64,000 nt of DNA, taken from the IMG/VR virus record IMGVR_UViG_3300045988_167063, one strand, 5' to 3'. The notes under the pieces were generated by a model that was given only the letters and a program-made list of their open reading frames with translations, was not told the DNA's origin and searched no databases. Origin of the DNA: a virus. Shown here in pieces: positions 1 to 64,000 of the stretch. The position numbers and the translations under genes were made by a program. How positions within the stretch are numbered: position 1 is the stretch's first letter; the number at the start of each line of letters is the position of its first letter.

Positions 1-441
1 TGCCAAAAACAAACTTTCCATTAAATCTGTTCGTTCACATAAAACACCCTCATAATAAACAAGGCAAGTTTTTTCATTTGTTAAGAAATCAAAATCATAA
101 CAAATAATTGCACTATTTCTTGCTTCGGGTACTGTTTGTGAACGATATAATCTAAATTGTGTTTGACTTTGGCTATCTGAAAGAATTGAGCCAACAATAG
201 GCTTTAAGAAAACACGATAATTCTGTTCATCCGTTTCGCCTGTCCAAATATAATTCCTTTTTTGTTCAAAAGTTAAATTATCTTTATCTAAAGCATCTTT
301 AGTGTCATAAATTAAACACTTCCAAAAATCTTCTGCCATTTGGCTTTTTTCTTTCATTAAAAATTCTAATATCTTATAAGTTACTAAAGGCTGTTGAGAA
401 AAATCATTATAAGACATTGTATTATTACCATTATAATTCAT
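1..441 (-). CDS. hypothetical virion-module protein (3' end cut by window edge)
   Basis: ATG at 441-439 just downstream of GGAGAG (rc of 445-450). My translation MNYNGNNTMSYNDFSQQ... stays open to nt 1 (147 codons). Absent from the ORF track because it is truncated. Confidence 0.5.
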   Translation of the reverse strand, partial: MNYNGNNTMSYNDFSQQPLVTYKILEFLMKEKSQMAEDFWKCLIYDTKDALDKDNLTFEQKRNYIWTGETDEQNYRVFLKPIVGSILSDSQSQTQFRLYRSQTVPEARNSAIICYDFDFLTNEKTCLVYYEGVLCERTDLMESLFLA

Positions 442-450
442 AAACTCTCC

Positions 451-1710
451 TTATAGTAAACTCTTTAATTTAATTTTAAGTTCAACATCATCGCAACCAT
501 CTGCTTTGAATGTCAATGTTAGTAAGTTCTTATCCATTTTTAAATTAGTTACTTTAAATCCGTCAATAGTTTCCTCTAATTGATAATGCCTACTATCTGC
601 TCCACTCGGAATACACTGAATAGCAATATTTTGTTTTTCGCCCTCAATATAAACACCACAAGTTATTTCTAAACTTTCCATTTCATTTAATTCGGTTACA
701 TCACTTGGACTAATAATTATCTTCTTTTCGGGCAAATAATCATCTACTATGTTAATTGTAATAGTATCGTAAATATTTTCATTATCTGTTAAATATGCCT
801 TTATTTCGGCTTTAGAGCCTTTATTGCCTATAAGACGATAAATTCCATTACTATCAATAGAAACAGTCTTATTATCGCTTGTAGACCACGATATAGGCAT
901 ATCTGTAGCTAATTCATTATCTTTCATTACATTAGCAGTTAATTGACCTTGAAAACCTTGAATTTGCGAAATATTATCGCTATCAATTTTTACTCTATAA
1001 TCAACTGCATAATAGTCGCAAACATTAAGCTCTTTATTGTCAATCGGCAATAATGGACTATAAACAAGATAAATCTTTATCATTGTCACATCTCCATTAG
1101 TGCCTTCTTCTTGATTGTAATTATCAATCTGTTCGACTTTATAACATTGACTATGTTGAAACATAAATCTTTGATTTAAGTCTATTGTTTTTGTTTTGTC
1201 ATTTCCTTGAACATAAAGTATCAATCTCCTGTTCTCAACCGTTGCTGTTTTTGCAACTTGCTGATTTGTACTCGATACTTCATATCCAAAAAAGACCTTT
1301 TCAGTCAAAATATTTCCATTACTCTTATCTAACCAAGAAATTTCATTATTACAACGAATAAGCTTTGCATTTGCAACTTTTGATAGTTTATTTATTTTAT
1401 CATAACACAAATAGGTTTCGCCTTCCCATTTGTATTTTTGCCCCCTATAATTTCTATGAGAACAATCTTTAAATAAAACGGCAATATAATCGCCCATTAC
1501 TTTAGTTAAGTTAGTAGAAACCTCACTAACGCTATCAATATGCACATCAAAACTTTTATATTGTTCATTAAATGGATATTTTTCTTCTTTAATAATTGTA
1601 TTCAGCGTAGTATCTTCAAAAGTATCGTTTATCCATTCTTGAGTAATTTCTTTATAATAATCTTTGTTAGATTGAGCCATATTATCTATAAAATTACTAT
1701 ACCAACTCAC
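451..1710 (-). CDS. virion structural protein with C-terminal bacterial Ig-like (Big_2-type) repeats
   Basis: 419 aa. The C-terminal segment ISWSTSDNKTVSIDSNGIYRLIGNKGSKAEIKAYL plus a second beta-rich repeat resembles Ig-like domains of phage tail or decoration proteins. The start overlaps the upstream stop. Confidence 0.5.
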   Translation of the reverse strand: MSWYSNFIDNMAQSNKDYYKEITQEWINDTFEDTTLNTIIKEEKYPFNEQYKSFDVHIDSVSEVSTNLTKVMGDYIAVLFKDCSHRNYRGQKYKWEGETYLCYDKINKLSKVANAKLIRCNNEISWLDKSNGNILTEKVFFGYEVSSTNQQVAKTATVENRRLILYVQGNDKTKTIDLNQRFMFQHSQCYKVEQIDNYNQEEGTNGDVTMIKIYLVYSPLLPIDNKELNVCDYYAVDYRVKIDSDNISQIQGFQGQLTANVMKDNELATDMPISWSTSDNKTVSIDSNGIYRLIGNKGSKAEIKAYLTDNENIYDTITINIVDDYLPEKKIIISPSDVTELNEMESLEITCGVYIEGEKQNIAIQCIPSGADSRHYQLEETIDGFKVTNLKMDKNLLTLTFKADGCDDVELKIKLKSLL

Positions 1711-2204
1711 GATAAATCACTCCAATACGGCAATTCATCTAAATGCTTTAAATGATAATTAGCAATATCCTCTTGATATTCACTAACAAGATTGTTATAC
1801 CAATTATCATTTTGTTTCATTATTGGGGCAATAGAGTCTTTTTTAAACTCTCTCTGCGAAATATAAGGCACTCTTGCCTTAATATCTTGTGTCAATCTTT
1901 TGAAATATTTTGAAACTGCAATTTCCGAAACAATTTTCTTTTCATCATCATCTAAATCATAATCAAAATAATATGCTGTTTTGTTTTCTTCTGTATCTTC
2001 AATAAAAACTTTTTCTATGTGATAAGTCAATGGCTTAATACAGTCAAAATCACTTAATCCACTTTTAAGAAAACCACAAAGATAATCAAAAACAACATCT
2101 TTATTTATTTCATATAATTTATCTATTTTATAATCATTGATTATTGGAAGCATCCAATCCTCGTATATTTCAATAAAACTCGTTCCCAATTTGGCTACCT
2201 CCAT
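1707..2204 (-). CDS. hypothetical protein (structural module, connector/head-completion position)
   Basis: 165-aa acidic ORF between the capsid genes and the Ig-domain protein. Placement is by position only. Confidence 0.5.
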   Translation of the reverse strand: MEVAKLGTSFIEIYEDWMLPIINDYKIDKLYEINKDVVFDYLCGFLKSGLSDFDCIKPLTYHIEKVFIEDTEENKTAYYFDYDLDDDEKKIVSEIAVSKYFKRLTQDIKARVPYISQREFKKDSIAPIMKQNDNWYNNLVSEYQEDIANYHLKHLDELPYWSDLS

Positions 2205-2214
2205 TTTATTAAAT

Positions 2215-2868
2215 TTATTTTGCAGAAATAAGATTACTCATCTCATCAATGTCATAACCATTCTTTTCAAGTTCCTTAATCTTGTTAAAATCATAGTTAT
2301 AACCCTCACTCATTTTACGAGCAATAAGAGCGACAAATCTTTCAGCAGTGTCTTTATCCATATTAAGAATAGTATCAACTGCATTATCATCAACAAGACT
2401 AATAAGTCTTTCTACTGTTTCTTTATTCATAACTTCATTATAAATATATCCAATACCTAAATCCTCATAGTCTTTTTGAGAAGTAAGAATAGCGTAGCCT
2501 TTTTCAAACTGCGAATTGTAATTATTTACAATTTCAACCATATCTGAAAATCTAATATTCTTAACCTCGCCAAACTTATCAAACACATAAGTACGACCTT
2601 TTTCTTTAGGATTTGACTTTACTGAAAGAACATAAGTGTGTGGGAGCATAGAAACAACCTTAACAGTTCTTGTAATATCTGAATTAGATTGAACTACAAC
2701 ATTTGGCTGACTTTGTGCTTGTGCCAACTGTGACTGTAACTGTTCAATCTGCTTTTGCATTTGCTTAATCAAATCAAGATTTTCGTCTTTATTCTTTTCA
2801 TCATTAGCAGACTTCGTTGTAGAAGTTTTAGTTGAAGTTCTGCTTTTCTTTGCTGTTTGTTCAGCCAT
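2215..2868 (-). CDS. hypothetical protein (structural module)
   Basis: 217 aa. Lys/Thr-rich N-terminus followed by the coiled-coil-like QMQKQIEQLQSQLAQAQ. GGAG upstream of the ATG. Confidence 0.5.
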   Translation of the reverse strand: MAEQTAKKSRTSTKTSTTKSANDEKNKDENLDLIKQMQKQIEQLQSQLAQAQSQPNVVVQSNSDITRTVKVVSMLPHTYVLSVKSNPKEKGRTYVFDKFGEVKNIRFSDMVEIVNNYNSQFEKGYAILTSQKDYEDLGIGYIYNEVMNKETVERLISLVDDNAVDTILNMDKDTAERFVALIARKMSEGYNYDFNKIKELEKNGYDIDEMSNLISAK

Positions 2869-2905
2869 ATATAAAACTCCTATATTTTATAAATAATATG
2901 TACGA

Positions 2906-2927
2906 GGTGGGTATATTTCAACCCACC
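2906..2927 (-). terminator. GC-rich stem-loop just downstream of the capsid gene (possible attenuating terminator)
   Basis: GGTGGGT (2906-2912) pairs with ACCCACC (2921-2927) in the 93-nt gap after the capsid gene stop. There is no clean U-tract, so termination is uncertain. Confidence 0.35.
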
Positions 2928-2961
2928 CCAAATATAATCAACTCTAATCTAAAAGAGTAAA

Positions 2962-4059
2962 TTAACCAGCAAGTTTAACCTTTACAATCTTCTTATTTGT
3001 AGCAAGAGAAACACCAAGTTCCTTACGAAGTGTTGAAAGAATTGCAAGGTTATTGTTGTCATAATCTTCATCTGTATTAGTAGATGTATAACCAATAGCA
3101 ACCTGAATAAGCTTTGAGCCATTAACAGGGAGTGCATAAATTCTATCTGTTGGAAGTCCAACTACACCGTCATTTCCGTCTGAAACAACATTAAATCCAA
3201 GAACAGTATAACCATTGAATACTGACATATAACCAACAGTATTGTATTCATCACCAAGAAGAATACGAGTTCTTGCTTCAGCAGGAAGAACTGACTTAAG
3301 GGCAACAGCGTCACCAACGATTACCATTTTAGCACCATTACGAGCAGAAGCAAGACGGAGCTTCTTGAGGAACTCTGTTTCATCAAAGTTTTCAAGAACA
3401 AGATTTTCATCAGTCATAGCCTCTGAAACAGTTGTAAATTCACCAATAACAAGCTGATAAATCTTTGCAACCATTGAAATAGCCTTGAGCATTACATCCT
3501 CAGCAAACATAGAGTCACCTACAAGGATTTCAGGAAGATTAGTAATGGTAGTGATACCATACATATCTGTTGCAATAGTCTTAGTAGAAGCTTTCTTTGT
3601 CTGTGTTCTTGTGTGCTTTTGGCGTCTGCCCATTCTTGATACTTCATAAATGCTATTATCTACAAGTTCAAATTCAAATACATCGCCATAGCCACCATAC
3701 TGAATATTAGAAAGTGCCGAAAGACCCATAGCATCTGTTACGATAGGTGTAACAGTATCAAGCATTACTTTTTGAATATTTGCAGCCATTTGAGCAACTA
3801 CACCATAAGTAGCGTATTCCTGAATATCATTATTGAAATCTTCAAGAGAATACTTACTTCTACGAGCAAGTTCGCTCTTAAATGTTTCGTTAATCTTATT
3901 TGCCTTTTCCTCAAGACTATATTTAGTTGTTTCGTATGAAAGACCCTTTACATCATACTTGCTTGACATATAATGTCTTGCATAATCTTCCATACTTGAA
4001 ACCAACTTATTTGAGTCTGCTGTTGTAGCAAACTTAACTACTGTATCAAATCTCTTCAT
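2962..4059 (-). CDS. major capsid protein (putative)
   Basis: 365 aa in the canonical position after the portal and scaffold genes. Visibly less AT-biased codon usage than its neighbours, as expected for a highly expressed gene. Strong GGAGAAAA RBS. No database search was possible. Confidence 0.6.
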   Translation of the reverse strand: MKRFDTVVKFATTADSNKLVSSMEDYARHYMSSKYDVKGLSYETTKYSLEEKANKINETFKSELARRSKYSLEDFNNDIQEYATYGVVAQMAANIQKVMLDTVTPIVTDAMGLSALSNIQYGGYGDVFEFELVDNSIYEVSRMGRRQKHTRTQTKKASTKTIATDMYGITTITNLPEILVGDSMFAEDVMLKAISMVAKIYQLVIGEFTTVSEAMTDENLVLENFDETEFLKKLRLASARNGAKMVIVGDAVALKSVLPAEARTRILLGDEYNTVGYMSVFNGYTVLGFNVVSDGNDGVVGLPTDRIYALPVNGSKLIQVAIGYTSTNTDEDYDNNNLAILSTLRKELGVSLATNKKIVKVKLAG

Positions 4060-4084
4060 TAATATTTTCTCCTTTTCCTACAAA

Positions 4085-4615
4085 TTAACCATTGAAAACA
4101 GTTTTAAGAATATAAACCTTTTCTGTATCATCATCAAAATTGAATGTAGGATATTTTGCACTATCTACAATATCAACAACCTTAAATGAAGCTACATCGG
4201 CTGTTTGAATAGCCTTTGTTACCCAACCGTCTGCTGATGGCTCTAAAAATTGACCCTTTGTTGGAGCAGCACCCTTAATTCCGTGTGCAAGAACACCAAA
4301 TTCAATATTTACTTTAGGAATGAAAAAGTCAAGTGGATGCTTTGCAGGATTTGTATAGTTTCTATCATCCTTGCTTCTTGCAGGATAAAGATTGTCACCA
4401 ATAATATCATACTTTACAGACGGATTAAAAGCAATAGCAACTTCTTTAGCACCAGCTTCAGCCTTTGTTACCGTGTAAAGTTCCTTGTCTTTAGTATCAT
4501 AATCACCAACAGCAAGTGCAGTACCGCCGTCAATATCTACTGTTGCAATACCACCTCTGTTAATGCAACTTGGAATAAAATTATCTGTTTCAAACAAAAC
4601 ATTATGTTTAGCCAT
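4085..4615 (-). CDS. hypothetical capsid-associated protein
   Basis: 176 aa between the scaffold-like gene and the capsid gene. AAGGAG RBS. Function is inferred from position only. Confidence 0.45.
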   Translation of the reverse strand: MAKHNVLFETDNFIPSCINRGGIATVDIDGGTALAVGDYDTKDKELYTVTKAEAGAKEVAIAFNPSVKYDIIGDNLYPARSKDDRNYTNPAKHPLDFFIPKVNIEFGVLAHGIKGAAPTKGQFLEPSADGWVTKAIQTADVASFKVVDIVDSAKYPTFNFDDDTEKVYILKTVFNG

Positions 4616-4642
4616 ATATTTAATCTCCTTATAAAAAGTTAA

Positions 4643-6157
4643 TTAGTCGTAAATGCTTGTCGGTTGGTCTTTCTTTTCTGTTTGAACCATACCCATATCA
4701 AGCATATCTTTTTCTGTACTCTTTGACATCACACTTACATAAGCCTGTGCAAGAGCGTTGTTTTTCCACGCACCTATGTTCTCATAAGCACATTCTTTTG
4801 AAGCCTTTTCGATTTCTGCATATTTATTTTCGTCAACACTACCCTTAATTTGTGAAAGAGTAGACTGAACGATACTATCTTTCTTTGCAGTTTCTACATC
4901 GGCTTTATATTTTTCAAGTGTTTTTACTTTTGCCTTATATGTTTCAAGTTCGGCTTTAGTAGTTTCAAGTTCTGACTTGAGTTCAGCCATTTTTGTTTCG
5001 GTGTCATCCTCTTTTTCAGGTTCTCCCTCTTTTTTGGCTGTATCGTCATCGGTAACTTCGGCTTTTGTATCAGGTTCTTTTTGAGTATCAGTTGTTTCGG
5101 TTTCTTTTTCGTCTACCTTTACATCTTCCTCTTTTGGAGTAACCTTTTCTTTCTCTTTAGCCATAGTTTCCTCCTTTAATTGATTTTCTATATTTTCAAG
5201 TTTTTCTAAAATATCATTCATTTTTTCTTCTTGGTCTAAACCAAGTTTCTTATAAATTTTTTGAATTTTAGATACTACTGCTGACTCATTTTCTTTTTGA
5301 GCATATCCAAGAGCAGAAGCAAGTCCTTTTCGATTATAAACCCATTCTCCCTCTTTAATGTTCATTATAGGATAACCAAGTTTTGTTACTTGTCTATCTT
5401 CCCAACCCTCTTCAAGTTTCATACACACACTTTTTGCAAGTGTTTTAAAGTTTTTCTCTTTAATAAGGTCTTGTTTAGCTTTATCGCCATTCCAATCTCC
5501 CTCATCAAGAGCCTCTTTTGACTTATTAACAGGGTGAGATACAAAATTATCCTTTTCAGCCATTTTGTGTTCAGAATACTTTACATATTCCTTTTCAATT
5601 TCTTTTTCACTCATTTGAGTTAATTTTATATTTGCATTTGGAACACTTGGCTTATACTTCAAACCCAAAATTGTAATGCCTGTAATATTAAAGCCTTCAA
5701 CAATTTTCGGCTTATCCCCACCGTCCATATAATTCTTTGTTTCGGGTGTAAAACCAACAAGTTCCTCAATGCTTACATTTCTATAATTATGTTCACGAAA
5801 TAATGAATAAACATCATTTGCATAAAGTTTTGACATAACTATATCTACTGAGGCAATTAAATCATTGTCATCATCATATCTATACTTTATATCTTGCTGT
5901 GGCACAAAACCAACGATTTTTTGATTTTCAGTATGTTCGGTAACATCGCCCTCAAAATTATCATATTCGGCAAGTACCCATTTACCTATAACAGTAGGAG
6001 CATATTTTTTAATTACTTCTTCACTATAAAGGTGATTATGTGAATTTTTCTTTGTACTTAAAAAATCAACTGTACCATATGCAAATTCATAATCTTCATC
6101 ATTTTCGTATTTTCGCCAATCTTCTATTGACATTTTTACTTTATTTTCAAAAGTCAT
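4643..6157 (-). CDS. scaffolding protein (possibly a protease-scaffold fusion)
   Basis: 504 aa. The C-terminal half is strongly acidic and coiled-coil (EKEKVTPKEEDVKVDEKETETTD...ELETTKAELETYKAKVKTLEKYKADVE). It lies between the portal and capsid genes. Confidence 0.45.
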   Translation of the reverse strand: MTFENKVKMSIEDWRKYENDEDYEFAYGTVDFLSTKKNSHNHLYSEEVIKKYAPTVIGKWVLAEYDNFEGDVTEHTENQKIVGFVPQQDIKYRYDDDNDLIASVDIVMSKLYANDVYSLFREHNYRNVSIEELVGFTPETKNYMDGGDKPKIVEGFNITGITILGLKYKPSVPNANIKLTQMSEKEIEKEYVKYSEHKMAEKDNFVSHPVNKSKEALDEGDWNGDKAKQDLIKEKNFKTLAKSVCMKLEEGWEDRQVTKLGYPIMNIKEGEWVYNRKGLASALGYAQKENESAVVSKIQKIYKKLGLDQEEKMNDILEKLENIENQLKEETMAKEKEKVTPKEEDVKVDEKETETTDTQKEPDTKAEVTDDDTAKKEGEPEKEDDTETKMAELKSELETTKAELETYKAKVKTLEKYKADVETAKKDSIVQSTLSQIKGSVDENKYAEIEKASKECAYENIGAWKNNALAQAYVSVMSKSTEKDMLDMGMVQTEKKDQPTSIYD

Positions 6158-6339
6158 TTTTGCGGAGTTTCCCCCTTTCCTAAAATTTTACATATCTTAT
6201 CTGTTTTAAGATAATATATTTTATCTACACCGATTTCACGATAAATCGGAATAAAACCTAATTTATGTAATTTTTTAGACTGTTCGGAGGTAACGCAAAT
6301 ATAATCATCAATATTGTTAGGTTTTCCTAAAATAATCAT
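6154..6339 (-). CDS. hypothetical protein
   Basis: 61 aa. The stop overlaps the start of the downstream gene and it lies 11 nt after the portal stop. Confidence 0.45.
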   Translation of the reverse strand: MIILGKPNNIDDYICVTSEQSKKLHKLGFIPIYREIGVDKIYYLKTDKICKILGKGETPQK

Positions 6340-6350
6340 ATCATTATCTC

Positions 6351-7982
6351 CTATTGATACTCACGACTGACCGCTCCACCCTCAGCTAAATCACTATTAT
6401 CCTTTTGTGGTGCGCCAATATCGTAAGTATTTGTATTAGCATTAAACAAGGCAAATAAAGTATTTTGCATATCACTATGTTTAGCCTCTTTTACCATTGT
6501 TTCAAATTCACTGCCCTCATAACCTAAAAGAGTTCCCCACTTTCTTAAAGGCACTTGTATTCCTTTATCAGATAATTTTAAATGAGTATCAATATCTTCT
6601 TTCCTCTTAAAAGGCAGTGTACTACCACTAACACGAAATCTAAATTTATATCTTTTAGTTTTCTTGTTTACAAAGAAATTTAAAAAGTTTTCAAATTGTG
6701 GATAAACTGCATTTGCAATTTCTTGATAATCAGCGTTTGCAGCCAACTGTGCCTCTTCTTGTGATAATCTTTCATCTGTATAAATAAGTGAACTATTTGA
6801 AGCACCTAAACCAGCACTTGTTTTAAGTTGATTTTTATACATATTACTATTATTATCAGCAAATTGATAAAGCCTTGTTTCTTCAAGAGGTAAAGCAATT
6901 TGCTTAATATTTTTGTTAATGCCATTTCTTGCCAATCTCATAAGTTGTCCGACAACTTTAGGGTCAATAGTAAAGGCATTTTTATTATTGCCAACATTAT
7001 CTTTATCTCTTGTTTTCATTTCTCCAAGAATAATTGCATTTGCAGAAATAATATCCTTATCTCTTTGTAATTTAGAAATTATATCATCATCAAATACTGA
7101 CTTTAATAAGGAAGTTAAAGGTGGAACAGTATTAAAATTAGAGGTATCATATTTAAACAACCAACTTCCTGCATTTACCTTTGTTCTTATATAATTTTCA
7201 GCATTAAAAGTATTTTGCCTACCCAAATTTGACATATTGTCTACAATAAAGTTTTGCATTTGTTTGCTATTATCTTTACTACTTTGTCCTAATTTAGAAT
7301 AGGCTTGGGCAAGTGTTTCGTCATAATTAAGAACATTTACATTTGAACCATTAAAATAATTCAAATTAAAATCCCATAAAAAGCCATTTGCCCCACTACT
7401 TATAAAACGACCTGTGAGTTTACAATACTTTTGTGGCATCATTTGTAATGAAAAAGACTCTTTATTATCGTTCAAATCAATCGGAGTATCGTCAAAAGTC
7501 TTTTCGCTATCTCTAAGCCAACAAAAATAAGTATCTGTTTTGAGCATATTTTTGACAACATTTCTAAATTCTTGTTTCGCTTTAAAATAATTAAAGAATT
7601 TATCTACTCTTTTGCAATCCTCTTTATACTCTTCACTTTCAAACTCATCATCGTCTACTATATTAATCGGAACTCTATCTATATCAAAAGCCAATAAATT
7701 TGTTTTATATTCTATTGCCCTTTTATAAATAGCATCCCAAGTTTCCATAAATTCGGAATAATCTTGTAATGTTTCAGCAGAATTTTTATAAGTAGCAATA
7801 GCTTGCCTTAAACTATCTCTGTCAGGTATTTGTTCATTATTATTTAAGTCAACTAATGTTTTATATTCGTTTATAGTATCATAAAAATAATTATTCTTAT
7901 CTAATGGTGCTGAACTATAAAGTGCGTTCATAAAATCAATTACATTCCACACTTCGTCACGAGTTATAACTTCATCAGGCAA
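6351..7982 (-). CDS. portal protein (putative)
   Basis: 543 aa immediately downstream of the terminase large subunit. TTG start about 10 nt after GGAGG. Called from size and position only. Confidence 0.55.
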   Translation of the reverse strand: MPDEVITRDEVWNVIDFMNALYSSAPLDKNNYFYDTINEYKTLVDLNNNEQIPDRDSLRQAIATYKNSAETLQDYSEFMETWDAIYKRAIEYKTNLLAFDIDRVPINIVDDDEFESEEYKEDCKRVDKFFNYFKAKQEFRNVVKNMLKTDTYFCWLRDSEKTFDDTPIDLNDNKESFSLQMMPQKYCKLTGRFISSGANGFLWDFNLNYFNGSNVNVLNYDETLAQAYSKLGQSSKDNSKQMQNFIVDNMSNLGRQNTFNAENYIRTKVNAGSWLFKYDTSNFNTVPPLTSLLKSVFDDDIISKLQRDKDIISANAIILGEMKTRDKDNVGNNKNAFTIDPKVVGQLMRLARNGINKNIKQIALPLEETRLYQFADNNSNMYKNQLKTSAGLGASNSSLIYTDERLSQEEAQLAANADYQEIANAVYPQFENFLNFFVNKKTKRYKFRFRVSGSTLPFKRKEDIDTHLKLSDKGIQVPLRKWGTLLGYEGSEFETMVKEAKHSDMQNTLFALFNANTNTYDIGAPQKDNSDLAEGGAVSREYQ

Positions 7983-8006
7983 TAACGACTATTCCTCCTT
8001 TCTTAT

Positions 8007-8582
8007 TTAACCATAATCGTAAATATCACTGAAATCATCTAAATCAATTTCAGCATCTTGTTCATCTTTCACATACTTAATATAGACTTTATCACAAAAG
8101 TAATTAAACATTGCCAAAGTCATATATCTATCCTTTGTAGCTGTACTTTTTTCTTTAACTCTAACACCTTTATCTTTAAATTCTGTTGTTAAAGTAATTG
8201 CCTCATTAATAGCATACCTTGTTTCAACAAACGGTACAAGGTCATAAGCCTTCTTTTCAGAGGACTTCAATATCCATTTACTATCTTTTTCTTGAAATAG
8301 TAATTCCATTTCAGAGTCATCTTTAAGAAAACTAATTATATTATCTTTAAGATTTTTTCTCATCGCTAAGTGCATATCACTATTGATTTCACTTGTACCA
8401 GCAATAGGAATAATTACTTCTTCGGCATTAGAGTCCATAGTCCTATTAATTTTATCATTTATGATTTTATCAGAGCTTATTTGTAAAATTTTATCTCTAC
8501 ATACAGTCCACGCAGGATATGTAATATCTCTTTCATCATCATATGTTTCAGTTGTCAATAAATCAAAGAAAACATTTCCTAC
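8007..8582 (-). CDS. terL: terminase large subunit, exon 3 of 3
   Basis: Begins VGNVFFDLL..., which continues exon 2 (...YFVMDSKG) into a D-x-x-G-x-G nuclease-domain block. 576 nt, phase 0. The boundary is inferred. Confidence 0.7.
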   Translation of the reverse strand, partial: VGNVFFDLLTTETYDDERDITYPAWTVCRDKILQISSDKIINDKINRTMDSNAEEVIIPIAGTSEINSDMHLAMRKNLKDNIISFLKDDSEMELLFQEKDSKWILKSSEKKAYDLVPFVETRYAINEAITLTTEFKDKGVRVKEKSTATKDRYMTLAMFNYFCDKVYIKYVKDEQDAEIDLDDFSDIYDYG

Positions 8583-8937
8583 CAATTATGTTATCATATA
8601 AGTTTTTTATCTTATATTTCTTATAGTTGTATTTCCTATAAGTTCGGCGTACCTTTTCATCTAATAAATTTATTTATATAAAAATGACAAGTTTATTTTA
8701 TTTTTTTGCGTTCCAAAATACATATACTTCTTCACTTATTATCATTTATTACTACTAATTATTTATTAGATGCCGAGAACTCTTGGCAAAATTATATTCT
8801 ATAAAAATAGTTTCATTTGCTACGCTCTGCGTGTGACTATTCTTTTAAAAATAGCCTTCCACTCGGATTGACATTTCAGTTTTTCCGTTTCTTTCTCGGT
8901 TCGATTATATATCACTATATAAAAGGGCGAAGTTTTC
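8583..8937 (-). mobile_element. group-I-like intron, ORF-less (355 nt)
   Basis: Separates two in-phase terL exons and has an in-frame stop shortly after the 5' junction. The proposed junctions are GGU| and ...GAUAACAUAAUUG|. It shares conserved blocks (CCAAGAGU, GAACUUAU, GAUAAAA..CUUAUAUGAUAACA) with the other two intervening sequences. Confidence 0.6.
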
Positions 8938-9918
8938 ACCTTTTGAGTCCATAACAAAATATGTGCATTTATAATCATAAAATAATCTTTTTATCATTAC
9001 AATTTGTTTTTGAGAATTTAAACCATTTTCGGCTTTTATATACTCTACTTTTCTTTGATTTGTTTCTATATCTATATTTCCTAATACAAAAACTGTATTA
9101 TCGTTTTCTCTACCACCACTAACGGCAATATCCATTGCCAATACTCTTATTTCATTTTCGTGACTAAAATCATATTTATTTTTAATATTATAATAATAGT
9201 CATCATTTGTAGTTGGTAAAAAAGCAGTTTCAAGCACTTGATTTTTATGAAAATCATCATACAAAAACAAACTACCTTCTGTTTCACCAAGCCACAAATT
9301 CAAAAACTCCATTTCAAAATCCAAATCATTTGTATTTTCTCGTCTTGTTAAATACTGATTTTTTGTTTGAATTTTATTAGCAACTGCTGTAAATATATCA
9401 CCTGCAAAAAAGCCATATTTAATTCTTTTATCTGTGTAATGCTTTCTAACTACTGTTTTTAAATAAGTCCAAACCCAATTATCTTTCGTTCTTGCCGAAG
9501 TCATAAATATTTGCTTTGGCTCAATCATTAACCCATTAAAACTATATGGCTCAAGCATAGGTTCAACAATAGACTCATAGTCTCTTTTCTTAACAATTCT
9601 TGCCTCATCTGTTATAGTTATATTAGCTCTTGCACCACGACCTGTTTCATTACACGCAACAGCGAATATTTTACTACCATTGCCATATTCGACAACTCTA
9701 CCACCTGTTGTTTTATCTTTTGTAAAGTTAATATAGCCATCTGCTCGTAGTTGTTTTAAAATAGGACTTATGCCTTTTTTGTCACTACTTAACAACTTAT
9801 CAATTTTATCATCAATAATTTTATTACTTTGACCTAAAGTAAGCGAAGTAATAGCAATTTGAACTCCGGGTAAAAGCAAAGCAAGGTCATTGGCGAGAAC
9901 ACCTATGGTAAAGGATTT
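8938..9918 (-). CDS. terL: terminase large subunit, exon 2 of 3
   Basis: Begins K-SFTIGVL, which completes the Walker A motif started in exon 1. Contains VLAMDIAVSGGRENDNTVFVLG, a nuclease Asp motif. 981 nt, phase 0. Confidence 0.7.
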
Positions 9919-10204
9919 CAATTTTGTTATCGTATAGGCTCTTTATCCTATACTTCTTATACTGTACTAATTTTCGTATAAGTTCAGAGTACATTTTCAT
10001 ACATAAATACAGAGTATGTGGACACTCTTGGTGATATTATATTCTTCCATTTCAAAAGTTTCAATCACTACTCGTTACAATACTATTAATTTTTACATTA
10101 AATAGTTATCTCGGTGTTGTACTTAAAATTAGTGTAGTTTCACCGATTTTGCCCAATTTGCTTTATAACTATCTATAATTCATTATAAAGGAGCATTATT
10201 ATTT
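9919..10204 (-). mobile_element. group-I-like intron, ORF-less (286 nt)
   Basis: Interrupts the Walker A codons. The 5' exon ends in U (AGU|), followed directly by AAAUAA (a stop). The intron ends ...CCUAUACGAUAACAAAAUUG|. It belongs to the same sequence family as 8583-8937 and 15073-15962. Confidence 0.6.
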
Positions 10205-10444
10205 ACTCAATCCTCTACTTGCAATAAACGCATAAATATCATATTCCCAACAGTCAAGTAATACTTGTCTTTGAAAATAATGTAGTGGTATTTTTAAATG
10301 TTCTTCAGTAAAAATATCAAGATTATTAAGATAAAATAATTGCCAATTAGCAATTCTCCTATCATAATCTTTTTTACTCAATTTTTTATTTTCTTTTATT
10401 TTCTTTTCTTTTGCCAAGCTAATAAGTTGTTTTTCGTCAATCAA
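10205..10444 (-). CDS. terL: terminase large subunit, exon 1 of 3
   Basis: Ends ...FIASRGLS. Joined to exon 2 it reads SRGLSKS, comparable with the T4 gp17 Walker A motif SRQLGKT. 240 nt, phase 0. Confidence 0.7.
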
Positions 10445-11381
10445 GATTATATTTGTCTATGTCATCAATAGATAAATTAAAATCTCTATTGCCTGCCAAC
10501 ATATTTCCTAACGGTCTTAAAACCATATCTTTTTCATATTGATGTACTTTATTGAGGTCATAATATCTGCTTGGCTCTGAATATACATCCTCGACATTAT
10601 TTTCGTCTACAAGTCTTATCTTTTCAAACAAAGACTGTTCCGAAGCCGTTTTAGGCTTATTGCTTTCATATTCATCAATACGAAGTTTATTCATATCTCT
10701 TATAATTCGATTTTGAACTTTATCTCTTGTTTCTTCACCACTATATGAACCGTCATCAATTTTTCTCAATAGCAATCTATCTCTACATAAATCACGATAA
10801 AGGTCATCTTGCGGTTCATTTATGATTTCTACATTTTTTGTATATCTCTCATAGGTTCTTTCAAGATATTGATAATCTTCTGAACTTTCTTGTTTTCCCC
10901 AATTAAGTTCAAATTCATCAAGTTCTTTTTGTCTTAATTCTCGTTGTTCTATTCTACTATCAATATCACTTAAATTAACATTTGTTGCTGATAATTCATT
11001 CCAAATATTCTTTTTAGTTTTTGACTTATGTAATTCAGAAATATACAATCCCAAATAATTGTTCATTCGTTTGCCTTCTTTGCGACCTTCTTTCATTCGG
11101 TTTTCGACACCTGCCCAAACCTCAAGAATAAAAGGAATGTCATTTCGCAAACAAGTATAATAAACGGCTGATTTCATACTACAACCATTTTTAATATAAT
11201 AATCAATCATTTTTTGACAACAATCTTTACAATAAGGTGTATGCCCACTTGCAAAAGGTGACCAACTTTCGTAAAAATTAGTCGCACCTCTCATACCACT
11301 ACACCCTAATTCTGTATTATTGCCGAGGCAAAGAAACATATCGGTTTCCTTTTTTATGTTTTTAGAAGCCAACGCTTTCAC
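10437..11381 (-). CDS. terminase small subunit (putative)
   Basis: Its stop overlaps the terL start by 8 nt. Cys-rich N-terminal region followed by a charged helical region. The likelier start is the ATG at 11339 (MFLCLGNN...), which is preceded by AAGGAA. Confidence 0.4.
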   Translation of the reverse strand: MKALASKNIKKETDMFLCLGNNTELGCSGMRGATNFYESWSPFASGHTPYCKDCCQKMIDYYIKNGCSMKSAVYYTCLRNDIPFILEVWAGVENRMKEGRKEGKRMNNYLGLYISELHKSKTKKNIWNELSATNVNLSDIDSRIEQRELRQKELDEFELNWGKQESSEDYQYLERTYERYTKNVEIINEPQDDLYRDLCRDRLLLRKIDDGSYSGEETRDKVQNRIIRDMNKLRIDEYESNKPKTASEQSLFEKIRLVDENNVEDVYSEPSRYYDLNKVHQYEKDMVLRPLGNMLAGNRDFNLSIDDIDKYNLD

Positions 11382-11392
11382 CTCTATGTACT

Positions 11393-11425
11393 AAAAAATA
11401 AAAGAGAGAACTTTTGCTCTCTCTT
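11393..11425 (-). terminator. rho-independent terminator
   Basis: On the minus strand an AAGAGAGAGC/GUUCUCUCUU hairpin is followed by UUUAUUUUUU. It lies in the gap between the phosphoesterase stop and the small-terminase start. Confidence 0.55.
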
Positions 11426-11450
11426 AAATTATATTTTACTAAATCTTAAT

Positions 11451-12647
11451 TTAATTTAATACTATTGTAAAATCTGCCACTTTACCTTTATTTTCCTCAT
11501 AGCAAATAAGACTTGCAGAAGCGTCAGCAGACTTTCTTATTCTCATAGAATAATCATCTATACCTACAACAGAAGCCACGCCAATAGCACCTCTACGCAC
11601 ACCACAGTTGGCATATTCATTATAATGCTTATGCCCTGCAATAATATAGTCAATATTTATGCCATAAATTTCTCTATAATCTTTAATTGCACGACTTAAA
11701 TCTTTAACTTCTCCGTGAATACCGAGAAAATTAAAGCCAGCAATGGTATCATAAATAAATCCTGTTTTATTTTCTTTAAAAGTAAAGTTAGGATTATCTT
11801 TATTTTTAATTTTAATGATATTAGCAATTATTTTATCTGTTGTTTCACAAAGATGTTCATTCTTTTTACCGTCAAGCAATCTTAATTCATCGTGGTTGCC
11901 TGCCGTTTGGTTATAAATAATTTTTGTATATTTTGATAATTCTAAAAGCCATTCGCCTATATAATTACCAAAGTTAATTGCACTATCAACTACACCATAT
12001 CTTAAAGACCAAAGTTGAGAATTTCTTATAAAACCTTCCGTACTATCTCCAAGATTGTTAATGTGTAATTCTTTAATGTCAAACAACTTTATTTTTTCAA
12101 TAGTTTCAGATAAAATTGTTTCCATTCTCTGTTCAAAAATTTCAGGACTATATTCATTGATAATTTCATTCATAAGTCCATAAACTTTAATATCTTTTCC
12201 ATAATGGCAATCTGCAAAATTTAATTGCCAACCTAATTTGCTATGTTCGACAGGAATAGGTTTAATATTAACAGAGTTGCAATTTTCATTGATTGACTCA
12301 ATTACTTTTTCTTCAAAAAGTTCATCTCTTGCATTTTCACGCAACCATCTGTTATATTCAAGTTTTTCTGTTTGTAGTTTCTTTCGTTCTTTTTCAAGTT
12401 CCCTTGTTTGTTCTTTTATGTCATTCAAAAGTTCTTCACTATCAGCAAATTTAGATTGGTTAGCAACCATTATTTTTTGAAAAGATTGATATTTTTTTCT
12501 ATAAGCACTTTCAGAATAGTTATTATCTAATAATTCATTAAGAATTTTTGCTACATCTTGCCAAGTGCCAATAATATCCTTTTCAGAACAGACACGATAA
12601 ATCAATTCATCTTCTGTTTCGTTTTCAAATCTCTTATAGGTCATCAT
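11451..12647 (-). CDS. calcineurin-like metallophosphoesterase with N-terminal coiled-coil region
   Basis: The motifs NNLGDSTEG, TAGNHDE, LGIHGE and IAGHKHY match the GD / GNH(D/E) / GH signature set. Confidence 0.7.
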   Translation of the reverse strand: MMTYKRFENETEDELIYRVCSEKDIIGTWQDVAKILNELLDNNYSESAYRKKYQSFQKIMVANQSKFADSEELLNDIKEQTRELEKERKKLQTEKLEYNRWLRENARDELFEEKVIESINENCNSVNIKPIPVEHSKLGWQLNFADCHYGKDIKVYGLMNEIINEYSPEIFEQRMETILSETIEKIKLFDIKELHINNLGDSTEGFIRNSQLWSLRYGVVDSAINFGNYIGEWLLELSKYTKIIYNQTAGNHDELRLLDGKKNEHLCETTDKIIANIIKIKNKDNPNFTFKENKTGFIYDTIAGFNFLGIHGEVKDLSRAIKDYREIYGINIDYIIAGHKHYNEYANCGVRRGAIGVASVVGIDDYSMRIRKSADASASLICYEENKGKVADFTIVLN

Positions 12648-12648
12648 A

Positions 12649-12834
12649 CTATTCCTTTTCGAGTATTGTCTTTATTTGAACTGTGTTCCCAACCATTGTA
12701 TCTAAAAGGTCAATAATAGGAATTTCCTTAATATTATCCTTTAATTCAACAAATATGCACAATTCATTATTTTCATTTTTATCCAAAACACCAACAATAT
12801 CAGTAATTGAATATGAGTCAAATTTATGTTTCAT
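12649..12834 (-). CDS. hypothetical protein
   Basis: 61 aa, translationally coupled on both sides. Confidence 0.5.
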   Translation of the reverse strand: MKHKFDSYSITDIVGVLDKNENNELCIFVELKDNIKEIPIIDLLDTMVGNTVQIKTILEKE

Positions 12835-13280
12835 TATTGATTAACCACCTTATTAAGTAAATTGATTACACTATCTTCCATAGGCTTTTTAGGAGGCTTA
12901 TGTCTTTCATAATGCGCTCTTTCTCTTTCTTTGGCATTTTTATAAATTTTTCTTGTTTTCATTTTAGGCAAAGTATAATCACATTCATTTACTGCCTTAT
13001 TAAAAGTATCTGACGGTCTAAAGGTTATCTTTTCTTTAGGTTGAACATATCTTATAACTCCGTCAAGATTTATTTTTTTGTCATATCCACCAACTTGCTT
13101 AATTTCAAAAATGCCAAATCTAAAAATACTTATTCGACCATTTAATTTGAGTTCATCTAAAATAACCTCATAAAGTGCTTTAAGATATTTTTTTGCAAGA
13201 TTGGGTGTGGCATTTTGACCTACTTTTTTAGCAATAAGGTTATAAAAGTCATCTGTTCTTAAATCATTCGGTCTACCCAT
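12834..13280 (-). CDS. HU/IHF-family DNA-binding protein
   Basis: DFYNLIAKKVG...AKKYLKALYEVILDELKLNGRISIFRFGIFEIKQ...ITFRPSDTFNKAVN follows the HU fold pattern (helix-helix, then GFGxF, then a beta-arm, then xFKxGxxLK). It has a basic C-terminal tail. Confidence 0.65.
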   Translation of the reverse strand: MGRPNDLRTDDFYNLIAKKVGQNATPNLAKKYLKALYEVILDELKLNGRISIFRFGIFEIKQVGGYDKKINLDGVIRYVQPKEKITFRPSDTFNKAVNECDYTLPKMKTRKIYKNAKERERAHYERHKPPKKPMEDSVINLLNKVVNQ

Positions 13281-13849
13281 TATGCTTTACTCCTCTTCTT
13301 TTCTTTTTCATATCTATTAGAAGAATATTCACGGAGTCTTTCTTTGTATTCTCTTTTAACATTTACTTTAAAAACATCATAATCGGGTTTATCTTCCTCA
13401 ATAATATGTTTTGTACTCTTTTCACCTATTTGTGAAGGACAATTTATTACAGTACCTGCTTTTTTACCCTTTTTATGCTTAAATTCTACTTTTGCAAAAT
13501 ACGGAATAGCAAAACTAATATTTGACCTATTATTTGATTTAATAAGAGTGTCAACAATATGAACGAAAGTTGTAAATACTTCATCAACTTCGTCAATGGA
13601 AAGAGAAGAGTTCCTTGCAATAAGTTTAACCATATCTCCACCATTTATGTACCCAAGAGTTAATTCTCTCGTAACTTGTTCTTCCGTAATTTCATTTCTT
13701 TTAATATGTTGCCTAAGAACATTCATAATATCATTTCTTGCTTTTTCATCGGTATCAATAAGTTGCACTGCTTCATCAGCCGAAATGTTTTCTTTATAAT
13801 AAGTTCTTAAAACTTTTAAAATTCTTGATTTAACAAGTTTATTATTCAC
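13280..13849 (-). CDS. HU-like domain protein with N-terminal extension
   Basis: The C-terminal part (DMVKLIARNSSLSIDEVDEVFTTFVHIVDTLIKSNN...FAKVEFKHKKGKKAG...FKVNVKREYKERL) follows the same HU-like pattern. ATGA start/stop overlap with the next gene. Confidence 0.5.
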   Translation of the reverse strand: MNNKLVKSRILKVLRTYYKENISADEAVQLIDTDEKARNDIMNVLRQHIKRNEITEEQVTRELTLGYINGGDMVKLIARNSSLSIDEVDEVFTTFVHIVDTLIKSNNRSNISFAIPYFAKVEFKHKKGKKAGTVINCPSQIGEKSTKHIIEEDKPDYDVFKVNVKREYKERLREYSSNRYEKEKKRSKA

Positions 13850-14098
13850 TATTTAATTCTCCTTTCTATGAAATTTACCTTTAAGGCGATAGCCCACAAT
13901 TAAGTGGACTATCTTAAAAAATACTTTGAGAATATAATTGCAATCCCATATTTATTAAACGCATTGGCAATAGCGTTGGAATGTAATAAAGGACATCTCC
14001 TCGTTCCCCTTCCATATTACAGACGCATTTCAATATCGAAAATTTGGCTTAACCAAGCCATTTTCAAAGCTTTTTCGCAAATAGTTTTCTGCAATTTT

Positions 14099-15072
14099 TT
14101 AGTCATTTTCGCCAAAAATAAAGCAATTTAAGAATTTTTCTTTGTTTGTTTTATACAAAACATTAAGCATTTTTCTTGTAAATTTAGATGTTGATTTATC
14201 AATAGGTCTACCTGTAATATTACTTTCAAGACCCAAAGCACTTTCAACAAGTCTATTGATTGTCACTAAATTATTTACTTTAACCTTTGAAACATTGTCA
14301 ATTAACTGTTGAAATTTCTCAATATTTTTTTCAACATCATTTCCTTGCTCTTTATTAGTTTTTACAAAAGTATCATATTCATCAACGAGTTTTCGTATTT
14401 TAGACATTTGCCTATGATTAGGTTTTCCCTCAATCTTAACAAAAAACTCATTTGTCGGAATAGTGTTTGTTGTACCACTTGGCTCAATCTCGTCTAAAAT
14501 TTCTTCAAGCCAATTCATAGGACAAATTATATCATAGTTAATTCTATCATAAACTTTTTTCTTATTATTTCTAACAATCTCAAAAGACAACTCTACACCA
14601 TTTTTAGTATACGGAATATCTTTTGTATATTTCATAAATTTAGGATAATCACATTTGACTTTTTTTTCTTTGTCATTATTTGTAATTATTGTTTTAGTTT
14701 TTTGCATACAAGACATATTTTGTATTCTGTCTATTTCATCCATTCCGTTAATTTCATACTCTCTTTTACACCCATCAATTATAATTTGGGCAACAACAGA
14801 TAAAATCACAAAATTATTATACAAATCTTCATCTTGTTCAGTCCAATAATAACTCATAGCAAGTTGAGCTAAATTACTCGACCATCCTATTCCGAGCCTT
14901 GATTTAGCAAATTTATTATCCATTTGAGAATAAGCAAGTTTTGTATTTTCGTATGTAATAGAACTTTCTTTTAGTTGATTTACAATAGTAGGAAATTCAT
15001 CATAACATCTTTTTGCACACTTAACCATAATGGGATTATTGGTTGCAAAAATGAAGTCAGAATCGAAATCTG
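14099..15072 (-). CDS. YonO/RdRP-like two-barrel RNA polymerase, exon 2 of 2
   Basis: The frame stays open upstream of the track's Met and reads (S)DFDSDFIFATNNPIMVKCAKRCY.... The DFDSD matches a DxDxD metal-binding loop. The 5' boundary at 15072 is inferred by analogy with the terL introns (...GAUAACAUAUUG|CA). Confidence 0.55.
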
Positions 15073-15962
15073 CAATATGTTATCGTATAGGTTTTTTATC
15101 CCATACCTCTTATGGTTTCCCATAAGTTCAGACTATCTCTTTACCCTCGTCTTATCCGTTAGGGTATTCGGCACTCTTGCAAAGGATTATTGTTTGTCTA
15201 CTCACCTTGTAGTCGTTAAACCTTACTGCCTACTTTTACGACATTCAGCAGTCTTGGTAATTGATTGGCTTATGTGTGTTAATTTTTGCAATATATCCAT
15301 AGCAAGGCTTATTACATTTTGCCCTTCTTGCTATAAATCCACTAATTGCATTTATGCTTCCTTTAAGGTTCTGTTTAGTTTTAATCCATTCCGAACAATT
15401 CTTTATGCAAGAAAACGATTTTACCAAATTATCATTTTTATATAAGTCGACAGACTTACTTTTACCATTTTTATCTCCGAGTTTACAAACACTATATTTA
15501 CCAATATCGGAACTATATCGAACATTATCTTTGTGTGTAATCCATTCAAGATTATCAACACGATTATTTGTTCTATTATAGTCTTTATGATTTATTTCTA
15601 AATATTTATTTGGATTTGGAATAAATGCTTCTGCTACTAATCTGTGAACAGATACATATCTTTTATTTCCACACATTTGTAAACAAACTACTTTATATCC
15701 ATCTGAATTTGTTTTTGGCTTTTTAATCTTTTCATTCCTTACAATATATCCACATTTTGCTTGTGGATGAGGAACTTTTCTACAAAGAGATTTTACTCTT
15801 CCAAAATTACTAATTTGATAATAGCCTAAAAATCCATCTATATCCTTCCATTGTTCTTTCAAAAAATCACCTCCTTGTTTATTTTTTTACACACACTTAG
15901 CGTTCCAATTTTCACCGAATAGTTTTAGAAAAGTGTTTCCACTTAACCGACCCATTTTATTA
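15073..15962 (-). mobile_element. group-I-like intron carrying an HNH homing endonuclease ORF (about 890 nt)
   Basis: It has the same conserved 3' block and internal GCAAGAGUG / GAACUUAU blocks as the two terL introns. It sits directly before the catalytic DFDSD codons. The 5' boundary is ambiguous (15962, or 9 nt lower). Confidence 0.6.
15245..15862 (-). CDS. HNH homing endonuclease (NUMOD4 + HNH_3 type)
   Basis: The N-terminal WKDIDGFLGYYQISNFGRVKS is NUMOD4-like. EINHKDYNRTNNRVDNLEWITHKDN is an HNH motif. It lies wholly inside the intervening sequence, on the same strand as the host gene. Confidence 0.85.
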   Translation of the reverse strand: MKEQWKDIDGFLGYYQISNFGRVKSLCRKVPHPQAKCGYIVRNEKIKKPKTNSDGYKVVCLQMCGNKRYVSVHRLVAEAFIPNPNKYLEINHKDYNRTNNRVDNLEWITHKDNVRYSSDIGKYSVCKLGDKNGKSKSVDLYKNDNLVKSFSCIKNCSEWIKTKQNLKGSINAISGFIARRAKCNKPCYGYIAKINTHKPINYQDC

Positions 15963-17772
15963 AGCCATTAGTCCTATCTTGTAAATCCGTTCCAATACAA
16001 TTCACAGCCACAATATTCTCACTAAAAGGAAAATATTTTTGCATCTCTTTTGAGTAAGTATTTTTTAAATAACAAATATTATTTGGACTGTTTTGAGGTG
16101 ACCTTATACCACATAAATATTCTCCGTCATTAAATCTTGTAGTATAACATTGAATAGTTCCCTGCTCTTGTTCAAAGCAAGGGTCTTTAGTCCAATCCTC
16201 GCCAACTGCATATAACAGTAAAGCATAGGGGTTTCCACACATTGTCAAATTATCTGCATTGACAGTTATTTTGCCTTTACGCAATTTTTCAACATAAGCA
16301 AAAATAATTTTTCGCTTTTCAGTTCTAAACCACTTACTATTTGCAAAATCTTTATTTTGATTATATAAATCTGCCATCATTTCATAATGATTTATTTCAT
16401 TTGCATTTAATCTTAAAAACTTTTCAAACTCATCGTTATCTTGCTTTAACTTTTCAACATACGCTACACTATATTGAGCAAGTTCTTTAATTTCATCTTT
16501 ACTACAAGGCAATGAATTAACCATTTGATAACTCATTTGTTGAACATTTCCGAGTTTACTTTTATGGTCTGTTTTAACGATACCAAAAATGCTGTTGTCA
16601 GCCTTTATTCTATCACACCAATATTTATAAGGGTTATCCCCCATAAGCTCTGTAAACTTTTTCCATTTAATCGCATTGTCTGTTGTAATAACTTTAATAT
16701 TTTTTGCTAAATGTTTCACGCCAAACATATCTTCAATTTCAAAAGTTTCATAATCAACATTGTTTTCAATACACCAATCTTTTAAAAATTGTTGTAAATT
16801 AGTTCTAAATCCACACATTTTAAAAAAATGATTTCTTAACAACATCATTCCGTTGACATATTTAGGCATTATAGAAGTTTCAACTAACCCCATACCATCC
16901 CATAAAGTATTTTTTAGATTAACATTTTCTTTATGTACGACACATTTTTTAGTTGGTACTCGTATTTTTTTAAATACTCTTTTAGGCTTTTTACCTTGAC
17001 TTAAAGCTTTTTGTCTATTAATTTCAGTTTTTTCTGTATCAATAACTTTTTTCTCAACAAAATACTCTTCAGCTCTAACAATATTTGCCATTGTTTGAAA
17101 ATAACTATCTTGGTCTTTTAAAATTAAAATATCCTCAACAGGAATATGAATGTTCCCTACAATAGTGCTTGTAGTTAAAGGGGCATAAGCAGACATTTCA
17201 ACAATTTTTGCCTTTTTTTTATCCATTTTGTTCCCCAAACCCATAGTAAGCCATTCGTATGCTGTTTTATAATACTTTTCGTTAATAAAGATAGATTGCC
17301 CGACTTTAGCTTTTGAGGGCGTTCTAAAGAGCATTTTATAATGAATTGTTTGTGTCTTTTTTATTGCTCCGTTCTTATCTCTTGTCACATAATCAATAGA
17401 AACACCATTTTGATAATATTCATCTCTTATTTCTTCCATACTCTTTTTTATAAATTTATCTTTATTCTCGTGTACTGTATTTAAAATTTCATTTAATCGT
17501 TCTAATGATTTTTCATCTGCTTTTTCAATAAGCGTTTCTATCTGTTGTACTTTTTCTTCATAAGACTTTGAGCCAAAGTCAAATTCAAGACAAACAATAT
17601 CTCTTGTAGACTCACCTTTGTAAACATTAAGACCTTTATTTATAATATAATTACTAAACAATGAATTATTAAACATTGCGTCAGTATAATCAAGCCTATC
17701 CCTTACTCCGAGATTATATTCATAAAGCGTTCCTGCCTTAATATTTTTAATTTTTATTCCAAACTCGGACAA
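15963..17772 (-). CDS. YonO/RdRP-like two-barrel RNA polymerase, exon 1 of 2
   Basis: Ends ...CGIRSPQNSPNNICYL-(about 40 aa)-IVAVNCIGTDLQDRTNG. This resembles the R-x-P-x-x-H-P-G-D-I strand that precedes the DxDGD loop in RdRP/QDE-1/YonO-type enzymes. 1810 + 974 nt gives 928 codons. Confidence 0.55.
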
Positions 17773-17891
17773 TTTATCACTCCTTATATCGCCTGTGTGC
17801 CTATATAAGCCATTTTTATATTAAAGGAATATAATTTCACTATTATTATATAAAAGTGTCTTATTCAGCCTTACAGAGCATTATAATTATA

Positions 17892-18056
17892 TTATTTATT
17901 AAATTCATCTATTACAAATGCTTTTTCAACACCAAAAGTATTGTCGTAGCATAAATTTTCGTATAGACCATAGAATACTACATTTTCATAATCAGCCGAA
18001 GCTAAATCTTTTCTTTGTAGTTCGTGTTTTCTATTGGCAAATTTATAATATGACAT
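17892..18056 (-). CDS. hypothetical small protein (54 aa)
   Basis: Hand-found ORF MSYYKFANRKHELQRKDLASADYENVVFYGLYENLCYDNTFGVEKAFVIDEFNK. AAAGGAGA lies 19 nt upstream, and a GTG 12 nt further upstream is an alternative start. It lies between the minus-strand promoter and the RNA polymerase gene. Confidence 0.35.
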   Translation of the reverse strand: MSYYKFANRKHELQRKDLASADYENVVFYGLYENLCYDNTFGVEKAFVIDEFNK

Positions 18057-18160
18057 TTCGTTCCACACGATTTCGTTATTCTCCTTTCGTGTTATAGATT
18101 ACTTTTATGCTTTGATATTGAAATTTGTAAGCACAAAAGTAAATTTTCAATCTTTTCTTA

Positions 18161-18189
18161 ATTATACCATATTTCATTGTAAAAGTCAA
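18161..18189 (-). promoter_or_regulatory. sigma-A-type promoter for the minus-strand block
   Basis: On the minus strand: AAAAAAACAC-TTGACT-17 nt-TGgTATAAT. This is the same consensus as the plus-strand promoter family. Confidence 0.6.
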
Positions 18190-18194
18190 GTGTT

Positions 18195-18225
18195 TTTTTA
18201 CTTTACCACTTTTTTACTTTACCAC
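18195..18225. repeat. tandem direct repeat TTTTTACTTTACCAC x2
   Basis: Copies at 18195-18209 and 18211-18225. They sit immediately upstream of the -35 of the minus-strand promoter, where they read GTGGTAAAGTAAAAA on that strand. Confidence 0.8.
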
Positions 18226-18272
18226 TTTATTTTTTATATATTTATATATACTTTATAATATAATATAATACT

Positions 18273-18294
18273 TATATATATATATATATATATA
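18273..18294. repeat. (TA)11 microsatellite
   Basis: An uninterrupted TA dinucleotide run in the core of the 18.1-18.4 kb palindromic region. Confidence 0.95.
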
Positions 18295-18330
18295 TTATAT
18301 TTATATTAAATAATAATAATTAATATAATA

Positions 18331-18413
18331 ATATAGACAAGGAATGATACCAAATCCTGAAAAATAATGCAAATTTCCATTATTTTAATATGTTTTGTCA
18401 ACGATAAAAGGTA
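18331..18413. repeat. about 83-bp element, copy A (related to the 28.0-28.2 kb palindrome arms)
   Basis: ATATAGACAAGG..GATACCAAATCCTGAAAA..AAATTTCCATTAT..TGTTTTGTCAACGATAA aligns with the reverse complement of 28021-28100 and with 28131-28212. A weaker inverted partner lies at about 18095-18180. Confidence 0.6.
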
Positions 18414-18816
18414 CTTATTTTAAAGAGGCACTATAAAAATCAATAATGAAATAATATATAATTTACATCTTTTTAAAGAAATCTTTGGGAAATTATCGGC
18501 TTTTCGTAAGAAAAGCTTTAATCGAAAAAGTTAAGACACGATAGTGGCTTAATTTTTTTGTCAAAAGTTAAGGAGCGTAGCGACTTAACTTGCGACAGCC
18601 TTGTGAAATCTTATGAGGAATATTTATTTTTAATATTTATAAATTAAATTTTATATTATATAATAAAATATATAATAAATATATTAATATATAAATTATA
18701 ATATAATAAGATAATCTAATAAATAATATAAATAAAAACATTTTAAACATATTCTATTAACTTGATATGTAATATGATACAGTTAAATTTCAATCACAAT
18801 TTTTTTAAAAAAGTTC

Positions 18817-18845
18817 TTGACATTTAGATAAAACTATGGTATAAT
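18817..18845 (+). promoter_or_regulatory. sigma-A-type promoter
   Basis: TTGACA (18817-22), 17-nt spacer, TGgTATAAT (-10 at 18840-45), with an A-rich upstream tract. Confidence 0.65.
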
Positions 18846-18864
18846 TAAGAAAATCGACAAAGAG

Positions 18865-19788
18865 GTGATATTTATTGAATTAGAATTTGATAAAAAATAT
18901 AAATATCAACAACTATGTAGTATCTTTCAGCTTGAAGTTAAAAGAGGTTCGGCACAAAGAACTCAAATAAGTAAACTTAAAGAAAAGTATGATATTGAAA
19001 AAGATAATGGCTTTTATATTATTCATAGAGAATATTCACAAGAAGAACAATTAGATAATATAAAATATCATAAATATAAAAAACTTATTGAGCCTATGTT
19101 ATATACCATTTTGTCGCAGCCGAATAAAGATGTGATAAGAATGGATATGCACGAACTTATGGAGTTTTTAGGAATAGTCAATAAAGATTATCATTATGCT
19201 AAATATCATCCAAAAGAATGTATTGAGCAAATTGATAAAGGTACGGTCGCAGGACTTACTATATTTTCAAGAGAAAGTGAACCTTTATTAAAAAGAATTA
19301 TTGTAGATGTTCTTAAAGATATGCAAAGAAAATGTTTAATTAAAGTTAATATGATACCTATGTTTGCCAAAAAGTATATCAACAACGAGGATGGCAAATT
19401 ATATACAAAAGTATGGGAAGCAAATAAAATAACAGAAATTCCTAAATTACTTGAGGCTAAAAGGTTAGTCCTTAAAGAATTTAACATTGAATATTGGGAT
19501 GATTTACAATATAATCAATTTGGGAGAGCAAAAGATATTATTGCAGAACAATTAGGTATTGATTATTTTTATTATGAATATGAATTGATATTAAATAAGC
19601 AAGGACTTAATGAGTTAATTACTGAAAATTACACGGAATTAAAAAAAGCTCTTAATAAACACATTCAGTCAAAAACTAAAATGTCAAAACAAGGAAATTT
19701 AAAATTCCTTACAGACAATGAAAAAAGTGTTTACATTGAGCATTTTATCAATACTGAAAAAGATTATAGATTGAGGGATAAAAAATAA
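18865..19788 (+). CDS. hypothetical protein (first early gene)
   Basis: 307 aa with a GTG start close behind AAGAGG. No motif was recognised. Confidence 0.5.
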   Translation: MIFIELEFDKKYKYQQLCSIFQLEVKRGSAQRTQISKLKEKYDIEKDNGFYIIHREYSQEEQLDNIKYHKYKKLIEPMLYTILSQPNKDVIRMDMHELMEFLGIVNKDYHYAKYHPKECIEQIDKGTVAGLTIFSRESEPLLKRIIVDVLKDMQRKCLIKVNMIPMFAKKYINNEDGKLYTKVWEANKITEIPKLLEAKRLVLKEFNIEYWDDLQYNQFGRAKDIIAEQLGIDYFYYEYELILNKQGLNELITENYTELKKALNKHIQSKTKMSKQGNLKFLTDNEKSVYIEHFINTEKDYRLRDKK

Positions 19789-19891
19789 AAAATGAATATA
19801 GATTTTAAATATTTATACGAAAAGAAAAGATTAAGACTTAGTTCAAAGAAAGGTCACATTGATGAAAAATTATTAACGAAAGGTAAAAAAT

Positions 19892-20029
19892 ATGACAATA
19901 AAAGAATTGATGAATAAATTAAACCAAATTGAAAATAAAGACTTACCAATTAAATATTTTAGTTACAATGGCTATACTAAGACCATTGAAAATATTGAAA
20001 TAAAAGATAATTATTTGGAGGTAAAATAA
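19892..20029 (+). CDS. hypothetical small protein (45 aa)
   Basis: Hand-found ORF MTIKELMNKLNQIENKDLPIKYFSYNGYTKTIENIEIKDNYLEVK. TAATG overlap with the next gene. Confidence 0.35.
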   Translation: MTIKELMNKLNQIENKDLPIKYFSYNGYTKTIENIEIKDNYLEVK

Positions 20030-20403
20030 TGACTTGTAAAGAAAATATTAAATGGCTTGAAAGCCTTAAAAAAGAGTTAGAACAAAGCCAATATCAATGT
20101 TTATGGCATTATGAGCAAGCATTAGCAGAAACTATTGAACTATTGCAAAGCGACAGGCTTGTTGAACTGCCTTGTAGAATTGACGATAAAGTCTATTATA
20201 TAATAATAAAAAGATATGTTCCTTTAACATACAAGATAGTAGAAGCCAAAGTACTTGATTATAACATTAATAGATACGGAATTTGTGGTGTGAAAATAAG
20301 ACCGTTAAATTCAGAGTATACATTCGAAACAAATATTGATAAGATATTTCTCACTAAAGAAGAAGCAGAAGCAAAGTTAAAGGAGTTGAACGGCAATGAT
20401 TGA
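20029..20403 (+). CDS. hypothetical protein, paralogue of 50921-51442
   Basis: Shares VELPCRIDDKVYYI and FLTKEEAEAKLKELN with the other copy (VELPCRVGEEIYVL and FRTKEEAEEKLKELN). GGAGG RBS. Confidence 0.6.
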   Translation: MTCKENIKWLESLKKELEQSQYQCLWHYEQALAETIELLQSDRLVELPCRIDDKVYYIIIKRYVPLTYKIVEAKVLDYNINRYGICGVKIRPLNSEYTFETNIDKIFLTKEEAEAKLKELNGND

Positions 20404-20542
20404 TGAAACTTTAGAACTTACACTTGACGAAGTGGAATATATAATTGCGTTCATTCGCAGTCACGAATGGAATGACATACCTGAAACATTAAAAAGTAAA
20501 ATTTTACCGAAGTTAGAAAATTTCTGTGATGAATGTTATTAA
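20396..20542 (+). CDS. hypothetical small protein (48 aa)
   Basis: Hand-found ORF MIDETLELTLDEVEYIIAFIRSHEWNDIPETLKSKILPKLENFCDECY. Its start overlaps the upstream stop. Confidence 0.35.
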   Translation: MIDETLELTLDEVEYIIAFIRSHEWNDIPETLKSKILPKLENFCDECY

Positions 20543-20562
20543 TCAAAGGAGTTGAATGAAAA

Positions 20563-20877
20563 ATGAAAGAAAATTTAATGTTGTTTTTTACTTTCTTTGG
20601 AATAATATCTTCAGTTATAGTATTAGTAACTATCATAATGTTTATTATAATGGCGGCATATTATTTTATCACAGAAAAAATTGAAGAATTGAAATATGAT
20701 TATAAAGCCAAGCATCGTTTCGATAAACCACCATTAGCTAATTGTTATTGCATAGATTGCAAGTCTTACAATCGTGAAAATGAGAGATGTTATAGGCTTA
20801 ACCGAAGCACAGCAGATAATTGGTTTTGTAGTTGGGCAGAAAGGAAACGAGTAGAAAATGAGCAAGAAAAAGCGTAA
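20563..20877 (+). CDS. hypothetical membrane-anchored Cys-rich protein
   Basis: 104 aa with an N-terminal hydrophobic helix, then CYCIDCKSYNRENERCY. AAAGGAG lies 10 nt upstream. Confidence 0.55.
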   Translation: MKENLMLFFTFFGIISSVIVLVTIIMFIIMAAYYFITEKIEELKYDYKAKHRFDKPPLANCYCIDCKSYNRENERCYRLNRSTADNWFCSWAERKRVENEQEKA

Positions 20878-21076
20878 GTTTAGGGTTATGACTCTTGATG
20901 AATATTGTACTTATAGAAAAACGGGGTGTAATGGCTGTGAGTATCGCCAAAGTTTAACTTATTATGATTATTACTGTGATTATTCAAACTTTAATAAAGT
21001 AAATCGAGAGCGTGACAAAAGTAAGCCTTACAAAACAAAAGACGGCAAATACATATTGATTGAGGTAAAAGAATAA
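20858..21076 (+). CDS. hypothetical Cys-rich protein
   Basis: 72 aa, co-oriented and overlapping its neighbours. Confidence 0.5.
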   Translation: MSKKKRKFRVMTLDEYCTYRKTGCNGCEYRQSLTYYDYYCDYSNFNKVNRERDKSKPYKTKDGKYILIEVKE

Positions 21077-21342
21077 TGACAGAAAGTAATGTATTTTTAA
21101 AATTTGGTGCATTGAGTAACGATTTTAATACTCAATTCAAACAGCAAGGTTATGAATTGAAAAACAAAAAAATACCTATCCAATTCACCAATATGGTTAC
21201 AGTTGTCCGTTGTAAAAATTGTAAACATTATATCACAAACACAGAATTATTAGGCAATGTATGCAATCGCTTGTTTACAGTATTTCCAATGAAACCCAAC
21301 GATTTTTGCAGTTATGGAGAACGGAAAGGAGAGCAAAAATGA
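21076..21342 (+). CDS. hypothetical Cys-rich protein
   Basis: 88 aa with CKNCKHY...CNRL. GAGG RBS. Confidence 0.5.
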   Translation: MTESNVFLKFGALSNDFNTQFKQQGYELKNKKIPIQFTNMVTVVRCKNCKHYITNTELLGNVCNRLFTVFPMKPNDFCSYGERKGEQK

Positions 21343-21827
21343 GAGAGATTTTATTTAGAGCAACGGATTTGTCAGGTGTTAACAATCGCTCTTGGGTTTT
21401 TGGCAGTTTAGATACAACTGAAAATGAATATACAATAATGATTTACCCCGACAGATTTGGTAACAAGTGTAGAATTTTTGTTGACCCTAAAACAGTAGGG
21501 CAATACACAGGACTGATTGATAAAAACGGCAAAAAGATATTTGAGGGTGATATTGTTCAGTATTTAACTTATGATGAATTTGATTGTCAATCTGTCGTTA
21601 AATTTGGCAAATACAAACAAGACGGTAGTGAAGGTGAATATAAAGCGAGTGACTGTTTAGGATTTTATGTTGAAGTAGATAATTTTACTTGCCCCGATTG
21701 GTGTGATAACGAACCTGAAAAATTTCACGATTACTTGGAACAGCAAAGTTTAGCAGAGATAGCGAGTCGATGCGAAGTTATTGGCAATATACACGATAAC
21801 CCCGAATTGTTGGAGGTAAAAGAATGA
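21339..21827 (+). CDS. yopX: YopX-family protein
   Basis: MREILFRA...TVGQYTGLIDKNGKKIFEGDIV...IGNIHDNPELLE is the characteristic YopX pattern. I prefer the ATG at 21339 (GGAAAGGAGAG RBS, ATGA overlap) to the track start at 21261. Confidence 0.75.
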   Translation: MREILFRATDLSGVNNRSWVFGSLDTTENEYTIMIYPDRFGNKCRIFVDPKTVGQYTGLIDKNGKKIFEGDIVQYLTYDEFDCQSVVKFGKYKQDGSEGEYKASDCLGFYVEVDNFTCPDWCDNEPEKFHDYLEQQSLAEIASRCEVIGNIHDNPELLEVKE

Positions 21828-22027
21828 ATAATTTTGAAGATATTAAAAATAAAAACATTCAAGAAATGGCTGAATGGATAGAGGAAATATTTTCAAGTAA
21901 CCCCTGTTATTGTTGTGTAAAAAAAGATATTGATAAATGTCATTATTATGAAAAAAATTATTATGATAGAATAGAACTTTGTGTCGAAAATAGAAAATTG
22001 TGGCTTGAAAGTGAGGTAGAGGAATAA
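21824..22027 (+). CDS. hypothetical protein, paralogue of 50745-50924
   Basis: 67 aa. MNNFEDIKNKNIQEMAEWI...LWLESEVEE compares with MTNFERIKNMSVEEMASEI...KWFESEVEE. Confidence 0.55.
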   Translation: MNNFEDIKNKNIQEMAEWIEEIFSSNPCYCCVKKDIDKCHYYEKNYYDRIELCVENRKLWLESEVEE

Positions 22028-22290
22028 TGGCAGGAATTATAGCAAAGCAACCTAATGGCTTATATTGTAGAATTTCAACCATAATTGACGCACCTACACA
22101 TTCCAATATGACAAAACAAGATTATATTGATATGTGTGTTGAAAAAGCAAAAGAAGAAGCTGAAAGTGTACTTGAAAATTATTGTTATGATTTTGATAGA
22201 GCATTAACATATATCAATTATGGGGATAATACAAATATGACAAATGAAGAATATGAACAATTTATTAAATATTGTAATACAAAACCTTAA
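22027..22290 (+). CDS. hypothetical protein
   Basis: 87 aa with TAATG coupling. Confidence 0.5.
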   Translation: MAGIIAKQPNGLYCRISTIIDAPTHSNMTKQDYIDMCVEKAKEEAESVLENYCYDFDRALTYINYGDNTNMTNEEYEQFIKYCNTKP

Positions 22291-22304
22291 GGGAGTGATT
22301 AAAT

Positions 22305-22643
22305 TTGGATAGAAGAATTATCGCCGTTGATTTTGACGGCACATTATGTGAAAGCAATTATCCTTATTGTGGCAAACCTATTATGCCTGTTATCAGAGCT
22401 ATTACCGAAGAAAAGAAAAAAGGGTCAATTATTATTCTTTACACTATGAGAGAAGGCAAGGAACTTGATTTGGCTTTAAAATGGTGTAAATGTTATGGCA
22501 TTGAATTTGATGCCGTAAATGAAAATTGTCAATGGGCAAAAGAATACTTCAATAACCCACGAAAAATATTTTATACTGAATTATGGGATGATAGGGCATT
22601 TAATGTTGACGATATTATTAGACTATATAATCAATTTTGTTAA
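22305..22643 (+). CDS. HAD-like small phosphatase/nucleotidase-like protein (putative)
   Basis: 112 aa. IIAVDFDGTLCE matches HAD motif I (DxDGT). TTG start after GGGAG. Confidence 0.4.
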   Translation: MDRRIIAVDFDGTLCESNYPYCGKPIMPVIRAITEEKKKGSIIILYTMREGKELDLALKWCKCYGIEFDAVNENCQWAKEYFNNPRKIFYTELWDDRAFNVDDIIRLYNQFC

Positions 22644-22798
22644 TGAATATGAATTATGAATATAGAATTTATGAAGTTAGTTCACAATACAGGCAAGGAA
22701 AAGTATTAAAAGATTATAAAAATTACAATAATGCTATTGCTCATATGAAAAAATCAATTTTTAAATTTATAAAAGAAATAAAAATAATAAAGGAATAA
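22643..22798 (+). CDS. hypothetical small protein (51 aa)
   Basis: Hand-found ORF with TAATG coupling to the upstream gene. Confidence 0.3.
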   Translation: MNMNYEYRIYEVSSQYRQGKVLKDYKNYNNAIAHMKKSIFKFIKEIKIIKE

Positions 22799-22803
22799 AA
22801 TAA

Positions 22804-22968
22804 ATGTTATTTAAAATAATAATTTCAGTTATGATTTGGTGTTTTGTGTTGAATTTGCCTCTTATATATGAACCAGCAGATATAACACCTAAACAATTTC
22901 GTATTTTTTGTTGGTATGAATTTATTGTTTTAATTGTTGGAACAATTATTATATTTAATTTAAAATAA
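22804..22968 (+). CDS. hypothetical small membrane protein (54 aa)
   Basis: Hand-found ORF MLFKIIISVMIWCFVLNLPLIYEPADITPKQFRIFCWYEFIVLIVGTIIIFNLK, with two hydrophobic segments. Confidence 0.35.
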   Translation: MLFKIIISVMIWCFVLNLPLIYEPADITPKQFRIFCWYEFIVLIVGTIIIFNLK

Positions 22969-22971
22969 CTC

Positions 22972-23000
22972 TTGACAAATTGATATTTTTATGGTATAAT
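22972..23000 (+). promoter_or_regulatory. sigma-A-type promoter
   Basis: TTGACA (22972-77), 17-nt spacer, TGgTATAAT (-10 at 22995-23000). Confidence 0.65.
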
Positions 23001-23337
23001 AAGGGAGAAATCTCGAAAAGGTGTATTATTAAGCAAATAAAAATCTCGATTTGGTGATAATACGCATAATTAGATTTACTAAAATAACCAATAAAACGCA
23101 AAATAATGTTTAAAAATATGAACGGAATTAAGAATTATGTTTGTATTTTTAAACATAAAAAGATTGGACTAAAGATGATTGGGATAGAGAAGTAGCAAAA
23201 TTTAAGGCACAAGGATGTGAATTATTTTGATTGTAGAAAAGCAAATATTATTTAAAAATGGAAACAAAATCAATTTAATTGAACCTAAAGAAAGTTATCG
23301 TGGAAAAAATCATTTTAAAACAAGAAAGGAAAAATCA

Positions 23338-24363
23338 ATGATATATTTTGACAACGCAGCGACAACACCACTTTCGGAAAATGTCAAAAATGATATAAAA
23401 AATAACCTTGATAATTTTGGCAATCCGAGTTCTATATACTCAATCGGTTTTAAATCAAAAGAAATTATTGAAAATGCAAGAAAAAAAGTTGCCGAATGTA
23501 TAAATTGCAAGCCGACAGAAGTTTTTTTTACAAGTGGTGCTTCTGAAAGTAATACTTGGGCATTGCAAGACTTATTTTGGTGTAACCCATTTGAACACCA
23601 TAGTATTTTAAATAACCCAAACAAAGTTTATAAAACAAGAGATGCTTATATTATTACTTGTATGCTTGTAAACAATGAATTAGGAATTGATTTTACTGAT
23701 TATCTTGCAGAATTAAGACAAAATTCCTCAAAACAAATTCATTGTGATGCTACTCAAGCAATCGGCACACTTGATGTTGATGTTCAAAAATTAGGTGTTG
23801 ATACAATGTCATTTAGTGGGCATAAATTTCACGCTCCTAAAGGAACAGGAGTATTATATATAAAAGAGGGAATTGAATTGCCTCGAACAATTTATGGTGG
23901 AAAGCAAGAAAGTGGCTTGAGAGGTGGCACAGAGAATATTTTAGGCATTTCTGCTCTTGGTGTTGCTATTCAAGACGCTTATAATAACCTTGAAAAGAAA
24001 AATCAACATTGTGAACATCTTAAAAATGTTTTTCTTAATAAATTAAAGCATTATTGGAGTTTAGATTATGAAATAAATGCTACTAAATATGATACTGTGC
24101 CAAATATTATAAGTTTTTCGCTAAAAGATATTGAAAGTGAGCCTATTTTGACTCAACTTGACCTTGAAAATATTTATGTTTCAAGTGGTTCAGCTTGTAA
24201 TACAGGCACTCTTGAACCGAGCGAAACGCTAAAATGGTATGGTATTCCTGAAGATTACATAAATGGAACAATTAGGGTTTCATTCGATTTAGAAAATACT
24301 GAAGAAGAAATTGATATTTTCTTACATAAATTAGCAGAAATTGTAAAGAGGGTAAAAAATTGA
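23338..24363 (+). CDS. NifS/IscS-type cysteine desulfurase (class V aminotransferase)
   Basis: MIYFDNAATTP at the N-terminus, the PLP-lysine motif SFSGHKFHAPKG and the catalytic-Cys loop SSGSACNTG. The track ORF starts at a TTG at 23227, but the family normally starts at the IYxDNAATT block. Confidence 0.8.
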   Translation: MIYFDNAATTPLSENVKNDIKNNLDNFGNPSSIYSIGFKSKEIIENARKKVAECINCKPTEVFFTSGASESNTWALQDLFWCNPFEHHSILNNPNKVYKTRDAYIITCMLVNNELGIDFTDYLAELRQNSSKQIHCDATQAIGTLDVDVQKLGVDTMSFSGHKFHAPKGTGVLYIKEGIELPRTIYGGKQESGLRGGTENILGISALGVAIQDAYNNLEKKNQHCEHLKNVFLNKLKHYWSLDYEINATKYDTVPNIISFSLKDIESEPILTQLDLENIYVSSGSACNTGTLEPSETLKWYGIPEDYINGTIRVSFDLENTEEEIDIFLHKLAEIVKRVKN

Positions 24364-24638
24364 AGTTTGTAAGACCGAGTTTATTAAAATTTGAATTTAC
24401 ATACAAAGATATATATGATGAACTACATAAAAGAGTTTTTGAGTCAAAAGATTATGAAAATTCGACAAATAGTTTGCTAAATATTCATAAAGACATTGAT
24501 GACTTTATTGATACATTAAAAAGTTATAGTCCTAAAGATGTAATTATGAATTTTAATGGTGAATATACTGTGGGGTTAGAGGATATTGAAATTGATTTAG
24601 GAATTATTTTTAATGCTATTTCGCCAAAAAATTCATAA
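24360..24638 (+). CDS. hypothetical protein
   Basis: 92 aa with a TTG start overlapping the desulfurase stop. Confidence 0.45.
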   Translation: MKFVRPSLLKFEFTYKDIYDELHKRVFESKDYENSTNSLLNIHKDIDDFIDTLKSYSPKDVIMNFNGEYTVGLEDIEIDLGIIFNAISPKNS

Positions 24639-24744
24639 AAGGAGTCAAGATAATGCTTTATTTTATGGTACTAATTACAATAGTCATAATATTTATTATT
24701 TCTGCTTATTCTAACCCACGAATAAACCATTAAAGGAGTTAAAT

Positions 24745-25008
24745 ATGATTAAATATGATAATATTGAATATTTTGATGAGCCGATATATAAAAATTTGAC
24801 CGAAATTCAACAAGGTGATGTAATTTATACTGAATTTGGTGATTATGGCAATTATATTCAAGCAATTTTTGATGATTTTGAAAAGACAAAACCTAATATA
24901 TCAAAGATTTCTTTTCATTATCCAGACGGAAGATTTGATGAAATGTATGGATTTTTAAATATCGACACGACAGAATATAAAATTATAGGAAAGGAAATAC
25001 AAAAATGA
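24745..25008 (+). CDS. hypothetical protein
   Basis: 87 aa with an AAAGGAG RBS. Confidence 0.55.
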   Translation: MIKYDNIEYFDEPIYKNLTEIQQGDVIYTEFGDYGNYIQAIFDDFEKTKPNISKISFHYPDGRFDEMYGFLNIDTTEYKIIGKEIQK

Positions 25009-25211
25009 CAGAAAAAGTCTATGAAAATACTGATTATACAACAATAAATCAATATCTTGAAGTAACAATTGGTACAATTTGTGATAAAATTGAGGACACT
25101 ATTATTCAAATGACCTGCACCGACCATAAGAGGCAACGAGAAAAATTAAAGGATATTTGCCAATGCTATATTGATGACATTTATACAATTATAGGAATGA
25201 AAGAACAATAA
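25005..25211 (+). CDS. hypothetical protein
   Basis: 68 aa with ATGA coupling. Confidence 0.5.
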   Translation: MTEKVYENTDYTTINQYLEVTIGTICDKIEDTIIQMTCTDHKRQREKLKDICQCYIDDIYTIIGMKEQ

Positions 25212-25414
25212 TGAAATTATATTTTAGAGACTCAAACAGTAAAGAACTTAAATTTGTAAGAGAGGTAGACTCTCAACAAGAAGTTTTTTACGAAATTAGA
25301 AAATATGCCAAAGAAAATAACATTGATGTCTACTACATAAGAACTTTTGGCACTGATAAAGTGACAACTTATGATTTTGGTAGTCATTTAGACTTTTTTG
25401 AGTTACATAAATGA
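25211..25414 (+). CDS. hypothetical protein
   Basis: 67 aa with TAATG coupling. Confidence 0.5.
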   Translation: MKLYFRDSNSKELKFVREVDSQQEVFYEIRKYAKENNIDVYYIRTFGTDKVTTYDFGSHLDFFELHK

Positions 25415-25493
25415 AAATGATAAATTTTATAAAATCAATAATTAAATTCATAAAAGACCCTATGTGGTTATTTTAAAACAAAGAGGTGATTAA

Positions 25494-26015
25494 ATGGAAA
25501 CAGTTAAATTTGCAAAAGTTAAAGAAAACGCAATTATTCCTACAAAAACCAATGAAAATATGGGATATGATATTTATGCTTGTTTTGACGAGGACTATAT
25601 TGAAATTCGCCCACACGAAACAAAGCTAATTCCGACAGGTATTGCAAGTTGTTGTAGTGATGAATATGGATTTATTATTAAAGAGCGTGGTTCAACAGGT
25701 TCTCAAGGCATTGCTGTTCGCTGTGGTGTCATTGATAGCGGTTTTAGAGGGGAATGGTTTATTGCTCTTACAAATACTACAGCAGAAACAATGAGAATTA
25801 CTAAAAAGGTCAATAAAGTGCAACAAGGTGTTGCATATAGTGGTAAAGAGGAAAAATATTATCTTGGAACTAATAAAAATGTAGACTTCGTTCAAAATGA
25901 CCCATTTGTTTATGGTGAAACTTTAAAACTTTATCCATATAATAAAGCTATCGCCCAAGCTATTCTTGTGCCTGTGCCAAAGGTTAAGGTTGAAGAAGTC
26001 ACCTATATGAATTAA
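25494..26015 (+). CDS. dut: dUTP diphosphatase (trimeric dUTPase family)
   Basis: Contains NMGYDIYA, IKERGSTG and GVIDSGFRGEW, which correspond to dUTPase motifs 1-3. AGAGGTG RBS. Confidence 0.8.
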   Translation: METVKFAKVKENAIIPTKTNENMGYDIYACFDEDYIEIRPHETKLIPTGIASCCSDEYGFIIKERGSTGSQGIAVRCGVIDSGFRGEWFIALTNTTAETMRITKKVNKVQQGVAYSGKEEKYYLGTNKNVDFVQNDPFVYGETLKLYPYNKAIAQAILVPVPKVKVEEVTYMN

Positions 26016-26067
26016 AATCAATTAAATCAGACAGAATGAACGGTCAATTAGGGAGTAGTGGAAAATA

Positions 26068-26256
26068 ATGAAAATTTCAACTAAAATGTTAATTGCTACA
26101 ATCATATCGGCAATATTATCTATTACTTTTTGTACAATTAGAGCATTAGTACCTGTTCTCGAAAATGGTTTTGTGCCATTAGCGATAATGAGTTTAGCAG
26201 TCTTTTTTGTATCTTTTTTTGCTTGGATATTTGAAACTTGTTATCCTCTTAATTAA
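26068..26256 (+). CDS. hypothetical small membrane protein
   Basis: 62 aa with two hydrophobic helices. GGGAG RBS. Confidence 0.55.
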   Translation: MKISTKMLIATIISAILSITFCTIRALVPVLENGFVPLAIMSLAVFFVSFFAWIFETCYPLN

Positions 26257-26261
26257 AATAG

Positions 26262-26741
26262 ATGGCAACAATGAAAAATAAATATAAAATAAATAAACTC
26301 AAAAGAGATTTATCCTATTGCAAACACGGAAGTTTAAAATATAGGCTTAAATATTTCTTTAAAGCCTTTAAAAATGCCTTTCATCGCTTTATTTACGGCT
26401 ATGATGACCGAGATTGGTATGATTACTATTATAGCTTTATAGAACGCAATATGGCTTTATTTCAAGAACTTGTTAATAATGTTGAGTTGACAAAAACAAA
26501 CGAAAAATATTGTTGTGGTTGTTTGCCCATAATTATTAACGGTAAAAGAATAGGTGATATGACTGTCGAGCAAACACAGGAATTTTATACCGAACTTATC
26601 AAACTATTAAAAGACATTGATAAATTTGAAAATTCAGACTTTGGTGATAAAAATTATATTGAAAAATATAAAAAAGCAAAAGAAAGCCTTAACGCTTATT
26701 TTGACATTATGAAAGAATATTTTTGGGAGTTATGGGATTGA
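26262..26741 (+). CDS. hypothetical protein
   Basis: 159 aa. No motif was recognised. Confidence 0.5.
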   Translation: MATMKNKYKINKLKRDLSYCKHGSLKYRLKYFFKAFKNAFHRFIYGYDDRDWYDYYYSFIERNMALFQELVNNVELTKTNEKYCCGCLPIIINGKRIGDMTVEQTQEFYTELIKLLKDIDKFENSDFGDKNYIEKYKKAKESLNAYFDIMKEYFWELWD

Positions 26742-26959
26742 TGATAGATGATGAAACGCTATTAAATATAGCAATTACTGAAACTTATAAAAGATTTGCT
26801 ATGCGAGGAAGTTCTAAAAGTCTTGTAACTCCAACATTATATGCATTAAAATTATATAGTTGGTTAAAGACGGAAAATCAACTAAACAAATATAATTTTA
26901 ATTTACCCAAAGAACGAATAGCAATGAATTTAAGGAGGAATAGTTTTGATAGATTATAA
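26723..26959 (+). CDS. hypothetical protein
   Basis: 78 aa. The start is uncertain because several in-frame ATGs lie at 26723-26744. Confidence 0.45.
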   Translation: MGVMGLMIDDETLLNIAITETYKRFAMRGSSKSLVTPTLYALKLYSWLKTENQLNKYNFNLPKERIAMNLRRNSFDRL

Positions 26960-27347
26960 AAGATATGTTATTTTATTAGGCTTTGACAATACAATAAAAA
27001 GTTCTAAGGAGGTCTTTCCTTTTCTTATGAGTGGCACTGACCTTAATAATGCCCTTCGTCACTTTTTAGACCTTGAATGTGGTATTCCTTTCCACAAAAC
27101 AGATAATCTTACCACATATGAACTTATTTCTAAAATTCCACAAATGGTATTGAGTATTTATGAATTAAAACTCGACAATATGATTTATTTTGGAGATAAT
27201 AAAGAAGAGCTTACAAATAAAGATGAGACTAAATCTATAAAAGATGTTAAACCCACACCTGTTTTAAAACAATATAAACACGGGAAGATTGTGGTTTCAT
27301 CATTAGAATTAAAAGATGAGAACGGAAATACTATATTGAATTTATGA
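26946..27347 (+). CDS. hypothetical protein
   Basis: 133 aa with a TTG start after GGAGG. Confidence 0.5.
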   Translation: MIDYKRYVILLGFDNTIKSSKEVFPFLMSGTDLNNALRHFLDLECGIPFHKTDNLTTYELISKIPQMVLSIYELKLDNMIYFGDNKEELTNKDETKSIKDVKPTPVLKQYKHGKIVVSSLELKDENGNTILNL

Positions 27348-27528
27348 AAATAATAATCAAACCTAAAGCAAAGGTGAAAGACAAAAGACTTATTTGCCCC
27401 TTTTGTGGAGAAGATAAGCCTTTTATCCGCTACATAAAGAAAGGCATATTAAATCGTGTATAGGTTTTATTGACACAAATGAAAGTGTTTATAAGTGCAA
27501 TACCTGTGGAACACAATGGACTAATTAA
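27344..27528 (+). pseudogene. zinc-ribbon small protein split across two frames (frameshift or -1 recoding)
   Basis: Frame A reads MKIIIKPKAKVKDKRLICPFCGEDKPFIRYIKKGILNRV and stops at 27461. The -1 frame continues ...HIKSCIGFIDTNESVYKCNTCGTQWTN and stops at 27526-28. The CPFC and CNTC halves together make one zinc ribbon. Confidence 0.45.
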
Positions 27529-27540
27529 AAAGGTGAACTT

Positions 27541-27924
27541 ATGAAAATTTATTTAAGATATAAACTATTACTTATTAAAGAATGGTTTGAAAATACTATA
27601 AAGAAAAAATATCTTGATAGTAGAAAATATAAATTATTTAAAAAGAAATATAAAAATGAATTAAATGCTTTGAGTAAGAATGTACTATCAATAGCCTCAT
27701 CTTCTGACTCTAAACTCATTAAAATTCCTTGTTATACTTTTCTTAATAACTGCAATCTTATTACTCACTCTAATATTTGTGTTTCTGACCAAGACTTTCA
27801 AGACTTTATCGAAATGATTTTATCTAAACATTTTAAACATATATTATTATGTAAATGCTTTATTTGTCACGATGGAGATATTTATGATAACAAAAATTTA
27901 ACACTCGTAATGAGATTGAAATAA
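27541..27924 (+). CDS. hypothetical protein
   Basis: 127 aa. It is the last gene of the early plus-strand block and is followed by a terminator. Confidence 0.5.
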   Translation: MKIYLRYKLLLIKEWFENTIKKKYLDSRKYKLFKKKYKNELNALSKNVLSIASSSDSKLIKIPCYTFLNNCNLITHSNICVSDQDFQDFIEMILSKHFKHILLCKCFICHDGDIYDNKNLTLVMRLK

Positions 27925-27926
27925 TT

Positions 27927-27957
27927 ATAAGTGCCTTTGTTGGCACTTATTTTTTTA
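27927..27957 (+). terminator. rho-independent terminator
   Basis: ATAAGTGCC (27927-35) pairs with GGCACTTAT (27942-50), followed by T7. Confidence 0.8.
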
Positions 27958-28022
27958 TTTTATAGATAGTTCAACTTTGAACAGCACTCAATTACATATA
28001 ATTTCCACCTTTGACCTCCGTA

Positions 28023-28209
28023 CCTATCGTTGAAAAAACATACTCAAATAACATAAATTCAACGCTACTTTCAGTTTTTGATACCAAACCTTGTCTATAT
28101 TATATATATTATATAATTTAATCCTGCCACCAGTATGACACGCTTTGGTATCAAATCCGAAAACTAAAGCTAAATTTTCATTATCTGAAACAAATTTTCA
28201 ACGATAGCA
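28023..28209. repeat. about 190-bp imperfect palindrome with a TA-rich core
   Basis: Outer arms CTATCGTTGAAAA (28024-36) and TTTTCAACGATAG (28196-208) are perfect complements. Inner arms TTGATACCAAA (28078-88) and TTTGGTATCAA (28144-54) are also perfect complements. The centre is TATATTATATATATTATATAA. Confidence 0.85.
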
Positions 28210-28337
28210 AGTCCTTAATATAAGGGGTAATTACTTTTTAGGAGTGGCTAAATATAGTAAAAAATCGGAAAAATGAAAGAAAATGTTGAAAATAATGGAA
28301 ATTGGGAATAGAGTTGCGAGTGTTGAATAGCCGAGCG

Positions 28338-28354
28338 TGTGAATAAAAATCACA
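28338..28354. promoter_or_regulatory. palindromic site TGTGA-N7-TCACA (copy 1 of 4)
   Basis: TGTGAataaaaaTCACA in non-coding DNA. Confidence 0.5.
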
Positions 28355-28659
28355 AGGGGTTGTGAATTTGAGAAACACCCCCGTTAATAGACACTTTTAT
28401 TATTTTTGTCTATTATCTTTTAAACTTTCAGCGATTCAAGCGGTAAGCGGTTAAAATCATTTAAAATCTTGTAAAAAAATGATATATAAATAATATTATA
28501 CAATGTTTTTATAAGCGGTTGAAAAAATCAAGCATTTATTAAATTGTATACTTTTTTTTGAAGATTTTTTTGTGTATTTTTAGTATACAGTGCTTTCAGG
28601 TAATCGCGTAAAGTCCAAAAAGTGTACTATACAATCAACCTATACGAATGCTTATCATT

Positions 28660-29100
28660 ATAGCCTTAATCTATATCAATATTATATCATTACTTATATA
28701 TACTATATATCAATATATATATATATACTCTTATATATTATAGTATCTTTTAGTATAATATAACATACTCTTATTATATACCATCATATCAATATCACAT
28801 ATACAATTTTAAAAATCAATAGTACAATTTTATACACTATATATCATATTATATATAACTATATCTTTATTGATATAGTACAATTATATACACTATAATA
28901 TATATAATAATCTTAATATATAATACTTCAGTATATAGTATATTGTAATATATTATATAAGATATAATAATATATCAATATCAATTTAAAATATTAAATA
29001 TTAAAATAAAATTTAATTATTAAAAATATTGCCTATAAACCTATATAAAGCCGTTTTAATATAAAATAATGATATTATATTATTAAATATTAAAAAGTGT
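28660..29100. repeat. TA-rich low-complexity tract with internal repeats
   Basis: Almost pure A/T over several hundred bp. It contains an (AT)7 run (28713-27) and a 23-nt repeat ATAGTACAATT(T/A)TATACACTATA at 28819-41 and 28875-97. Confidence 0.8.
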
Positions 29101-29160
29101 TTATATAAGCGTCAGAGAGCCTGACTTTAATGATTTAGCGTATTAAAGTGGGCAGGCAAT

Positions 29161-29188
29161 AAAAAAAAGCCTTGCATTATACAAGGCT
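29161..29188 (-). terminator. rho-independent terminator of the reverse cassette
   Basis: On the minus strand AGCCUUG/CAAGGCU is followed by U8. It lies 10 nt after the stop of 29198-29425. Confidence 0.8.
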
Positions 29189-29197
29189 TTAAAAATT

Positions 29198-29425
29198 TTA
29201 ATTTATTGAATTAAAAAGCTTCGAAGCTTCTATATCGTCAACAGCGTATAACTCACTTTTATAATTCCCGTCATTAAGTATAAAATAACGAGTCTTAATA
29301 GGTGCGCCGCATATCTTCGCCCAATCTTCCCGCTCTGCTGCTGTTGGTAATACTTCATCTCTAAATAAAGCCATAAAGCCTCGGCGGTCTATCTCGTACG
29401 CTTTATAGTTATTATTATAATACAT
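29198..29425 (-). CDS. hypothetical protein
   Basis: 75 aa. It is the second gene of the reverse-oriented cassette and looks visibly GC-richer than its surroundings. Confidence 0.55.
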   Translation of the reverse strand: MYYNNNYKAYEIDRRGFMALFRDEVLPTAAEREDWAKICGAPIKTRYFILNDGNYKSELYAVDDIEASKLFNSIN

Positions 29426-29439
29426 TTTATACCCTCTTT

Positions 29440-29844
29440 CTATTCTTCTGCTGATTGTATTTTATCTAATCTTGATTCTAATTCAAGACGGTTATCTTCT
29501 ATATATTCGGCAATGCAAGACGGCAATACATAGCATCTAATTATAACATCAAGCCATTCTGTGCCCTTGTCTAATACATCAATATTATTATATCCAAATT
29601 CCTGAAGTGCTTCACTTGCTAAACTCAAGTTATTTATTAGTGCTTCTTCTGCTTTATAAGAATTGCAATAATAAGAGCCCGAAGCGTTCCCTGTTACTGC
29701 GTCTTCGTTCCATAACTCATCATTTAAAACTTCTTCATATTCTTCCAAATCATTAGGACGAACCGCTTCAATGTTTAAATAATATGCTTCATCATTTATA
29801 ACATCTTCTATTGATTGTTTTACTTCTTCATAGTAATTATACAT
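29440..29844 (-). CDS. hypothetical strongly acidic protein
   Basis: 134 aa, rich in D/E (e.g. EEYEEVLNDELWNEDAVTGNASGSYYCNSYKAEEAL). GGAGGT RBS. Confidence 0.55.
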   Translation of the reverse strand: MYNYYEEVKQSIEDVINDEAYYLNIEAVRPNDLEEYEEVLNDELWNEDAVTGNASGSYYCNSYKAEEALINNLSLASEALQEFGYNNIDVLDKGTEWLDVIIRCYVLPSCIAEYIEDNRLELESRLDKIQSAEE

Positions 29845-29918
29845 AATAAATACCTCCGTTTAACGCCCGTCGGCTTATTCTTTTTAACTCTTGGCGTTAC
29901 GCCCTTCGTTCTGTCTAT

Positions 29919-29947
29919 ACTATAACACGCATCCGCCGATTTGTCAA
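29919..29947 (-). promoter_or_regulatory. sigma-A-type promoter of the reverse cassette
   Basis: On the minus strand: TTGACA (rc of 29942-47), 17-nt spacer, TGtTATAGT (rc of 29919-24). Confidence 0.6.
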
Positions 29948-30367
29948 CATATTTCTTGAAGTTTATGCAACTTGTATACTTCAAGCCGATTTATAGCCGG
30001 CTTTTTGTGCATATTGCATAAATTCAGAGCTTTTGGTATGTTTTATAGTACAATTTAATTAAAAGTGTATTATAACTAACTTCGTGTGCTTTAGTCAAGT
30101 AAAGTTTGCCACTTTTGAGGGTGTAGGAATATAGATATATTACTAACACTAAAAACGGCTTATATCGGCTTTCAGAGCCTTATAATACACTTTGATATAA
30201 AATGCACATTATTTTAGCGTTCATATTATTACACTTTGTATATATCAATTTTACTATATGTAATATAACTAATTGTATAGTTTATGTTTACATATTGTAT
30301 AATAGACTTTTGTTTATTATTATATCATTGTCTATTTATGAATAAATTGTAAAATTTAAAATAATTG

Positions 30368-30396
30368 TTGACTTTTAAACGGCTTTATGTTATTAT
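30368..30396 (+). promoter_or_regulatory. sigma-A-type promoter with no ORF downstream
   Basis: TTGACT, 17-nt spacer, TGtTATTAT. The next about 340 nt have no plausible ORF. Confidence 0.5.
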
Positions 30397-30625
30397 ACAA
30401 AGTGAATTATAACGACTTTTAGTGCTTTATAATTGTAACAATTTTGTAATAACCTATTAAAATTATAGGTATTGTAATTTTATGCAGGGTATCACGCTTT
30501 ACCGTGATAAAGTGTTAAAGTCCTATTAAATTAGTAGGATATTATATATTATTTAATTGATAAAAATATATCAATCTTATTTAAAATTTTATCAATCTTA
30601 AATGTGAATAATTATATAATTTTTA

Positions 30626-30642
30626 TGTGAATTTTAGTCACA
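30626..30642. promoter_or_regulatory. palindromic site TGTGA-N7-TCACA (copy 2 of 4)
   Basis: TGTGAattttagTCACA in non-coding DNA. Confidence 0.5.
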
Positions 30643-30737
30643 AAGTCAAAGTGTAGTGAACGCTTGTGAGGGTAATGGTGAGATTGAAATTTGCCCCGAG
30701 GAAATTATGAACAGTTTGTAAACAAATCAAAAAAGTC

Positions 30738-30766
30738 TTGACGAGTGCAAACAAGTATGTTATATT
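30738..30766 (+). promoter_or_regulatory. sigma-A-type promoter
   Basis: TTGACG, 17-nt spacer, TGtTATATT, with an A-tract upstream. Confidence 0.6.
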
Positions 30767-30822
30767 GTAATCAAGCTAAACGGCAAAAGCCGAAAATAAA
30801 TGTAGTATAGGGAGGTTTAATT

Positions 30823-31044
30823 ATGACATTAGATAATCAAATTAAAAATTATAATTATAGGGTTAATGTGCTTTTCAAAAACCATCTAACAGGTTGGGAA
30901 AAAAGATATACAGTAGAATTTCCTGAATTTTGGCTGGCAATGAAGTATGTTGAAGCATTACAAGATAACGAAGATATTGTAAAAATTTTTCTATTAGAAC
31001 GCATATCAGACGGTAGTTTTGATATTACAAGGAAGTTTAAATAA
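30823..31044 (+). CDS. hypothetical protein
   Basis: 73 aa with a GGGAGG RBS and its own promoter. Confidence 0.6.
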   Translation: MTLDNQIKNYNYRVNVLFKNHLTGWEKRYTVEFPEFWLAMKYVEALQDNEDIVKIFLLERISDGSFDITRKFK

Positions 31045-31066
31045 ATTCAATTTTTTCAAAAAAGTA

Positions 31067-31095
31067 TTGACAAGTTCATAAATTTGTGCTATATT
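31067..31095 (+). promoter_or_regulatory. sigma-A-type promoter
   Basis: TTGACA, 17-nt spacer, TGcTATATT. Confidence 0.6.
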
Positions 31096-31147
31096 AAAAT
31101 CAACAAATAAAACTGTGCTAACGGTTATACGGGCAGGAGATATTATT

Positions 31148-31351
31148 ATGTGTTATCTAATTGAGGTCACGGAGATAGAGGAAGTAACGCCAAAACAACA
31201 AGGCTACACGCACAGCAAGGATTTTTGCATTGCAACGCTTGAGGAGGCAATGTGCGGAGCGTATGATAAAGTCGATATATTAAACGCTGTAACAGGCGAA
31301 GTGTTAGCAGCCTTCTATGATGAGGAATTAGCCTATAACATTTTATATTGA
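31148..31351 (+). CDS. hypothetical protein
   Basis: 67 aa counted from the ATG at 31148 (GCAGGAGA RBS). The track's longer ORF starts at 31115 without an RBS. Confidence 0.55.
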   Translation: MCYLIEVTEIEEVTPKQQGYTHSKDFCIATLEEAMCGAYDKVDILNAVTGEVLAAFYDEELAYNILY

Positions 31352-31446
31352 TTTTAAAAAAACAATTTTCGTTTTCAGATTTGAAAATCAAAATCAAAAT
31401 TCAGATTTGAAAACGAAAATTGAAAATTGAAAATGAGGTTTGAAAA

Positions 31447-31767
31447 ATGAAAACTAACAAAAATATAAACATTTATACATTTACGAAGATTTTTGAAAAT
31501 GAAATTGAAAAAATCAATAAATTTAAAAATCCGCATACAATGGCAGGATTTGACGAAGCCGTTGATTTTTTTATTCACGATTTTTTACCGTTGCAATATG
31601 ATTTTTGCAAAGAATTTTTTAATTGTTATTACAAAGATAATTTTGAGTTATCACAAGAAGTTGAATATGACGGCAAAAAAACAATTTATTATTCTATAAC
31701 CGAGGTTGAAATGGTGGCTTTTGCCTTCACAATTACATATTTTGAAGATTTTAATGCTTATTATTAA
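31447..31767 (+). CDS. hypothetical protein
   Basis: 106 aa with a GAGG RBS. The alternative-frame ORF 31493-31699 was rejected. Confidence 0.55.
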   Translation: MKTNKNINIYTFTKIFENEIEKINKFKNPHTMAGFDEAVDFFIHDFLPLQYDFCKEFFNCYYKDNFELSQEVEYDGKKTIYYSITEVEMVAFAFTITYFEDFNAYY

Positions 31768-31785
31768 TTTTTTTTGAAAAAACAC

Positions 31786-31814
31786 TTGACAATTCAGCAA
31801 ATGTATGCTATTAT
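31786..31814 (+). promoter_or_regulatory. sigma-A-type promoter
   Basis: AAAAAACAC-TTGACA, 17-nt spacer, TGcTATTAT. Confidence 0.6.
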
Positions 31815-31846
31815 ATAGACAATGAATAACAAAGGAGTTAATTATT

Positions 31847-32050
31847 ATGACTAAAGAAATTATTGCAAAATTAAACACAATCGCAAAAGAGGATTTTACA
31901 AAAGCAAAAATAATGCTTGAGGGTATAAACCTTGCTTTAGGAACAGAATACGGATGGTTAAATAAAAGAGTTGTATTTTTTGATAATTCAAATAGTTCAA
32001 CTGCTGAAAAATATGCACATTCTCACGATGCATATGCATATTTTAATTAA
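31847..32050 (+). CDS. hypothetical protein
   Basis: 67 aa with an AAAGGAG RBS. Confidence 0.6.
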   Translation: MTKEIIAKLNTIAKEDFTKAKIMLEGINLALGTEYGWLNKRVVFFDNSNSSTAEKYAHSHDAYAYFN

Positions 32051-32133
32051 AAAACACGCTTCTTGAGGGTTGAGCGCATCAGCCCTATACCATTAAAATT
32101 ATAGTCGGCGGACTTAAAACGCAAAGGAAAATT

Positions 32134-32586
32134 ATGAGAACAGAAAAAGAGATTAGACAAGAATTAAAAGACTTGTTTGAGGAGGACAATGCACTATTTA
32201 ACGAAACTATTGAGGAATTAGACTCTTATAATGGTTACTTGGGCGATGACCGTTATTATTTTATGGAAGACTTAACAGATTATATTGATACTTCAGATTT
32301 GTGGAGCAGTTTAATTTATCGTATGTTTTATGGTAGAGACGATGACTGTTATATTACTAATAGTCAAGGCGAAAAAGAATATTCACAATTCAACCCAAAT
32401 AGAGAATATTATTATTATGATGGTTATGGTAATTTGGTTAGTAGTGATGATAAAGATTATTCAAATTATCTTGATGATTATTTTATTGATGATTTGCTTG
32501 AAAACCGTTCTTATTTAAGTCTTGACACAGATGTTGAAGCATTACTTGACGAGTTGGAAAACGCAGAGCAGGGCGAGGAGGAATAA
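32134..32586 (+). CDS. hypothetical strongly acidic Asp/Tyr-rich protein
   Basis: 150 aa. It has long D/E/Y-rich stretches such as DDKDYSNYLDDYFIDDLLEN and an EQGEEE tail. Confidence 0.55.
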   Translation: MRTEKEIRQELKDLFEEDNALFNETIEELDSYNGYLGDDRYYFMEDLTDYIDTSDLWSSLIYRMFYGRDDDCYITNSQGEKEYSQFNPNREYYYYDGYGNLVSSDDKDYSNYLDDYFIDDLLENRSYLSLDTDVEALLDELENAEQGEEE

Positions 32587-32589
32587 ACA

Positions 32590-33174
32590 ATGGCAACACT
32601 AAAACAAAAGCAGACGGCTGCTAATAAGATTTTGAAAGTTAATTATCCCACCTATGGCATCAAAAGAAGAGAATACTTGGGAAACGCTTTAGTTGATAAT
32701 GAAGGCAATCAATATTATTTTTGCAATTATATGGGCGTTAAAACAAGTGAAAAAATCATTGATGAGCAAGACTTAAAACTGTTAGATTTTGAAAATTATA
32801 ATCTTATTAACAATTCTTTAATTAAAAGTTATTGTCTTGATGTAGATTTGTCAAAATATAAAAAAGTCAAGTGTGACTTAAAGTCACTAAAAGTTGAAAA
32901 GAAATGGTACAAAGAAAACAAAAAAAAATATAGTCCGAATATTTTTTTGTATGATTTTCATTTTTGTGATAATTCCACAATAGTCGACATTGATTATCTT
33001 ATAACACTCTTAACTATTATTGATGAAGGAGATATATATATTCCACCGCAAATTACAAAGCCTATTGTAATTAAGAATGATAATTCAATAGGTATTCTAA
33101 TGCAATGTAAACCGAGCGACGAAACAGCCGAAATCTTTGCAAAGCGTGACAAGGAGTTCAAATATGTTGACTAA
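32590..33174 (+). CDS. hypothetical protein
   Basis: 194 aa, beginning 3 nt after the upstream stop. Confidence 0.55.
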   Translation: MATLKQKQTAANKILKVNYPTYGIKRREYLGNALVDNEGNQYYFCNYMGVKTSEKIIDEQDLKLLDFENYNLINNSLIKSYCLDVDLSKYKKVKCDLKSLKVEKKWYKENKKKYSPNIFLYDFHFCDNSTIVDIDYLITLLTIIDEGDIYIPPQITKPIVIKNDNSIGILMQCKPSDETAEIFAKRDKEFKYVD

Positions 33175-33376
33175 TGTTCAGTTAATTCAAAGTAGCAAAA
33201 ACTATACTATTATTCAGGTTGACAATGATATAATATGCTTCAGCTTTAAGAAGCCTATAAGTGTTTATAATGGCGAAAATAAAAAACTTGTGAAATTTAA
33301 TAAAAATATTACAACAGAAACAAATAAAAAGCATTTTGCATTTTTTTTAAAATATTTACTTGACAAGTTGAAATAA
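33164..33376 (+). CDS. hypothetical protein
   Basis: 70 aa counted from the ATG at 33164 (AAGGAG RBS). The track start at 33137 lies inside the upstream gene. Confidence 0.5.
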   Translation: MLTNVQLIQSSKNYTIIQVDNDIICFSFKKPISVYNGENKKLVKFNKNITTETNKKHFAFFLKYLLDKLK

Positions 33377-33388
33377 AAGTGATATATT
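33360..33388 (+). promoter_or_regulatory. sigma-A-type promoter
   Basis: TTGACA, 17-nt spacer, TGaTATATT. It overlaps the last codons of the upstream ORF. Confidence 0.55.
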
Positions 33389-33426
33389 TAAACTACAAAA
33401 TAAATTAAGTTTTGGAGGAAATAAAA

Positions 33427-34038
33427 ATGAGTAAAAAGCAATTAAGTGTTGCTACCATTAAGAAATGGTTAATTAATGATGATTGGCATCTTCGTGTTGT
33501 TGCAATGAATACTTGTAAAAATCGTGATGTTTCACTTAATATTATCAAACAAGGATTGAATGATAATGATTGTGATGTCCGTGCAGCCGCAATGAAAGCT
33601 TGTCAAGGTCGTGATATTTCATTAGATATTATTAAACAGGGATTAAATGATGATAATTGGATAGTTCGCAAAGTTGCAATAAAATACATTAAAGATAATA
33701 ATATTGAGAATGTATATGTACCATATAGAGCGATTGAGCCACCGAAAAAAGTTTATAAAAAATGTATGGGCGATGTTATTGTTGTAGCTACAATTCCAGA
33801 TGATGCTGAAGTCAGAGGCAGTTATAATAACAAGTGTAGAACGAATAAAGCAAAAATCATTGATATTATAGGTACATTTGGTGAAGTGAAAGTCGGTATA
33901 TCAATGTACGATATGACAACAACATACTTCGTTGGGGATGATGTTTATATTGATGATTTTGATTTATCAAATAGGGAGTGTTCAACAGGTTTTCATTTCT
34001 TTTGTGATATTGAACAGGCAAAAAACTATAATTTTTAA
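33427..34038 (+). CDS. HEAT-repeat protein with an uncharacterised C-terminal domain
   Basis: Tandem repeats DDWHLRVVAMNTCKNRDVSLNIIKQGLND, NDCDVRAAAMKACQGRDISLDIIKQGLND and DNWIVRKVAIKY. The ATG at 33427 follows GGAGGA. Confidence 0.6.
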   Translation: MSKKQLSVATIKKWLINDDWHLRVVAMNTCKNRDVSLNIIKQGLNDNDCDVRAAAMKACQGRDISLDIIKQGLNDDNWIVRKVAIKYIKDNNIENVYVPYRAIEPPKKVYKKCMGDVIVVATIPDDAEVRGSYNNKCRTNKAKIIDIIGTFGEVKVGISMYDMTTTYFVGDDVYIDDFDLSNRECSTGFHFFCDIEQAKNYNF

Positions 34039-34055
34039 AATTTAATGAAAAACAC

Positions 34056-34084
34056 TTGACAATTAAATAAATTTATGATAATAT
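34056..34084 (+). promoter_or_regulatory. sigma-A-type promoter
   Basis: AAAAACAC-TTGACA, 17-nt spacer, TGaTAATAT. Confidence 0.55.
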
Positions 34085-34122
34085 GTTATTGTAATCGAAA
34101 GCAATAACATATTATTTTTTTT
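34081..34122 (+). terminator. rho-independent terminator overlapping the -10 of the next promoter
   Basis: ATATGTTATTG (34081-91) pairs with CAATAACATAT (34102-12), followed by TA and T8. Confidence 0.65.
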
Positions 34123-34136
34123 AGGAGGATTTGATT

Positions 34137-34292
34137 ATGAACACGATTAGACAATATAATAAAAGGCGCAATAATTATATGCCAATTAAAGAGCAGTATG
34201 CACTTATTAAACAATATTTTGGCAAAAAATTATTATCCGTTCAATTAGATAAAGAAGATAGAAATTACATAACAATTATTGTACGAGTTTAA
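34137..34292 (+). CDS. hypothetical small protein (51 aa)
   Basis: Hand-found ORF MNTIRQYNKRRNNYMPIKEQYALIKQYFGKKLLSVQLDKEDRNYITIIVRV. A strong AGGAGGA RBS lies 7 nt upstream. Confidence 0.5.
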   Translation: MNTIRQYNKRRNNYMPIKEQYALIKQYFGKKLLSVQLDKEDRNYITIIVRV

Positions 34293-34372
34293 TCATTTAT
34301 ACAAATTGCACAATATGATATAATACAAGTACAACAAAGGCAAGAAAGCTAATAACAAAGGAGTTAATTATT

Positions 34373-34579
34373 ATGAAGATAACAAAAAATACGACAATCA
34401 ATAAAATGTTTGAATTAGGGTTTACAGAGATGCGTTTTAAACAACTTATTGTTAATGAAAACGAAGATATTTTCACCTTGGAAGATTTTAAAAAAAATGG
34501 AAGAATGTATGGATTCGGCAATTATTCAATAGACAGATTTGAAAATGCGTTTTGCTGTGTTATTTCTTTTAGTATATAA
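34373..34579 (+). CDS. hypothetical protein
   Basis: 68 aa with an AAAGGAG RBS. Confidence 0.55.
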   Translation: MKITKNTTINKMFELGFTEMRFKQLIVNENEDIFTLEDFKKNGRMYGFGNYSIDRFENAFCCVISFSI

Positions 34580-34600
34580 TCATTATAGGAGGTAATAACA

Positions 34601-34777
34601 ATGACTGAATATCAATTTTTTGGAGTTTTATTTTTCGGTTTTATTCTTTTACTTATTCTTTTTGCGTTAGTTCTTGATTTTTCAGAAAAATGCAAAAATA
34701 AACGCAGGGAGCAGGAGCTTCAGCAATGGCAGCACAAAAGAAATAAAAAACATATTGAAAAAGGATTTGAATTATAA
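34601..34777 (+). CDS. hypothetical small membrane protein (58 aa)
   Basis: Hand-found ORF MTEYQFFGVLFFGFILLLILFALVLDFSEKCKNKRREQELQQWQHKRNKKHIEKGFEL. AGGAGGT RBS. Confidence 0.5.
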   Translation: MTEYQFFGVLFFGFILLLILFALVLDFSEKCKNKRREQELQQWQHKRNKKHIEKGFEL

Positions 34778-34782
34778 TTTTT

Positions 34783-34819
34783 AAAAGCACATTATTGCAA
34801 TGTGCTTTTATTTTTTTTT
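34783..34819 (+). terminator. rho-independent terminator
   Basis: AAAAGCACATT pairs with AATGTGCTTTT, followed by a T-run (34811-19). Confidence 0.8.
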
Positions 34820-34949
34820 GTTTGCTTGCTATTGTCGTTCGCTACAACGCTATCTAACACGCTTTTATGTATTATCAATAAAAATACTCGAATAAACTTT
34901 AAAAGCCGTTATAAAGCGTTGTAGGCGATATTCAGAACAGTAATATATT

Positions 34950-34966
34950 TGTGACTTTTATTCACA
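34950..34966. promoter_or_regulatory. palindromic site TGTGA-N7-TCACA (copy 3 of 4)
   Basis: TGTGActtttatTCACA. The 22-nt context ATTTGTGACTTTTATTCACAA is identical to copy 4. Confidence 0.55.
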
Positions 34967-34970
34967 ATTC

Positions 34971-34988
34971 TTTTTTTTTTTTTTTTTT
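34971..34988. repeat. T18 homopolymer
   Basis: 18 consecutive T, followed by ACTTCCCAT and ACTTTCCCAC. Confidence 0.95.
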
Positions 34989-35209
34989 ACTTCCCATACT
35001 TTCCCACTTCTAATTATACAGATTTTTTCAGAAAAAGTCAATAGATATTTTGTTAATTTTATTTGGCATTTTGCACAAATATTTGGCGGTTTATTTGTGC
35101 AATTTTACAACAAAATTTTTCTTGCTTTTTTGTGTCAAATATGCTATTATATATACAAACAGAAAAAACAAAAACACGAAAGCGTGTAATTATTTTTGGG
35201 AGGTATATT

Positions 35210-35551
35210 ATGAAATATATTTTTGACACGATTGCAACAACAAAAGAATACGACAAGGGAAAGTGGTGGATTGACCCTGACATTATTAGTAGTAAAACGA
35301 TTAAAGCAGATACAGTAATTGCTGCCCTTGAACGATTCCAAGCGTTAGTTGAAGAAGAACGCTATGTCTCTATTTCCAATAATGCCATAAAAAATAAAGA
35401 ACCTATGTATATTGAAACTGAAAACGGCGCAAAACAAACAGGTTTTGTTATTACGGGAAAAACCTGTTTTCAAACAGATTCTGGGCGTTGGGTATGTCAT
35501 TATATAGACTTATGGATAAATGTTTTAACTGTTGTTGATACGAAATTTTAA
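35210..35551 (+). CDS. hypothetical protein
   Basis: 113 aa counted from the ATG at 35210 (GGGAGG RBS). The track's 5' extension to 35063 runs through promoter-like DNA. Confidence 0.55.
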   Translation: MKYIFDTIATTKEYDKGKWWIDPDIISSKTIKADTVIAALERFQALVEEERYVSISNNAIKNKEPMYIETENGAKQTGFVITGKTCFQTDSGRWVCHYIDLWINVLTVVDTKF

Positions 35552-35616
35552 TTATAAACGGATTTACCTATTGACAATACAGCCCTAAAAGATTAGATTA
35601 AATAAATAATAATTAT

Positions 35617-35651
35617 AAAGTCGGTATATTTTATATCGACTTTATTTTTTT
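35617..35651 (+). terminator. rho-independent terminator
   Basis: AAAGTCGGTATA pairs with TATATCGACTTT (one G-U pair), followed by A and T7. Confidence 0.75.
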
Positions 35652-35827
35652 ATTCTTAATTTACATAATTACTATTATAATTATCATATAATAGCCTTGA
35701 GAGCCTCCAGAACGCTATATAAAGCGTTTTTATTATAAAGTAGTAAAAGTATATTACTTAAATCAAAAGTGTTAAAATAAGCGTTACAGAGCCTATTAAA
35801 AATTTTTAAAAAAGTTTGAAAAAATGC

Positions 35828-35856
35828 TTGACAATTCAGAAAACTTGTGCTATAAT
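35828..35856 (+). promoter_or_regulatory. sigma-A-type promoter driving a short ORF-less unit
   Basis: TTGACA, 17-nt spacer, TGcTATAAT. Confidence 0.6.
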
Positions 35857-35963
35857 TTAGATATGATAAAGATTTGGAGTGATTACGATGCAAAACAGTA
35901 AGCGAAATCACTCAAGGTGCAATTTTTTAAATATGAACAAATTGTAAACAATTAAAATAATGC

Positions 35964-35992
35964 TTGACTTTTGCGTTCATATTTGGTAGAAT
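35964..35992 (+). promoter_or_regulatory. sigma-A-type promoter driving a second short ORF-less unit
   Basis: TTGACT, 17-nt spacer, TGgTAGAAT. Confidence 0.5.
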
Positions 35993-36141
35993 AAAGACAA
36001 CAAATGAATATGATAAAATAGGCTGAAGTGAGAAGCGTGGCTGAAGAGTCAAAATGCTTTGCCTCGGTCAATCATCTAAGCAACAATTTTTTAAATATGA
36101 ATAAATTGTTAATAAATTGTAAATGCAAATAATATTCAATT

Positions 36142-36158
36142 TGTGACTTTTATTCACA
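36142..36158. promoter_or_regulatory. palindromic site TGTGA-N7-TCACA (copy 4 of 4)
   Basis: TGTGActtttatTCACA. Confidence 0.55.
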
Positions 36159-36168
36159 AAAACACACC

Positions 36169-36265
36169 AAACCTACCAACATTGTAGACTTTAGTGTGGT
36201 AAAGCATTAAAGTTCTTAAAACCTACCAAGTTAATATGTTTTTAAGAATGACTCAAGGTGGTAAA
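36169..36265. repeat. paired direct repeats AAACCTACCAA x2 and GTGGTAAA x2
   Basis: AAACCTACCAA at 36169-79 and 36219-29. GTGGTAAAG at 36196-204 and GTGGTAAA at 36258-65. GTGGTAAAG is the reverse complement of the core of the 18195-18225 repeat. Confidence 0.6.
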
Positions 36266-36422
36266 AGGGTAATCGGGCGAATAAAAATTCCCCCACGGAA
36301 AATTTGGTTCAAAGAAAATTATATCCAATTTTCTGCACACAGTTTTAAATATTTGTGTGCTAAAAGTTGGAATTAAAAGGAAATATTATATTTAAGTATA
36401 TATTATTAAAAGGAGATAAATT

Positions 36423-37022
36423 ATGTTTAGAATTAGAGTGAACAAAAATAAAATGCCTTATATTATTGAGGCTTTTTGCAAAAGAATTAAGAAAGAAAAG
36501 TTAAGAGATATTGAATATTGGCTTGATAACAATTTGGATATAGCTCAATATTTCTTAACTAACTATGTAAAATTGGCTAAATTAAAGCAATTATATGATG
36601 ATTTAACAGTTGACATTATGAGGTATTATCAAAGAAAAGACTTAACTGCAAACGAAATGAAAAATGAATTTAATCATATTATGTGGAAAACTCAATTTAA
36701 TCATTCGTTTGATACTATGGCAAATAAAAATCCTATCAATATAAATGATTTTAATAGCCGAATTGATTATTATTTAGAAGAGATAAATTATATAAATAAT
36801 AATAAATTCCATTATAAACACTTATCTTTTACCACAATTATGGCAGATTGGGCAGTTTTGGGAAGTTATCTAACTGTATTATCATCAAGATATGGCAGGA
36901 ATTTGACTAAATCTGAATATGAACTTGCTGATAGAATGATAAAAGAGAATAAAAAGTTAAATTATAGGCAATTTAAAAATTCAATTTCAAAATCAAAAAT
37001 GAAAATCGAAAATAAGAATTGA
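36423..37022 (+). CDS. hypothetical protein
   Basis: 199 aa with an AAAGGAG RBS. Confidence 0.6.
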   Translation: MFRIRVNKNKMPYIIEAFCKRIKKEKLRDIEYWLDNNLDIAQYFLTNYVKLAKLKQLYDDLTVDIMRYYQRKDLTANEMKNEFNHIMWKTQFNHSFDTMANKNPININDFNSRIDYYLEEINYINNNKFHYKHLSFTTIMADWAVLGSYLTVLSSRYGRNLTKSEYELADRMIKENKKLNYRQFKNSISKSKMKIENKN

Positions 37023-37051
37023 AATTTAAAAATGAAAATTAAAATTTGATA

Positions 37052-37080
37052 TTGACTTTTGGATTTTGTTGTGATATAAT
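37052..37080 (+). promoter_or_regulatory. sigma-A-type promoter
   Basis: TTGACT, 17-nt spacer, TGaTATAAT. Confidence 0.6.
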
Positions 37081-37258
37081 GTAGACATCAAAGGAAATAA
37101 AACATTGAGGTGACTTTTATGATAAGAAATAATTTACGACCAAAAGCAAATTTAGATTTAATGGAACTAAAAAGAATAGCGGTTTGCTCTCTCGAATGAA
37201 AGAAAGAGATGGAAATGAAAAATTAAATAAAATTTGTTTAGAAAATTATAAAAAAGAC

Positions 37259-37287
37259 TTGACAAAATAAAAAGGTTATGGTAAAAT
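37259..37287 (+). promoter_or_regulatory. sigma-A-type promoter
   Basis: TTGACA, 17-nt spacer, TGgTAAAAT. The -10 overlaps the first ATG of the next ORF. Confidence 0.5.
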
Positions 37288-37546
37288 GATTATGACAGAG
37301 AAAGAAAGAAAAGTAAAAGACAGCAAAACAACAGTAAAGGTTCGTGCTTCTATTGAAATGAATATAGAAGTACCCGAAAATGTTAAAAACCCTACTAAAT
37401 TTGCTATAAGTACTATGGAAAATGAAATTGAAAGTAACATTGTAAGACAATCATTTGACTACAATGATTTTAATTATGAAGTTTTAGAAATAAAGAATAA
37501 AAGTTTGATTGAAGAAAAAGTTAATTATACAGATAAGGAGATTTAA
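37286..37546 (+). CDS. hypothetical protein
   Basis: 86 aa. If it is transcribed from the 37259 promoter, the real start would be the ATG at 37292 (near-leaderless). Confidence 0.5.
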   Translation: MIMTEKERKVKDSKTTVKVRASIEMNIEVPENVKNPTKFAISTMENEIESNIVRQSFDYNDFNYEVLEIKNKSLIEEKVNYTDKEI

Positions 37547-37597
37547 TTATGAGAACAACAGGTGAGATTAGAAGAATGGATGAAGAGGTTGATAAAA

Positions 37598-37876
37598 ATG
37601 AATAAATACTTAATAATGAGTAGTAGTGACATAAATGAAGATGAAAATATCATAGAAGCAAATACACTAACTGAGGCTTTAATTGATTATATTGAAAATT
37701 CTACGTATGGTGTAAGTATTGATATTAATATCTTAAAGAAAACGATTGTGCCTTTAAACGAAACAAAAGAACTAATAGAATATATTAATGCTTTGTTTCT
37801 TAATTGGGAAGATATGATTATAGATATTTATTTATTGGGTGAACATATTTATAATTCTAAAGACTTAAAAAGATAA
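37598..37876 (+). CDS. hypothetical acidic protein
   Basis: 92 aa counted from the ATG at 37598 (GAGG 9 nt upstream). The track start is a GTG at 37562. Confidence 0.5.
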   Translation: MNKYLIMSSSDINEDENIIEANTLTEALIDYIENSTYGVSIDINILKKTIVPLNETKELIEYINALFLNWEDMIIDIYLLGEHIYNSKDLKR

Positions 37877-37999
37877 AGAGAAATTTATAAAAAATGAAAC
37901 AAATAATTATTAAAGATAAAAAAGTTAAATGTGTAACAGAAATTCCATATTCACAAGAAATTATTAAAGAAATGAAAAAGGCAGGATATAAGGTCAAAA

Positions 38000-38188
38000 A
38001 TGAAGAATAAAATTATTATTTGTATTTTAACCATTTTAATTTTTGGTGTTTTATCTTTTTGTGCAGGAAGTAGATATACTATAACACACCAAAAAATTCA
38101 AGGAGATGTGTTTAAATATGTTGTTGTTTTCAATGGTTCAAGATATGGTTACTCGGTAGAAAATGGAAAATTCACAGGTTTGGCATAA
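38000..38188 (+). CDS. hypothetical small membrane protein
   Basis: 62 aa with an N-terminal hydrophobic helix. Confidence 0.5.
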   Translation: MKNKIIICILTILIFGVLSFCAGSRYTITHQKIQGDVFKYVVVFNGSRYGYSVENGKFTGLA

Positions 38189-38206
38189 TTTTTTTTAAAA
38201 AAACAC

Positions 38207-38235
38207 TTGACATTCTTTATTTTATGTGTTATAAT
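38207..38235 (+). promoter_or_regulatory. sigma-A-type promoter of the recombinase gene
   Basis: AAAAAAACAC-TTGACA, 17-nt spacer, TGtTATAAT. Confidence 0.65.
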
Positions 38236-38267
38236 AAGGTCAACAAATAAAGAAAGAGGTCGTTATT

Positions 38268-39152
38268 ATGACAAACACAGAGTTAATAAAGATATTTGAA
38301 CAGACAATAAGGCAAAAACCATTCTCTTTAAGTGAGAATACAATTAAGACTTATTTATATCATATTGATAGTCTTTTAAAATTCCTCGACAATAAAAACA
38401 TTGCCGAGATTATAACAAAAGACATTAAAAAATATTTGTTTAATATCAGTTCTGTGGGTGTTTCAGATACAACCTATAATATTTCATTGGCAGGGTTTAA
38501 ATGCTTGTATAAAGCTTTGAGATACAATCCTATGACAGAAGATATTATTCAAAATAATCCAGCTATTGATATTCCAAGTATCAAAAACGCAAAACAAAAG
38601 AAAAAGACACCTTTAAATGAAATTGAAAAACAGGCATTATTGCATAGTTGTAAAAATGTAAGAGATTATGCTATTCTTGTAACTTATTTGAATGTTGGCT
38701 TGCGTGTTCACGAACTTGTTAATTTAACACTTGAACAATATCTTAATCGTGGCGAAAATGGCGAAATTAAACTTGTTGTTAATAAAGGCTCTTATGATGA
38801 TGAATATATTTTTATCAACGAACAGACCGAAAAGGCAATAGATAATTATATTAAGAATTTAAGAAAAGATTGTGGCTGTAAATATCTTTTTGTATCAAAT
38901 CAAGGCAACCAAATGACACCAAGTTGTATTTCTAAAACTATTAAGACTTTGGCAAGAAGAAGTGGTAAGTTTTCAGAAGATAGAATTTCACAATTATCAA
39001 ATCATATTATGCGACACACTATGGCAACTGATTTAGTTAATGAAAATGTGCCGATTGATGTTGTTGCAATGGTATTAAGACATCATAGTCTTGCAACAGT
39101 TATGACTTATGCAAAGACGGATAAAGAAAGAGTTATGGAGGCAGTAAGATGA
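38268..39152 (+). CDS. int: tyrosine site-specific recombinase (XerC/D-like or phage integrase family)
   Basis: 294 aa. It has an N-terminal SAM-like core-binding region. The catalytic signature is GLRVHEL (Arg), HIMRHTMAT (H-x-x-R), LRHHS and TYAKT (Tyr). Confidence 0.8.
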   Translation: MTNTELIKIFEQTIRQKPFSLSENTIKTYLYHIDSLLKFLDNKNIAEIITKDIKKYLFNISSVGVSDTTYNISLAGFKCLYKALRYNPMTEDIIQNNPAIDIPSIKNAKQKKKTPLNEIEKQALLHSCKNVRDYAILVTYLNVGLRVHELVNLTLEQYLNRGENGEIKLVVNKGSYDDEYIFINEQTEKAIDNYIKNLRKDCGCKYLFVSNQGNQMTPSCISKTIKTLARRSGKFSEDRISQLSNHIMRHTMATDLVNENVPIDVVAMVLRHHSLATVMTYAKTDKERVMEAVR

Positions 39153-39310
39153 CAGATATTCAAGAGGAAAAAGTTGACGAAATTAAAAGAAGTCTTGATA
39201 GGGTTTATTTTTACACAGACGCTGGGGATTGTGTAGTAATTACGGGCAGTAAAAATGGTGATTTAGTCACTTATGATATATATAGTAACGGTTGGGCTAC
39301 GAAAATATGA
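39149..39310 (+). CDS. hypothetical small protein (53 aa)
   Basis: Hand-found ORF with ATGA overlap with the recombinase stop. Confidence 0.4.
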   Translation: MTDIQEEKVDEIKRSLDRVYFYTDAGDCVVITGSKNGDLVTYDIYSNGWATKI

Positions 39311-39321
39311 GGAGATAAAAT

Positions 39322-39585
39322 ATGAATATAAATATAATAAGACCTTCAGTTGAAATAAAATCTATTAAACTTAAAGATGTTAAAGCAGGAGATGTGTTTT
39401 ATATCCAAGGGGCAGATGATGTTCCTTTTTTAAAAACAAAACTTCGTATTCCTGATTTTACTAATAGATATTCTGATGAATATTTGATTGGTGCAATGAA
39501 TTTGACAAACGGTAATATAATTGATTTTACTCAAGATACATATGTAAGACTTTATAAAAAAACTAAATTAACAATAGAGGTTTGA
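39322..39585 (+). CDS. hypothetical protein
   Basis: 87 aa with a GAGGAG RBS. Confidence 0.55.
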   Translation: MNINIIRPSVEIKSIKLKDVKAGDVFYIQGADDVPFLKTKLRIPDFTNRYSDEYLIGAMNLTNGNIIDFTQDTYVRLYKKTKLTIEV

Positions 39586-39586
39586 T

Positions 39587-39853
39587 ATGGAACAATATTA
39601 TATGACAGAAACAAAAATGGGCGATTTTAGTCTACACAAAATTAAGCGTTTATATGGCATTTTAAAGGCTTTTAAAATCTATGATACTTATTTCCGTATT
39701 GAAAGTAAAAATGGAAAATTCACGCTCTCAACCTGCTCATTTCTTATTTTAACAAGTTTGTGTGGACTTAATGAAGTAGTAACAATTAAATTGTATGGAA
39801 ATGATAAAGAATTATTGGAAAATACAAAAAGACAACTCGAAAGGATAGCATAA
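39587..39853 (+). CDS. hypothetical protein
   Basis: 88 aa with a GAGG RBS. Confidence 0.55.
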   Translation: MEQYYMTETKMGDFSLHKIKRLYGILKAFKIYDTYFRIESKNGKFTLSTCSFLILTSLCGLNEVVTIKLYGNDKELLENTKRQLERIA

Positions 39854-40029
39854 TGACAGTTGAAGAATTAGTTTATAAAAAAGACCTATATAATAGTGTT
39901 GTATTTATATATGATAACCATAAGGGTTATTATATCTATATAGGTAAAGCTAAAGATATTCCACAATGTATTTTAGAACGCATTGCAGATGAAAATTCTT
40001 ATAAGTCAAGACATTTTAATATTTTGTAA
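39853..40029 (+). CDS. hypothetical small protein (58 aa)
   Basis: Hand-found ORF MTVEELVYKKDLYNSVVFIYDNHKGYYIYIGKAKDIPQCILERIADENSYKSRHFNIL, with TAATG coupling. Confidence 0.4.
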   Translation: MTVEELVYKKDLYNSVVFIYDNHKGYYIYIGKAKDIPQCILERIADENSYKSRHFNIL

Positions 40030-40038
40030 AAAAAGTTC

Positions 40039-40067
40039 TTGACTTTTGCTTTATTTTGTGGTATAAT
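40039..40067 (+). promoter_or_regulatory. sigma-A-type promoter of the non-coding RNA locus
   Basis: AAAAAAGTTC-TTGACT (40039-44), 17-nt spacer, TGgTATAAT (-10 at 40062-67). Confidence 0.65.
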
Positions 40068-40073
40068 ACAGAA

Positions 40074-41051
40074 GAAGTTAAGAGTTGAGCAATTAGAGAT
40101 TATACTTACTTGTTTGTTTTCATAATGTATACCTCTTTCAATTAAAATAATTTACCTCCAAAAAAAATATATAAAACAGGTAGGTGTAATCTTTAATTGC
40201 TCAACCAAATATAGAGAGTTAGTATAATAGTAGTACAACAGACTTTGAATCTGTCGGAAAAGGGGCAGAACCTTTACTCTCTGCCAATCCCTAACGGCGA
40301 GGGTTATAATGTGTCCGTACATAAGATGAAATCAAATTCCCTAAATGGAGAGTAATCGTGTGTCGTTTTAGGTTTTGCGACTATAAATAATAATTACTTT
40401 GTATAGTCTTTTAGGGTGACTCCAAAGAGTGAGATAATATCAAGAGTGGGTGTGTAAGTTTTGGTAGTTCTTATAGTCAAAATACTACTAAGCACAATAT
40501 GATAATAGTGAGGTTCTAATTAAATATTATTATTTAATATTCCGACTATTTGATAGTGCTTTTATGTGGCAAAAGATATTAAGGAATTTAGCCACGGATT
40601 TTTAATTCAAAATCTAAAATTCCATTAGACAGTTAGCCATTTAAGTGGCAGTGTGTTAAGCACAGAAGATTTTAGGCAAGTTAGTCAAGCCTTCGGTTAA
40701 GAAAGACTTAATTGAAAACGGACTACACGCAGTCTGAGCGTGACAAAATCAAGTGTGGTGACTTGAAAAGAAAGATAAGAAAAGCCAAATACTAATTATT
40801 ACCAAAATAAGTTAGGACTTTTTGTATTGAGTGGGTTATTGACCTATCCATAGTTTTTCTAATGTTGTAATTTTACGATAAAAGAGTGTGCATTATTTTA
40901 TACGAATTTTACAACACCGACTTTGCATTGTTTTTTTCTTTGCTCTGACATACGGCAAATTAAATATAGTATGTTATTTATGGCAGATATAGTCCAAGTA
41001 AGGCATCTATTAACTAAATAGAAAATAAGAGTTCAATTCTCTTTATCTGCC
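40074..41051 (+). ncRNA. candidate large structured non-coding RNA / tRNA-like precursor (class unknown)
   Basis: About 1 kb with no ORF of 60 aa or more on either strand and no RBS-preceded small ORF, transcribed from a consensus promoter. It has a 32-bp uninterrupted helix (40084-40115 with 40174-40205) containing 4 G-U pairs that would be C-A mismatches on the opposite strand. It also has cloverleaf-like modules at 40213-40286 and 40982-41051 and several further local helices. Confidence 0.5.
40213..40286 (+). tRNA. tRNA-like gene, anticodon UUG (Gln), non-canonical D/T loops, encoded CCA
   Basis: Hand fold. Acceptor AGAGAGT/ACTCTCT (7 bp). D stem GTAT/GTAC. Anticodon stem ACAGA/TCTGT with loop CTTTGAA. 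T stem AAAGG/CCTTT with loop GGCAGAA. Then GCCA at the 3' end. It lacks the usual D-loop GG and T-loop TTC. Confidence 0.4.
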
Positions 41052-41079
41052 TCTATTGAATAATAATAGGAGATGAATT

Positions 41080-41256
41080 ATGCGAAAGTATAAAAGAAAA
41101 ATTGCTCACTATAAAATGGAGCGAGAAGGTATTAAACACATCAATAAAACAGTAAGAAAGCGAAATGGTGAGGTTATTCCGAGTTTTTTCTCTCAATTTT
41201 GGAAAACTTATGTGACTAAACCATTAGCACCAAAAGTATCATTAAGGAAAGGTTGA
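41080..41256 (+). CDS. hypothetical small basic protein (58 aa)
   Basis: Hand-found ORF MRKYKRKIAHYKMEREGIKHINKTVRKRNGEVIPSFFSQFWKTYVTKPLAPKVSLRKG. TAGGAGA RBS. Confidence 0.45.
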   Translation: MRKYKRKIAHYKMEREGIKHINKTVRKRNGEVIPSFFSQFWKTYVTKPLAPKVSLRKG

Positions 41257-41263
41257 TAAAAGT

Positions 41264-41608
41264 ATGAAGAAATATGTAACATACACATCTGATGATGGTA
41301 AGTTTAGTCATTCAGATGTCAAGAAAGTAGAACAGTATGAGGCAAAGGTAAAGGCTGAAAAGGAAAGAAAAGCCGAACTTAAAGCAACAAAAGAAGCAAG
41401 AAAAGCAGAAGTTGATGAGGCTATAAATAAGGCTTATGAACTTTTTAAGCAGTTTATGAAAGATTATGGCACTTATGAAACCAAATACACCACAGTAAGC
41501 AATTATAAAGGTGAAAAATTTGATGATTTTTTTAAATTTTATAAAATGTTAAATCCGTCATTTTCCGATGCTTTGTCATTTCTTGACGGTTCGTTTTACA
41601 AGGATTAA
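41264..41608 (+). CDS. hypothetical protein
   Basis: 114 aa with a central Lys/Glu-rich helix. Confidence 0.55.
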   Translation: MKKYVTYTSDDGKFSHSDVKKVEQYEAKVKAEKERKAELKATKEARKAEVDEAINKAYELFKQFMKDYGTYETKYTTVSNYKGEKFDDFFKFYKMLNPSFSDALSFLDGSFYKD

Positions 41609-41611
41609 AAT

Positions 41612-41845
41612 ATGGAATTAGAATTAAAAGAAAAAATTGTTGATACTTTTAACAAAGAGTTAAAAGGAAATTATATTAAAAATCTTATAGAAGGCTCTGA
41701 AATCGCTTATACGCTTATTTTAGATAATATCAACAAAGGATATAGCCTTGAGCAAGTAAAGGCTTTTTGTGAATTACAGTTAAGTCCTAAAGGCAAAGAA
41801 ACAATGAGAAAAGTAGCAGGAGCAAAGATAACAAATAATAATTAA
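41612..41845 (+). CDS. hypothetical protein
   Basis: 77 aa, tightly coupled to its neighbours. Confidence 0.55.
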   Translation: MELELKEKIVDTFNKELKGNYIKNLIEGSEIAYTLILDNINKGYSLEQVKAFCELQLSPKGKETMRKVAGAKITNNN

Positions 41846-41862
41846 ATATATAAGGAGAATTT

Positions 41863-42885
41863 ATGGCAAGAGAAATTAGAAGAACAGACTCACAAGGCTT
41901 GATTGTAGGTGTGCTTTCTGAATTAGCACTTGAAATTATTGACGATGAAATTAAGCTTTCAAATGGTAAAACAAAAAAGTGTAAGAGAATTGTAGCAAAA
42001 GACAAGAAGTTTAATAGTGCAATTAGTATTGAAACAGCAAATGGCACTTTTGAATTTCCTGCACCGAGTTTTTGTTCAAGCATCACACGAGAGGGTGAAG
42101 AAAGTAAGTCTTTTAAGTCTTGGGAAACAGTGGTCAATGAGTATAAGGATAAATTGCATTATGGCGAAAATGCCGACAGAGTTGCATTGACAGTTAGTTA
42201 TGCCCCTCAAGTTAGTTATAATAGACAAAAAGATGATGTGTTAGTCTATGCAAATTCCTTTAATACAAGATATATTACAAGAGTTAGTGAAGAAACTGAA
42301 AGTTCAACAGATATGTCAACAGAATGTATTATCAAGGCAATTAGACCTGAAATGAGAAATGAAGAAGAAACAGGTCGAAAGATTGTCGATATTATGACAG
42401 TTGGTTATGGTGATGCTAATACTCCTTTGATTGGTATTATTTCATCACTTATTATTCCTGAAAATCTTGTTGATGATTTTGAAAATACTTTTGAAATCGG
42501 TCAAACTTGTAAGCTTGACTTTGAACTGAAAAAGGTAAGGGTTGGTGGCAGTCAAACACAGCAGTCACACGGCTTTGGTAGAAAAGCAAAGGTTAATGAA
42601 GGCTTTTCTGTAACAGAAAGAGTAGTTATTGGTGGTGACGAACCTTATAATGATAGTGATATGGAAACCACACAAGAACTTGCTTATACAAAGACTGAAA
42701 TTAAGTCGCTCCTCAAGGATTTTGAAATTGTTAAAAAGGCAAAGCTTGAAAAGGGGAAAGAAAATGCCTCAAATTCAAATAGTAAGCCGAGAGGTTTAGG
42801 TCATAGAGCAACAGTTGAAACACCGACTGCAAGTGACAGTCCTTTTGATATTGATGACGAAGATGACGAAAATCCATTTATGTAA
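41863..42885 (+). CDS. single-stranded-DNA-binding-like protein (putative)
   Basis: 340 aa. The acidic C-terminal tip DSPFDIDDEDDENPFM resembles the SSB protein-interaction tail (DDDIPF type). It sits next to a recombination ATPase. AAGGAGA RBS. Confidence 0.45.
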   Translation: MAREIRRTDSQGLIVGVLSELALEIIDDEIKLSNGKTKKCKRIVAKDKKFNSAISIETANGTFEFPAPSFCSSITREGEESKSFKSWETVVNEYKDKLHYGENADRVALTVSYAPQVSYNRQKDDVLVYANSFNTRYITRVSEETESSTDMSTECIIKAIRPEMRNEEETGRKIVDIMTVGYGDANTPLIGIISSLIIPENLVDDFENTFEIGQTCKLDFELKKVRVGGSQTQQSHGFGRKAKVNEGFSVTERVVIGGDEPYNDSDMETTQELAYTKTEIKSLLKDFEIVKKAKLEKGKENASNSNSKPRGLGHRATVETPTASDSPFDIDDEDDENPFM

Positions 42886-42904
42886 TCAGGGGAGGGGATA
42901 ATAT

Positions 42905-43921
42905 ATGTCGCTACTTGATGAACTTAAAAGTATTGCACAAGATAAAGGTGCTTTAGTTGGTGGATTAGAGGGCAAAAAGATTTTAATTTATGGCTCAAAT
43001 GATTGTGGAAAGACTTATCAATCAATGCACTTAGATAAACCACTACTTCTTATGACCGAGAGTGGTGGTGGTGCATTAAGCAATCGTAAAAAGTCTATTT
43101 CGACTTGGAGTGCATTTTGTCAAATGGTTGAAACTTTGGCAGGTAAGCATTATGAGGAAATGAAAAAACTCTTTTCTACAATTATTATTGATACAGCCGA
43201 AAATCTTGTTGATTTGTCTGAAAAGTCAACTTGTAATGAATTTGGTGTTCGTGATTTGAGTGAAATTCAAGGCAGACAAAATGGCTACAAAATTTCAAGG
43301 AATAATTTTTCAGCACAAATTAATAAATTGACATCACAAGGTTATTGTGTTGTATTTATTTCACACGAGGAAACAGTGGAAAGAACTGACCCTGTTACTA
43401 ATGAAAAATACTCGTATGTTCAGCCAAAGGGAACATCAAATGAAAAATCCTCAATGCGTATGCTCCGTGATTTGTGCGATTTTGCCATTTATGTAAGACC
43501 AAATGGCATTGACCCAAGCACTTATGAAACAATACCTTCTACGGCTATTTGTAAAGAAACAAAAACAAGTTTTGCTCGTTCAAGATTTGCTATGCAGACT
43601 TTTATTGACCCATTTACAGCCGAAGGACTTAAAGAGGCTATTGAAAAAGCCATTGAAAAGTCGGCAGAAAATGAGGGTGTAGCCGTTGAAAAATATAAGC
43701 AAAAGAAAGAGTCTTATACAAAACAAGACTATTTTGATATGATTGCCCCTTATGTTAAGAGGTTGTCAAAGAACTTTGCTAACGAAATTTCAAATATTAT
43801 TGAGAGTGAACTTGGCGAAGGTCGTAAAATTACAAGTGCTGACGATGACGAAATTATAAATCTTGATAATATTTATAATAGACTTGTCACACTTGCAACA
43901 TCGTTAGACATAACGGTGTGA
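42905..43921 (+). CDS. RecA-fold ATPase (AAA_24 / Sak4-like recombination protein)
   Basis: Walker A ILIYGSNDCGKT and Walker B TIIIDTAENL. Typical size and neighbourhood for this family. Confidence 0.6.
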   Translation: MSLLDELKSIAQDKGALVGGLEGKKILIYGSNDCGKTYQSMHLDKPLLLMTESGGGALSNRKKSISTWSAFCQMVETLAGKHYEEMKKLFSTIIIDTAENLVDLSEKSTCNEFGVRDLSEIQGRQNGYKISRNNFSAQINKLTSQGYCVVFISHEETVERTDPVTNEKYSYVQPKGTSNEKSSMRMLRDLCDFAIYVRPNGIDPSTYETIPSTAICKETKTSFARSRFAMQTFIDPFTAEGLKEAIEKAIEKSAENEGVAVEKYKQKKESYTKQDYFDMIAPYVKRLSKNFANEISNIIESELGEGRKITSADDDEIINLDNIYNRLVTLATSLDITV

Positions 43922-43946
43922 GTACATAAGAATATAATTGCAAATT

Positions 43947-43983
43947 ATTTAGCCACTTTGATTTTGTGTCGGAGTGGCTAAAT
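43947..43983 (+). promoter_or_regulatory. 10-bp perfect hairpin in front of the first methyltransferase
   Basis: ATTTAGCCAC (43947-56) pairs with GTGGCTAAAT (43974-83). There is no U-tract, and the RBS AAAGGAG follows at 43986. Confidence 0.4.
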
Positions 43984-44000
43984 TTAAAGGAGTGTTTAAA

Positions 44001-44702
44001 TTGTTCAATAAATTATTTAATAATGATTGTTTTAATATAATGAAAAATCTAATAAATGAAAATATTAAAGTAGATGCAATTATTGCCGACCCACCCTATA
44101 ACATAAAATATACTGATTGGGATAAAGAATTTAATACTCCTTTGGCTATTGATTTATGTTTAAATTTATTAAAACCCAACGGAAATTTGATTTTATTTCA
44201 AGGTTGGTCGAATGTTTGTAAAACAATTACATATATAGAAAATGAGCATAAAGAATTATTATTAAATAATTGGATTGCATATGATAGAATAAAAGGTCGT
44301 GGAGCAAAGAAAAACTTTGTTTCTACAAGAGAAGATATTTTATGGTATTCAAAAGGCAAAAATCCGACTTTTAATAAAATTTATTCAAATATCCCTAAAA
44401 AAACAGGCGGTATGGGCAAAAAGAACGGAGAAGAAAATCGTGCATTAACAAATGTTTGGTATGATTTGTCACCTATTGTTCCTTGGAGTAAAGAAAGAGT
44501 GGCACACCCCTCACAAAAATCTATTCAGCTTATGGAAAGATGTGTAACTATTTGGACTAATGAAGAAGATACTATTCTTGATTTTACTATGGGTAGTGGC
44601 AGTACAGGTGTAGCTTGTAAAAACTTAAATAGAAATTTTATAGGAATTGAAAATAACGAAGAATATTTTAAAATTGCAAAGGACAGAATATTAAATGCCT
44701 AA
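44001..44702 (+). CDS. DNA methyltransferase, N6A/N4C family (DPPY, beta-class order)
   Basis: LFNNDCFNIMKNL, IIADPPYN, then the C-terminal HPSQKSIQLMERCV and [13 protein letters not shown] (FxGxG). TTG start at 44001, 8 nt after AAAGGAG. The track starts at a GTG at 43974. Confidence 0.8.
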   Translation: MFNKLFNNDCFNIMKNLINENIKVDAIIADPPYNIKYTDWDKEFNTPLAIDLCLNLLKPNGNLILFQGWSNVCKTITYIENEHKELLLNNWIAYDRIKGRGAKKNFVSTREDILWYSKGKNPTFNKIYSNIPKKTGGMGKKNGEENRALTNVWYDLSPIVPWSKERVAHPSQKSIQLMERCVTIWTNEEDTILDFTMGSGSTGVACKNLNRNFIGIENNEEYFKIAKDRILNA

Positions 44703-45243
44703 ATGTAGATTTTGCAAAAAAGAAATAAAGAACACAAAAGAGTGCTATATAGTCGCAGGAGAGCGTAGAAACACTTATTTTTGTAATATTGAGTGTTATC
44801 ATAACCAACTTGCAAAAGACAAATATAAGCCAAGTAAGACTACAATAACAGGTGATATAAATCCAAGACGAGAATTGACGGACTATATTTTAGCACTTTA
44901 TGTCAATCAAGGCATAGATAAACACAATATTCCGTGGCAAATGATGATGTCACAATTAAAAAATATTATAGATAATCATAAAGAACAAAAATACACTTAT
45001 CAGTCAATATTATATGTGCTTAAATATATGAATATGATAGGTGTTAATTTATTTGATGAAAGGTCAAATGGTTCAGTATTGTCGCTTGTAGAATATTATT
45101 ATAACGAGGCAAGGCAATATTGTATTGATACAAATAGACTTAAAAAGGTTTTTGAAAAAGTAGAATTAAATGAAGAACCGATAATTATAACTAAAAATGT
45201 GGGCAAAAGTAAATTACAGTCCAAAAAAATGGACTTTGACTAA
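44695..45243 (+). CDS. hypothetical zinc-ribbon protein (possible replication/helicase-loading role, by position only)
   Basis: 182 aa with an N-terminal CRFCKKEI...CNIEC. It overlaps both neighbours and lies directly upstream of the helicase. Confidence 0.35.
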   Translation: MPKCRFCKKEIKNTKECYIVAGERRNTYFCNIECYHNQLAKDKYKPSKTTITGDINPRRELTDYILALYVNQGIDKHNIPWQMMMSQLKNIIDNHKEQKYTYQSILYVLKYMNMIGVNLFDERSNGSVLSLVEYYYNEARQYCIDTNRLKKVFEKVELNEEPIIITKNVGKSKLQSKKMDFD

Positions 45244-46784
45244 TGGAGGGGTATATGCTATATTTTAATGATATTGGAAATTTAATTTTAGGTGCAATTT
45301 GTAATGATTGTTCTTTAGCTTTAAAGGATAAAATGCCCCTTGTAAAATATGATTTTGAACCTAATCAATTTCATAAAATTGTTTTTGTAAGTGTATATAA
45401 TCTTGCTTTAAAAGGTGTTAAAGAGGCAACAGAGGTAGAAATAACAGAGTTTCTTGAAAATTATACTTCAGAGTATAATACTTTCACGGATAATAATGGA
45501 ATTGAATATATAAAGACAATAAGAACACTTGCAAAAGTTGATAACTTTGATTATTATTGGCAAACTCTCAAAAAATATTCTTTATTAAGAAAATATAAAG
45601 AGAGTGGCTTTGACATAAATAAATTTTTTGATGAGTCAAAAGACGAAACAAAAGAAAGGCAAAAAGTTGATAAAGTTAGTATTGATGATATTGTAAATTA
45701 TTATGACAAATTACAATGTGACATAAAAAATGACTTTTTATTTAACAATGATATAGAGGAAATGATATGTGGTGATGGCTTTGATAATTTACTTGACGAA
45801 TTAGAAAAAGAGCCTATGATTGGTGGGCAACTTGCCTCACCTATTTTGACGAACTTATATCGTGGTTGGTGTAAAGGACACCTACTTTTGCGTGGTGCTC
45901 CGAGTTCTTTTGGTAAAACCTTAATGAGTATTATGGATTTGCTTATGGTTGGTTGTTTAAAGATATGGAGTGAAGATGAACAGAAATTTGTTGACAATCC
46001 CTATTATCAAGGTAAGGCAGTTTTAATTCATTCCGAGCAAAAATCTTTTACTGAAATTCAGCCGAGAGTTGTTTCAGTATTAGCAAAAATCAATTATTCA
46101 ACTGTTCTTGACGGAAATTATACAAAAGAAGAAAAACAAAGGCTTATCGAGGCAGGTCGTATACTTAAAGAAAGCGAATTTAAAATTGTCAATTATCCTA
46201 ATTTTACTTCTTCAGGTATGAGAGAAAAATGTAAACAATTAGCACTTGAGGGATATGAGTATTTTTATCAAGATTACATTTGGAATAATAGTTATATCAT
46301 TTCAGATATGAAAAAAACAATGGGATTGACAAATATTTCAGAGCCTAATGCTTTGTTGAATTTTTCAAATCAACTTAAAATGATTGCCGAGGAATTTGAT
46401 ATTGCTATGGCTACTTCGATGCAGTTGAATGATACATATAAAACAGCCGAAATACTCGATGAGGGTTGTCTATATGCCTCAAAAGCAGTTAAAACAAAGC
46501 TCGATAATGGTTGTATTACAACCCATCCAAAAGAAAAGGACATAAAGCAACTTGACTTACTGATTTCTAAATGGAATAGAAAATACAATACTAATAATAA
46601 CTTTGAACTTCTAAGACCGAATATGTTGACGAGTTGCTTTAAAACAAGATATGGTAAATATGGTGATAATGTAAAAATTTGGTCTTATATTGATAAGTCA
46701 ATAGGTAAAATTACAGATATGTTTGCAACAGATGAACATAATAATTTGATAAATATTCAACCTATGTATATTAAAAGGGTGTAA
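45243..46784 (+). CDS. DnaB-like replicative DNA helicase
   Basis: 513 aa. It has an N-terminal DnaB-type helical domain, then the Walker A motif LLLRGAPSSFGKTLMS and a RecA-like C-terminal domain. Confidence 0.7.
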   Translation: MEGYMLYFNDIGNLILGAICNDCSLALKDKMPLVKYDFEPNQFHKIVFVSVYNLALKGVKEATEVEITEFLENYTSEYNTFTDNNGIEYIKTIRTLAKVDNFDYYWQTLKKYSLLRKYKESGFDINKFFDESKDETKERQKVDKVSIDDIVNYYDKLQCDIKNDFLFNNDIEEMICGDGFDNLLDELEKEPMIGGQLASPILTNLYRGWCKGHLLLRGAPSSFGKTLMSIMDLLMVGCLKIWSEDEQKFVDNPYYQGKAVLIHSEQKSFTEIQPRVVSVLAKINYSTVLDGNYTKEEKQRLIEAGRILKESEFKIVNYPNFTSSGMREKCKQLALEGYEYFYQDYIWNNSYIISDMKKTMGLTNISEPNALLNFSNQLKMIAEEFDIAMATSMQLNDTYKTAEILDEGCLYASKAVKTKLDNGCITTHPKEKDIKQLDLLISKWNRKYNTNNNFELLRPNMLTSCFKTRYGKYGDNVKIWSYIDKSIGKITDMFATDEHNNLINIQPMYIKRV

Positions 46785-46787
46785 TGT

Positions 46788-47198
46788 ATGAACGATTTAG
46801 ATAGAAACAAAATAAACAGATTAAAATTACTTTACGAGTCGGAATTATATGATAATAAAGGTTTGAGTGCTAATACAACTAACATATGTTTAAATAAACC
46901 TTTTGAATTTGAGTATGACACAAACACAGATATGACTAATAATAATTTTTCCAAATCTAAAAATGAAGTTATTGTTTTATATATTCAAAATAGAACGCAT
47001 AGAAAAAAGAGAATAAACAAAAAATGGTTAAAAAAATTTGGTGTAACTGAAAGAAAAATAAATTGCCATATAGATTATAATATGAAAAATATATGTAATT
47101 ATGAAGTTAAGATAAATACAACAGAATTGACCGATTTTATTAAAGAGATGAAACAACATAGAAATAGAATTTATTTTGAAAATCCGATTAATAATTAA
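46788..47198 (+). CDS. hypothetical protein
   Basis: 136 aa, beginning 3 nt after the helicase stop. Confidence 0.5.
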   Translation: MNDLDRNKINRLKLLYESELYDNKGLSANTTNICLNKPFEFEYDTNTDMTNNNFSKSKNEVIVLYIQNRTHRKKRINKKWLKKFGVTERKINCHIDYNMKNICNYEVKINTTELTDFIKEMKQHRNRIYFENPINN

Positions 47199-47318
47199 GG
47201 TGAATATGATATTATGAATGTAAAATATGATTATAAAAATCGCACATATTATATTAAAGAGAAAGTCCACAATCAAACAATGATTATGTAGTTTGAAGAA
47301 TGTGACAGGTCTTTTGAT

Positions 47319-47618
47319 ATGATATATTATAATGTTGTATTGGGTGTATATAATAAAAGAAAGCACACACAGAAAAACGAAAATGATGCTATCGTTACAG
47401 GAAAATATCCATTTGAAACAGTAGCAAAAGCTATGAGAGTATTTAATCTTTTAGAGGAAGAAGTTATAAAAGAAAATAAATTCTACAATAGAAAAATAAT
47501 GATAATGATTAGTTGGGTTGACAATAGACGAAGGGATATATATTATAAATATTTATCAAGGCGTGGTTATAAATACGAAGTAGTAGATGGACAGAAATTT
47601 ATTTGCAAAATATATTGA
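47319..47618 (+). CDS. hypothetical protein
   Basis: 99 aa. No motif was recognised. Confidence 0.45.
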   Translation: MIYYNVVLGVYNKRKHTQKNENDAIVTGKYPFETVAKAMRVFNLLEEEVIKENKFYNRKIMIMISWVDNRRRDIYYKYLSRRGYKYEVVDGQKFICKIY

Positions 47619-47643
47619 CAAGCAGAATGAAATATGTTATAAT
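47615..47643 (+). promoter_or_regulatory. sigma-A-type promoter
   Basis: TTGACA, 17-nt spacer, TGtTATAAT. It overlaps the upstream stop codon. Confidence 0.6.
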
Positions 47644-47786
47644 TAAGACACAATAAAAATAAAAAAGGAGATTTATGTGGACGAAAATATGGAATGTATT
47701 TTAGTTTTAGGTTTATTTTTTCTATATTTAATAGTAGATAGATTTTTTGATTATTTAAACGAAAGAAATAATAGGAGGTAAAAATA

Positions 47787-48434
47787 ATGCTTAGTGGAAC
47801 TAAACTTGCAGGTAGTAATTCTAAAAGAGGTAGAGTTGAGAATGATTTTTATGCAACAAATCCAAAAGCAGTTGAAATGTTGCTCTCAAATAGTGAATTT
47901 AAAAAATGGTTTTGGAAAGATTATAACAATGGAAGCGATATAGAACTTTTAGAACCTTGTGTGGGTCAAGGACATATTATTCAAGGAATAAAAAATTATT
48001 ATAATAACAAAAATCTACTTATTAATTTTACCTGTCTTGACATTGCTGACCGTGGATATGATAATGTTATTGTGCAAGATTTTATGGAATATGATACAGA
48101 TAAGCGTTTTGATTGTATTATGACAAATCCACCTTATGAAATTGCAATGGAATTTGCACAAAAAGGAATGGAATTGTTGAAGCCTAATGGCAAAATGTGT
48201 ATGTTTTTAAAAATTCAGTTTTTAGAGGGTAGAAAGAGAAGAGAATTTTTTGACAAATACCCTCCTCGTTATATTTATGTATTTGAAAAAAGAATGGGAA
48301 CTTGGCGAAACGGAGAAGAATTTGAAGAAACGGAAGATGGAAAGAAAAAAAGATTATCGACAACAATGTGCCACGCTTGGTTTTGTTGGGAAAAGGGATT
48401 TACAGGTGAACCGATTGTGAGATGGGTTAGATAG
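47787..48434 (+). CDS. DNA N6-adenine methyltransferase (NPPY, gamma-class order)
   Basis: LEPCVGQGHI corresponds to motif I and IMTNPPYE to motif IV. AGGAGG RBS. Confidence 0.7.
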   Translation: MLSGTKLAGSNSKRGRVENDFYATNPKAVEMLLSNSEFKKWFWKDYNNGSDIELLEPCVGQGHIIQGIKNYYNNKNLLINFTCLDIADRGYDNVIVQDFMEYDTDKRFDCIMTNPPYEIAMEFAQKGMELLKPNGKMCMFLKIQFLEGRKRREFFDKYPPRYIYVFEKRMGTWRNGEEFEETEDGKKKRLSTTMCHAWFCWEKGFTGEPIVRWVR

Positions 48435-48443
48435 GAGATAAAT

Positions 48444-49230
48444 ATGAGTTTAGCTGAAATGTATAAGAGCGCAGATTATAAAGATAAAAATGGAATGTTG
48501 TTTAATAATGATTGTCTTGAGATTATGAAGAATATACCAGACGAAAGCATAGATTGTATTATTTGCGATTTACCTTATGGAACTACTGACTGTAAATGGG
48601 ATAGTGTAATTCCCTTTGAGTCTTTGTGGGGGGGGGTACGAAAGAATAATAAAAAATGATGGTGCTATTATACTGTTTGGTTCAGAGCCATTTAGCAGTG
48701 CGTTAAGAATGAGTAACTTAAATTTATATAAATATGATTGGGTTTGGGATAAAATTCAAGGTGCTAATTTTCTAAATGTTAAGTATCAGCCCTTAAAAAA
48801 TGTTGAAAATATTATGGTGTTTTCAAAAGGTCGTATAACTAATGGTAAAAGACAACCGATTAAGTATAATCCACAAGGAGTACACAAAACAAATACTGTA
48901 AAAACAAATTCATCTGATTATAATGGCACTTTTGGTTCATCAAGCGTTAAAAAAGGCAAGGAATATGTAACAACAGGAAGTGGTTATCCTAAATGTATTT
49001 TACAATTCGCAAAAGATAAAGATGGATTGCATCCAACACAAAAACCCGTTAAATTACTTGAATACTTAATTAAAACCTACACAGACGAAAACAATATTGT
49101 TTTAGATAACTGTATGGGTTCTGGTAGCACAGGAGTAGCGTGTTTAAATACAAATAGAAAATTTATAGGTATAGAATTAGACAAACAGTATTTTAATATT
49201 GCAGTTGAAAGAATGAAAAATAAGGAGTAA
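48444..49230 (+). CDS. DNA methyltransferase (DPPY-type, N6A/N4C family) interrupted by a +1 frameshift in a G9 tract
   Basis: Track ORFs 48444-48659 (...[26 protein letters not shown]) and 48616-49230 ([19 protein letters not shown]...[14 protein letters not shown]...[13 protein letters not shown]) are the two halves of one enzyme. With 8 G instead of 9 the frame is continuous (WGGYERII). Confidence 0.75.
48628..48636 (+). repeat. G9 homopolymer inside a methyltransferase gene
   Basis: Counted directly: 9 consecutive G in an otherwise AT-rich genome. Confidence 0.95.
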
Positions 49231-49237
49231 AAAAAAT

Positions 49238-49969
49238 ATGGTATATATGGGCAGTAAATCACGAATAGCTAAAGAAATTGTGCCGATTATTCAGTCTTAT
49301 ATTGATGATAATAATATTCATAATTATTTAGAGCCATTTTGTGGGGGGGGCAATGTAATTGATAAGGTAAAATGTGAACATAAATATGCAAGTGATGTTC
49401 ATCCTTATTTAATTGCATTGTTAAAGCAAGCACAAAAAGATACAAGTGTATTTCCTGAAACGATTACTTTAGAAGAATATAAAGATGTTAAAGACAATAA
49501 AGAAAAATATCCTGCTTGGTATGTTGGACTTGTTGGGTTTTGTGCAAGTTATAATGGTAAATGGTTCAGTGGTTATGCAAATAATATTAAAACTAAAATC
49601 GGAACAGTTAGAAAGTATGCAGACGAAAAAATAAGAAACCTCATCAAACAATCATTAAACTTAAAAGATATTCAATTTACTTGTTGTGATTTTAGAAATA
49701 TTAAGCCGACTATTAAGAATTTTGTGATTTATTGCGACATTCCTTATAAAAATTCTACAAAATATAAAGTAGATGATTTCCCTTATGATGAATTTTATGA
49801 TTGGTGTAGACAAATGGCTAAAAATAATATAGTATTAGTCAGCGAATATAATATGCCAGATGATTTTGAGTGTATATGGCAAAAAGAAATTAAAACCTCA
49901 TTGTGTATAGATAGAGCAAAAACAGACTCAAAACGAGTTGAAAAACTTTTTATAATAAATTCAAAATAA
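49238..49969 (+). CDS. Dam-like (D12-class) DNA N6-adenine methyltransferase
   Basis: YMGSKSRIAKEI, LEPFCGGGNV (motif I) and YCDIPYKNST (a DPPY variant). Confidence 0.75.
   Translation: MVYMGSKSRIAKEIVPIIQSYIDDNNIHNYLEPFCGGGNVIDKVKCEHKYASDVHPYLIALLKQAQKDTSVFPETITLEEYKDVKDNKEKYPAWYVGLVGFCASYNGKWFSGYANNIKTKIGTVRKYADEKIRNLIKQSLNLKDIQFTCCDFRNIKPTIKNFVIYCDIPYKNSTKYKVDDFPYDEFYDWCRQMAKNNIVLVSEYNMPDDFECIWQKEIKTSLCIDRAKTDSKRVEKLFIINSK
49343..49350 (+). repeat. G8 homopolymer inside the Dam-like gene (in frame; encodes the motif I GGG)
   Basis: Counted directly: TGT GGG GGG GGC. Confidence 0.95.
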
Positions 49970-49972
49970 TAC

Positions 49973-50001
49973 TTGACAATCTCCTTATCTTGTGATATAA
50001 T
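49973..50001 (+). promoter_or_regulatory. sigma-A-type promoter
   Basis: TTGACA, 17-nt spacer, TGaTATAAT. Confidence 0.65.
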
Positions 50002-50032
50002 TAAGACAACAAATAGATAAGGAGATTTTTTT

Positions 50033-50218
50033 ATGAGAATTTATACAATATTAGTCAATGGAGAGAAAGTCTTGCCAAAAGCATATAAAACTTATGGTGA
50101 AGCATTAGAGTGTATTCTTTGCCCATTAAATATAAAGAACACACAAAGGTTAGGTCAAGGATTGTTTGTAGTAAACGATACAACATATCAGATTACAGAA
50201 TGTTATGTGGAGGATTAA
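50033..50218 (+). CDS. hypothetical protein
   Basis: 61 aa with an AAGGAGA RBS. Confidence 0.55.
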   Translation: MRIYTILVNGEKVLPKAYKTYGEALECILCPLNIKNTQRLGQGLFVVNDTTYQITECYVED

Positions 50219-50220
50219 CT

Positions 50221-50748
50221 ATGAGAGAAATATTATTTAGAGGGAAACCTGTTCATAAAGAAGATTATACACTTTACGAAAAACTTTACAAGTCTGATGT
50301 TTTTAAAGATGGATTTGCCTATGGTTCTTTAGTTGTAATAAAAGATAAATATTATATTTGTATAGGTGTTGCAGGTGTTTCGATTAACAGTTTAATCAAT
50401 AATACAACAGCGACTTTAGTTGAGGTTATTCCTGAAACCGTAGGACAATTCACAGGCTTGACCGACAAAAACGGTAAAAAGATTTTTGAGGGGGATATTG
50501 TAAAAACTCAACCATTTTCTGATAAACCTTATTCCAGCAAAGCAAAATATAAAAAGCATATTGGTGTTGTCGAATATCGGATACGACATTTCAAAAATCA
50601 TTTTTATGGACAGGATTACGAAGCCAGATGGACAGTTACAATCATTGACTATGGCAAATTCACTTGTTATAATTGGAATGAATTTTTTAAATGCGAAATT
50701 ATCGGCAACATACACGATAACCCTGAATTGTTGGAGGTAAAAGAATGA
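50221..50748 (+). CDS. yopX: YopX-family protein (second copy)
   Basis: MREILFRGKPV...TVGQFTGLTDKNGKKIFEGDIV...IGNIHDNPELLEVKE. ATG at 50221 after GTGGAGGA. The track ORF starts upstream at 50110 in the same frame. Confidence 0.75.
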   Translation: MREILFRGKPVHKEDYTLYEKLYKSDVFKDGFAYGSLVVIKDKYYICIGVAGVSINSLINNTTATLVEVIPETVGQFTGLTDKNGKKIFEGDIVKTQPFSDKPYSSKAKYKKHIGVVEYRIRHFKNHFYGQDYEARWTVTIIDYGKFTCYNWNEFFKCEIIGNIHDNPELLEVKE

Positions 50749-50924
50749 CAAATTTTGAGCGAATTAAAAATATGAGTGTTGAGGAAATGGCAAGTGAAAT
50801 CAATCACATAGGCAATGTTCCTTGCTTTCCTTGCAATGACAGAAGATGTACAGGAGATAGCGGTAGTGTTATCAAATGTTGCAAAGGTATAAAAAAGTGG
50901 TTTGAAAGCGAGGTAGAGGAATGA
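50745..50924 (+). CDS. hypothetical small Cys-rich protein (59 aa), paralogue of 21824-22027
   Basis: Hand-found ORF MTNFERIKNMSVEEMASEINHIGNVPCFPCNDRRCTGDSGSVIKCCKGIKKWFESEVEE, with ATGA overlaps on both sides. Confidence 0.5.
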   Translation: MTNFERIKNMSVEEMASEINHIGNVPCFPCNDRRCTGDSGSVIKCCKGIKKWFESEVEE

Positions 50925-51442
50925 AAGCACAAGAAGCAATTAAAACGCTCAAAATGGAAATGTTGGGCGATGATGAGCAAATGAAATATGCTAAACAAAT
51001 GGCAATAGAAGCACTTGAAAAACAAATACCTAAAGAGCCTATTAAAAAATATGATTGTAAAAATTGTATTCACGATGAAATATGCCCTGTATGGGATGAT
51101 TATAATGACGAACCTTGCAAAGACGGATATAGAGGATTTTGTCATAATTATGATAAATTTAAAGATAAATCACTAATTGTTGAATTGCCTTGTAGGGTTG
51201 GCGAAGAAATTTATGTTTTAAACAAAGAGAACATACCGCAAAGAATGATTTTAGACAAACCCGACATAAGATGTTATTGTCCAAAAGAAGACTATTTATG
51301 TAAGGCTTCGTGTGATGATATGAAACACTGTTATTGTGCATATCATTTTAACTATGATGGGTCAGATATTGGTGAAAAAGTTTTTCGCACTAAAGAAGAA
51401 GCAGAAGAAAAGTTAAAGGAGTTAAATAATGAACAAGATTAA
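50921..51442 (+). CDS. hypothetical protein, paralogue of 20029-20403
   Basis: 173 aa. It shares the VELPCR...Y and F-TKEEAE-KLKELN blocks with the other copy. Confidence 0.6.
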   Translation: MKAQEAIKTLKMEMLGDDEQMKYAKQMAIEALEKQIPKEPIKKYDCKNCIHDEICPVWDDYNDEPCKDGYRGFCHNYDKFKDKSLIVELPCRVGEEIYVLNKENIPQRMILDKPDIRCYCPKEDYLCKASCDDMKHCYCAYHFNYDGSDIGEKVFRTKEEAEEKLKELNNEQD

Positions 51443-51728
51443 AGATATTGAATTAGAACAAATGAAAGACCTTAATAATTGGAAAGAGATTACGAAAGGA
51501 TTATATCGTTATGTGATTAGTGCAAATGCTTGTTATGAAATTCATATCAAGATACGCAAATTTGATAGACCTATTTTAATGGCAAACGCAAGTTTGTTTT
51601 TAGTCGGTGATTGGCGTGATAAAAATGGGGGTAGTTTCTTTTCAAGAGAGTGTTTATTATCAAAGAACCAAACTGTTCAGAAATGTATTGAAAAGGCAAT
51701 ACAAGATTACAAGGAAAATATGAATTAA
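51429..51728 (+). CDS. hypothetical protein
   Basis: 99 aa with an AAGGAG RBS. Confidence 0.55.
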   Translation: MNKIKDIELEQMKDLNNWKEITKGLYRYVISANACYEIHIKIRKFDRPILMANASLFLVGDWRDKNGGSFFSRECLLSKNQTVQKCIEKAIQDYKENMN

Positions 51729-51740
51729 AGGGGACTTATA

Positions 51741-51965
51741 ATGAATAATAACGATTGGATAAGTATTGATGAAGCTTTACCTACTCACAATTGTAGAGTT
51801 CTTGTTTTTAAAAAAGGAAATGCACCTTATAACGATATAGTAGAAGTATTTTATTATAATAGTGATGAAAAAGTATTTTATAATTATTATTGGAGTTATT
51901 ACGAAGAGATTGCCCCAACATATTGGAAATATATTTATTTACCAGACGGAACAGAGGTATTATAG
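51741..51965 (+). CDS. hypothetical protein
   Basis: 74 aa with an AGGGGA RBS. Confidence 0.55.
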   Translation: MNNNDWISIDEALPTHNCRVLVFKKGNAPYNDIVEVFYYNSDEKVFYNYYWSYYEEIAPTYWKYIYLPDGTEVL

Positions 51966-52012
51966 GAAAATTTAATTGAAAAGTTCAAGAGAAAAAGATT
52001 GGAGAAAAATGA

Positions 52013-52453
52013 ATGAATAGTTATTTAGATTTTGATTTAATGAAAAAATATCCCAATAAATACAACTTAACACCTAAAAACATAAGTACAATTAAAGTAT
52101 TGGATTGGGATAGGCTTAAAGAACATACTTCTGATTACACAAAAAGGGATAATCAATTTTGTTGTCATCTTGAAGGATGTGAAAAAGAAGGACAACCATT
52201 TAATAATAAAAATGAATTTTGGATAGGCTTTTTTGTAGACGGAGAAGTTGCTTGTTATTTTACTACTCTCTTTGCTATTTTCCACAAAAAAAATGAAAGT
52301 CCTTATTCTCTTTATAGCGATTATTATAATTTTGAAAAGTTTTATTCCATAAAAAGTATTAAAAATCCCTACGATATGCAAGTTCAAGTAAATGCAATTA
52401 AGTACCTAAATATGTTAATTGACGAGAAAATTATTTCACCACCAAACGAATAA
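52013..52453 (+). CDS. hypothetical protein
   Basis: 146 aa with a GGAGAAAAA RBS. Confidence 0.55.
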   Translation: MNSYLDFDLMKKYPNKYNLTPKNISTIKVLDWDRLKEHTSDYTKRDNQFCCHLEGCEKEGQPFNNKNEFWIGFFVDGEVACYFTTLFAIFHKKNESPYSLYSDYYNFEKFYSIKSIKNPYDMQVQVNAIKYLNMLIDEKIISPPNE

Positions 52454-52486
52454 ACATACCCTATGAGGTATAAAGGAGAAAGTTAA

Positions 52487-53137
52487 ATGAAAATATTATA
52501 TCCTAATGGGTATATTGTTATAAACGAAGATACTCACGAATACCGATTTTTTGATTATTTAAAAAATTATTCCAATTTTAGTACAGTTAATATAAGCAAA
52601 CAGGAAATTGATAATTTAATTTCAAAGTATCAAAATTGGTTTAAATTTTCTCTTGTTTCGGACAGAATATTTGGTGAGCCAAAATTAAAAAAGCCTAAAG
52701 AGTTAAACAATATAAAACAAAGTGGAAATATTAGCTTTTGTCGTAATAAATGTAAATGCCCTTATTTTATAAAAGGCAACGATATTTATATTAAACACCG
52801 AGATTATTTTTCTAAAAGTTTTGAAATACCAAAAGAAGATATGAACGCACCATTAAATGTTATTTTAAATAAATATTTCAATAAAAATAAAGCAAATAAA
52901 TTTGTATATCCTGACTGTTGGGGAGATGTAGTTTTACGCAATGAGGCTTGGATAAAATTAGAAAATATAATGTTGTTTGTTAATGATTATCTTCCAAGTC
53001 AACTCGCCTATATGGTATGTCAACAACAAAAAGAATATCATAAATTTGAAGATGATTTAGATATGGAATGGGAGAATTTTTATGAGGAACTATTTAGAAA
53101 ATTGAGAAAAACACTTGACAATCAATCTACTTTATGA
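52487..53137 (+). CDS. hypothetical protein
   Basis: 216 aa with an AAAGGAGA RBS. Its last codons contain the next promoter. Confidence 0.55.
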   Translation: MKILYPNGYIVINEDTHEYRFFDYLKNYSNFSTVNISKQEIDNLISKYQNWFKFSLVSDRIFGEPKLKKPKELNNIKQSGNISFCRNKCKCPYFIKGNDIYIKHRDYFSKSFEIPKEDMNAPLNVILNKYFNKNKANKFVYPDCWGDVVLRNEAWIKLENIMLFVNDYLPSQLAYMVCQQQKEYHKFEDDLDMEWENFYEELFRKLRKTLDNQSTL

Positions 53138-53143
53138 TATAAT
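53115..53143 (+). promoter_or_regulatory. sigma-A-type promoter embedded in the 3' end of the upstream ORF
   Basis: AAAAACAC-TTGACA, 17-nt spacer, TGaTATAAT. Confidence 0.6.
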
Positions 53144-53173
53144 CAAACCATACTAATTAAAGGAGTGTTTATT

Positions 53174-54103
53174 ATGTATTTACACAAAAGTTTAGACGAA
53201 AATGGAATTGAAAAGAAATTGCCTATTTTTGAGGCAGGAGATATTGTCTATTTTATCAATTATGATAGAAAAGTTCCAAAAATAAGCAGACACTATCGAG
53301 TTGATATTGGTATAGTTTATGATGATTGGTTTTATACTAATGAAGTAAAGGTTTCATTACTTGTACCTAAAGAAGATAGATTAGTTAATGGTGTGTCTTG
53401 GAATGAATTTAAAACACCGACAAAAGTTATGCCTTTAGTCTCAAATGATAGAAAACTAAAGCCTTATGAGATATATAATAAATATGTTCATATTACACAC
53501 GAAAAAACTTCGATTTTTTATAAAGATATAGATATTTCAAATCGTGATGAGATTGTAAAATATGTATTAAGCAAAGATTTAATTCCGTTAGTTGAAAGAG
53601 ATAATAGTTACATAAGTTTTAGATATGATGATAGTGGTAAAGGTTATTATTTAACAAGAGAATATGACCCATATGTCCATCCGTTTATTTATATTTCAAA
53701 ATATTATAGTAAATATGTATGGGAAAACGAACATAAATTATGTTATTCAGATACTTTTTCAATAGGATTTAATTATAATAAAATAAAAACTCTTTGTGAT
53801 AAATTAAATGAATTGCAAATTTTACATAAAGAAAAAATTGATAATATGACAGAATTAGATTTTGTTATTGAGGAAATTGATGATGTTTGTGGCAAATACA
53901 ATAAAATATATTGTGACGATATTTATTATACACGAGCAGTAAAACAATGGCTTTTAGCAAAGAAAAACGCAGATAAACTTTGTGTAAGATTATATTGTGG
54001 AGATATTCAATGGAAGTATTCGCAAAATTCAAAATGGCAAAAGGTTGATAAAGATGAAATCAACACTATAATCTTTATGAATAAGAGGTCACGGGAGGTT
54101 TGA
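53174..54103 (+). CDS. hypothetical protein
   Basis: 309 aa counted from the ATG at 53174 (AAAGGAG 8 nt upstream). The track start is a GTG at 53165. Confidence 0.55.
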   Translation: MYLHKSLDENGIEKKLPIFEAGDIVYFINYDRKVPKISRHYRVDIGIVYDDWFYTNEVKVSLLVPKEDRLVNGVSWNEFKTPTKVMPLVSNDRKLKPYEIYNKYVHITHEKTSIFYKDIDISNRDEIVKYVLSKDLIPLVERDNSYISFRYDDSGKGYYLTREYDPYVHPFIYISKYYSKYVWENEHKLCYSDTFSIGFNYNKIKTLCDKLNELQILHKEKIDNMTELDFVIEEIDDVCGKYNKIYCDDIYYTRAVKQWLLAKKNADKLCVRLYCGDIQWKYSQNSKWQKVDKDEINTIIFMNKRSREV

Positions 54104-54104
54104 T

Positions 54105-54692
54105 ATGGAGTATTTAATTACGAATGGCAACTTATATGTTGGTGGAGATAAAAACGGCACACGCACGCTTACAACGAATATAAATAATGCTTGTGTATAT
54201 TCTACTAAAGCAAAAGCAGAAAACGAGCTTGAAAACGCTGTTAGAAGTAAAAATGGTTGGTCTTTAACTGTAAATAATGAATGGTTTATTAAAGGCAAAC
54301 AAGATATTGAAATGGTTGAACCTATTGAACTTGATTTTGATTTTCATAAAGAAATAATTGAATTACAAGATAAAATAAACCAACTTGAACAAAGAAAAGA
54401 ATATTTAAAATATCTTATAAGTAAGTGTGATAGAGAAATTAGTGATATTCAACATTGTGCCGAGTTTTATAATCTTAATGCAAGTCAAGGCTATAAACTT
54501 TATAAAATGTTACATAATGTAACTAATAAGCGTAGAGAAGTTAAAAATGAATTTAATTCAATTAGTCTGATTTTATCATCTAAAATAACAAGTGCTGAAA
54601 TCAATAATGTAAATAAATCAATTTATGGTATATATAACAACCAACAATATTCAAACAGAGTATTTGATGATTTATTTGATATAGTAAAGTGA
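54105..54692 (+). CDS. hypothetical protein
   Basis: 195 aa with a central coiled-coil-like segment (IELQDKINQLEQRKEYLKYLISK). Confidence 0.55.
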   Translation: MEYLITNGNLYVGGDKNGTRTLTTNINNACVYSTKAKAENELENAVRSKNGWSLTVNNEWFIKGKQDIEMVEPIELDFDFHKEIIELQDKINQLEQRKEYLKYLISKCDREISDIQHCAEFYNLNASQGYKLYKMLHNVTNKRREVKNEFNSISLILSSKITSAEINNVNKSIYGIYNNQQYSNRVFDDLFDIVK

Positions 54693-54702
54693 GGTATATA
54701 AA

Positions 54703-54876
54703 ATGTTTAATGTGTATAAAAAAGAAACAGATGAAATTGTAGATGTATATGATGTAAGAACAGATAGAGCAGGTTATCCTATGTTTCTAATTTTTGAGAA
54801 TAATCAATGGAAGTATAGAAGTGCAAAGCATTTTAAACCTTATGTATGTTGGGTGAGAGCCGAGGAGGATATTTAA
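54703..54876 (+). CDS. hypothetical small protein (57 aa)
   Basis: Hand-found ORF MFNVYKKETDEIVDVYDVRTDRAGYPMFLIFENNQWKYRSAKHFKPYVCWVRAEEDI, with a GTGAGG RBS. Confidence 0.45.
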   Translation: MFNVYKKETDEIVDVYDVRTDRAGYPMFLIFENNQWKYRSAKHFKPYVCWVRAEEDI

Positions 54877-54878
54877 TA

Positions 54879-55328
54879 ATGAGATTATGGCATTATGAAT
54901 TATTAAGTGTTTTACCTCGTTGTCAACTTGTATCACAATTAAGGGAGTGTACTGCTATCGCTAAAAACATTCATAAATATGGTACACCAAATCATTTACT
55001 TGTGAATAAGATTTCTGATTATGATATTAGAGATTTTAATATCTATTGCAATAAAGTTATTTACTATATGTTGCAAAGAGGTTATAATGTTTCAGAAAGC
55101 ACTTTAGATAAACTTGAGGAATATACAAATTTTAAACTTGTAGGCTCTCCCTCGCTTGAATATTCAACAGTATTTAAAGATTGGCACAATAAAGAATATT
55201 TAAGAATTTGTATGGCTAACCTTTATGAAAAACATATCAGTCAAGGTGAAAGTCAAATAACAGACGAAGAATGGCAAAAGATAATAGATAAATATAAAAA
55301 AATTACGAAAGAGGAATATAAAGTTTGA
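54879..55328 (+). CDS. pyrimidine-dimer DNA glycosylase-like protein (T4 endonuclease V / DenV superfamily)
   Basis: MRLWHYELLSVLPRCQLVSQLRECTAIAKNI parallels the N-terminal [20 protein letters not shown] block of T4 endonuclease V. ATG at 54879, 9 nt after GAGGAGGA. Confidence 0.55.
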   Translation: MRLWHYELLSVLPRCQLVSQLRECTAIAKNIHKYGTPNHLLVNKISDYDIRDFNIYCNKVIYYMLQRGYNVSESTLDKLEEYTNFKLVGSPSLEYSTVFKDWHNKEYLRICMANLYEKHISQGESQITDEEWQKIIDKYKKITKEEYKV

Positions 55329-55476
55329 CAGTAATTGTAAATAACGAAAAAATTTCAAATGTTAAATTTATACTACAAGAAAAAGACTATATAAATATTA
55401 TCTATGGTGGAGAATATTGGGCATTGAGCCGACTTATAGATAATAAAAATATCAACCTTAAAGTAGTGGCATAATT

Positions 55477-56574
55477 ATGAAATTTGACATTGAAAAAATA
55501 AATGAACAACTTAATACTGAAGATGTAAAAAAAGTGCTTTATTCCCTTAATAGTGATGTTTTTAAAGAGGATGAGGAACAGATAATATTTTATTCGGCTT
55601 GCCACAATAAAGAGCCTTGTGACCCCTCACATAAAGCTAAATTATATTATTATAAAAGTTCAAAGATTTTCACTTGTTATGTGTGTAGTGAGAGTTTTGA
55701 TATTTATGATTTAGTCAAAAAGAATAAGGCATTATTTAATGAACAATGGTCTTTTCCTAAATGTGTCAAATATGTTTGTGAGATTGCTAATATACCATTT
55801 GATTATAGCGGTGAAATAAAAGAAAATCCTAATAAATATAATTGGCAAAGTAGTTTGGCTAAATTTATGGGCAAAAATAAAAACTTCAATGCTAATTATT
55901 ATAATAGGAATGTATTGTTGTTTTTTGAGCCTATATATCATCAATCTTGGCTGGATGATAATATTTCTATTAAAACAATGGAAAAATATAATATAGGTTA
56001 TTATCCTTTGCAGGACTGCATTACTATTCCTTGTTTTGACGATAAGGCTAATTTAATCGGCATAAGAGGTCGTTTTTTAAATCCTGAAAGTCAAGTTAAA
56101 TATTTACCTATTAGATTATTGAATGGTGTTGAATATAAATTTCAAACAAACAATTACTTATATGGTATTTGGTATACAAAACAGGCAATTAAATATCATA
56201 AAAAATGTGTTTTATTTGAAGCTGAAAAAAGCACCTTACAATGTGATACTTATTTTGGAGAGGATAATTTTTCTGTTTCGCTTTATGGCTCGGCAATGAG
56301 CAAACAAAAAAGAGATATTATTCTTGAACAGGGTGTAAATGAGGTTATTATTGCTATTGATTTTGACTATGATACAATATTAGATGAAAATGGCAATAAA
56401 ACAGAAGATTTTACTCAATTTGAGAATAAGGTTTATAAAATTTCAAAGTTTTTTAAAGGCTTTTGTAAGGTATCTGCATTAGTAAGTTATGGTGGGCATA
56501 ATTATAAAGATAGTCCAAGCGATTTAGGGAAAGAAAAATATTTAGAATTATATAAAAATAGGGAAGTGATTTAA
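55477..56574 (+). CDS. DnaG-type DNA primase (zinc finger + TOPRIM)
   Basis: CHC2-like zinc site CHNKEPCDPSHKAKLYYYKSSKIFTCYVC. TOPRIM Glu in VLFEAEKSTLQ and DxD in IIAIDFDYD. Confidence 0.7.
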   Translation: MKFDIEKINEQLNTEDVKKVLYSLNSDVFKEDEEQIIFYSACHNKEPCDPSHKAKLYYYKSSKIFTCYVCSESFDIYDLVKKNKALFNEQWSFPKCVKYVCEIANIPFDYSGEIKENPNKYNWQSSLAKFMGKNKNFNANYYNRNVLLFFEPIYHQSWLDDNISIKTMEKYNIGYYPLQDCITIPCFDDKANLIGIRGRFLNPESQVKYLPIRLLNGVEYKFQTNNYLYGIWYTKQAIKYHKKCVLFEAEKSTLQCDTYFGEDNFSVSLYGSAMSKQKRDIILEQGVNEVIIAIDFDYDTILDENGNKTEDFTQFENKVYKISKFFKGFCKVSALVSYGGHNYKDSPSDLGKEKYLELYKNREVI

Positions 56575-56643
56575 AACTTTAGTGCATTTTAACTAATTTT
56601 TTAAATCACTTTTTGTTGATTTTGCTTAAATAATAAATTTTTC

Positions 56644-56672
56644 TTGACTTTTGGCAATATTTGTGGTATAAT
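56644..56672 (+). promoter_or_regulatory. sigma-A-type promoter
   Basis: TTGACT, 17-nt spacer, TGgTATAAT. Confidence 0.65.
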
Positions 56673-56704
56673 TCAAGTAAACTTAAAGAAAGGAAGTTTT
56701 GAAG

Positions 56705-56914
56705 ATGTTTACTAATTGTATAAATATAAAACACAAAAATTCACAAACAAAAACTCAAATTGAAAATGCAATCAAATATTTTGAAAATTGTCTTGTTGAT
56801 ATTCAAAGTAATGGCAGTTGTTATGAACAAAGTGCTTATAAAAATACAAAAATTGCATTAAAATCATTAAGAACAAATCTTAAATTGTTGGAGGAAATGA
56901 AAAATGCCGATTAA
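56705..56914 (+). CDS. hypothetical protein
   Basis: 69 aa counted from the ATG at 56705 (AAAGGAAG 8 nt upstream). The track starts at a TTG at 56699. Confidence 0.5.
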   Translation: MFTNCINIKHKNSQTKTQIENAIKYFENCLVDIQSNGSCYEQSAYKNTKIALKSLRTNLKLLEEMKNAD

Positions 56915-57182
56915 TGTTAAACTTAATAAAGAAAAAGAATTTTCTAATACCCTTGATTTTCATAAAGATATTCAATACGGAGATGTATTTGAATATTGTG
57001 ACCCAAATGATTATAATATTGGTGATGACAAATGGTATGGAATGAAAGTTGGCAAAGAAGCTGATAATGGTGTTTGGGTTGATTGTATTGTTGACCTTGA
57101 TACTTTTGAAATTTATACAGATATTGAACATTATAAATTTTTGGAAATTATTGATTGTAGTTTGGTGAAAGATGCAGATTAA
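56904..57182 (+). CDS. hypothetical protein
   Basis: 92 aa with a GGAGGAAA RBS. Confidence 0.55.
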   Translation: MPINVKLNKEKEFSNTLDFHKDIQYGDVFEYCDPNDYNIGDDKWYGMKVGKEADNGVWVDCIVDLDTFEIYTDIEHYKFLEIIDCSLVKDAD

Positions 57183-58806
57183 ACCACTTTATAAAAACAC
57201 AGATTATGTTACAATTTCAGATTATCTTGCTAAATGTGGAGTAGTTAATACACAAAAATGGCTTTCACACAAAGCGTTAGAAAAATCAAGTGATTATGAC
57301 AATATAGATAAATGGTGTGAAAAATTAAATTATGCTATCAACGAAAAAGAAAAATTTTATCTATTAGTTGATAGTGACCTTGACGGATATTTCAGCAGTT
57401 CAATGTTTTACATTTATTGTAAACACATAAACCCGAATGTTAATATTATTCCTATATTTCATACAGAAAAGCAACACGGAATTGATAAAGATAATTTAAA
57501 ATATCTTAAAAGTCAAGAGCCTTCGATTTTAGTAGTCCTTGACGCAGGTACAAATGACATTAAACAAGATAAAAAGTTGACCAAACTTGGTTGGCAAATT
57601 CTTTGTGCAGACCACCATAAACAAGAGAAAAAAATAAATTCCTATTGTCTATTGGTTAATAATCAAGTAAGTAATAAAGTTATCAACAAGGGTCTTTCAG
57701 GTACAGGTGTAGCGTGGAAAATTTGTAAAAGATATGACGAACTTTATGGATATAATTTTAGTAAAAAGTTAATATCTTATGTTGCTATTGCAAATATAGG
57801 TGATAGTATGTCTTTTACATTTGCCGAAAATGAAACATTTAGGCATTGGGGTATGTTATCTATCTATAAGGTACTTAAACCTTTTGTGGCTAATCTAAAT
57901 AGAAATGACGAAACTGATAATAAGGCTTTTTCTTTTGGTTTAATCACAAATATAAACTCTCTTATTCGTTTAGGAACACAAGAAGATAAAATAGAATTAT
58001 TTAAAGCGTTATGTGGCGAAATTAACTCGGCAGAAACCATTGATAAATGTAAAAAGTTACATAATAAGCAGTCAAGCGAAACAAAAAGACTTTTAGAACA
58101 TTCAGTTGAAATTATAGATAATAATAAATTTGTAATTGCAAGAATACTTGAAAAGACAACACTTACAGGTCTTGTAGCAAACAAAATGATGAGTATTTAT
58201 GAAAAGCCGATTTTCTTAACCCACAGTAGAGATAATGGAGAATTAGCAGGAAGTGTTCGTAGTCCTTTTGAAATCAAAGACTTGTTGCCCCAAGAATTAT
58301 TTAATTATAACCAAGGGCATAATTGTGCATTTGGTACTTCTTATCAAAAAGAAAACGAGCAAGCGTTAATTAAAGCTTTAAATAGTCTTGACATTCCGTC
58401 AGAGCCTTTACAAGCCGTTTTTATATCTACAACAACAAAGGATATACCTAACTACTTATATGACTTTATAGACGATTACAGAGCGTATTTTGGAATGGAT
58501 ATACCGATACCAAGAATACATATAAAACCTTTTAGTCTTTATAATGATGAAATTCAGGTATTGGGTGCAACACAAAGGACTATAAAATTTAGACGAAACG
58601 GTATTGACTTTATTTTGTTTAATTGTTCAAACAAACTTAAAGAGCAATTAAAACTTAATAGTCAACAAAAACAAATGGTTGCTCTTGAATTTATAGGTGA
58701 GCCTTGTTATAATGAATTTAGAGGGCAACGAAATAAACAATTTATTATTGACTCAAATAATATAGAAATAAGTTATAATAAGAAAAGTTTTGAGGATTTT
58801 ATGTAA
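57172..58806 (+). CDS. DHH-family phosphoesterase, RecJ-like single-strand DNA exonuclease
   Basis: The motifs appear in the canonical DHH order: LLVDSDLDGYFS (DxD), VVLDAGTND, CADHHKQ (DHH) and IANIGDSM. Confidence 0.7.
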   Translation: MQIKPLYKNTDYVTISDYLAKCGVVNTQKWLSHKALEKSSDYDNIDKWCEKLNYAINEKEKFYLLVDSDLDGYFSSSMFYIYCKHINPNVNIIPIFHTEKQHGIDKDNLKYLKSQEPSILVVLDAGTNDIKQDKKLTKLGWQILCADHHKQEKKINSYCLLVNNQVSNKVINKGLSGTGVAWKICKRYDELYGYNFSKKLISYVAIANIGDSMSFTFAENETFRHWGMLSIYKVLKPFVANLNRNDETDNKAFSFGLITNINSLIRLGTQEDKIELFKALCGEINSAETIDKCKKLHNKQSSETKRLLEHSVEIIDNNKFVIARILEKTTLTGLVANKMMSIYEKPIFLTHSRDNGELAGSVRSPFEIKDLLPQELFNYNQGHNCAFGTSYQKENEQALIKALNSLDIPSEPLQAVFISTTTKDIPNYLYDFIDDYRAYFGMDIPIPRIHIKPFSLYNDEIQVLGATQRTIKFRRNGIDFILFNCSNKLKEQLKLNSQQKQMVALEFIGEPCYNEFRGQRNKQFIIDSNNIEISYNKKSFEDFM

Positions 58807-59168
58807 TGACAAAAAATAAAGAATTAAAGAAATTGCAAAGAGCAGTAAATAAATATGTTCAAGGATTGAATGATAACATCTTAAATGATGATTTATGGCG
58901 AGGAAGATTTATTGTTCGACAAGTTAATCGTTATGATTATAAGTACGGAGATGGAAGTGGCTATCATTTTACTATAAAACTTGAATTTAAAGATTTGAAA
59001 ACAGGTCAAACAAAAATCTTTTATGAGCCATTATATTTTGCAAGTTTTTTAATTGGAAATAATCTTTTTAGTTTAATGAACGACTTTATTGTAAAAGATT
59101 GTGATATATGGAGTAAAGAAACAACACAAGAATTAAAAAATGACAAAACAATTTATAGGAGAAAATAA
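58806..59168 (+). CDS. hypothetical protein
   Basis: 120 aa with TAATG coupling. Confidence 0.55.
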   Translation: MTKNKELKKLQRAVNKYVQGLNDNILNDDLWRGRFIVRQVNRYDYKYGDGSGYHFTIKLEFKDLKTGQTKIFYEPLYFASFLIGNNLFSLMNDFIVKDCDIWSKETTQELKNDKTIYRRK

Positions 59169-59170
59169 TT

Positions 59171-59602
59171 ATGAAACTTATTATGGATAGTGATTTGACA
59201 AAAAAAGAAAATCTTATTGAGTGTGAAGATTGTGGTAGTGTTATTGAGGTCAGCAAGGAAGATTGGCAAATTGGCGAATATGGACTTAAATATTTTGAAT
59301 GTCCTAAATGTCATAAAAGACAATATCACCATATGGGGATTAATATTGATGAAAACAATATTGAATATCCAAAGCATTTTGATACAAATGACGGCTATCT
59401 TGAAACAGAAGAAAATGCAACCAACGAGGAAATAACAGAACTGTGTCGAAAGGCTATTAAAGAATTTAAAGAAACTAAACAAATTGTGAAAATGTATCTT
59501 AAAAATACCGTTGTTACTGTATTTGATAATGTAGAAGAAAAGGCTTATGAAGTTGTAGTAGCAAGAAAGCCTTATCATACTTATGTTCCATATAAAAATT
59601 AA
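59171..59602 (+). CDS. hypothetical zinc-ribbon protein
   Basis: 143 aa with CEDCGS...CPKCH. Confidence 0.55.
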   Translation: MKLIMDSDLTKKENLIECEDCGSVIEVSKEDWQIGEYGLKYFECPKCHKRQYHHMGINIDENNIEYPKHFDTNDGYLETEENATNEEITELCRKAIKEFKETKQIVKMYLKNTVVTVFDNVEEKAYEVVVARKPYHTYVPYKN

Positions 59603-59638
59603 ATAAATACTTATTTTAAAAGGGAAGGAGGCATATGG

Positions 59639-59950
59639 TTGAAACGAAACTTAATAATTTCAGTATTAGGAACGGCAGGGTTGATTTCTTTGTTCTATTA
59701 TATGATAAAATTCTGTTCAATTATGAACAAAACTGAATTTATGTGTTGGATTATCGTATCTACTATCATCATAATAACTATTGCAATAGGCATTGTTAAT
59801 ACTTTTAAATTAAATAAAGTTCAAAAACAACTTTCTTGTCTAACTGAAATTATAAAGATAGAAAGAGAGATTATTGAGAAATATCATTATGACGAATTGT
59901 CGGCTATTGAAAATAATCTTGAAAGCATATTAGATTTAGATAGGAAGTGA
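59639..59950 (+). CDS. hypothetical membrane protein
   Basis: 103 aa with two hydrophobic helices. TTG start (an ATG at 59635 is out of frame). Its 5' end contains repeat copy 1. Confidence 0.45.
   Translation: MKRNLIISVLGTAGLISLFYYMIKFCSIMNKTEFMCWIIVSTIIIITIAIGIVNTFKLNKVQKQLSCLTEIIKIEREIIEKYHYDELSAIENNLESILDLDRK
59648..59683. repeat. 36-bp exact direct repeat, copy 1
   Basis: AACTTAATAATTTCAGTATTAGGAACGGCAGGGTTG, identical to 60266-60301. Confidence 0.95.
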
Positions 59951-60267
59951 CTGACATAGCGTGGTATGAACACTATAATTACGATAATCAACAAGAATTG
60001 ATATTAAAATTATGTAAAAAATTTAATATTTCTTATCCAAATGTAAGATATAATTGTTTCGGTCAAACGGATGTCACTTTTTTGCAAGGACTTTATGAAT
60101 ATTTGGTCGAATTAGATATAAAAAACGAAAATTTTATAATTAAGCGTAAAAATAACAAATCAAATGGCTATAAATCAAACAAAAATTATATGGCAACAGT
60201 TAAAACTATAAAAACAGGTGGTTGGTATCAAGTTATTAAATGGATTGCAAAAAATAGCGAGATATAA
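59947..60267 (+). CDS. hypothetical protein
   Basis: 106 aa with a GTG start overlapping the upstream stop. Confidence 0.45.
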   Translation: MTDIAWYEHYNYDNQQELILKLCKKFNISYPNVRYNCFGQTDVTFLQGLYEYLVELDIKNENFIIKRKNNKSNGYKSNKNYMATVKTIKTGGWYQVIKWIAKNSEI

Positions 60268-60301
60268 CTTAATAATTTCAGTATTAGGAACGGCAGGGTT
60301 G
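60266..60301. repeat. 36-bp exact direct repeat, copy 2
   Basis: Identical to 59648-59683. It ends 4 nt before the dnaE-like ATG. Confidence 0.95.
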
Positions 60302-60305
60302 GTAA

Positions 60306-63300
60306 ATGAATATAGATAAAAAAATAATTGAAAATGTTATAGATAATTTAACTTTTAAATTTCCATATACCATAGATGAATATGTCAACAATCCTATTAT
60401 TGAAAATTATCATTATCACTCTTATTTTTCTAATGTTGGAATGGCAGACTCCCCAACTAATAATGAAAGTTTCGCAAAAAGAATTAAAGAACTTAATGGA
60501 AAATGTATTTTTTCAGGCGAACACGGTTGGCAAGGAAATCAATTTGAAGTATATGAGATAGCTGAAAAATATGGACTTAAATATCGTCATTCTACTGAGG
60601 CTTATTGGGTTAAAAATAGGCTTGAACAAGATAGAACAAATTGCCATATTTGTTTAATTGCTTTAACTCCAAAAGCAAGAGAAGATATTAACTATATTCT
60701 ATCTATTGCAAATATTGACGGATATTATGGTAATCCAAGAATAGATTTAGAATTATTATTTTCTTTAAATCCGAATGAAGTTATTGTTACTTCTGCTTGT
60801 GTTGCAGGTTGGAAATATGATGATGCTGAAAATATTTGGCTTAAAGTGGCTAATTATTTTGGCGATAACTTTTTCTTTGAAATTCAGCCTCATAATACGG
60901 ATAAACAAAAAGAATTAAATCAAAAAATTCTTGAATTATCAAAAGAATATAATATTCAAATAATTTGTGGACTTGACTCTCACTATATTGATACTGATTT
61001 AGATGATATTAAAAGAGAAAAAATACTTGAATATAAAAAGATAAAATATGATGATGAACAGGGTTGGTATTTAGATTTTCCAAATATTGAAATTATTTAT
61101 AATAGATTGAAAGAACAAGGTGTTTTATCTGAATATGAAATTTGGCAATCTATAATGAATACTAATGTATTCAATTCAAATAAAGCACAGGAAATTATAT
61201 TAGATAAATCATTTAAAATTCCTTCTATTTATAAAGATAAAACCTATGAGGAAAAAGTTAAGATATTTAAAAATATTTTAAATAATGAATATGCAAATGA
61301 AAAAGACAAGTCTAAAGCAAGAGTAGAGGGGATAAGATATGAAGCAGAACAAGTAATTGATAGTAAAGTTGTTGACTATTTCTTAACTAACAGAGCCATT
61401 TTGCAAGAAGCAATAAATAATCAAGGTGGTATTCTTACCAAAACTTCAAGAGGTAGTATGTCATCTTTTTATATAAATAAACTACTTGGATTTACAACGC
61501 TTGATAGATTTAATGCTGAAGTTCCTATTTACCCTGAACGATTTTTAACAAAAGAAAGAGTACAAAGTGGGCAAATGCCTGACTGTGACTTTAACATTGC
61601 TCAACAAGAACCTTTTGTAAAAGCTGCTCGAAAACTTATTGGCAAAGAGTCTTGCTATCCTTTAATGGCTATTGAAAAAATGAAAACAAGTGCAGCTTGG
61701 CAAATGTATGCAAGTGTAAATAATATTGAACCGACAATAGCAAATGAAGTATCTAAACAAATTAAAGAATATGAGGAAAAGAAAAAACATCTTGATGAGG
61801 ACTCAAAAGATTTACTTGACATTAGTGATTTTATTCCTAAAGAATATATAGATATTTACAACAAGAGTAAGGAGTATCAAGGTATTGTAATTAATTTAAA
61901 AGTTCACGCTTGTGCTTTTTTACTTTTTGACGGCGATATTCGTAGAGAAATTGGATTGACAAGTGCCGTATCTCAATCAACTAAAAAAAGAACATTAGTT
62001 GTATGTGCCGAGGGAAAATATTTAGATACTTTCGGATATGTAAAAGATGATTTTCTTATTGTAGATGTTGTTGGACTTATTCAAGAATGTTGGGATAGTA
62101 TAAATCAACCTGTGCCAATATTTAATGAATTAAGAGAATTGATTAAAGATGATAATGCTACTTGGGATATTTATTCTAAAGGAATTGTATGTTGTGTAAA
62201 CCAAGTAGAGAAAAAAGAAACAGCAAAAAAAGCACAAATTTATCAAATGAGAAATTTAGGGGAAAGTGCCTCATTTATTGCAGGAATTAGACCTGGATTT
62301 AAAAGCCTTTTGCCGACCTTTTTACATAGAGAAAAATTTACAACAGGTGAAAGCAAAATTGACGATTTACTTAAAGAGAGTTCCTCGTTTATACTTTATC
62401 AAGAGTCAGTAATGAAAATTTTGGCTTATCTTGGTTTGTCAATGGCTGAATGTTATACGGTTATTAAAAGTATCTCAAAGAAAAAATATAAAGAACACCC
62501 TGAAAAACTAAAAGCATTGAAAGAACAACTATTAAAAGGTTGGACTGAAAAAATTGGCAAAACAGATAATTTTGATAAAGTATGGCAAGTAATTGAAGAT
62601 GCTGCCTCTTATTCTTTTAATTCTCCTCACGCTTTAAGTATGGCTGGCGATAGTGCTTATATTGCTTATTTTAAAGCTCATTATCCTGCTAATTTTTATA
62701 AAGTAGCAATTTCTCATTATATGAAAAAAGATAATAAAAAGAAAATTGCCGAACTTATGTCGGAAGCAAATACTTTTTTCGGATATAAAACTAAATTATG
62801 GTGCTTTGGTGAGGATAATAGAGATGTAATTGTTGATGAAAAAAATAAAACAATAACGCTCGCTATGTCAAGTATTAAAGATATGCAGAAGGTTGCTCCT
62901 CAAATTTTATATGATTTAGGTCAAACGAATAATATAAACAATGTTATGCAATTATTTGAGAATGTTTTAAAATGTGGTGTAAATAAAACAAGTAGAAACA
63001 TTTTAATAAAACTTGATTATTTTAAAAATTTTGGAACAATAAATCAATTATTGTATGGCTTTAATATATATGAAAAATTTGCTAATTCAAAAGTAATTAG
63101 TAAAAATAAATTATCCGAAATAGAATTAAAGGCTATTCAAGGTAATTTTAATAAAGAAACAAAAACACAATTTAGAGAAATTAACAATAAAAAATTTATT
63201 TTTGATATTTTAAAATCTTCAACTATTCCACATACAACAGACTTGACAAAAGCTCATTATCAACTTCAATTACTTGGCAGTACAAATATTATTATTCCTA

Positions 63301-63584
63301 ATTGTGAATATTATGGTATTGAGTCGGTTGAAACAAATAGTTATGGCACTCCATTTATTACACTTTATGATTTTCAAAATGGTATGACAAAACAATTTAA
63401 GTGTAATAAAAAGTGGTATGATGAGTTTAAATGTAAACAAGGAGATATAGTTGAGGTGAGTTTTTCACAAAAGAAAAAGGTTAGATTTATCGGAACTGAC
63501 GAAAACGGCAAAAATATCTATCAGCCAACAGGCGAATATGAAGATATAATTAAATTATATTCAATAATTGATATAGAGATATAA
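60306..63584 (+). CDS. dnaE: DNA polymerase III alpha-type (DnaE-like) replicative polymerase
   Basis: 1092 aa. The N-terminal PHP domain shows YHYHSYFSN, FSGEHGW and LDSHY, followed by a long polymerase core. The size is typical of C-family polymerases. Confidence 0.75.
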   Translation: MNIDKKIIENVIDNLTFKFPYTIDEYVNNPIIENYHYHSYFSNVGMADSPTNNESFAKRIKELNGKCIFSGEHGWQGNQFEVYEIAEKYGLKYRHSTEAYWVKNRLEQDRTNCHICLIALTPKAREDINYILSIANIDGYYGNPRIDLELLFSLNPNEVIVTSACVAGWKYDDAENIWLKVANYFGDNFFFEIQPHNTDKQKELNQKILELSKEYNIQIICGLDSHYIDTDLDDIKREKILEYKKIKYDDEQGWYLDFPNIEIIYNRLKEQGVLSEYEIWQSIMNTNVFNSNKAQEIILDKSFKIPSIYKDKTYEEKVKIFKNILNNEYANEKDKSKARVEGIRYEAEQVIDSKVVDYFLTNRAILQEAINNQGGILTKTSRGSMSSFYINKLLGFTTLDRFNAEVPIYPERFLTKERVQSGQMPDCDFNIAQQEPFVKAARKLIGKESCYPLMAIEKMKTSAAWQMYASVNNIEPTIANEVSKQIKEYEEKKKHLDEDSKDLLDISDFIPKEYIDIYNKSKEYQGIVINLKVHACAFLLFDGDIRREIGLTSAVSQSTKKRTLVVCAEGKYLDTFGYVKDDFLIVDVVGLIQECWDSINQPVPIFNELRELIKDDNATWDIYSKGIVCCVNQVEKKETAKKAQIYQMRNLGESASFIAGIRPGFKSLLPTFLHREKFTTGESKIDDLLKESSSFILYQESVMKILAYLGLSMAECYTVIKSISKKKYKEHPEKLKALKEQLLKGWTEKIGKTDNFDKVWQVIEDAASYSFNSPHALSMAGDSAYIAYFKAHYPANFYKVAISHYMKKDNKKKIAELMSEANTFFGYKTKLWCFGEDNRDVIVDEKNKTITLAMSSIKDMQKVAPQILYDLGQTNNINNVMQLFENVLKCGVNKTSRNILIKLDYFKNFGTINQLLYGFNIYEKFANSKVISKNKLSEIELKAIQGNFNKETKTQFREINNKKFIFDILKSSTIPHTTDLTKAHYQLQLLGSTNIIIPNCEYYGIESVETNSYGTPFITLYDFQNGMTKQFKCNKKWYDEFKCKQGDIVEVSFSQKKKVRFIGTDENGKNIYQPTGEYEDIIKLYSIIDIEI

Positions 63585-63588
63585 TGTT

Positions 63589-64000
63589 ATGAAATGGGAA
63601 TTAATAAATTATTGTGAACTTGATAAATATGCTTCTAAAGCATATAGTGCAATTCACAATGTTAATGAAAATCAAAATCTTGGAGATATTACTAAAGTAA
63701 ATGCAAAAGATTTAAAAGATTTTGATTTAATGACTTGGGGTTTTCCTTGCACAGATATTTCTATTTGTGGTAAACAACAAGGTTTAATAGATAATCAAGG
63801 AAATCAAACACGAAGTGGTTTATATTATGATGGACTAAGAATTTTAAAAGAGAAGAAACCTAAAGTTTCTATTATTGAAAATGTAAAGGCTTTAACAAGT
63901 AAAAAGTTCAAAAAAGAATTTGAAATGATTTTATCTGACTTAGAAAAAATAGGCTATAATAATCATTATAAAGTAATTAATTCAAAGGATTATGGCTCGG
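63589..64000 (+). CDS. DNA cytosine-5 methyltransferase, partial (runs off the window); N-terminal motif I apparently missing
   Basis: ELDKYASKAYSAIHN (motif II region), WGFPCTDIS (motif IV, PC) and IIENVKAL (motif VI, ENV). An in-frame TAG at 63574-76 lies 5 codons upstream of the ATG, so no FxGxG block can be read. Confidence 0.7.
   Translation, partial: MKWELINYCELDKYASKAYSAIHNVNENQNLGDITKVNAKDLKDFDLMTWGFPCTDISICGKQQGLIDNQGNQTRSGLYYDGLRILKEKKPKVSIIENVKALTSKKFKKEFEMILSDLEKIGYNNHYKVINSKDYGS

Follow-up and report, generated by a model that had tools for sequence, protein, structure and literature searches.

The viral DNA analysed here (64,000 nt, hereafter the window) carries three consecutive minus-strand ORFs between positions 10444 and 8007, which the initial annotation had read as one large terminase (TerL) gene split by two ORF-less, group-I-like introns—raising the question of whether the pieces form a single gene and what interrupts it. 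Our analysis makes it very likely that terL is split by two ORF-less, self-splicing group I introns belonging to one widespread phage family. When joined, the ORFs (10444-10205, 9918-8938 and 8582-8007) yield a single 598-aa frame, and each coordinate and junction first proposed proved exact to the base. The exons and insertions are arranged as follows (all on the minus strand; ↓ in the text marks a splice site):

10444-10205, minus strand: terL exon 1, 240 nt, 80 codons, TTG start, ending GCA AGT AGA GGA TTG AGT (ASRGLS) with U as final base
10204-9919, minus strand: intron 1, 286 nt, starting AAAUAAUAA and ending AAAAUUG, ORF-less, type-A subfamily
9918-8938, minus strand: terL exon 2, 981 nt, KSFTIGVL...YFVMDSKG, final base U
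8937-8583, minus strand: intron 2, 355 nt, starting GAAAAC and ending AUAAUUG, ORF-less, type-B subfamily
8582-8007, minus strand: terL exon 3, 576 nt including the stop codon, VGNVFFDLL...DIYDYG

Exon 1 is collinear with residues 1-80 of uninterrupted homologues (e.g., P0001, 99% identical), and exon 2 comprises the remainder of the ATPase domain together with the start of the nuclease domain. Conceptual ligation gives GGATTGAGT↓AAATCCTTT at the intron 1 site and CAAAAGGT↓GTAGGAAAT at the intron 2 site. The proposal that the first join restores a Walker A motif and the second a D-x-x-G-x-G nuclease block was borne out: ASRGLS↓KS is the insertion site of intron 1, and the D-x-x-G↓x-G block recovered across intron 2 aligns weakly with the terminase nuclease of Thermus phage G20c (the PDB sequence search being marginal, with E about 0.5). 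Searched against TerL families, the spliced protein matched PHROG 2 'terminase large subunit' (E 1.5e-19) and, by tblastn, was 29-32% identical over 90% of its length to SPbeta YonF and to annotated Enterocloster and Thomasclavelia phage terminases—homology to known large terminases across the whole product, Walker A and nuclease motifs included. Pfam returned no match for the spliced protein, and the TerL identity is therefore based on PHROGs, tblastn and the database name. From these comparisons, the gene at 10444-8007 is that of the large terminase of an SPbeta-like gut phage, a homologue of YonF; with TerL ~29% identical to YonF, the phage is only distantly related to SPbeta. As to the bacterial host, bacterial genome contigs matched the intron RNA only, not the phage genes.

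The reading of three ORFs as one TerL is matched by uninterrupted 598-aa homologues at 94-99% identity, and related contigs (~94-98% DNA identity) align to this gene with gaps of exactly 286 and 355 nt; the interruption is therefore far beyond chance. Four allele states were seen among these relatives, i.e., neither intron (L123-125), intron 1 only (L126-128), intron 2 only (L155) and both (L156), so that presence is polymorphic at both sites.

Shared end bases leave some freedom in placing the junctions, namely 3 nt (AAA) for intron 1 and 1 nt (G) for intron 2. At intron 1, the placement chosen initially is the only one that gives a U before the intron and a G at its end; at intron 2, both placements end in G, and the chosen one alone leaves U as the final exon base. 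The claim that each 5' exon ends in U and each intron in G (...AAUUG) thus holds for both, and the terminal (omega) G recurs in every family member with a 3' junction that can be fixed by the reading frame. A U.G wobble was likewise found at the 5' splice site, with the pairings read by eye and P1 short: GAGU↓...GCUC in intron 1 (4 bp), AAAAGGU↓...GCCCUUU in intron 2 (7 positions, including one A.C mismatch), GGCU↓...GGUC in the third family member described below (intron 3) and GGGU↓...GCCC in L008, L033 and L107; our tally has the U.G pair in all five introns with a fixable 5' site. Read in frame, intron 1 reaches a stop at its second codon and intron 2 at its eleventh, which excludes inteins as had been argued. 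The longest stop-free stretches on the intron strand are 39 aa and 38 aa, respectively, in agreement with the ORF-less description, and no endonuclease ORF lies within a peripheral loop of either intron. Signs of a group II intron (5' GUGYG, 3' AY, domain V) were absent: the introns start AAAUA and GAAAA (the missing GUGYG having been noted at the outset), end in UUG and have no Rfam group II match.

Both introns hold every core helix of a group I intron (P3-P8 and P9) in canonical order and with the P3/P7 pseudoknot, at the following positions:

10194-10191, minus strand: intron 1, P1 internal guide GCUC
10190-10161, minus strand: intron 1, P2
10155-10151 with 10023-10019, minus strand: intron 1, P3 (J3/4 AAAA)
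10146-10141 with 10116-10111, minus strand: intron 1, P4
10136-10120, minus strand: intron 1, P5
10110-10079, minus strand: intron 1, P6
10075-10069 with 9991-9986, minus strand: intron 1, P7
10068-10031, minus strand: intron 1, P7.1 domain
10018-9998, minus strand: intron 1, P8
9982-9956, minus strand: intron 1, P9
9953-9932, minus strand: intron 1, P9.1
9919, minus strand: intron 1, terminal G
8928-8922, minus strand: intron 2, P1 internal guide GCCCUUU
8921-8906, minus strand: intron 2, P2
8899-8893 with 8779-8773, minus strand: intron 2, P3
8887-8884 with 8867-8864, minus strand: intron 2, P4
8862-8831, minus strand: intron 2, P6
8827-8821 with 8651-8646, minus strand: intron 2, P7
8820-8786, minus strand: intron 2, P7.1 domain
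8772-8658, minus strand: intron 2, long P8 arm
8642-8620, minus strand: intron 2, P9
8617-8596, minus strand: intron 2, P9.1
8583, minus strand: intron 2, terminal G

These assignments are supported by covariation. For 13 ORF-less type-A introns including intron 1 (alignment A4), RNAalifold predicted P3, P4, P5, P6, P7.1, P8, P9 and P9.1 unaided; once P7 was added, 95.9% of cells were paired (against 32-47% for slid partners), and 41 of the 57 pairs showed compensatory change—a level reached by none of 500 shuffles. Similarly, RNAalifold analysis of 11 type-B introns including intron 2 (alignment A6) gave 96.9% of cells paired against 31-39% when slid, with compensatory change in 40 of 61 pairs. 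Covariation for P8 comes from type A only: the variable type-B arm was aligned inconsistently by MAFFT, its formal count was dropped, and P8 of intron 2 is based on a 12-bp stem within that intron. In 16 sequences, P3 forms 5-7 of its 7 pairs. The family was collected with a sequence pattern, which makes conservation of the pattern blocks a matter of construction; this does not apply to helix covariation.

P7, which reads A-C-GAGUA/UACUCU in intron 1 and G-A-GCGUA/UACGCC in intron 2, has six pairs, all standard across 43 unique family sequences, with three covarying positions. It consists of a pair that covaries, a constant bulge (A or C), a G-C pair that never varies and four more pairs, and the G-C pair beside the bulge would correspond to the guanosine-binding site. 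An alternative P7 (CUUAUAC with GUAUAGG) was rejected, since it breaks in intron 2. We also rejected a reading of the shared 3' module as two hairpins leaving no room for P7', which had spoken against group I: covariation identifies the two hairpins as P9 and P9.1 and puts P7' upstream of them (GUACKCY). Between P7 and P3' lies an IA-type domain, with a closing 5-bp helix paired in 100% of cells (compensatory change in four of its five pairs) and an inner helix of 3-4 bp. This extra domain places the introns in subgroup IA, which is the level of our assignment. The designation 'group-I-like' was therefore right as to the group and too weak in its qualifier—with a full, covarying core, these are ordinary group I introns of IA-type architecture.

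Folded as a single sequence, intron 2 recovers P2, P3, P4, P6, P7.1, P8, P9 and P9.1 (z = -3.9); intron 1 only modestly beats its shuffles (z = -1.9, 8/200). A covariance model built from 32 sequences, excluding the window and its close relatives (R1), scores intron 1 at 116.2 bits (E 4.9e-21), matches intron 2 in two pieces of 47.1 and 44.1 bits that are split by the long P8 arm, and scores the third element (15219-15078) at 94 bits.

The Rfam group I model (RF00028), proposed initially as a check on both inserts, finds neither: cmscan left introns 1 and 2 unmatched at the gathering score of 50 bits over the whole window and at E<=10 over 8400-10400, and Rfam gave no group I or group II match at three homologous loci in GenBank phages. 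Taken alone, this search would have led, wrongly, to the rejection of the group I idea. Canonical introns at other loci of related contigs obtain 53-94 bits with RF00028, and the third element obtains 37.9 bits (E 6.7e-8, below threshold); in the latter, the model places P7, the insert, P3', P8 and P9 as in our covariation assignment. Introns 1 and 2 share with RF00028 the P3-P9 helices, the P3/P7 pseudoknot, a bulged P7 with its G-C pair, the P7-P3' insert, an A-rich J3/4 and the terminal G. However, their P7 is G(C/A)GUA/UAC(G/U)C, not the GACUA/UAGUC of the model—the third intron retains the canonical GACUA/UAGUCU—and there are other core differences as well. The RF00028 consensus resembles the T4 td/Twort type (subgroup IA2), in which P7.1 and P7.2 form two separate hairpins, whereas in introns 1 and 2 the extra domain consists of a single bipartite hairpin (P7.1 plus the inner helix). 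Because RF00028 has been described as incomplete for phage introns (PMC11878797), we read the missing match as a limit of the model and not of the introns. A clean RF00028 negative, then, does not exclude a phage group I intron, and here a whole family with hundreds of copies sits below its reach.

From this architecture we infer that both introns are spliced, and that they do so autocatalytically. The terL pre-mRNA would be transcribed through both introns, each of which would fold into a group I core composed of the P4-P6 domain and a P3-P8 domain that the P3/P7 pseudoknot links to P7, together with the IA domain, P9 and P9.1. A free guanosine docked at the G-C pair beside the P7 bulge would attack the bond following the last exonic U, which pairs with the guide as a U.G wobble (intron 1, GAGU/GCUC; intron 2, AAAAGGU/GCCCUUU), and the freed exon end would then attack after the terminal G (9919 and 8583). 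The ligated exons would form the 598-codon frame with the Walker A motif and the D-x-x-G-x-G block restored. Ribosomes on unspliced RNA would presumably halt 2 or 11 codons into the intron, 5' of the catalytic core.

It could be argued instead that the gene is dead or naturally split, the inserts being decayed remnants of mobile elements that stay in the RNA, so that no full TerL or three polypeptides are made. Public gene callers list the pieces as separate proteins (P0011, P0012 and P0067), and the ORFs that contain exons 2 and 3 happen to begin with TTG codons immediately 5' of those exons, within the closing bases of introns 1 and 2. A 27-nt sequence spanning the ligated intron 1 junction had no match in viral and metagenome contigs, although these are essentially DNA and the test is weak. 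Against decay, however, every core helix is kept under covariation in both inserts, and the structure is retained where they differ from close relatives. Of the 4-6 differences in intron 1, two change both partners of a single P9.1 pair (G-C to A-U), a further two leave a pair intact and the remainder fall in loops. The peripheral P8 arm accounts for most of the differences in intron 2. In each of the three relatives that carry intron 1 (L126, L022 and L156), it equals or exceeds the exons in conservation; the same holds for intron 2 in L155 (99.2%), and in L156 intron 2 is conserved to a similar degree as the exons (97.7% versus 97.6-98.3%). Moreover, alleles with introns occur frequently (dozens of member sequences, and 10 or more contigs for P0011), and the interruptions lie within the Walker A and nuclease motifs, so that a terminase in separate chains would be hard put to work. 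We consider a dead or split gene improbable.

About equally improbable, in our view, is that the inserts are removed with the help of a protein (a phage or host maturase or chaperone), or spliced so poorly that the terminase is throttled. The weak points of the two introns lend this some weight—P1 is only 4 bp long in intron 1 and carries an A.C mismatch in intron 2, a search for P10 gave no convincing pairing, and both introns are very A+U-rich (27% G+C)—as does the dependence of many organellar group I introns on proteins. However, the catalytic core is complete and conserved, and the phage group I introns tested so far (T4, Twort and SPO1) generally self-splice in vitro; introns of Bastillevirinae have also been confirmed experimentally (PMC11878797). 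Any other element (a group II intron, an intein, a translational hop or a DNA element excised before expression) has a practically negligible probability, as nothing beyond the bare interruption of the gene speaks for it and against it stand the missing GUGYG and a size (286 and 355 nt) small for group II introns, the early stops, an insert length far beyond the 50 nt of the T4 gene 60 bypass, the lack by eye of terminal inverted repeats or target duplications (the shared end bases being only AAA and G) and an RNA covariation pattern that fits group I.

Self-splicing group I introns in terL would be of a known kind. Group I introns have been known in phage terminase genes since the 1990s, Lactobacillus phage LL-H has a terminase intron, and no new biological question is opened on this score. 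Staphylococcus phage Twort orf142 contains three self-splicing group I introns and SPbeta bnrdE/bnrdF contain introns; these systems resemble ours in having several small group I introns in one essential gene, variable presence and some ORF-less copies, and differ in the host genes. We know of no report of an interruption in SPbeta terL (yonF) itself. TerL introns have been described in Bastillevirinae (PMC11878797), and Bacillus cereus-group prophages carry term-IVS1, term-IVS2 and TMP-IVS1 to TMP-IVS3, classed as IA1 or IA2 (Tourasse and Kolsto 2008, PMC2504315). The known phage terminase and tape-measure introns, e.g., those of the B. cereus prophages, share with the present ones the kind of host gene, in-frame insertion at the most conserved motifs, stop codons right at the intron start and 5' of the core, a single family with both ORF-less copies and copies bearing an endonuclease, and a common core fitted to differing homing sites; a Staphylococcus phage tape-measure gene also holds relatives of introns 1 and 2. 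In contrast, the host here is an SPbeta-like phage of gut metagenomes, with two ORF-less introns in one terL and a third member in a polymerase-like gene.

The family of introns 1 and 2 is represented in over 119 viral contigs, in 53 phage records of GenBank and in 26 contigs of bacterial genomes. The third member in the window, at 15962-15073 in the RNA-polymerase-like gene, carries an HNH gene (an ORF with NUMOD4 and HNH_3). The same RNA lies directly downstream of an endonuclease gene in the split tape-measure gene of Staphylococcus phage 6ec and in the split major-capsid gene of the crAss-like phage cr111_1, and follows an HNH gene in Clostridium phage CP39-O, at which locus no split host gene was identified; the endonucleases annotated beside homologous RNAs are HNH or homing-endonuclease genes. 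Judging from the RNA blocks 3' of the ORF, we place the endonuclease ORFs of these homologues in P5 or P7.1 loops; in other relatives, an unassigned ORF stops directly 5' of the internal guide, within the P1 loop. The description of introns 1 and 2 as homing introns fits only in part, since neither has an endonuclease gene. Lacking one of their own, they probably spread by recombination or by means of an endonuclease acting in trans.

The family may represent an abundant, unclassified group I clade, with P7 GCGUA/UACGC, two invariant blocks (GAAUAUAAU and CCAAGAGU) and the combination of P9 and P9.1 as its possible marks. Such a clade may reside in gut Bacillota phages and crAss-like phages, unseen by standard models, and many split phage genes may therefore be unannotated. 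One site in terL stands out:

10183..10228, minus strand: intron 1 homing-site region, with 12 synonymous differences in the 24 nt that span the splice site

Alleles carrying the intron have GCA AGT AGA GGA TTG AGT↓AAA TCC and those without it GCT TCT CGT GGA TTA TCT AAG AGT, the intron-less site sequence being GCTTCTCGTGGATTATCTAAGAGT. This 24-nt window has the densest mismatches in the gene (12 versus a mean of 1.56), and the recoding tracks the presence of intron 1 perfectly in the five alleles compared. The block of 12 synonymous changes accompanying intron 1 may reflect a live contest between a trans-acting homing endonuclease and the terL site. The joint reading, in which an unclassified clade and a live homing contest both hold, is tentative and we lean against it; if true, the ORF-less introns would need an enzyme supplied from another locus (collaborative homing). 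The four allele states in close relatives and the recoded site make this locus a natural system for following gain and loss of ORF-less introns.

With respect to annotation, the gene is to be listed as one 598-aa large terminase with two introns instead of three hypothetical proteins, and the same applies to its relatives in public data. The 6ec tape measure and the cr111_1 major capsid are likewise annotated as separate genes around the endonuclease gene.

The initial annotation had read three successive minus-strand ORFs as one large-terminase gene (terL) interrupted by two introns. Its ORFs, junctions, exon and intron lengths and phase were all confirmed in the sequence, with a joined frame of 598 amino acids. 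The features are as follows:

10444-10199, 9921-8905 and 8585-8007 (-), ORFs of the terL region, in succession
240 + 981 + 576 nt (-), the three terL exons by the annotated junctions
10204-9919 (-), intron 1, 286 nt, between exons 1 and 2
8937-8583 (-), intron 2, 355 nt, between exons 2 and 3

At the first junction, exon 1 ends in ...ASRGLS and exon 2 begins with KSFTIGVL; at the second, ...YFVMDSKG is followed by VGNVFFDLL. Each 5' exon ends in U, and both introns finish in ...AAUUG. Junction placement is uncertain by 3 nt (AAA) for intron 1 and by 1 nt (G) for intron 2—and, among the possible placements, the annotated junctions are those that fit group I rules. The inserts had also been described as ORF-less with early in-frame stops, and in-frame stops are indeed met at the second codon of intron 1 and the eleventh of intron 2, with no stop-free stretch within them longer than 39 amino acids. 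Downstream of terL lies a portal protein gene (6351-7982, -; PHROG 2739, E 8e-35); upstream, on the same strand, are YonG-like and YonJ-like genes (10437-11381 and 11451-12647), named for the Pfam families to which their counterparts in relatives belong, and the YonG-like ORF shares 8 nt with the start of terL.

Alignment of the conceptually spliced protein to TerL families yielded matches to PHROG 2 (terminase large subunit, E 1.5e-19) and, by tblastn, to SPbeta YonF and annotated Enterocloster and Thomasclavelia phage terminases, at 29-32% identity over 90% of the length. Protein searches returned unbroken 598-aa proteins 91-99% identical to this product, together with hundreds of same-length relatives at 50-68% identity, and the best match carried the source name 'large terminase'. 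A weak alignment placed the block at the intron 2 junction alongside VVADTWGVGD in the nuclease domain of the Thermus phage G20c terminase. Because the Pfam families YonJ, YonG and YonD occur on genes adjoining terL in relatives, the phage is regarded as a distant SPbeta-like phage.

Introns 1 and 2 have a 3'-terminal module of ~90 nt in common, and fall into two subfamilies of one intron family (types A and B, respectively). Because members were gathered by sequence pattern, the blocks in that pattern are conserved by construction; helix covariation is free of this circularity. From 13 ORF-less type-A members, intron 1 included, RNAalifold derived P3, P4, P5, P6, P8, P9 and P9.1, as well as a bipartite hairpin located between P7 and P3'; P7 itself, which crosses P3 and is hence beyond that tool, was then added. 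Across 43 unique sequences, the six P7 pairs are always standard, three positions covary (GCGUA/UACGC, GCAUA/UAUGC and GAGUA/UACUC, with an outer G-C or A-U pair), and an invariant G-C pair adjoins a nucleotide that is always bulged—the arrangement of the guanosine-binding helix. Type A has 95.9% of its cells paired (slid controls, 32-47%) and compensatory changes in 41 of 57 pairs; type B, comprising 11 sequences with intron 2, has 96.9% (31-39%) and 40 of 61, and in neither case did any of 500 shuffles reach the observed share of paired cells. Intron 2 contains all elements plus a long P8 arm, and most helices reappear when it is folded as a single sequence (z = -3.9); intron 1 folded alone is less distinctive (z = -1.9). 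P1 is a short helix, assigned by visual inspection, in which the last exon bases pair with an internal guide and a U.G pair lies at the cleavage site. Intron 1 has GAGU/GCUC, intron 2 has AAAAGGU/GCCCUUU (including a single A.C mismatch), and three other viral loci (L008, L033 and L107) have GGGU/GCCC. This covarying P3-P9 fold in both subfamilies upholds the group I claim: the predicted fold of introns 1 and 2 is that of group I introns, and we infer that they are spliced.

The Rfam group I model (RF00028), proposed as a check on both introns, did not detect them: neither the window at the gathering score (50 bits) nor 8400-10400 at E<=10 gave a match. The same model is functional on like material, scoring 53-94 bits on canonical group I introns elsewhere in viral contigs that carry relatives of the inserts. 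Two such loci are unusually intron-dense, with 3-5 canonical RF00028 introns strung within 2-3 kb (L008, 6169-8763; L023, 1124-3120), and these contigs also hold one family member. For the 3' domain, a covariance model (R1) was built on 32 members of the family that included neither the window nor its near-identical relatives. Applied without filters to the entire window, R1 returned the following matches and no other score above 15 bits:

10078-9925 (-), intron 1, 116.2 bits, E 4.9e-21
15219-15078 (-), a third element, 94.4 bits
8830-8737 and 8652-8589 (-), intron 2, 44.1 + 47.1 bits, the match being split by the long P8 arm

The third element has a canonical P7 (GACUA/UAGUCU) and is matched by RF00028 below the gathering score (37.9 bits, E 6.7e-8), with P7, insert, P3', P8 and P9 placed as in the present assignment, which links the intron family to curated group I introns. 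In-frame group I introns with early stops, with or without endonuclease genes, are well described in conserved motifs of large-terminase and tape-measure genes from phages and prophages, and have been classed as IA1 or IA2 (PMC2504315). TerL introns were likewise found in a 2025 study of Bastillevirinae, which calls the Rfam model incomplete and warns that phage variants may escape it (PMC11878797). Introns 1 and 2 are thus correctly identified additions to an already known intron type, for which the standard Rfam model gives a false negative—a practical lesson for annotation.

The family is widespread. Blastn against GenBank phages gave 53 matching records, from Clostridium, Staphylococcus, Mammaliicoccus, Bacillus, Enterocloster and crAss-like phages, all matches being confined to the inserts. 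Pattern scans located members in more than 119 IMG/VR contigs (a lower bound) and in 26 contigs of representative bacterial genomes, for the most part Bacillota. In all three records inspected, the matching RNA lies immediately 3' of an annotated HNH or homing-endonuclease gene. This gene splits the tape-measure gene of Staphylococcus phage 6ec (NC_024355: 20536-28605) and the major head protein gene of crAss-like phage cr111_1 (NC_055880: 10981-13396); in Clostridium phage CP39-O the RNA follows the endonuclease gene, a host-gene split being seen in the other two records only. The gene halves and the HNH gene between them are annotated as separate genes in 6ec and cr111_1, and none of the three records annotates an intron, though the 3' half of the ribozyme adjoins the HNH gene. 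In five loci (L030, L048, L060, L082 and L111), type-B introns sit just upstream of the putative terL Walker B motif, with 3' exons reading ...VFFDEA, ...CFDES or ...IFDES; in a distant terL (L107), the intron occupies the same D-x-x-G|x-G nuclease site as intron 2 (...LDTMG|LGLG...). These differing positions imply that one intron core serves several terL target sites. Another locus (L100) carries at ~1-60 the 3' end of a further family intron (...GGAUAAAGAGCCGAUAGGAUAACAACCUUG), less than 120 nt upstream of the P3 of the next intron, which begins near 700, an arrangement suggestive of two family introns with only a very short exon between them.

Natural alleles provide a direct view of the inserts. 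DNA of relatives was fetched and aligned to the window, with exons 94-98% identical to it throughout. Alleles without introns (L123-125) are shorter than the window by exactly 286 and 355 nt. The 355 nt are missing from alleles that carry just intron 1 (L126-128) and the 286 nt from one that carries just intron 2 (L155), and a two-intron allele (L156) does not differ in intron content. Four allele states at this identity indicate that the inserts are discrete and were gained or lost independently, and that their removal restores an intact gene. Intron 1 is conserved as well as or better than its flanking exons in every relative carrying it; intron 2 is 99.2% conserved in L155, at least at exon level, and 97.7% in L156, comparable to the exons (97.6-98.3%). 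The 4-6 differences between intron 1 and its closest relatives include both sides of the P9.1 closing pair (G-C to A-U), one P4 change (G-C to G.U) and one in the inner P7.1 helix (U.G to U-A), with the remainder in loops. In intron 2, the P8 arm, a peripheral element, holds most of the differences and indels.

The target site of intron 1 (window 10183-10228, -) reads GCA AGT AGA GGA TTG AGT|AAA TCC in all alleles bearing the intron and GCT TCT CGT GGA TTA TCT AAG AGT in all alleles without it. The two versions differ by 12 synonymous changes within these 24 nt and are identical on either side; no other 24-nt stretch of the gene is as dense in differences (mean, 1.56). Searches of viral and metagenome contig collections for the exact ligated junction, flanked by intron-type sequence, gave no match. 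The block may represent a short exon tract brought in with the intron (a co-conversion tract), or the intron-less alleles may have been selected for homing-endonuclease resistance through a recoded target.

The third element is an intron of the same family, located in an RNA-polymerase-like gene:

15962-15073 (-), intron 3, 890 nt, phase 1, ending in ...ACAUAUUG
15862-15245 (-), its endonuclease ORF, 205 aa, NUMOD4 + HNH_3
17772-15963 + 15072-14099 (-), its host gene, 927 aa upon conceptual splicing

P1 of intron 3 reads GGCU|...GGUC, and the host protein reads ...DRTNG S DFDSDF... across the junction. The sole annotated relative of this protein, from Enterocloster phage PMBT24, is labeled 'RNA-dependent RNA polymerase'. 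The DFDSD block is reminiscent of the motif that binds metal in YonO-like two-barrel RNA polymerases—if it is that motif, intron 3 would adjoin a catalytic motif. Elsewhere, the window carries two tRNA genes at 40213-40283 and 40983-41051 (+), with Rfam scores of 51.8 and 44.7 bits.

What the first reader, a model, noticed from the sequence alone, without database searches (positions are those of the whole stretch)
18095..28215. Related large imperfect palindromes with TA-rich cores bracket the 9.6-kb early block
At 28023-28209 two arms of about 85 bp face each other. Perfect complementary blocks are CTATCGTTGAAAA/TTTTCAACGATAG and TTGATACCAAA/TTTGGTATCAA, around a TA-only core.
A homologous arm (18331-18413) lies next to the (TA)11 core at 18.27 kb, with a weaker inverted partner at about 18095-18180. 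Copy A at 18.3 kb and the left arm at 28.0 kb are in inverted orientation relative to each other and flank the whole plus-strand early module.
The 28-kb element sits in 1.2 kb of non-coding DNA between convergent terminators (27927-57 and 29161-88).
Candidate roles are a replication origin with an unwinding element, a packaging or resolution site, or recombination sites that allow inversion of the early module. A tyrosine recombinase is encoded at 38268.
Basis: seen in the sequence. Interest (0 to 1): 0.65.

Follow-up and report, generated by a model that had tools for sequence, protein, structure and literature searches.

The report
Strand-specific palindrome flanking phage early genes
An uncultured ~105-kb human-gut phage carries three copies of an ~80-base element, two of them forming a conserved 190-base fold-back that is built to pair on one DNA strand only; it is most likely a replication-start signal or a small RNA, not a switch that flips the early genes.

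Summary
An ~80-nt unit occurs exactly three times in the window:
- 28023-28103, inverted;
- 28133-28213, direct;
- 18328-18413, direct, solo.

The claimed "weak partner" at 18095-18180 is not a copy. That stretch holds the leftward promoter.

The 28-kb palindrome is the best-folding stretch between 15 and 32 kb. It is strand-specific. Every transition mismatch between the arms is a G·U/G·T wobble on the minus strand and an A·C clash on the plus strand (10:0 in the window). All 9 one-sided transition polymorphisms in 11 relatives keep minus-strand pairing. The local mutation spectrum is symmetric.

The element is 97-99% conserved, while the neighbouring non-coding DNA is about 76% conserved.

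A sister clade (75% protein identity) keeps the three-site layout and the TA core. Its arms are only about 20 nt, and the whole element is flipped.

No assembly shows the 9.6-kb early block inverted. The recombinase also occurs in genomes without the long palindrome.

My best reading is an origin-type cis element whose minus strand folds when the TA tract melts (~0.4). The main rival is a minus-strand hairpin RNA (~0.25).

The parts
18161..18189 (-). Leftward host-type promoter (TTGACT-17-TATAAT, with TG) driving the YonO-type RNA polymerase and late genes.
   Evidence: no unit homology here
18225..18330 (.). TA tract 1 (2.8% G+C), including (TA)11 at 18273-18294. Its length and sequence vary between close relatives.
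18328..18413 (+). Solo unit copy 'A18' (ATAATATAGACAAGG ... GATACCAAATCC ... TTTGTCAACGATAA).
   Evidence: nhmmer E = 4.5e-20. BLAST to the inverted arm in a relative gives E = 3e-11. The first ~38 nt are conserved in the sister clade.
18414..18615 (+). Conserved island of three short hairpins (GCTTTTC-GTAA-GAAAAGC and two AAGTTAAG-N11/12-CTTAACTT). It folds better on the plus strand.
   Evidence: -57.6 versus -36.7 kcal/mol; nearly invariant against L082 and L083
18620..18745 (.). TA tract 2 (2.4% G+C).
18817..18845 (+). Consensus early promoter (TTGACA-17-TATAAT, with TG) of the 9-kb early operon.
27927..27950 (.). Terminator hairpin ending the early operon. It also scores as a terminator on the minus strand.
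28023..28103 (-). Left arm 'L28': the unit in inverted orientation. It forms the 3' arm of the minus-strand hairpin and is the copy most like A18 (72%).
28097..28136 (.). Asymmetric spacer: a 26-nt TA-only core (28097-28122) followed by AATCCTGCCACCAGTAT.
   Evidence: The core plus the 11-mer TGTCATACTGG is shared with the sister clade in the opposite orientation.
28133..28213 (+). Right arm 'R28': the unit in direct orientation. It forms the 5' arm of the minus-strand hairpin and is the more variable arm (9 versus 4 variable columns).
28213..28225 (-). Small hairpin CCTTATATTAAGG abutting the long one. Its two polymorphisms are also wobble-compatible on the minus strand only.
28226..28300 (.). 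Conserved non-coding segment (94-99% between relatives) with no convincing promoter on either strand.
28340..28420 (-). Two hairpins: a variable G+C-rich one followed by a U-run on the minus strand (two allelic forms), and the conserved AATAGACA-N13-TGTCTATT. They may block leftward transcription.
28461..29110 (.). A 650-bp TA-rich tract (16% G+C). It is variable between relatives, and several metagenome contigs break inside it.
29166..29190 (-). Strong terminator of the counter-oriented two-gene cassette (29198-29844, promoter at 29947-29919).

Best explanation
The three units are cis-acting DNA signals of two non-coding hubs that bracket the early operon. The 28-kb palindrome is most likely an origin-type replication-initiation element.

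Proposed mechanism:
1. A protein binds the conserved inverted boxes ((T)TGGTAYCAAA, and the ATAGACA box that abuts the TA core). This step is inferred; no protein was identified.
2. The 0%-G+C core, or the adjacent 650-bp TA tract, melts. This is inferred from composition.
3. The exposed minus strand snaps back into a ~190-nt hairpin. This step is the one with direct support: the arms are selected for pairing on that strand only.
4. The hairpin serves as a strand-specific signal for helicase or primase loading, or for priming. This is inferred by analogy.

The analogies are the OriS* hairpin of herpes simplex OriS, mitochondrial OriL, and the single-strand origins of filamentous phages and rolling-circle plasmids.

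The solo unit at 18.33 kb, between TA tracts in the divergent promoter gap, would be a second site for the same protein, possibly a second origin.
For: Anatomy:
- Conserved boxes lie in inverted orientation around a pure-TA core, next to TA tracts of 2-16% G+C.
- Exact copies of the box motifs occur only in the three units.

Single-strand pairing:
- In the window, 10 transition mismatches are A·C on the plus strand (G·U on the minus strand) and 0 are the reverse.
- Across 10 distinct sequences there are 112 G·U cells on the minus strand and 0 on the plus strand.
- All 9 one-sided transition polymorphisms keep minus-strand pairing. The only 3 breaks are transversions.
- The polarised transition spectrum of the neighbouring 4.3 kb is symmetric: C>T 75, G>A 61, T>C 52, A>G 48. 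Mutation bias therefore does not explain the asymmetry.
- With DNA energy parameters the minus strand also wins, -35.0 against -24.9 kcal/mol.

Constraint:
- The hairpin is 97.3% identical on average among 11 relatives.
- It is 97-99% identical to the window, against about 76% for 28300-28400 and 93-97% for nearby genes.

Insulation and lack of RNA signals:
- The element is bracketed by a plus-strand terminator on the left and minus-strand hairpin-plus-U-run structures on the right.
- It has no ORF of 50 aa or more (the longest overlapping it is 46 aa) and no sigma-70 promoter upstream on the minus strand.
- The unit alone has no conserved internal fold.

Deep conservation of layout:
- The sister clade (75% aa identity) keeps one unit start at locus 1 and an inverted pair around the same TA core at locus 2.

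Family habit:
- The cultured relative PMBT24 has a 230-bp near-perfect palindrome between TA tracts in its divergent promoter gap. It has no strand bias, so it is a DNA-level palindrome.

Precedent:
- HSV OriS has inverted boxes, an AT spacer and a single-stranded hairpin (PMC12543377).
Against: - No replication data of any kind were available.
- No initiator was identified. The first early protein (307 aa) has no family or fold match.
- The replication genes lie 14-35 kb away.
- There are no iteron arrays.
- GC skew follows gene direction and is uninformative.
- A pure wobble bias is the classic signature of RNA rather than DNA.
- The sister clade manages with arms of only ~20 nt, so the long hairpin is not essential to whatever function the layout serves.
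- Formal covariation is weak. There is one double change, matched or exceeded by 47 of 500 shuffles. That one change is confounded with loss of GGTACC sites.
Confidence: 0.4

Rival explanations
1. The palindrome is a gene for, or part of, a minus-strand non-coding RNA. The transcript would run leftward from somewhere right of 28225, fold into a ~195-nt hairpin with 11 G·U pairs plus a small 5' hairpin, and end at the two-way terminator at 27950-27927. It could act as a stable regulatory or decoy RNA. It could also act as an RNase III-type processing or insulating structure that stops spurious transcripts from the promoter-rich TA tract running antisense into the early operon. The solo unit at 18.33 kb resembles the 3' arm and could be a pairing target of the 5' arm.
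For: - The wobble-only asymmetry and the wobble-compatible polymorphisms are what RNA structure predicts.
- The RNA energy gap between strands is 25 kcal/mol.
- The adjoining small hairpin shows the same strand bias.
- The terminator at 27927-27950 also scores on the minus strand.
- A weak leftward promoter, TTGAAT-16-GATAAT, lies at 28439-28412.
- The phage has its own YonO-type RNA polymerase, whose promoters are unknown.
Against: - No convincing promoter lies between 28226 and 28340.
- Hairpin-plus-U-run structures on the minus strand lie between the weak promoter and the hairpin.
- There is no Rfam family; the only hit is a plant microRNA precursor at 26 bits against a 144-bit cutoff, which reflects shape alone.
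- The long hairpin is missing from the sister clade, and there the element is flipped.
- No expression data could be obtained.
Confidence: 0.25
2. The units mark packaging-related sites. Either this is a pac region where headful packaging starts, or the direct pair A18/R28 marks the boundaries of a ~9.8-kb terminal repeat that carries the early genes, collapsed in the assembly as in T5, SPO1 or Twort-like phages. In the second case the fold-back would help to cut an end or to copy the repeat.
For: - In PMBT24 the PhageTerm terminus, set as genome position 1, lies in the ~3-kb non-coding hub just beyond the end of the early block. This position is syntenic with 28-30 kb here (PMC11035940).
- Direct copies of the unit start bracket the early block in both clades, 9.8 kb apart here and 8.7 kb apart in the sister clade.
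- From general knowledge, not tested here: Twort-like long terminal repeats of early genes are bracketed by short inverted repeats, and T7 concatemer processing involves a hairpin end.
Against: - PMBT24 was called headful and circularly permuted, not terminally repeated.
- Its TerL is collinear with the window's at 30-35% identity.
- PMBT24's own long palindrome is about 9 kb from its pac site.
- PMBT24 has no homologue of the unit.
- A pac site needs neither a second locus nor single-strand pairing.
- The complete relative assembles as a circle with only a 72-bp overlap, which fits either model.
Confidence: 0.12
3. The units are operator sites of an early regulator. A dimeric DNA-binding protein would bind (T)TGGTACCAA-type boxes at the head and the tail of the early operon, possibly looping them. 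The palindrome would simply be two operators back to back.
For: - TTGGTACCAA is a perfect 10-bp palindrome in all three units of most relatives.
- The half-site GTACCAAA is conserved in the sister clade.
- One site sits between the divergent early and late promoters.
Against: - The solo unit is about 140 and 480 bp from the two promoters, so it does not overlap either.
- The 28-kb copies lie between terminators, with nothing to regulate.
- An operator model does not predict 80-nt arms or strand-specific wobble pairing.
- The window has mutated the box in all three copies.
Confidence: 0.08
4. The palindrome is a decaying inverted duplication thrown up by slippage or template switching in TA-rich DNA, with no function of its own. 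It could also be a small selfish palindromic repeat.
For: - Palindromes recur in the TA-rich hubs of this phage group with unrelated sequences.
- The element has flipped between clades.
- Arm identity is only about 70%.
Against: - The element is 97-99% conserved while the adjacent non-coding DNA is about 76% conserved.
- The decay is strand-biased 10:0 despite a symmetric mutation spectrum.
- There are only three copies, at fixed syntenic positions, with no dispersal.
Confidence: 0.08
5. A18 and the left 28-kb arm are recombination sites at which the tyrosine recombinase (38268-39152) inverts the whole early module.
For: - The two copies are in inverted orientation and flank the block.
- An Xer-like recombinase is encoded in the genome.
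- Small inversions have happened in this region during evolution.
Against: - Zero of 14 assemblies that span a junction show the block inverted.
- Inversion would separate the operon from its promoter-terminator logic without any evident gain.
- The sites are only 72% identical and have no dif-like core.
- The recombinase is 75% conserved in genomes that lack the long arms.
Confidence: 0.02

Closest known systems
Herpes simplex virus OriS/OriL palindromic origins (PMC12543377)
   Same: - Inverted recognition boxes flank an AT-only spacer.
- After limited unwinding, one strand folds into a hairpin (OriS*) that the initiator helicase uses.
- The genome carries more than one copy of the origin.
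   Different: - OriS is about 80 bp with a 12-bp hairpin, whereas these arms are 80 nt.
- There is no UL9-like origin-binding helicase here, and none was identified.
- The host and virus lineage are unrelated, so this is an analogy of mechanism, not homology.
Strand-specific single-strand initiation signals: mitochondrial OriL (PMC4256270, PMC6182146), filamentous-phage minus-strand origins, sso of rolling-circle plasmids, and Frpo-type ssDNA promoters (PMC11541004)
   Same: Each is a long imperfect palindrome that works only when one particular strand is single-stranded and folded, and each is orientation-specific.
   Different: - Those replicons pass through obligatory single-stranded stages. 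This is a 105-kb dsDNA phage with its own DnaB-type helicase, primase and PolIII-alpha-like polymerase.
- No promoter-like -35/-10 pair could be recognised in the folded stem.
SPP1 oriL/oriR and lambda-type iteron origins (general knowledge)
   Same: Two related origin-like sites lie kilobases apart, each next to an AT-rich unwinding region.
   Different: - There are no iteron arrays, only one or two units per site.
- The sites are not inside or beside a replication gene.
Terminal-repeat boundaries of T5, SPO1 and Twort-like phages, and pac sites of headful phages (PMBT24, PMC11035940)
   Same: - Related short repeats bracket a ~9-10-kb block of small early genes.
- The cultured relative's pac terminus lies in the syntenic hub.
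   Different: - The relative packages by headful, not by a fixed terminal repeat.
- No read-end or depth data exist for this phage.
Folded single-strand recombination sites: integron attC and CTX-phage attP (general knowledge)
   Same: Each is an imperfect palindrome that is functional as a folded single strand, with a tyrosine recombinase in the genome.
   Different: - This element is 190 nt, against 57-150 nt for those sites.
- There are no R/L-box or dif-like cores.
- The recombinase lies 10 kb away and does not co-vary with the palindrome.

Membership tests
Palindromic viral replication origin (HSV OriS type) | Inverted initiator-binding boxes flanking an AT-rich spacer | tested here: met
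   TTGATACCAAA/TTTGGTATCAA and ATAGACA/TGACA boxes are mirrored around a 26-nt TA-only core. Protein binding itself was not tested.
Palindromic viral replication origin (HSV OriS type) | A cognate origin-binding protein or helicase encoded by the virus | tested here: inconclusive
   None was recognised. The first early protein has no family or fold match. The DnaB-type helicase, primase and polymerase lie at 45-64 kb.
Palindromic viral replication origin (HSV OriS type) | Replication demonstrably starts there | not testable with these tools
GC skew is confounded by gene orientation.
Single-strand initiation hairpins (OriL, sso, filamentous-phage minus origin) | Pairing selected on one strand only | tested here: met
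   10:0 wobble asymmetry in the window. 112 versus 0 G·U cells in relatives. 9 of 9 one-sided transition polymorphisms are compatible. The background spectrum is symmetric.
Single-strand initiation hairpins (OriL, sso, filamentous-phage minus origin) | Priming or RNA polymerase recognition on the folded strand | not testable with these tools
   No promoter-like duplex was recognisable in the stem. Testing this needs biochemistry.
Iteron-type phage or plasmid origin | Three or more direct iterons next to an AT-rich region, in or beside the initiator gene | tested here: not met
   There are only three units in 64 kb, at most two per site and those inverted. There is no adjacent replication gene.
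Long direct terminal repeat boundary (T5, SPO1, Twort-like) | Two-fold read depth across the block and read ends at both boundaries | not testable with these tools
The cultured relative is reported as headful pac.
pac site of a headful phage | A unique packaging-start terminus mapped at the site | not testable with these tools
   The only pointer is indirect: PMBT24's pac lies in the syntenic hub.
Site-specific invertible segment (Hin/Gin, Fim, shufflon) | Both orientations present in populations | tested here: not met
   The early block has the same orientation in all 14 spanning assemblies. The orientation of the small element is fixed within each clade, 11/11 and 3/3.
Site-specific invertible segment (Hin/Gin, Fim, shufflon) | Near-identical inverted sites with an adjacent dedicated recombinase | tested here: not met
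   The sites are 72% identical. The recombinase lies 10 kb away and is present without the long palindrome.
Described RNA families (Rfam 15, including 6S RNA) | A covariance-model match at the gathering score | tested here: not met
   Only tRNAs pass in the window. The permissive scan gives one shape-only hit, MIR2630 at 26 bits against 144.
MITE or REP-like dispersed palindromic repeats | Many dispersed copies with presence/absence polymorphism | tested here: not met
   There are three copies at fixed syntenic positions in every relative, and none elsewhere in the 57-105-kb records searched.

The most novel reading that the evidence does not exclude
A large dsDNA phage uses a strand-specific ~190-nt fold-back, as single-stranded DNA or as RNA, whose conserved arm is a copy of a solo element in the early/late switch region. 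The two hubs would then communicate by base pairing: the variable arm would mask the unit at 28 kb or invade the one at 18.3 kb. This would couple origin firing or genome processing to the early-to-late switch. Such a thing would be an OriL- or sso-like single-strand signal, or a long-hairpin riboregulator, of a kind not described for tailed phages.
Probability: 0.1. Interest if true: 0.75.

Novelty: new variant of a known kind. Interest (0 to 1): 0.45.

Why it matters
Replication origins and packaging signals are unmapped for almost all uncultured gut phages. They are also unmapped for the newly recognised ~100-kb group of Clostridia phages that carry YonO-type RNA polymerases.

This element gives a concrete, conserved and testable candidate. 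It also carries an unusual property: it is selected to fold on one strand only. That property narrows the mechanism to a single-stranded DNA intermediate or an RNA. If the single-strand signal is confirmed, it would extend a principle known from herpesvirus, mitochondrial, filamentous-phage and plasmid origins to large tailed phages.

There is a practical point as well. The TA tracts around the element break metagenome assemblies, and the element marks where they break.

Tried and rejected
- Read evidence: the look-up of sequencing runs and read laying were closed. Orientation heterogeneity, termini, depth and transcripts could not be examined.
- Named phage collection: there was no DNA match, near or distant.
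- Nearest held record, G001: it lacks the region.
- Loose motif scan of viral contigs: it returned 81 hits, all chance by profile re-scoring. A second scan used the wrong spacer (7 N instead of 8) and found only chance hits.
- Metagenome protein scan: it added only 6 loci.
- Unit as an independent structured RNA: rejected, because there is no consensus fold on either strand.
- Homology of the islands beyond the units (18414-18620 versus 28214-28470): rejected, because local alignment scores fall within shuffles.
- A homologous long hairpin in the 75% sister clade: rejected. Folds there are weak (z = -2 to -3 on one strand) and not a clean stem. A short, flipped palindrome is present instead.
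- The 'compensatory' 28081/28151 change as proof of pairing: downgraded. All three units carry GGTACC in relatives, all three have lost it in the window, and the window has no GGTACC in 64 kb.
- Formal covariation test: not significant, because the relatives are too similar.
- Mutation bias as the cause of the wobble asymmetry: rejected.
- Function of the first early protein: AlphaFold gave pLDDT 65, and Foldseek found no hit with E below 0.04 or TM above 0.2.
- Inverted repeats flanking the flipped 134-aa cassette: none were convincing.
- Co-occurrence of the recombinase with the palindrome: rejected.

Full report
**Setting**

The window is part of an uncultured, ~105-kb, 28%-G+C tailed phage from the human gut.
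- 1-17772 (minus strand) holds late and structural genes: portal, an intron-split terminase, and an intron-split YonO-type RNA polymerase at 14099-17772.
- 18865-27924 (plus strand) is an operon of small early genes, including YopX, a class-V aminotransferase and dUTPase.
- A counter-oriented two-gene cassette lies at 29198-29844.
- Further plus-strand genes follow: an Xer-like recombinase (38268-39152), tRNAs, Sak4, a DnaB-type helicase, primase, RecJ and a PolIII-alpha-like polymerase.
- The nearest cultured relatives are the Enterocloster phages PMBT24 and CB4xx (portal 35% aa).

The phage's own assembly is not held.

Mostly yes.
- An ~80-nt unit (ATAATATAGACAAGG ... TTGGTATCAAA ... TTTTCAACGATAG) occurs three times. 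The copies are 28023-28103 (inverted, 'L28'), 28133-28213 (direct, 'R28') and 18328-18413 (direct, 'A18').
- Profile E-values are 1e-18 to 5e-21, and pairwise identity is 65-72%. An independent BLAST of A18 finds L28 in a relative at 3e-11.
- L28 and R28 form a palindrome around an asymmetric spacer. The spacer is 26 nt of pure TA followed by AATCCTGCCACCAGTAT.
- It is the best-folding 210-nt stretch between 15 and 32 kb, with z-scores of -6.7 and -8.0.
- A18 abuts a 2.8%-G+C tract that contains (TA)11.

One claim fails. The 'weaker partner' at 18095-18180 has no profile hit and does not align. That stretch holds the leftward promoter. Its resemblance to 18806-18853 is simply two similar promoters facing apart.

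**The key new fact: the palindrome is strand-specific**

- Folded as RNA, the minus strand gives -65.1 kcal/mol and the plus strand -40.5. With DNA parameters the values are -35.0 and -24.9.
- The reason is that all 10 transition mismatches between the arms are A·C on the plus strand, which makes them G·U (or G·T) on the minus strand. None is the reverse.
- I fetched ten further carriers of the element from viral and metagenome collections.
- Across 10 distinct sequences, the 79-pair minus-strand structure has 675 Watson-Crick cells, 112 wobble cells and 3 mismatched cells. On the plus strand the same positions give 115 mismatched cells.
- Nine pairs vary by a one-sided transition, and all nine stay paired on the minus strand. 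The three breaks are transversions.
- A small adjoining hairpin (28213-28225) behaves the same way.
- Polarised singleton substitutions in the neighbouring 4.3 kb are symmetric: C>T 75, G>A 61, T>C 52, A>G 48. A strand-biased mutation process therefore does not explain the pattern.

There are caveats.
- Formal covariation is weak because the carriers are about 97% identical. There is one double change, and 47 of 500 shuffles reach the observed score.
- That one double change (28081 G>A with 28151 C>T) is confounded. Relatives have GGTACC in all three units and nowhere else in the fetched loci. The window has lost all three and has no GGTACC in 64 kb. Loss of a KpnI-type restriction target is therefore a sufficient cause.
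- The mirror symmetry of the two changes adds only about a 1-in-6 coincidence.

**Constraint**

- The hairpin is 97-99% identical between the window and relatives whose nearby genes are 93-97% identical. The adjacent non-coding 100 bp is about 76% identical.
- Mean pairwise identity within the hairpin is 97.3%.
- The TA tracts on either side vary by indels.
- No ORF of 50 aa or more overlaps the element; the longest is 46 aa.
- No Rfam family matches.
- The unit on its own has no conserved fold.
- Exact copies of its box motifs occur only in the three units.

**Deeper comparison**

A sister clade (three ~105-kb genomes; 75% aa identity in the first early protein and in the recombinase) has no profile hit to the arms. 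It nevertheless keeps the layout.
- At locus 1, the TA tract is followed by ATATAGACA-N8-GTACCAAATCGTAATAAT.
- At locus 2, just after the early operon's terminator, there is a short palindrome. Its arms are about 20 nt (TTTGGTAC-RY-ACAACTGT) and they surround the same TA core.
- The locus-2 right arm repeats the locus-1 unit start (84% over 38 nt, 8.7 kb apart, direct).
- The asymmetric landmarks show that the whole element is flipped relative to the early block compared with the window's clade. The landmarks are the 11-mer TGTCATACTGG on one side and ATA(G/A)ACA abutting the TA core on the other.
- The neighbouring 134-aa gene cassette is flipped too.
- Orientation is fixed within each clade, 11/11 and 3/3.

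Three conclusions follow.
- The three-site architecture and the GTACCAAA and ATAGACA boxes are old.
- The 80-nt arms are a clade-specific elaboration.
- Small inversions happen here over evolutionary time, but nothing suggests an active switch.

**The cultured relative**

- PMBT24 shares synteny: YonO-type polymerase, then the divergent gap, then a homologue of the first early gene (31% aa), then the early block.
- Its authors placed genome position 1 at the PhageTerm pac terminus and called the phage headful and circularly permuted (PMC11035940).
- That terminus lies in a ~3-kb non-coding hub just beyond the early block. The hub has TA tracts and long G-rich and C-rich arrays.
- Separately, PMBT24's divergent promoter gap holds a 230-bp near-perfect palindrome between ~250-bp TA tracts. 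It folds at z = -16 on both strands, with wobble pairs on both.
- Long palindromes next to TA tracts are therefore a habit of this phage group. In PMBT24 the palindrome is a DNA-level feature and is not at the pac site.
- PMBT24 has no homologue of the unit.

**Weighing the mechanisms**

Inversion of the 9.6-kb early block is effectively excluded.
- No assembly shows the block inverted.
- The candidate sites are only 72% identical.
- The recombinase is present in genomes without the long palindrome.

A neutral or selfish palindrome does not fit the conservation or the biased decay.

An operator model does not explain the 80-nt arms, the single-strand pairing, or a location between terminators.

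That leaves three candidates.

1. Origin-type element (about 0.4). I favour this for five reasons.
 - The anatomy is that of palindromic origins: inverted boxes, an AT spacer, large unwinding-prone tracts and a second related site.
 - The element is shielded from transcription on both sides.
 - It has no credible promoter of its own.
 - The family pattern points to DNA-level palindromes.
 - Strand-specific fold-backs are known at origins. Examples are HSV OriS* (PMC12543377), mitochondrial OriL (PMC4256270, PMC6182146), and filamentous-phage and rolling-circle single-strand origins and Frpo-type signals (PMC11541004).
 - One geometric point fits. A fork or bubble opening leftward from the 650-bp TA tract would expose the minus strand as the lagging-strand template. 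That is the strand that folds. This last point is inference only.

2. Minus-strand RNA (about 0.25). Wobble-only bias is the textbook RNA signature. A two-way terminator lies 70 nt downstream of the hairpin. The phage's own polymerase has unknown promoters.

3. Packaging signal (about 0.12). This rests on PMBT24's pac position and on the direct repeats that bracket the early block. A fixed terminal repeat is made less likely by the headful call in the relative.

**What is shown and what is inferred**

Shown:
- three homologous units and their coordinates;
- the palindrome and its statistics;
- strand-specific pairing;
- elevated conservation;
- the conserved three-site layout, with a flip between clades;
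- absence of block inversion in assemblies;
- absence of a known RNA family, an ORF of 50 aa or more, or a promoter.

Inferred:
- protein binding to the boxes;
- melting of the TA DNA;
- which nucleic acid folds;
- any role in replication, packaging or regulation.

**Verdict**

This is a real, conserved, non-coding element of a familiar general kind: a palindrome plus AT-rich hub in a phage. It has one unusual and well-supported property, one-strand-only pairing.

Noticed in passing
window 18347-18352, 28080-28085, 28148-28153; L082 9497, 19424, 19491: Close relatives carry GGTACC (a KpnI/Acc65I-type target) in all three units and nowhere else in the fetched loci. The window has mutated all three (GATACC, GATACC, GGTATC) and has no GGTACC in 64 kb. 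This looks like escape from a host restriction system.
   Followed up: partly
window 29159-29947; L085 19660-20200; L086 18700-19240: The self-contained cassette (promoter, very acidic 134-aa protein, terminator) is on the minus strand here but on the plus strand in the sister clade. The gene order is otherwise the same. No flanking inverted repeats were found. The protein has no Pfam or PHROG match.
   Followed up: partly
L085 9600-9930; L086 9600-9900; window 18414-18615: The islands that follow the solo unit fold much better on the plus strand (-78 versus -56 kcal/mol in the sister clade, where the island is 47-50% G+C in a ~30% G+C phage). They contain short hairpins with GNRA-type loops. 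This may be an undescribed small RNA upstream of the early promoter. No Rfam match was found.
   Followed up: partly
L097 (PMBT24) 9070-9300: The cultured relative has a 230-bp near-perfect palindrome (z = -16 on both strands) between ~250-bp TA tracts in its divergent early/late promoter gap. The genome paper does not mention palindromes or inverted repeats.
   Followed up: partly
PMBT24 99530-99962 and 390-700 (L110/L097): The PhageTerm pac terminus lies at the edge of a ~400-bp G-rich array. A ~300-bp C-rich array sits about 400 bp further on, and each array is preceded by a short TA tract. The sister clade has smaller CCCAC-type runs at the same place.
   Followed up: no
L083 9484-9509: One close relative carries a 13-bp tandem duplication (GAATGGTACCAAA) inside the solo unit, which doubles the GGTACCAAA box.
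   Followed up: no
window 28340-28378 and relatives: This segment exists in two unrelated allelic forms among otherwise near-identical phages. Each form makes a hairpin followed by a U-run on the minus strand. The neighbouring AATAGACA-N13-TGTCTATT hairpin is invariant and is also present in the sister clade.
   Followed up: partly
L092 (297,692-bp contig): A homologue (81% aa) of the 127-aa last early protein sits in a 298-kb contig among NAD-salvage genes (NAPRTase, NAD synthase, nicotinamidase-like). The contig has no palindrome. This suggests exchange of the gene with a much larger phage or a host.
   Followed up: no
window 18.2-18.8 kb and 28.5-29.1 kb equivalents in L084, L094, L095, L111-L113, L115: Many independent metagenome contigs start or stop inside the TA tracts. 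These tracts are therefore systematic assembly breakpoints, and contig ends here should not be read as genome ends.
   Followed up: partly
G002 (L085 record) 1-72 and 104978-105049: The complete sister-clade genome has a 72-bp terminal overlap, so the assembly is circular although it is catalogued as linear.
   Followed up: yes

Follow-up and report, generated by a model that had tools for sequence, protein, structure and literature searches.

In the tRNA region of phage T4, the 'species 1 and 2' (band C/D) RNAs are freed by tRNA-processing enzymes, and thrU-tyrU-glyT-thrT-tufB of Escherichia coli is a mixed tRNA-mRNA operon. In Staphylococcus aureus, the UCCC-motif Rsa sRNAs and the hairpins of RNAIII pair with Shine-Dalgarno (SD) regions and recruit RNase III. 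ROOL (RF03087) and GOLLD (RF01998) are large ornate RNAs of Firmicutes and their phages that often lie beside tRNAs (PMC5737381, PMC12286853), while Staphylococcus phage K has abundantly transcribed lncRNAs of unknown function beside its tRNA genes (PMC9241854).

The locus described here occupies ~1 kb of a viral DNA stretch of 64,000 nucleotides (IMG/VR record IMGVR_UViG_3300045988_167063; hereafter the window). It is a promoter-driven non-coding RNA locus that represents a reshaped tRNA gene cluster and not a member of a described RNA family; the locus itself is undescribed so far and its kind is familiar, that of a phage tRNA operon with structured spacers. Like the T4 tRNA region, it is a promoter-driven non-coding operon of a large phage with tRNAs and non-tRNA structured RNAs on one strand, in which the tRNAs would serve as processing punctuation. 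It differs in its much longer spacer (~700 nt) and in having one atypical tRNA and a tRNA-like element; it is without sequence similarity to any GenBank phage and its processing is predicted, unlike that of T4. With ROOL and GOLLD it shares phage context, tRNA adjacency and a length of several hundred nucleotides, but it has neither a covariance-model match (E up to 10) nor a supported long-range architecture, and it shows modular indels and a narrow distribution. As in thrU-tyrU-glyT-thrT-tufB, tRNA structures stand upstream of protein genes and tRNA processing may set the mRNA 5' end; here, however, the last 'tRNA' has lost its anticodon loop, seemingly being kept as a structure, and ~1 kb of other RNA is included. 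The likeness to the Rsa RNAs and RNAIII lies in unpaired CCUC-type loop motifs with complementarity to ribosome-binding sites (GGAGG or AGAGG) and in a host lineage that makes strong use of SD sequences, although the candidate motif is found in the leader of a tRNA operon and a 32-bp perfect duplex stem is unusual for such sRNAs. The lncRNAs of phage K are likewise non-coding RNAs beside tRNA genes in a large Firmicute phage, but they were defined by RNA-seq, whereas the window locus is known from comparative sequence alone and has no sequence relationship to them.

Anatomy and transcription of the locus

The first-pass annotation had described a consensus promoter opening ~1 kb without any credible ORF in a tightly packed genome. 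Both the promoter and the ORF-free region stand (Table 1), the longest ORF being 56 aa (antisense to the tRNA) and the others ≤ 36 aa; other ORF-free stretches, of 430–840 nt, exist in the genome. The small ORFs were considered and rejected, as none has a ribosome-binding site and the region shows indels of 1 nt and 133 nt in relatives. Also rejected was a reading of the minus-strand loop as an SD followed by a mini-ORF (MKTNK in the window; a 12-aa ORF in relative L005), for which neither spacing nor SD is conserved in the sequences read.

Table 1. Features of the non-coding locus and its borders (positions in the window).
Feature	Position	Strand	Remarks
Sigma-A-type promoter, extended -10 (TTGACT-17-TGgTATAAT)	40039–40067	+	11/12 matches, TG present
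Leader hairpin: 32-bp stem (4 G-U pairs), 58-nt A/U-rich loop with ACCUCU and ACCUCC	40084–40205	+	
tRNA-Gln(UUG), encoded CCA, G73, A1-U72 pair	40213–40286	+	Rfam RF00005, 51.8 bits
Spacer segment 1: conserved local hairpins	40287–40488	+	2–7% variable sites
Segment 1 hairpin CCCU/AGGG	40289–40303	+	
Optional 133-nt hairpin module	40489–40621	+	Present in window, L002, L019, L021; absent from L001, L020, L022
Spacer segment 2: best-conserved part of spacer	40622–40800	+	2.6% variable sites in 40600–40699
Segment 2 hairpin GCCA/UGGC	40636–40649	+	
Segment 2 hairpin UGUG/CACA	40652–40664	+	
Segment 2 hairpin UUCGGUUAAG/CUUAAUUGAA	40692–40716	+	
Segment 2 hairpin CACGC/GCGUG	40726–40742	+	
Segment 2 hairpin UCAAGU/ACUUGA	40749–40766	+	
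Spacer segment 3: least conserved	40801–40981	+	13–20% variable sites
Segment 3 hairpin	40864–40915	+	Compensatory change at 40867/40912
Segment 3 helix	40946–40953 with 40969–40976	+	Compensatory change at 40949/40973
tRNA-like full cloverleaf, canonical T-loop, no CCA	40982–41053	+	Rfam RF00005, 44.7 bits
SD (AGGAGA) and 58-aa ORF, first of the downstream replication-module genes	41068–41256	+	

The transcript probably starts near 40074. A stringent TTGAC-N-TGnTATAAT motif has 13 copies in the window including that at 40039, the next lying at 47615; where the downstream sequence was read, an SD and start codon usually fall within a few tens of bases 3' of the motif. No terminator-like site was found in 39500–41600, and putative internal promoters lie at 40281–40310 and 40945–40972. 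The downstream replication-module genes (YorF-like, AAA_24/Sak4-like and DnaB-like) are probably carried, judging from this arrangement, on the same transcript as the ~1 kb locus. A XerD-like recombinase (integrase-family) gene lies 0.9 kb upstream.

Of the RNA classes that had been suggested for comparison (ROOL, GOLLD, raiA, tmRNA, RNase P and group I/II introns), none appeared in a scan with Rfam 15, which at gathering thresholds returned two tRNA matches and nothing else from the whole window. With E up to 10, the region 39900–41200 gave tRNA twice together with sub-threshold miRNA, snoRNA and Plastid-ycf2 matches, which were traced to the leader hairpin or the antisense of the tRNA. The OLE model was likewise unmatched by the locus, ARAGORN found no tmRNA in the window, and scans of the window locus and of relatives L001, L003, L004 and L005 at both settings returned tRNAs only. 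Since no Rfam 15 family other than tRNA matches, the locus is not ROOL or GOLLD.

The first of the two cloverleaves begins seven nucleotides 3' of the leader hairpin. As had been proposed, it is a cloverleaf with an encoded CCA (40213–40283, scoring well above the tRNA gathering score of 29; CCA at 40284–40286). Its anticodon loop has 7 nt (CUUUGAA or CUUUGAC) with U33 and UUG invariant in seven relatives, among which only position 38 and the variable loop differ. The T-loop (GGCAGAA) and the D-loop (AAUAGUA, with a single G) are non-canonical, lacking the T54-Psi55-C56-R57-A58 pattern and the G18-G19 elbow contacts; because these contacts are broken, it is uncertain whether the tRNA serves in decoding or is even recognised by RNase P. 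The same T-loop explains why ARAGORN misses this tRNA.

The second module, initially seen as an acceptor/T-arm at the end of the locus, does have the T-loop UUCAAUU and lies at 40982/3–41051/3, but it is a whole cloverleaf and not merely an acceptor/T-arm. Its 'anticodon' arm consists of a 6-bp stem and a 5-nt loop, AAC(U/C)A, with A at position 33, and positions 32/38 covary as a Watson-Crick pair (U-A to C-G); a 7-nt anticodon loop with U33 and a kept anticodon is therefore not found in this element. For the 'anticodon', the window has ACU and six relatives have ACC; ARAGORN calls Ser(ACU) in the window and Gly(ACC) in relatives. In our own comparison the acceptor stem resembles that of tRNA-Gly(UCC) in L005. 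Directly 3' of the element, which is probably kept as a processing signal, the first gene downstream has its SD and ATG. Programs for finding tRNAs do not agree on elements of this sort: the tRNA-Gln went unreported by ARAGORN, which assigned two different amino acids to the tRNA-like element in near-identical genomes.

The leader hairpin and its CCUCY loop

The strand-specific 32-bp helix of the first-pass annotation was recovered in full, with arms of 32 nt each (40084–40115 and 40174–40205) separated by 58 nt. On the plus strand all 32 bp form without interruption (-42.8 kcal/mol, z -8.6), while the fold of the minus strand is broken by four interior mismatches where the plus strand has G-U (-34.0 kcal/mol, z -4.75). 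The helix is plus-strand-specific: its four non-Watson-Crick pairs are all G-U on that strand and become mismatches on the other. No longer inverted repeat occurs in the 64 kb outside low-complexity A/T. A G-to-A change in relative L020 turns a stem U-G pair into U-A. Promoter and hairpin together (40000–40199) form the most conserved 200 nt of the neighbourhood, with 1–3% variable sites among five relatives compared with 8–15% in the flanking genes. Its duplex makes the hairpin a probable RNase III substrate.

Two further explanations of the inverted repeat concern DNA. It could be a MITE-like miniature inverted-repeat mobile element inserted behind the promoter: its repeats are terminal and inverted, it measures ~120 bp in all, and in the sister clade L005, L006, L008 and L009 have an analogous hairpin that L003 and L007 lack; in our reading of the alignment a 9-bp direct repeat (GTCATTCAA) flanks that hairpin. 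Against this, the leader hairpin is single-copy in the window and occurs in only one IMG/VR contig, it lies in the best-conserved stretch of its surroundings, its stems are kept via G-U on one strand, and its loop motif is common to unrelated stems; we regard a mobile element as highly improbable. Just as improbable is a DNA element (an origin or a XerD-like recombinase site) with an incidental RNA structure, which would draw on a location immediately 5' of the replication module and close to an integrase-family gene, on the A/T-rich 58-bp centre between the arms, and on iteron-like AAAGGT repeats in the same operon of the distant relative L046. Stem imperfections, however, are all plus-strand G-U in two clades with unrelated stem sequences (in L005, 3/3 of the non-Watson-Crick stem pairs); neither iterons nor direct or tandem repeats were found in 40000–41100; and the region at 18.1–18.9 kb, far more A/T-rich, laden with repeats and containing a switch in gene orientation, is a better origin candidate. 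Xer-type sites measure ~28–30 bp, unlike two 32-bp arms set 58 bp apart.

The apical loop had been noted for two motifs resembling the anti-SD sequence, and both ACCTCT (40131–40136) and ACCTCC (40154–40159) do lie in the open loop. Four occurrences of ACCTCY are found on the plus strand of the 45-kb plus-strand gene region, and two of these are in the 58-nt loop (Poisson P ~3e-6). CCUCY (Y = C or U), in or beside hairpins, recurs in the promoter-driven leaders of five divergent clades, with enrichment P values of 3e-6 to 1e-2 each, a recurrence that we consider demonstrated. In the window, L038 and L044–L046 the motif sits in hairpin loops ending 4–8 nt before the first tRNA; in L005 it is found in hairpins A and B, and in L004 just 5' of a terminator-like hairpin. 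It is invariant where the surrounding loop varies and is common to hairpins whose stems are of unrelated sequence. The leader hairpin is thus probably, on these comparisons, a functional 'CCUCY-loop' module.

Predicted pairing of the loop with phage translation-initiation regions gave a mean of -14.0 kcal/mol compared with -10.7 ± 0.8 for shuffled loops, although SD complementarity follows automatically from the CCUCY motif and so is no proof of pairing. The sequence GAAAGAGGU, from the translation-initiation region of the integrase (38240–38268), forms a 9-nt complement to the loop sequence ACCUCUUUC; target prediction for the loop otherwise returned generic SD complementarity only. Other readings of the motif may be entertained. 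As a boxA-like antitermination signal, CUCUUUCAAUUAAA resembles the E. coli rrn boxA consensus GCUCUUUAACAA, as do by eye the window loop CCUCUUUCAAUUAAA and 3' arm AUCUUUAAUUG; the leaders of L038 and L044–L046 keep CCUCY without the UUU-A tail. CCUCY may alternatively serve as a C-rich loading site for Rho, or may survive from a captured 16S-tRNA-Ile junction: the CCUCCUUU hairpins show a short, suggestive resemblance to 16S helix 45 plus tail, and Rfam scans gave no SSU match.

Constraint and modularity of the spacer

Within segment 1, the GACTATA/TATAGTC helix of the first-pass annotation is present (40379–40385 with 40402–40408), its stem invariant and its loop variable. At the 5' edge of this segment, L001, L020, L021 and L022 have a 200-nt insert that resembles the minus strand of window positions 8791–8910 and, in our reading of the sequence, looks like a terminator plus promoter; placed after the tRNA, it would split the unit into two transcripts. 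L021 carries both this and the 133-nt module. Segment 2 indels of 1 nt fall in loops, and L021 has two compatible changes in the segment. A CGGACT/AGTCTG helix, proposed earlier, can be formed, but a compensatory A-U to U-A change in L002 (40727/40741) supports instead the overlapping helix of 40726–40730 with 40738–40742. Segment 3 also has single compatible changes, and its T-rich motif TTTTCTTTG is invariant across both clades.

Substitution tests over 40290–40980, with pairs predicted from the window sequence alone, demonstrate a strand-specific structural constraint. Pair-breaking substitutions numbered 0 in L001 (3.65 expected, P 0.008), 0 in L019 (3.2 expected, P 0.005) and 7 in L020 (13.2 expected, P 0.015), L020 also having four double compensatory changes against 0.6 expected; the relatives are close (93–97% identical) and not independent, and the tested structure was taken from one of the sequences. 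Five pairs were changed on both sides compared with 1.3 ± 0.9 in shuffles, of which 1/500 reached 5, and with 0–2 in slid controls. The minus-strand fold gave no pair-sparing signal in the substitution tests. Given that parts of the spacer are more conserved than the flanking genes, that its plus-strand pairs are spared and that several changes are compensatory, the ~700-nt spacer is on this comparative evidence taken to be functional RNA.

The first-pass annotation had gone further and named a candidate large structured RNA. Several of its elements are borne out, namely promoter sense, lack of credible ORFs, a constraint at the RNA level and flanking tRNA modules; a single large ornate RNA is not supported. 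That the whole ~1 kb, or the ~700 nt between the cloverleaves, is one globally folded ornate RNA of a new class would fit the size, the phage context and adjacency to tRNAs, the plus-strand constraint, a conservation above that of neighbouring genes, and the precedent of lncRNAs beside tRNAs in phage K (PMC9241854). The fold of 40284–40985 reaches -162 kcal/mol on the plus strand compared with -130 on the minus strand, but z is only ~-3 on either strand and G+C is 31% against a background of 29%. Nor does any Rfam family match at E up to 10. The comparatively supported helices are all local (span ≤ 120 nt); modules of 133, 200 and 20 nt are present or absent independently of one another; and the spacer is confined to a narrow clade, the sister clade having real tRNAs there. 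This explanation is accordingly unlikely; given the same narrow distribution, great age as a family is likewise unsupported.

Relation to tRNA arrays and a model of processing

Sister phages, whose YorF-like protein is 63–65% identical, have 5–6 real tRNAs with long spacers in the same slot, in the order Gly(UCC)-(Met)-Leu(UAA)-Thr(UGU)-Ile(UAU)-Gln(UUG) with spacers of 85–460 nt. Integrase and YorF-like genes border these arrays as they border the window locus, and an orthologous promoter precedes them; L005–L009 and L023–L027 have 3–6 tRNAs in this position behind that promoter. Synteny with true tRNA arrays is thereby shown. As the syntenic locus of the sister clade is a tRNA array, the window locus is a derived tRNA operon. 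Collapse of such an array by recombination between tRNAs is seen in L003. At the sequence level, the tRNA-Gln region of L001 aligns with that of L005 at 67% identity, and 40804–40948 is homologous to the sister-clade spacer between tRNA-Ile and tRNA-Gln (65–68% identity; nhmmer E 8e-9); blastn and nhmmer found no homology of 40290–40800 to leader or spacer modules of the sister clade.

Searches for more distant copies of the window-type spacer or hairpin by k-mer scans of IMG/VR returned the L001 contig only, and in the protein search identities from 65% to 89% were not represented by any lineage. GenBank phages, searched at the DNA level for near and distant matches with the window locus and the L046 leader, gave nothing, while the L005 array matched GenBank phages through its tRNAs only. 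A genome scan for the host returned a single MAG contig, labelled 'Bacilli bacterium'. Among isolates, phages of Enterocloster bolteae come nearest, with ~30% YorF identity and without tRNAs at the locus; the nearest cultured relatives of this ~90–110-kb phage group infect Enterocloster (Clostridia).

The suggestion that the locus might prove to be only an ordinary tRNA cluster is therefore half right: the syntenic sister array bears it out, but the window locus is not ordinary and its spacers are not junk. A rival explanation is a decaying array, in which two degenerate pseudo-tRNAs and a functionless spacer are transcribed merely by their position between promoter and replication genes. Both cloverleaves are defective (odd T-loop; no anticodon loop), sister clades have 5–6 intact tRNAs, and the spacer has large indels and, over 40800–41000, 13–20% variable sites. 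Yet the hairpin and 40400–40700 vary at 1–3% of sites, below coding DNA; substitutions are compensatory or preserve pairs; UUG and U33 of tRNA-Gln are invariant; and CCUCY recurs across clades. Simple decay is consequently very unlikely. Rfam at E up to 10 found no extra decayed tRNAs in the spacer.

We consider it probable that an early phage operon, descended from a tRNA array and processed by RNases, has the locus as its untranslated front portion; the best reading of the operon is an early, mixed tRNA/ncRNA/mRNA operon that would be cut by RNase III, P and Z. In such an operon the host-type promoter at 40039 would start a transcript near 40074 that first forms the 122-nt hairpin, whose perfect 32-bp stem may be cut by RNase III and whose open 58-nt loop would display two CCUCY motifs resembling the 3' tail of 16S rRNA (anti-SD). 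There would follow tRNA-Gln(UUG), a ~700-nt chain of local hairpins, the cloverleaf without anticodon loop and the ribosome-binding site of the first replication-module gene. Cleavage at the two cloverleaves by RNase P and by RNase Z (or 3' exonucleases) would divide the primary transcript into five RNAs: a hairpin RNA, a tRNA, stable spacer RNA(s), a tRNA-like piece and an mRNA with a defined 5' end. The most likely job of the hairpin RNA is to act by SD pairing, its CCUCY loop binding SD regions such as AAAGAGGU or GGAGGU and so damping or timing translation. Co-transcription, the processing steps and this anti-SD mode of action are what we infer from the arrangement.

A more specific proposal, which we hold to be doubtful, is that the ~90–110-kb phage group opens its early tRNA/replication operon with a hairpin displaying a copy of the 3' tail of 16S rRNA (CCUCC/CCUCU) that serves as a trans-acting anti-SD decoy or repressor, or as a decoy for factors of the 16S 3' end. 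The hairpin would be set free by RNase III and RNase P, and the spacer, a new lineage-specific stable RNA, would be excised by the tRNA-processing machinery, the anticodon-less cloverleaf being kept solely as excision signal.

The locus indicates that a phage tRNA array can become a mostly non-tRNA non-coding operon while under selection, and it supplies a concrete path by which 'large RNAs next to phage tRNAs' could evolve, as well as a clear case of a cloverleaf retained without its anticodon loop. The CCUCY-loop leader hairpin is a small cross-clade module open to experiment and, if its loop pairs with ribosome-binding sites, would provide phages with an RNA-based means to time or bias translation.

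Setting, promoter and known RNA families

The window is a tailed-phage genome of low G+C content (about 29%) with genes for a portal protein, DnaB-like helicase, primase, RecJ, a Pol III alpha-type polymerase, a Sak4/AAA_24 protein and a XerD-like recombinase. The closest cultured relatives are Enterocloster bolteae phages of roughly 100 kb (YorF identity about 30%). Every element listed by the first-pass annotation is present, and the roughly 1 kb it described as free of credible ORFs indeed contains none that we could find. The locus is the longest ORF-free stretch in the window, though others exist (18098-18864, 27925-29197 and 29985-30822). At 18.1-18.9 kb, a region of 18% G+C with many A/T palindromes lies at a switch of gene orientation and GC skew and is likely an origin or divergent control region; 28044-28188 carries a 52-nt imperfect inverted repeat adjoining a plus-strand CCUCC at 28015. 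ORF-free sequence also lies behind another promoter (35964-36420), with TTGACTTTTGCGTTCATATTTGGTAGAAT followed by about 420 nt. AACCUACCAA occurs twice in this stretch and is complementary to GGUAGGU, which lies within the 3' arm of the leader hairpin; by BLAST the stretch matched none of the fetched loci, including L001, which would be expected to span the region if collinear.

The consensus promoter proposed to open the locus was confirmed. A stringent TTGAC-N-TGnTATAAT motif has 13 instances in the window, this promoter among them, and those whose downstream sequence was read are usually followed within a few tens of bases by a ribosome-binding site and start codon. The locus promoter is therefore of a genuine promoter type of the phage, and unusual in what comes after it. 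The family's next promoter lies at 47615, and 39500-41600 contained nothing terminator-like, so the replication genes are probably on the same transcript as the locus.

A scan of Rfam 15 (E up to 10) matched no family except tRNA to the locus, other hits being sub-threshold miRNA-type models reacting to the long hairpin; GenBank phages gave no similarity. Phage tRNA clusters with co-transcribed stable RNAs and mixed tRNA-mRNA operons are both known. The long non-coding RNAs beside tRNAs in phage K are a further instance (PMC9241854). The kind of locus is thus already known, while this locus itself is absent from Rfam and GenBank phages.

Features of the locus and its surroundings (window coordinates, plus strand; variable sites per 100 nt among five close relatives)
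Feature	Coordinates	Details
Recombinase block	38268-40029	upstream neighbour
Promoter and hairpin	40000-40199	variable sites 1-3%
Promoter	40039-40067	TTGACT-17-TATAAT with upstream TG; 11/12 positions match
Leader helix	40084-40115 and 40174-40205	32 bp, uninterrupted; 58-nt loop; z -8.6
ACCUCU	40131-40136	leader-hairpin loop
ACCUCC	40154-40159	leader-hairpin loop
First cloverleaf	40213-40283	CCA directly after; Rfam tRNA model, 51.8 bits
Module 1		200-nt insert immediately 3' of tRNA CCA; L001, L020, L021, L022
Spacer	40300-40399 and 40700-40799	variable sites 7%
Spacer	40400-40499	variable sites 2.3%
Module 2	40489-40621	133 nt; present/absent among close relatives
Spacer	40600-40699	variable sites 2.6%
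Module 3		20-nt insert; L019
Helix	40692-40701 / 40707-40716	two compatible changes in L021
Helix	40726-40730 / 40738-40742	A-U to U-A in L002
Spacer end region	40800-40999	variable sites 13-20%
Helix	40864-40867 / 40912-40915	G-C to A-U in L020
Helix	40946-40953 / 40969-40976	C-G, U-G, U-A states; three single compatible changes
Second cloverleaf	40983-41051 (element 40982-41053)	Rfam tRNA model, 44.7 bits
Replication module	from 41080	downstream neighbour; small ORFs first
YorF-family protein gene	41863	in replication module
Flanking genes		variable sites 8-15%

Selection on RNA structure between the cloverleaves

Relatives were collected as homologues of the YorF-like protein (about 60 loci, denoted by L-numbers). 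The same locus is present in the close relatives L001, L002 and L019-L022 (89-97% protein identity). The 700-nt inter-tRNA region has modest z-scores, alike on both strands (-3.0 and -2.9), and barely raised G+C. When local structure (pair span <=120 nt) was predicted from the window sequence alone for 40290-40980, fewer pairs were broken than expected in L001 (0 versus 3.65; P 0.008), L019 (0 versus 3.2; P 0.005) and L020 (7 versus 13.2; P 0.015), the last also showing four double compensatory changes where 0.6 were expected (P below 0.001). Applied to the minus-strand fold, this test gave no signal (P 0.57, 0.57, 0.9 and 0.05). A formal count over seven sequences found five pairs changed on both sides, compared with 1.3 +/- 0.9 after shuffling (1/500 reached five) and 0-2 in slid controls. 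In these comparisons the relatives are closely related by common descent, and one of the sequences supplied the structure. The plus-strand changes support the proposal of a structured, promoter-sense RNA. The CGGACT/AGTCTG helix of the first-pass annotation is present, but the exchange in L002 supports a competing helix (40726-40730/40738-40742). No long-range helix was supported in the comparison of relatives and, with only tRNA recognised in Rfam 15, the suggestion of ROOL, GOLLD or a new large ornate RNA was not supported either.

The leader hairpin and its CCUCY motif

The uninterrupted leader helix was recovered with the same arms; its four imperfect positions pair as G-U in the plus-strand RNA but are mismatched in that of the minus strand, in agreement with the claim that it is specific to the promoter-sense strand. 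RNase III prefers long duplexes and, from this preference, the 32-bp perfect duplex should be a substrate. The loop displays ACCUCU and ACCUCC as described. Across the 45 kb in which genes lie on the plus strand, that strand has just four ACCTCY sites; two of these lie within the 58-nt loop (P about 3e-6), far beyond chance.

CCUCY (Y = C or U) matches the anti-Shine-Dalgarno core of 16S rRNA exactly; the ribosome-binding sites of the phage genes are of the GGAGG, AGAGG and GAGGT types. In the simplest mechanistic reading the loop would pair with ribosome-binding regions, the mode used by the C-rich loops of Firmicute sRNAs. Complementarity of the loop to phage initiation regions was above that of shuffled loops, but this follows from the motif itself. 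Alternatively, CCUCY could serve an untranslated operon as a boxA-like antitermination signal, load Rho, or be the relic of a captured 16S-tRNA-Ile junction.

Whichever of these readings applies, the motif recurs in other clades. The sister-clade loci L005, L006, L008 and L009 likewise have a hairpin behind the orthologous promoter; it is of 25+5 bp, differs in sequence from that of the window and carries ACCUCCUUU in its loop. Each of its three imperfect pairs is again G-U when read on the plus strand (z -7.1 versus -4.7 for the minus strand). This hairpin is missing in L003 and L007. The highly conserved Thr-to-Ile spacer of the sister clade has a second hairpin, with a 58-nt loop bearing UACCUCCUUUCC; its stem varies exclusively via G-U intermediates on the plus strand, and UCCUCCUUUU comes after the hairpin. 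In the distant loci L038 and L044-L046 (YorF identity 27-29%) the promoter precedes a C-rich leader of 220-270 nt with CCACCUCCAC, ACCUCA and GCCUCU in hairpin loops (ACCUCCAAACCUCU within one single loop in L038); the last hairpin stops 4-8 nt short of tRNA-Ile(UAU), and in one stem L044 and L046 differ by an A-U to G-C exchange. Finally, L004 139-605 has a family-type promoter (139-168) and about 380 ORF-free nt closing with CCUCUAUACCUCC (451-464) and a terminator-like hairpin of 27 bp plus U-run (471-552), after which there is another promoter. This L004 locus resembles a free-standing sRNA gene and has the motif pair of the window's loop. Each of these leaders is enriched in CCUCY (P 1e-4 to 1e-2). 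The hairpin-associated motif is thus a feature that these leaders conserve, the stems being free to change. A CCUCC-bearing hairpin precedes tRNA-Ile(UAU) in two clades whose YorF proteins are only about 28% identical.

Two cloverleaves and a remodelled tRNA operon

Both predicted tRNA modules, the first with its encoded CCA (40213-40286) and the second with a canonical T-loop, were recognised by the Rfam tRNA model. The first is a tRNA-Gln with a UUG anticodon, and its L001 copy aligns at 67% with the tRNA-Gln region of L005. All seven relatives keep U33, the anticodon, G73, a weak 1-72 pair and the CCA; only position 38 and the variable loop vary. Its elbow is non-canonical, given a GGCAGAA T-loop and a D-loop with one G. 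It behaves like a selected tRNA-Gln, with a putative decoding role.

The second cloverleaf has A at position 33, and positions 32/38 covary from U-A to C-G, directly supporting this pair and giving a 6-bp stem with a 5-nt loop. Its 'anticodon' is ACU in the window versus ACC in six relatives; it lacks CCA, ends 15 nt upstream of the Shine-Dalgarno sequence of the 41080 gene and, in our comparison, has an acceptor stem resembling that of tRNA-Gly(UCC). The best reading is of a tRNA-like structure retained for its shape. By the established action of RNase P and RNase Z it would be cleaved on both sides, which would set where the mRNA downstream begins. ARAGORN presents an annotation pitfall: it misses the tRNA-Gln scored 52 bits by Rfam, reports only the second cloverleaf, and calls near-identical copies of it Ser(ACU) in the window and Gly(ACC) in L001, L002 and L021.

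Among close relatives the three modules are independently present or absent, L021 having both large ones. The 200-nt insert (L001 4368-4570) is 70% identical over 126 nt, in gene-sense orientation, to intergenic window 8791-8910 (minus strand); this intergenic repeat family also includes window 10036-10069 and 16730-16789. On our reading it has a hairpin with a T-run and a -35/-10 pair, and would be a portable terminator-promoter cassette.

In the sister clade (L005-L009 and L023-L027; 63-65% protein identity) the same place, behind the orthologous promoter, holds tRNA genes in the order Gly(UCC)-(Met)-Leu(UAA)-Thr(UGU)-Ile(UAU)-Gln(UUG), separated by 85-460 nt. The spacer between Ile and Gln in this array has its homologue at window 40804-40948 (65-68% identity; nhmmer E 8e-9). 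L003 3218-3881 is down to a single tRNA behind a leader of about 560 nt; this tRNA appears to be a chimera from recombination across 27 nt common to tRNA-Gly and tRNA-Gln. Nearly all tRNAs in the arrays of the sister clade, L038, L044-L046 and L050 have U34 (Gly UCC, Leu UAA, Thr UGU, Ile UAU, Gln UUG; exceptions Met(CAU) and Leu(CAA)) and therefore read A-ending codons. Two sister-clade modules, the leader just before tRNA-Gly (L005 3297-3500 = L007 2511-2715) and the whole Thr-to-Ile spacer (L005 4045-4340), have 92-100% column identity, like the tRNAs themselves, and 36-45% G+C versus 27%; the Leu-to-Thr spacer has only 61-69% column identity. Neither module matched an Rfam family, and both are candidates for new structured RNAs. 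In the distant relative L046, about ten iteron-like AAAGGT(C/T)A repeats (1340-1470), with a 212-aa ORF on one side and tRNA-Gln(UUG) on the other, lie upstream of the replication genes and are a possible replication origin inside a tRNA operon.

From the synteny with the sister-clade array, the spacer homology, the tRNA-Gln match and the tRNA-Gly-like acceptor stem, we read the window locus as a phage tRNA operon that has been remodelled, and in which leader and spacers became, or always were, functional structured RNAs. The leader hairpin with its CCUCY loop is its most interesting part and the one most worth experiment.
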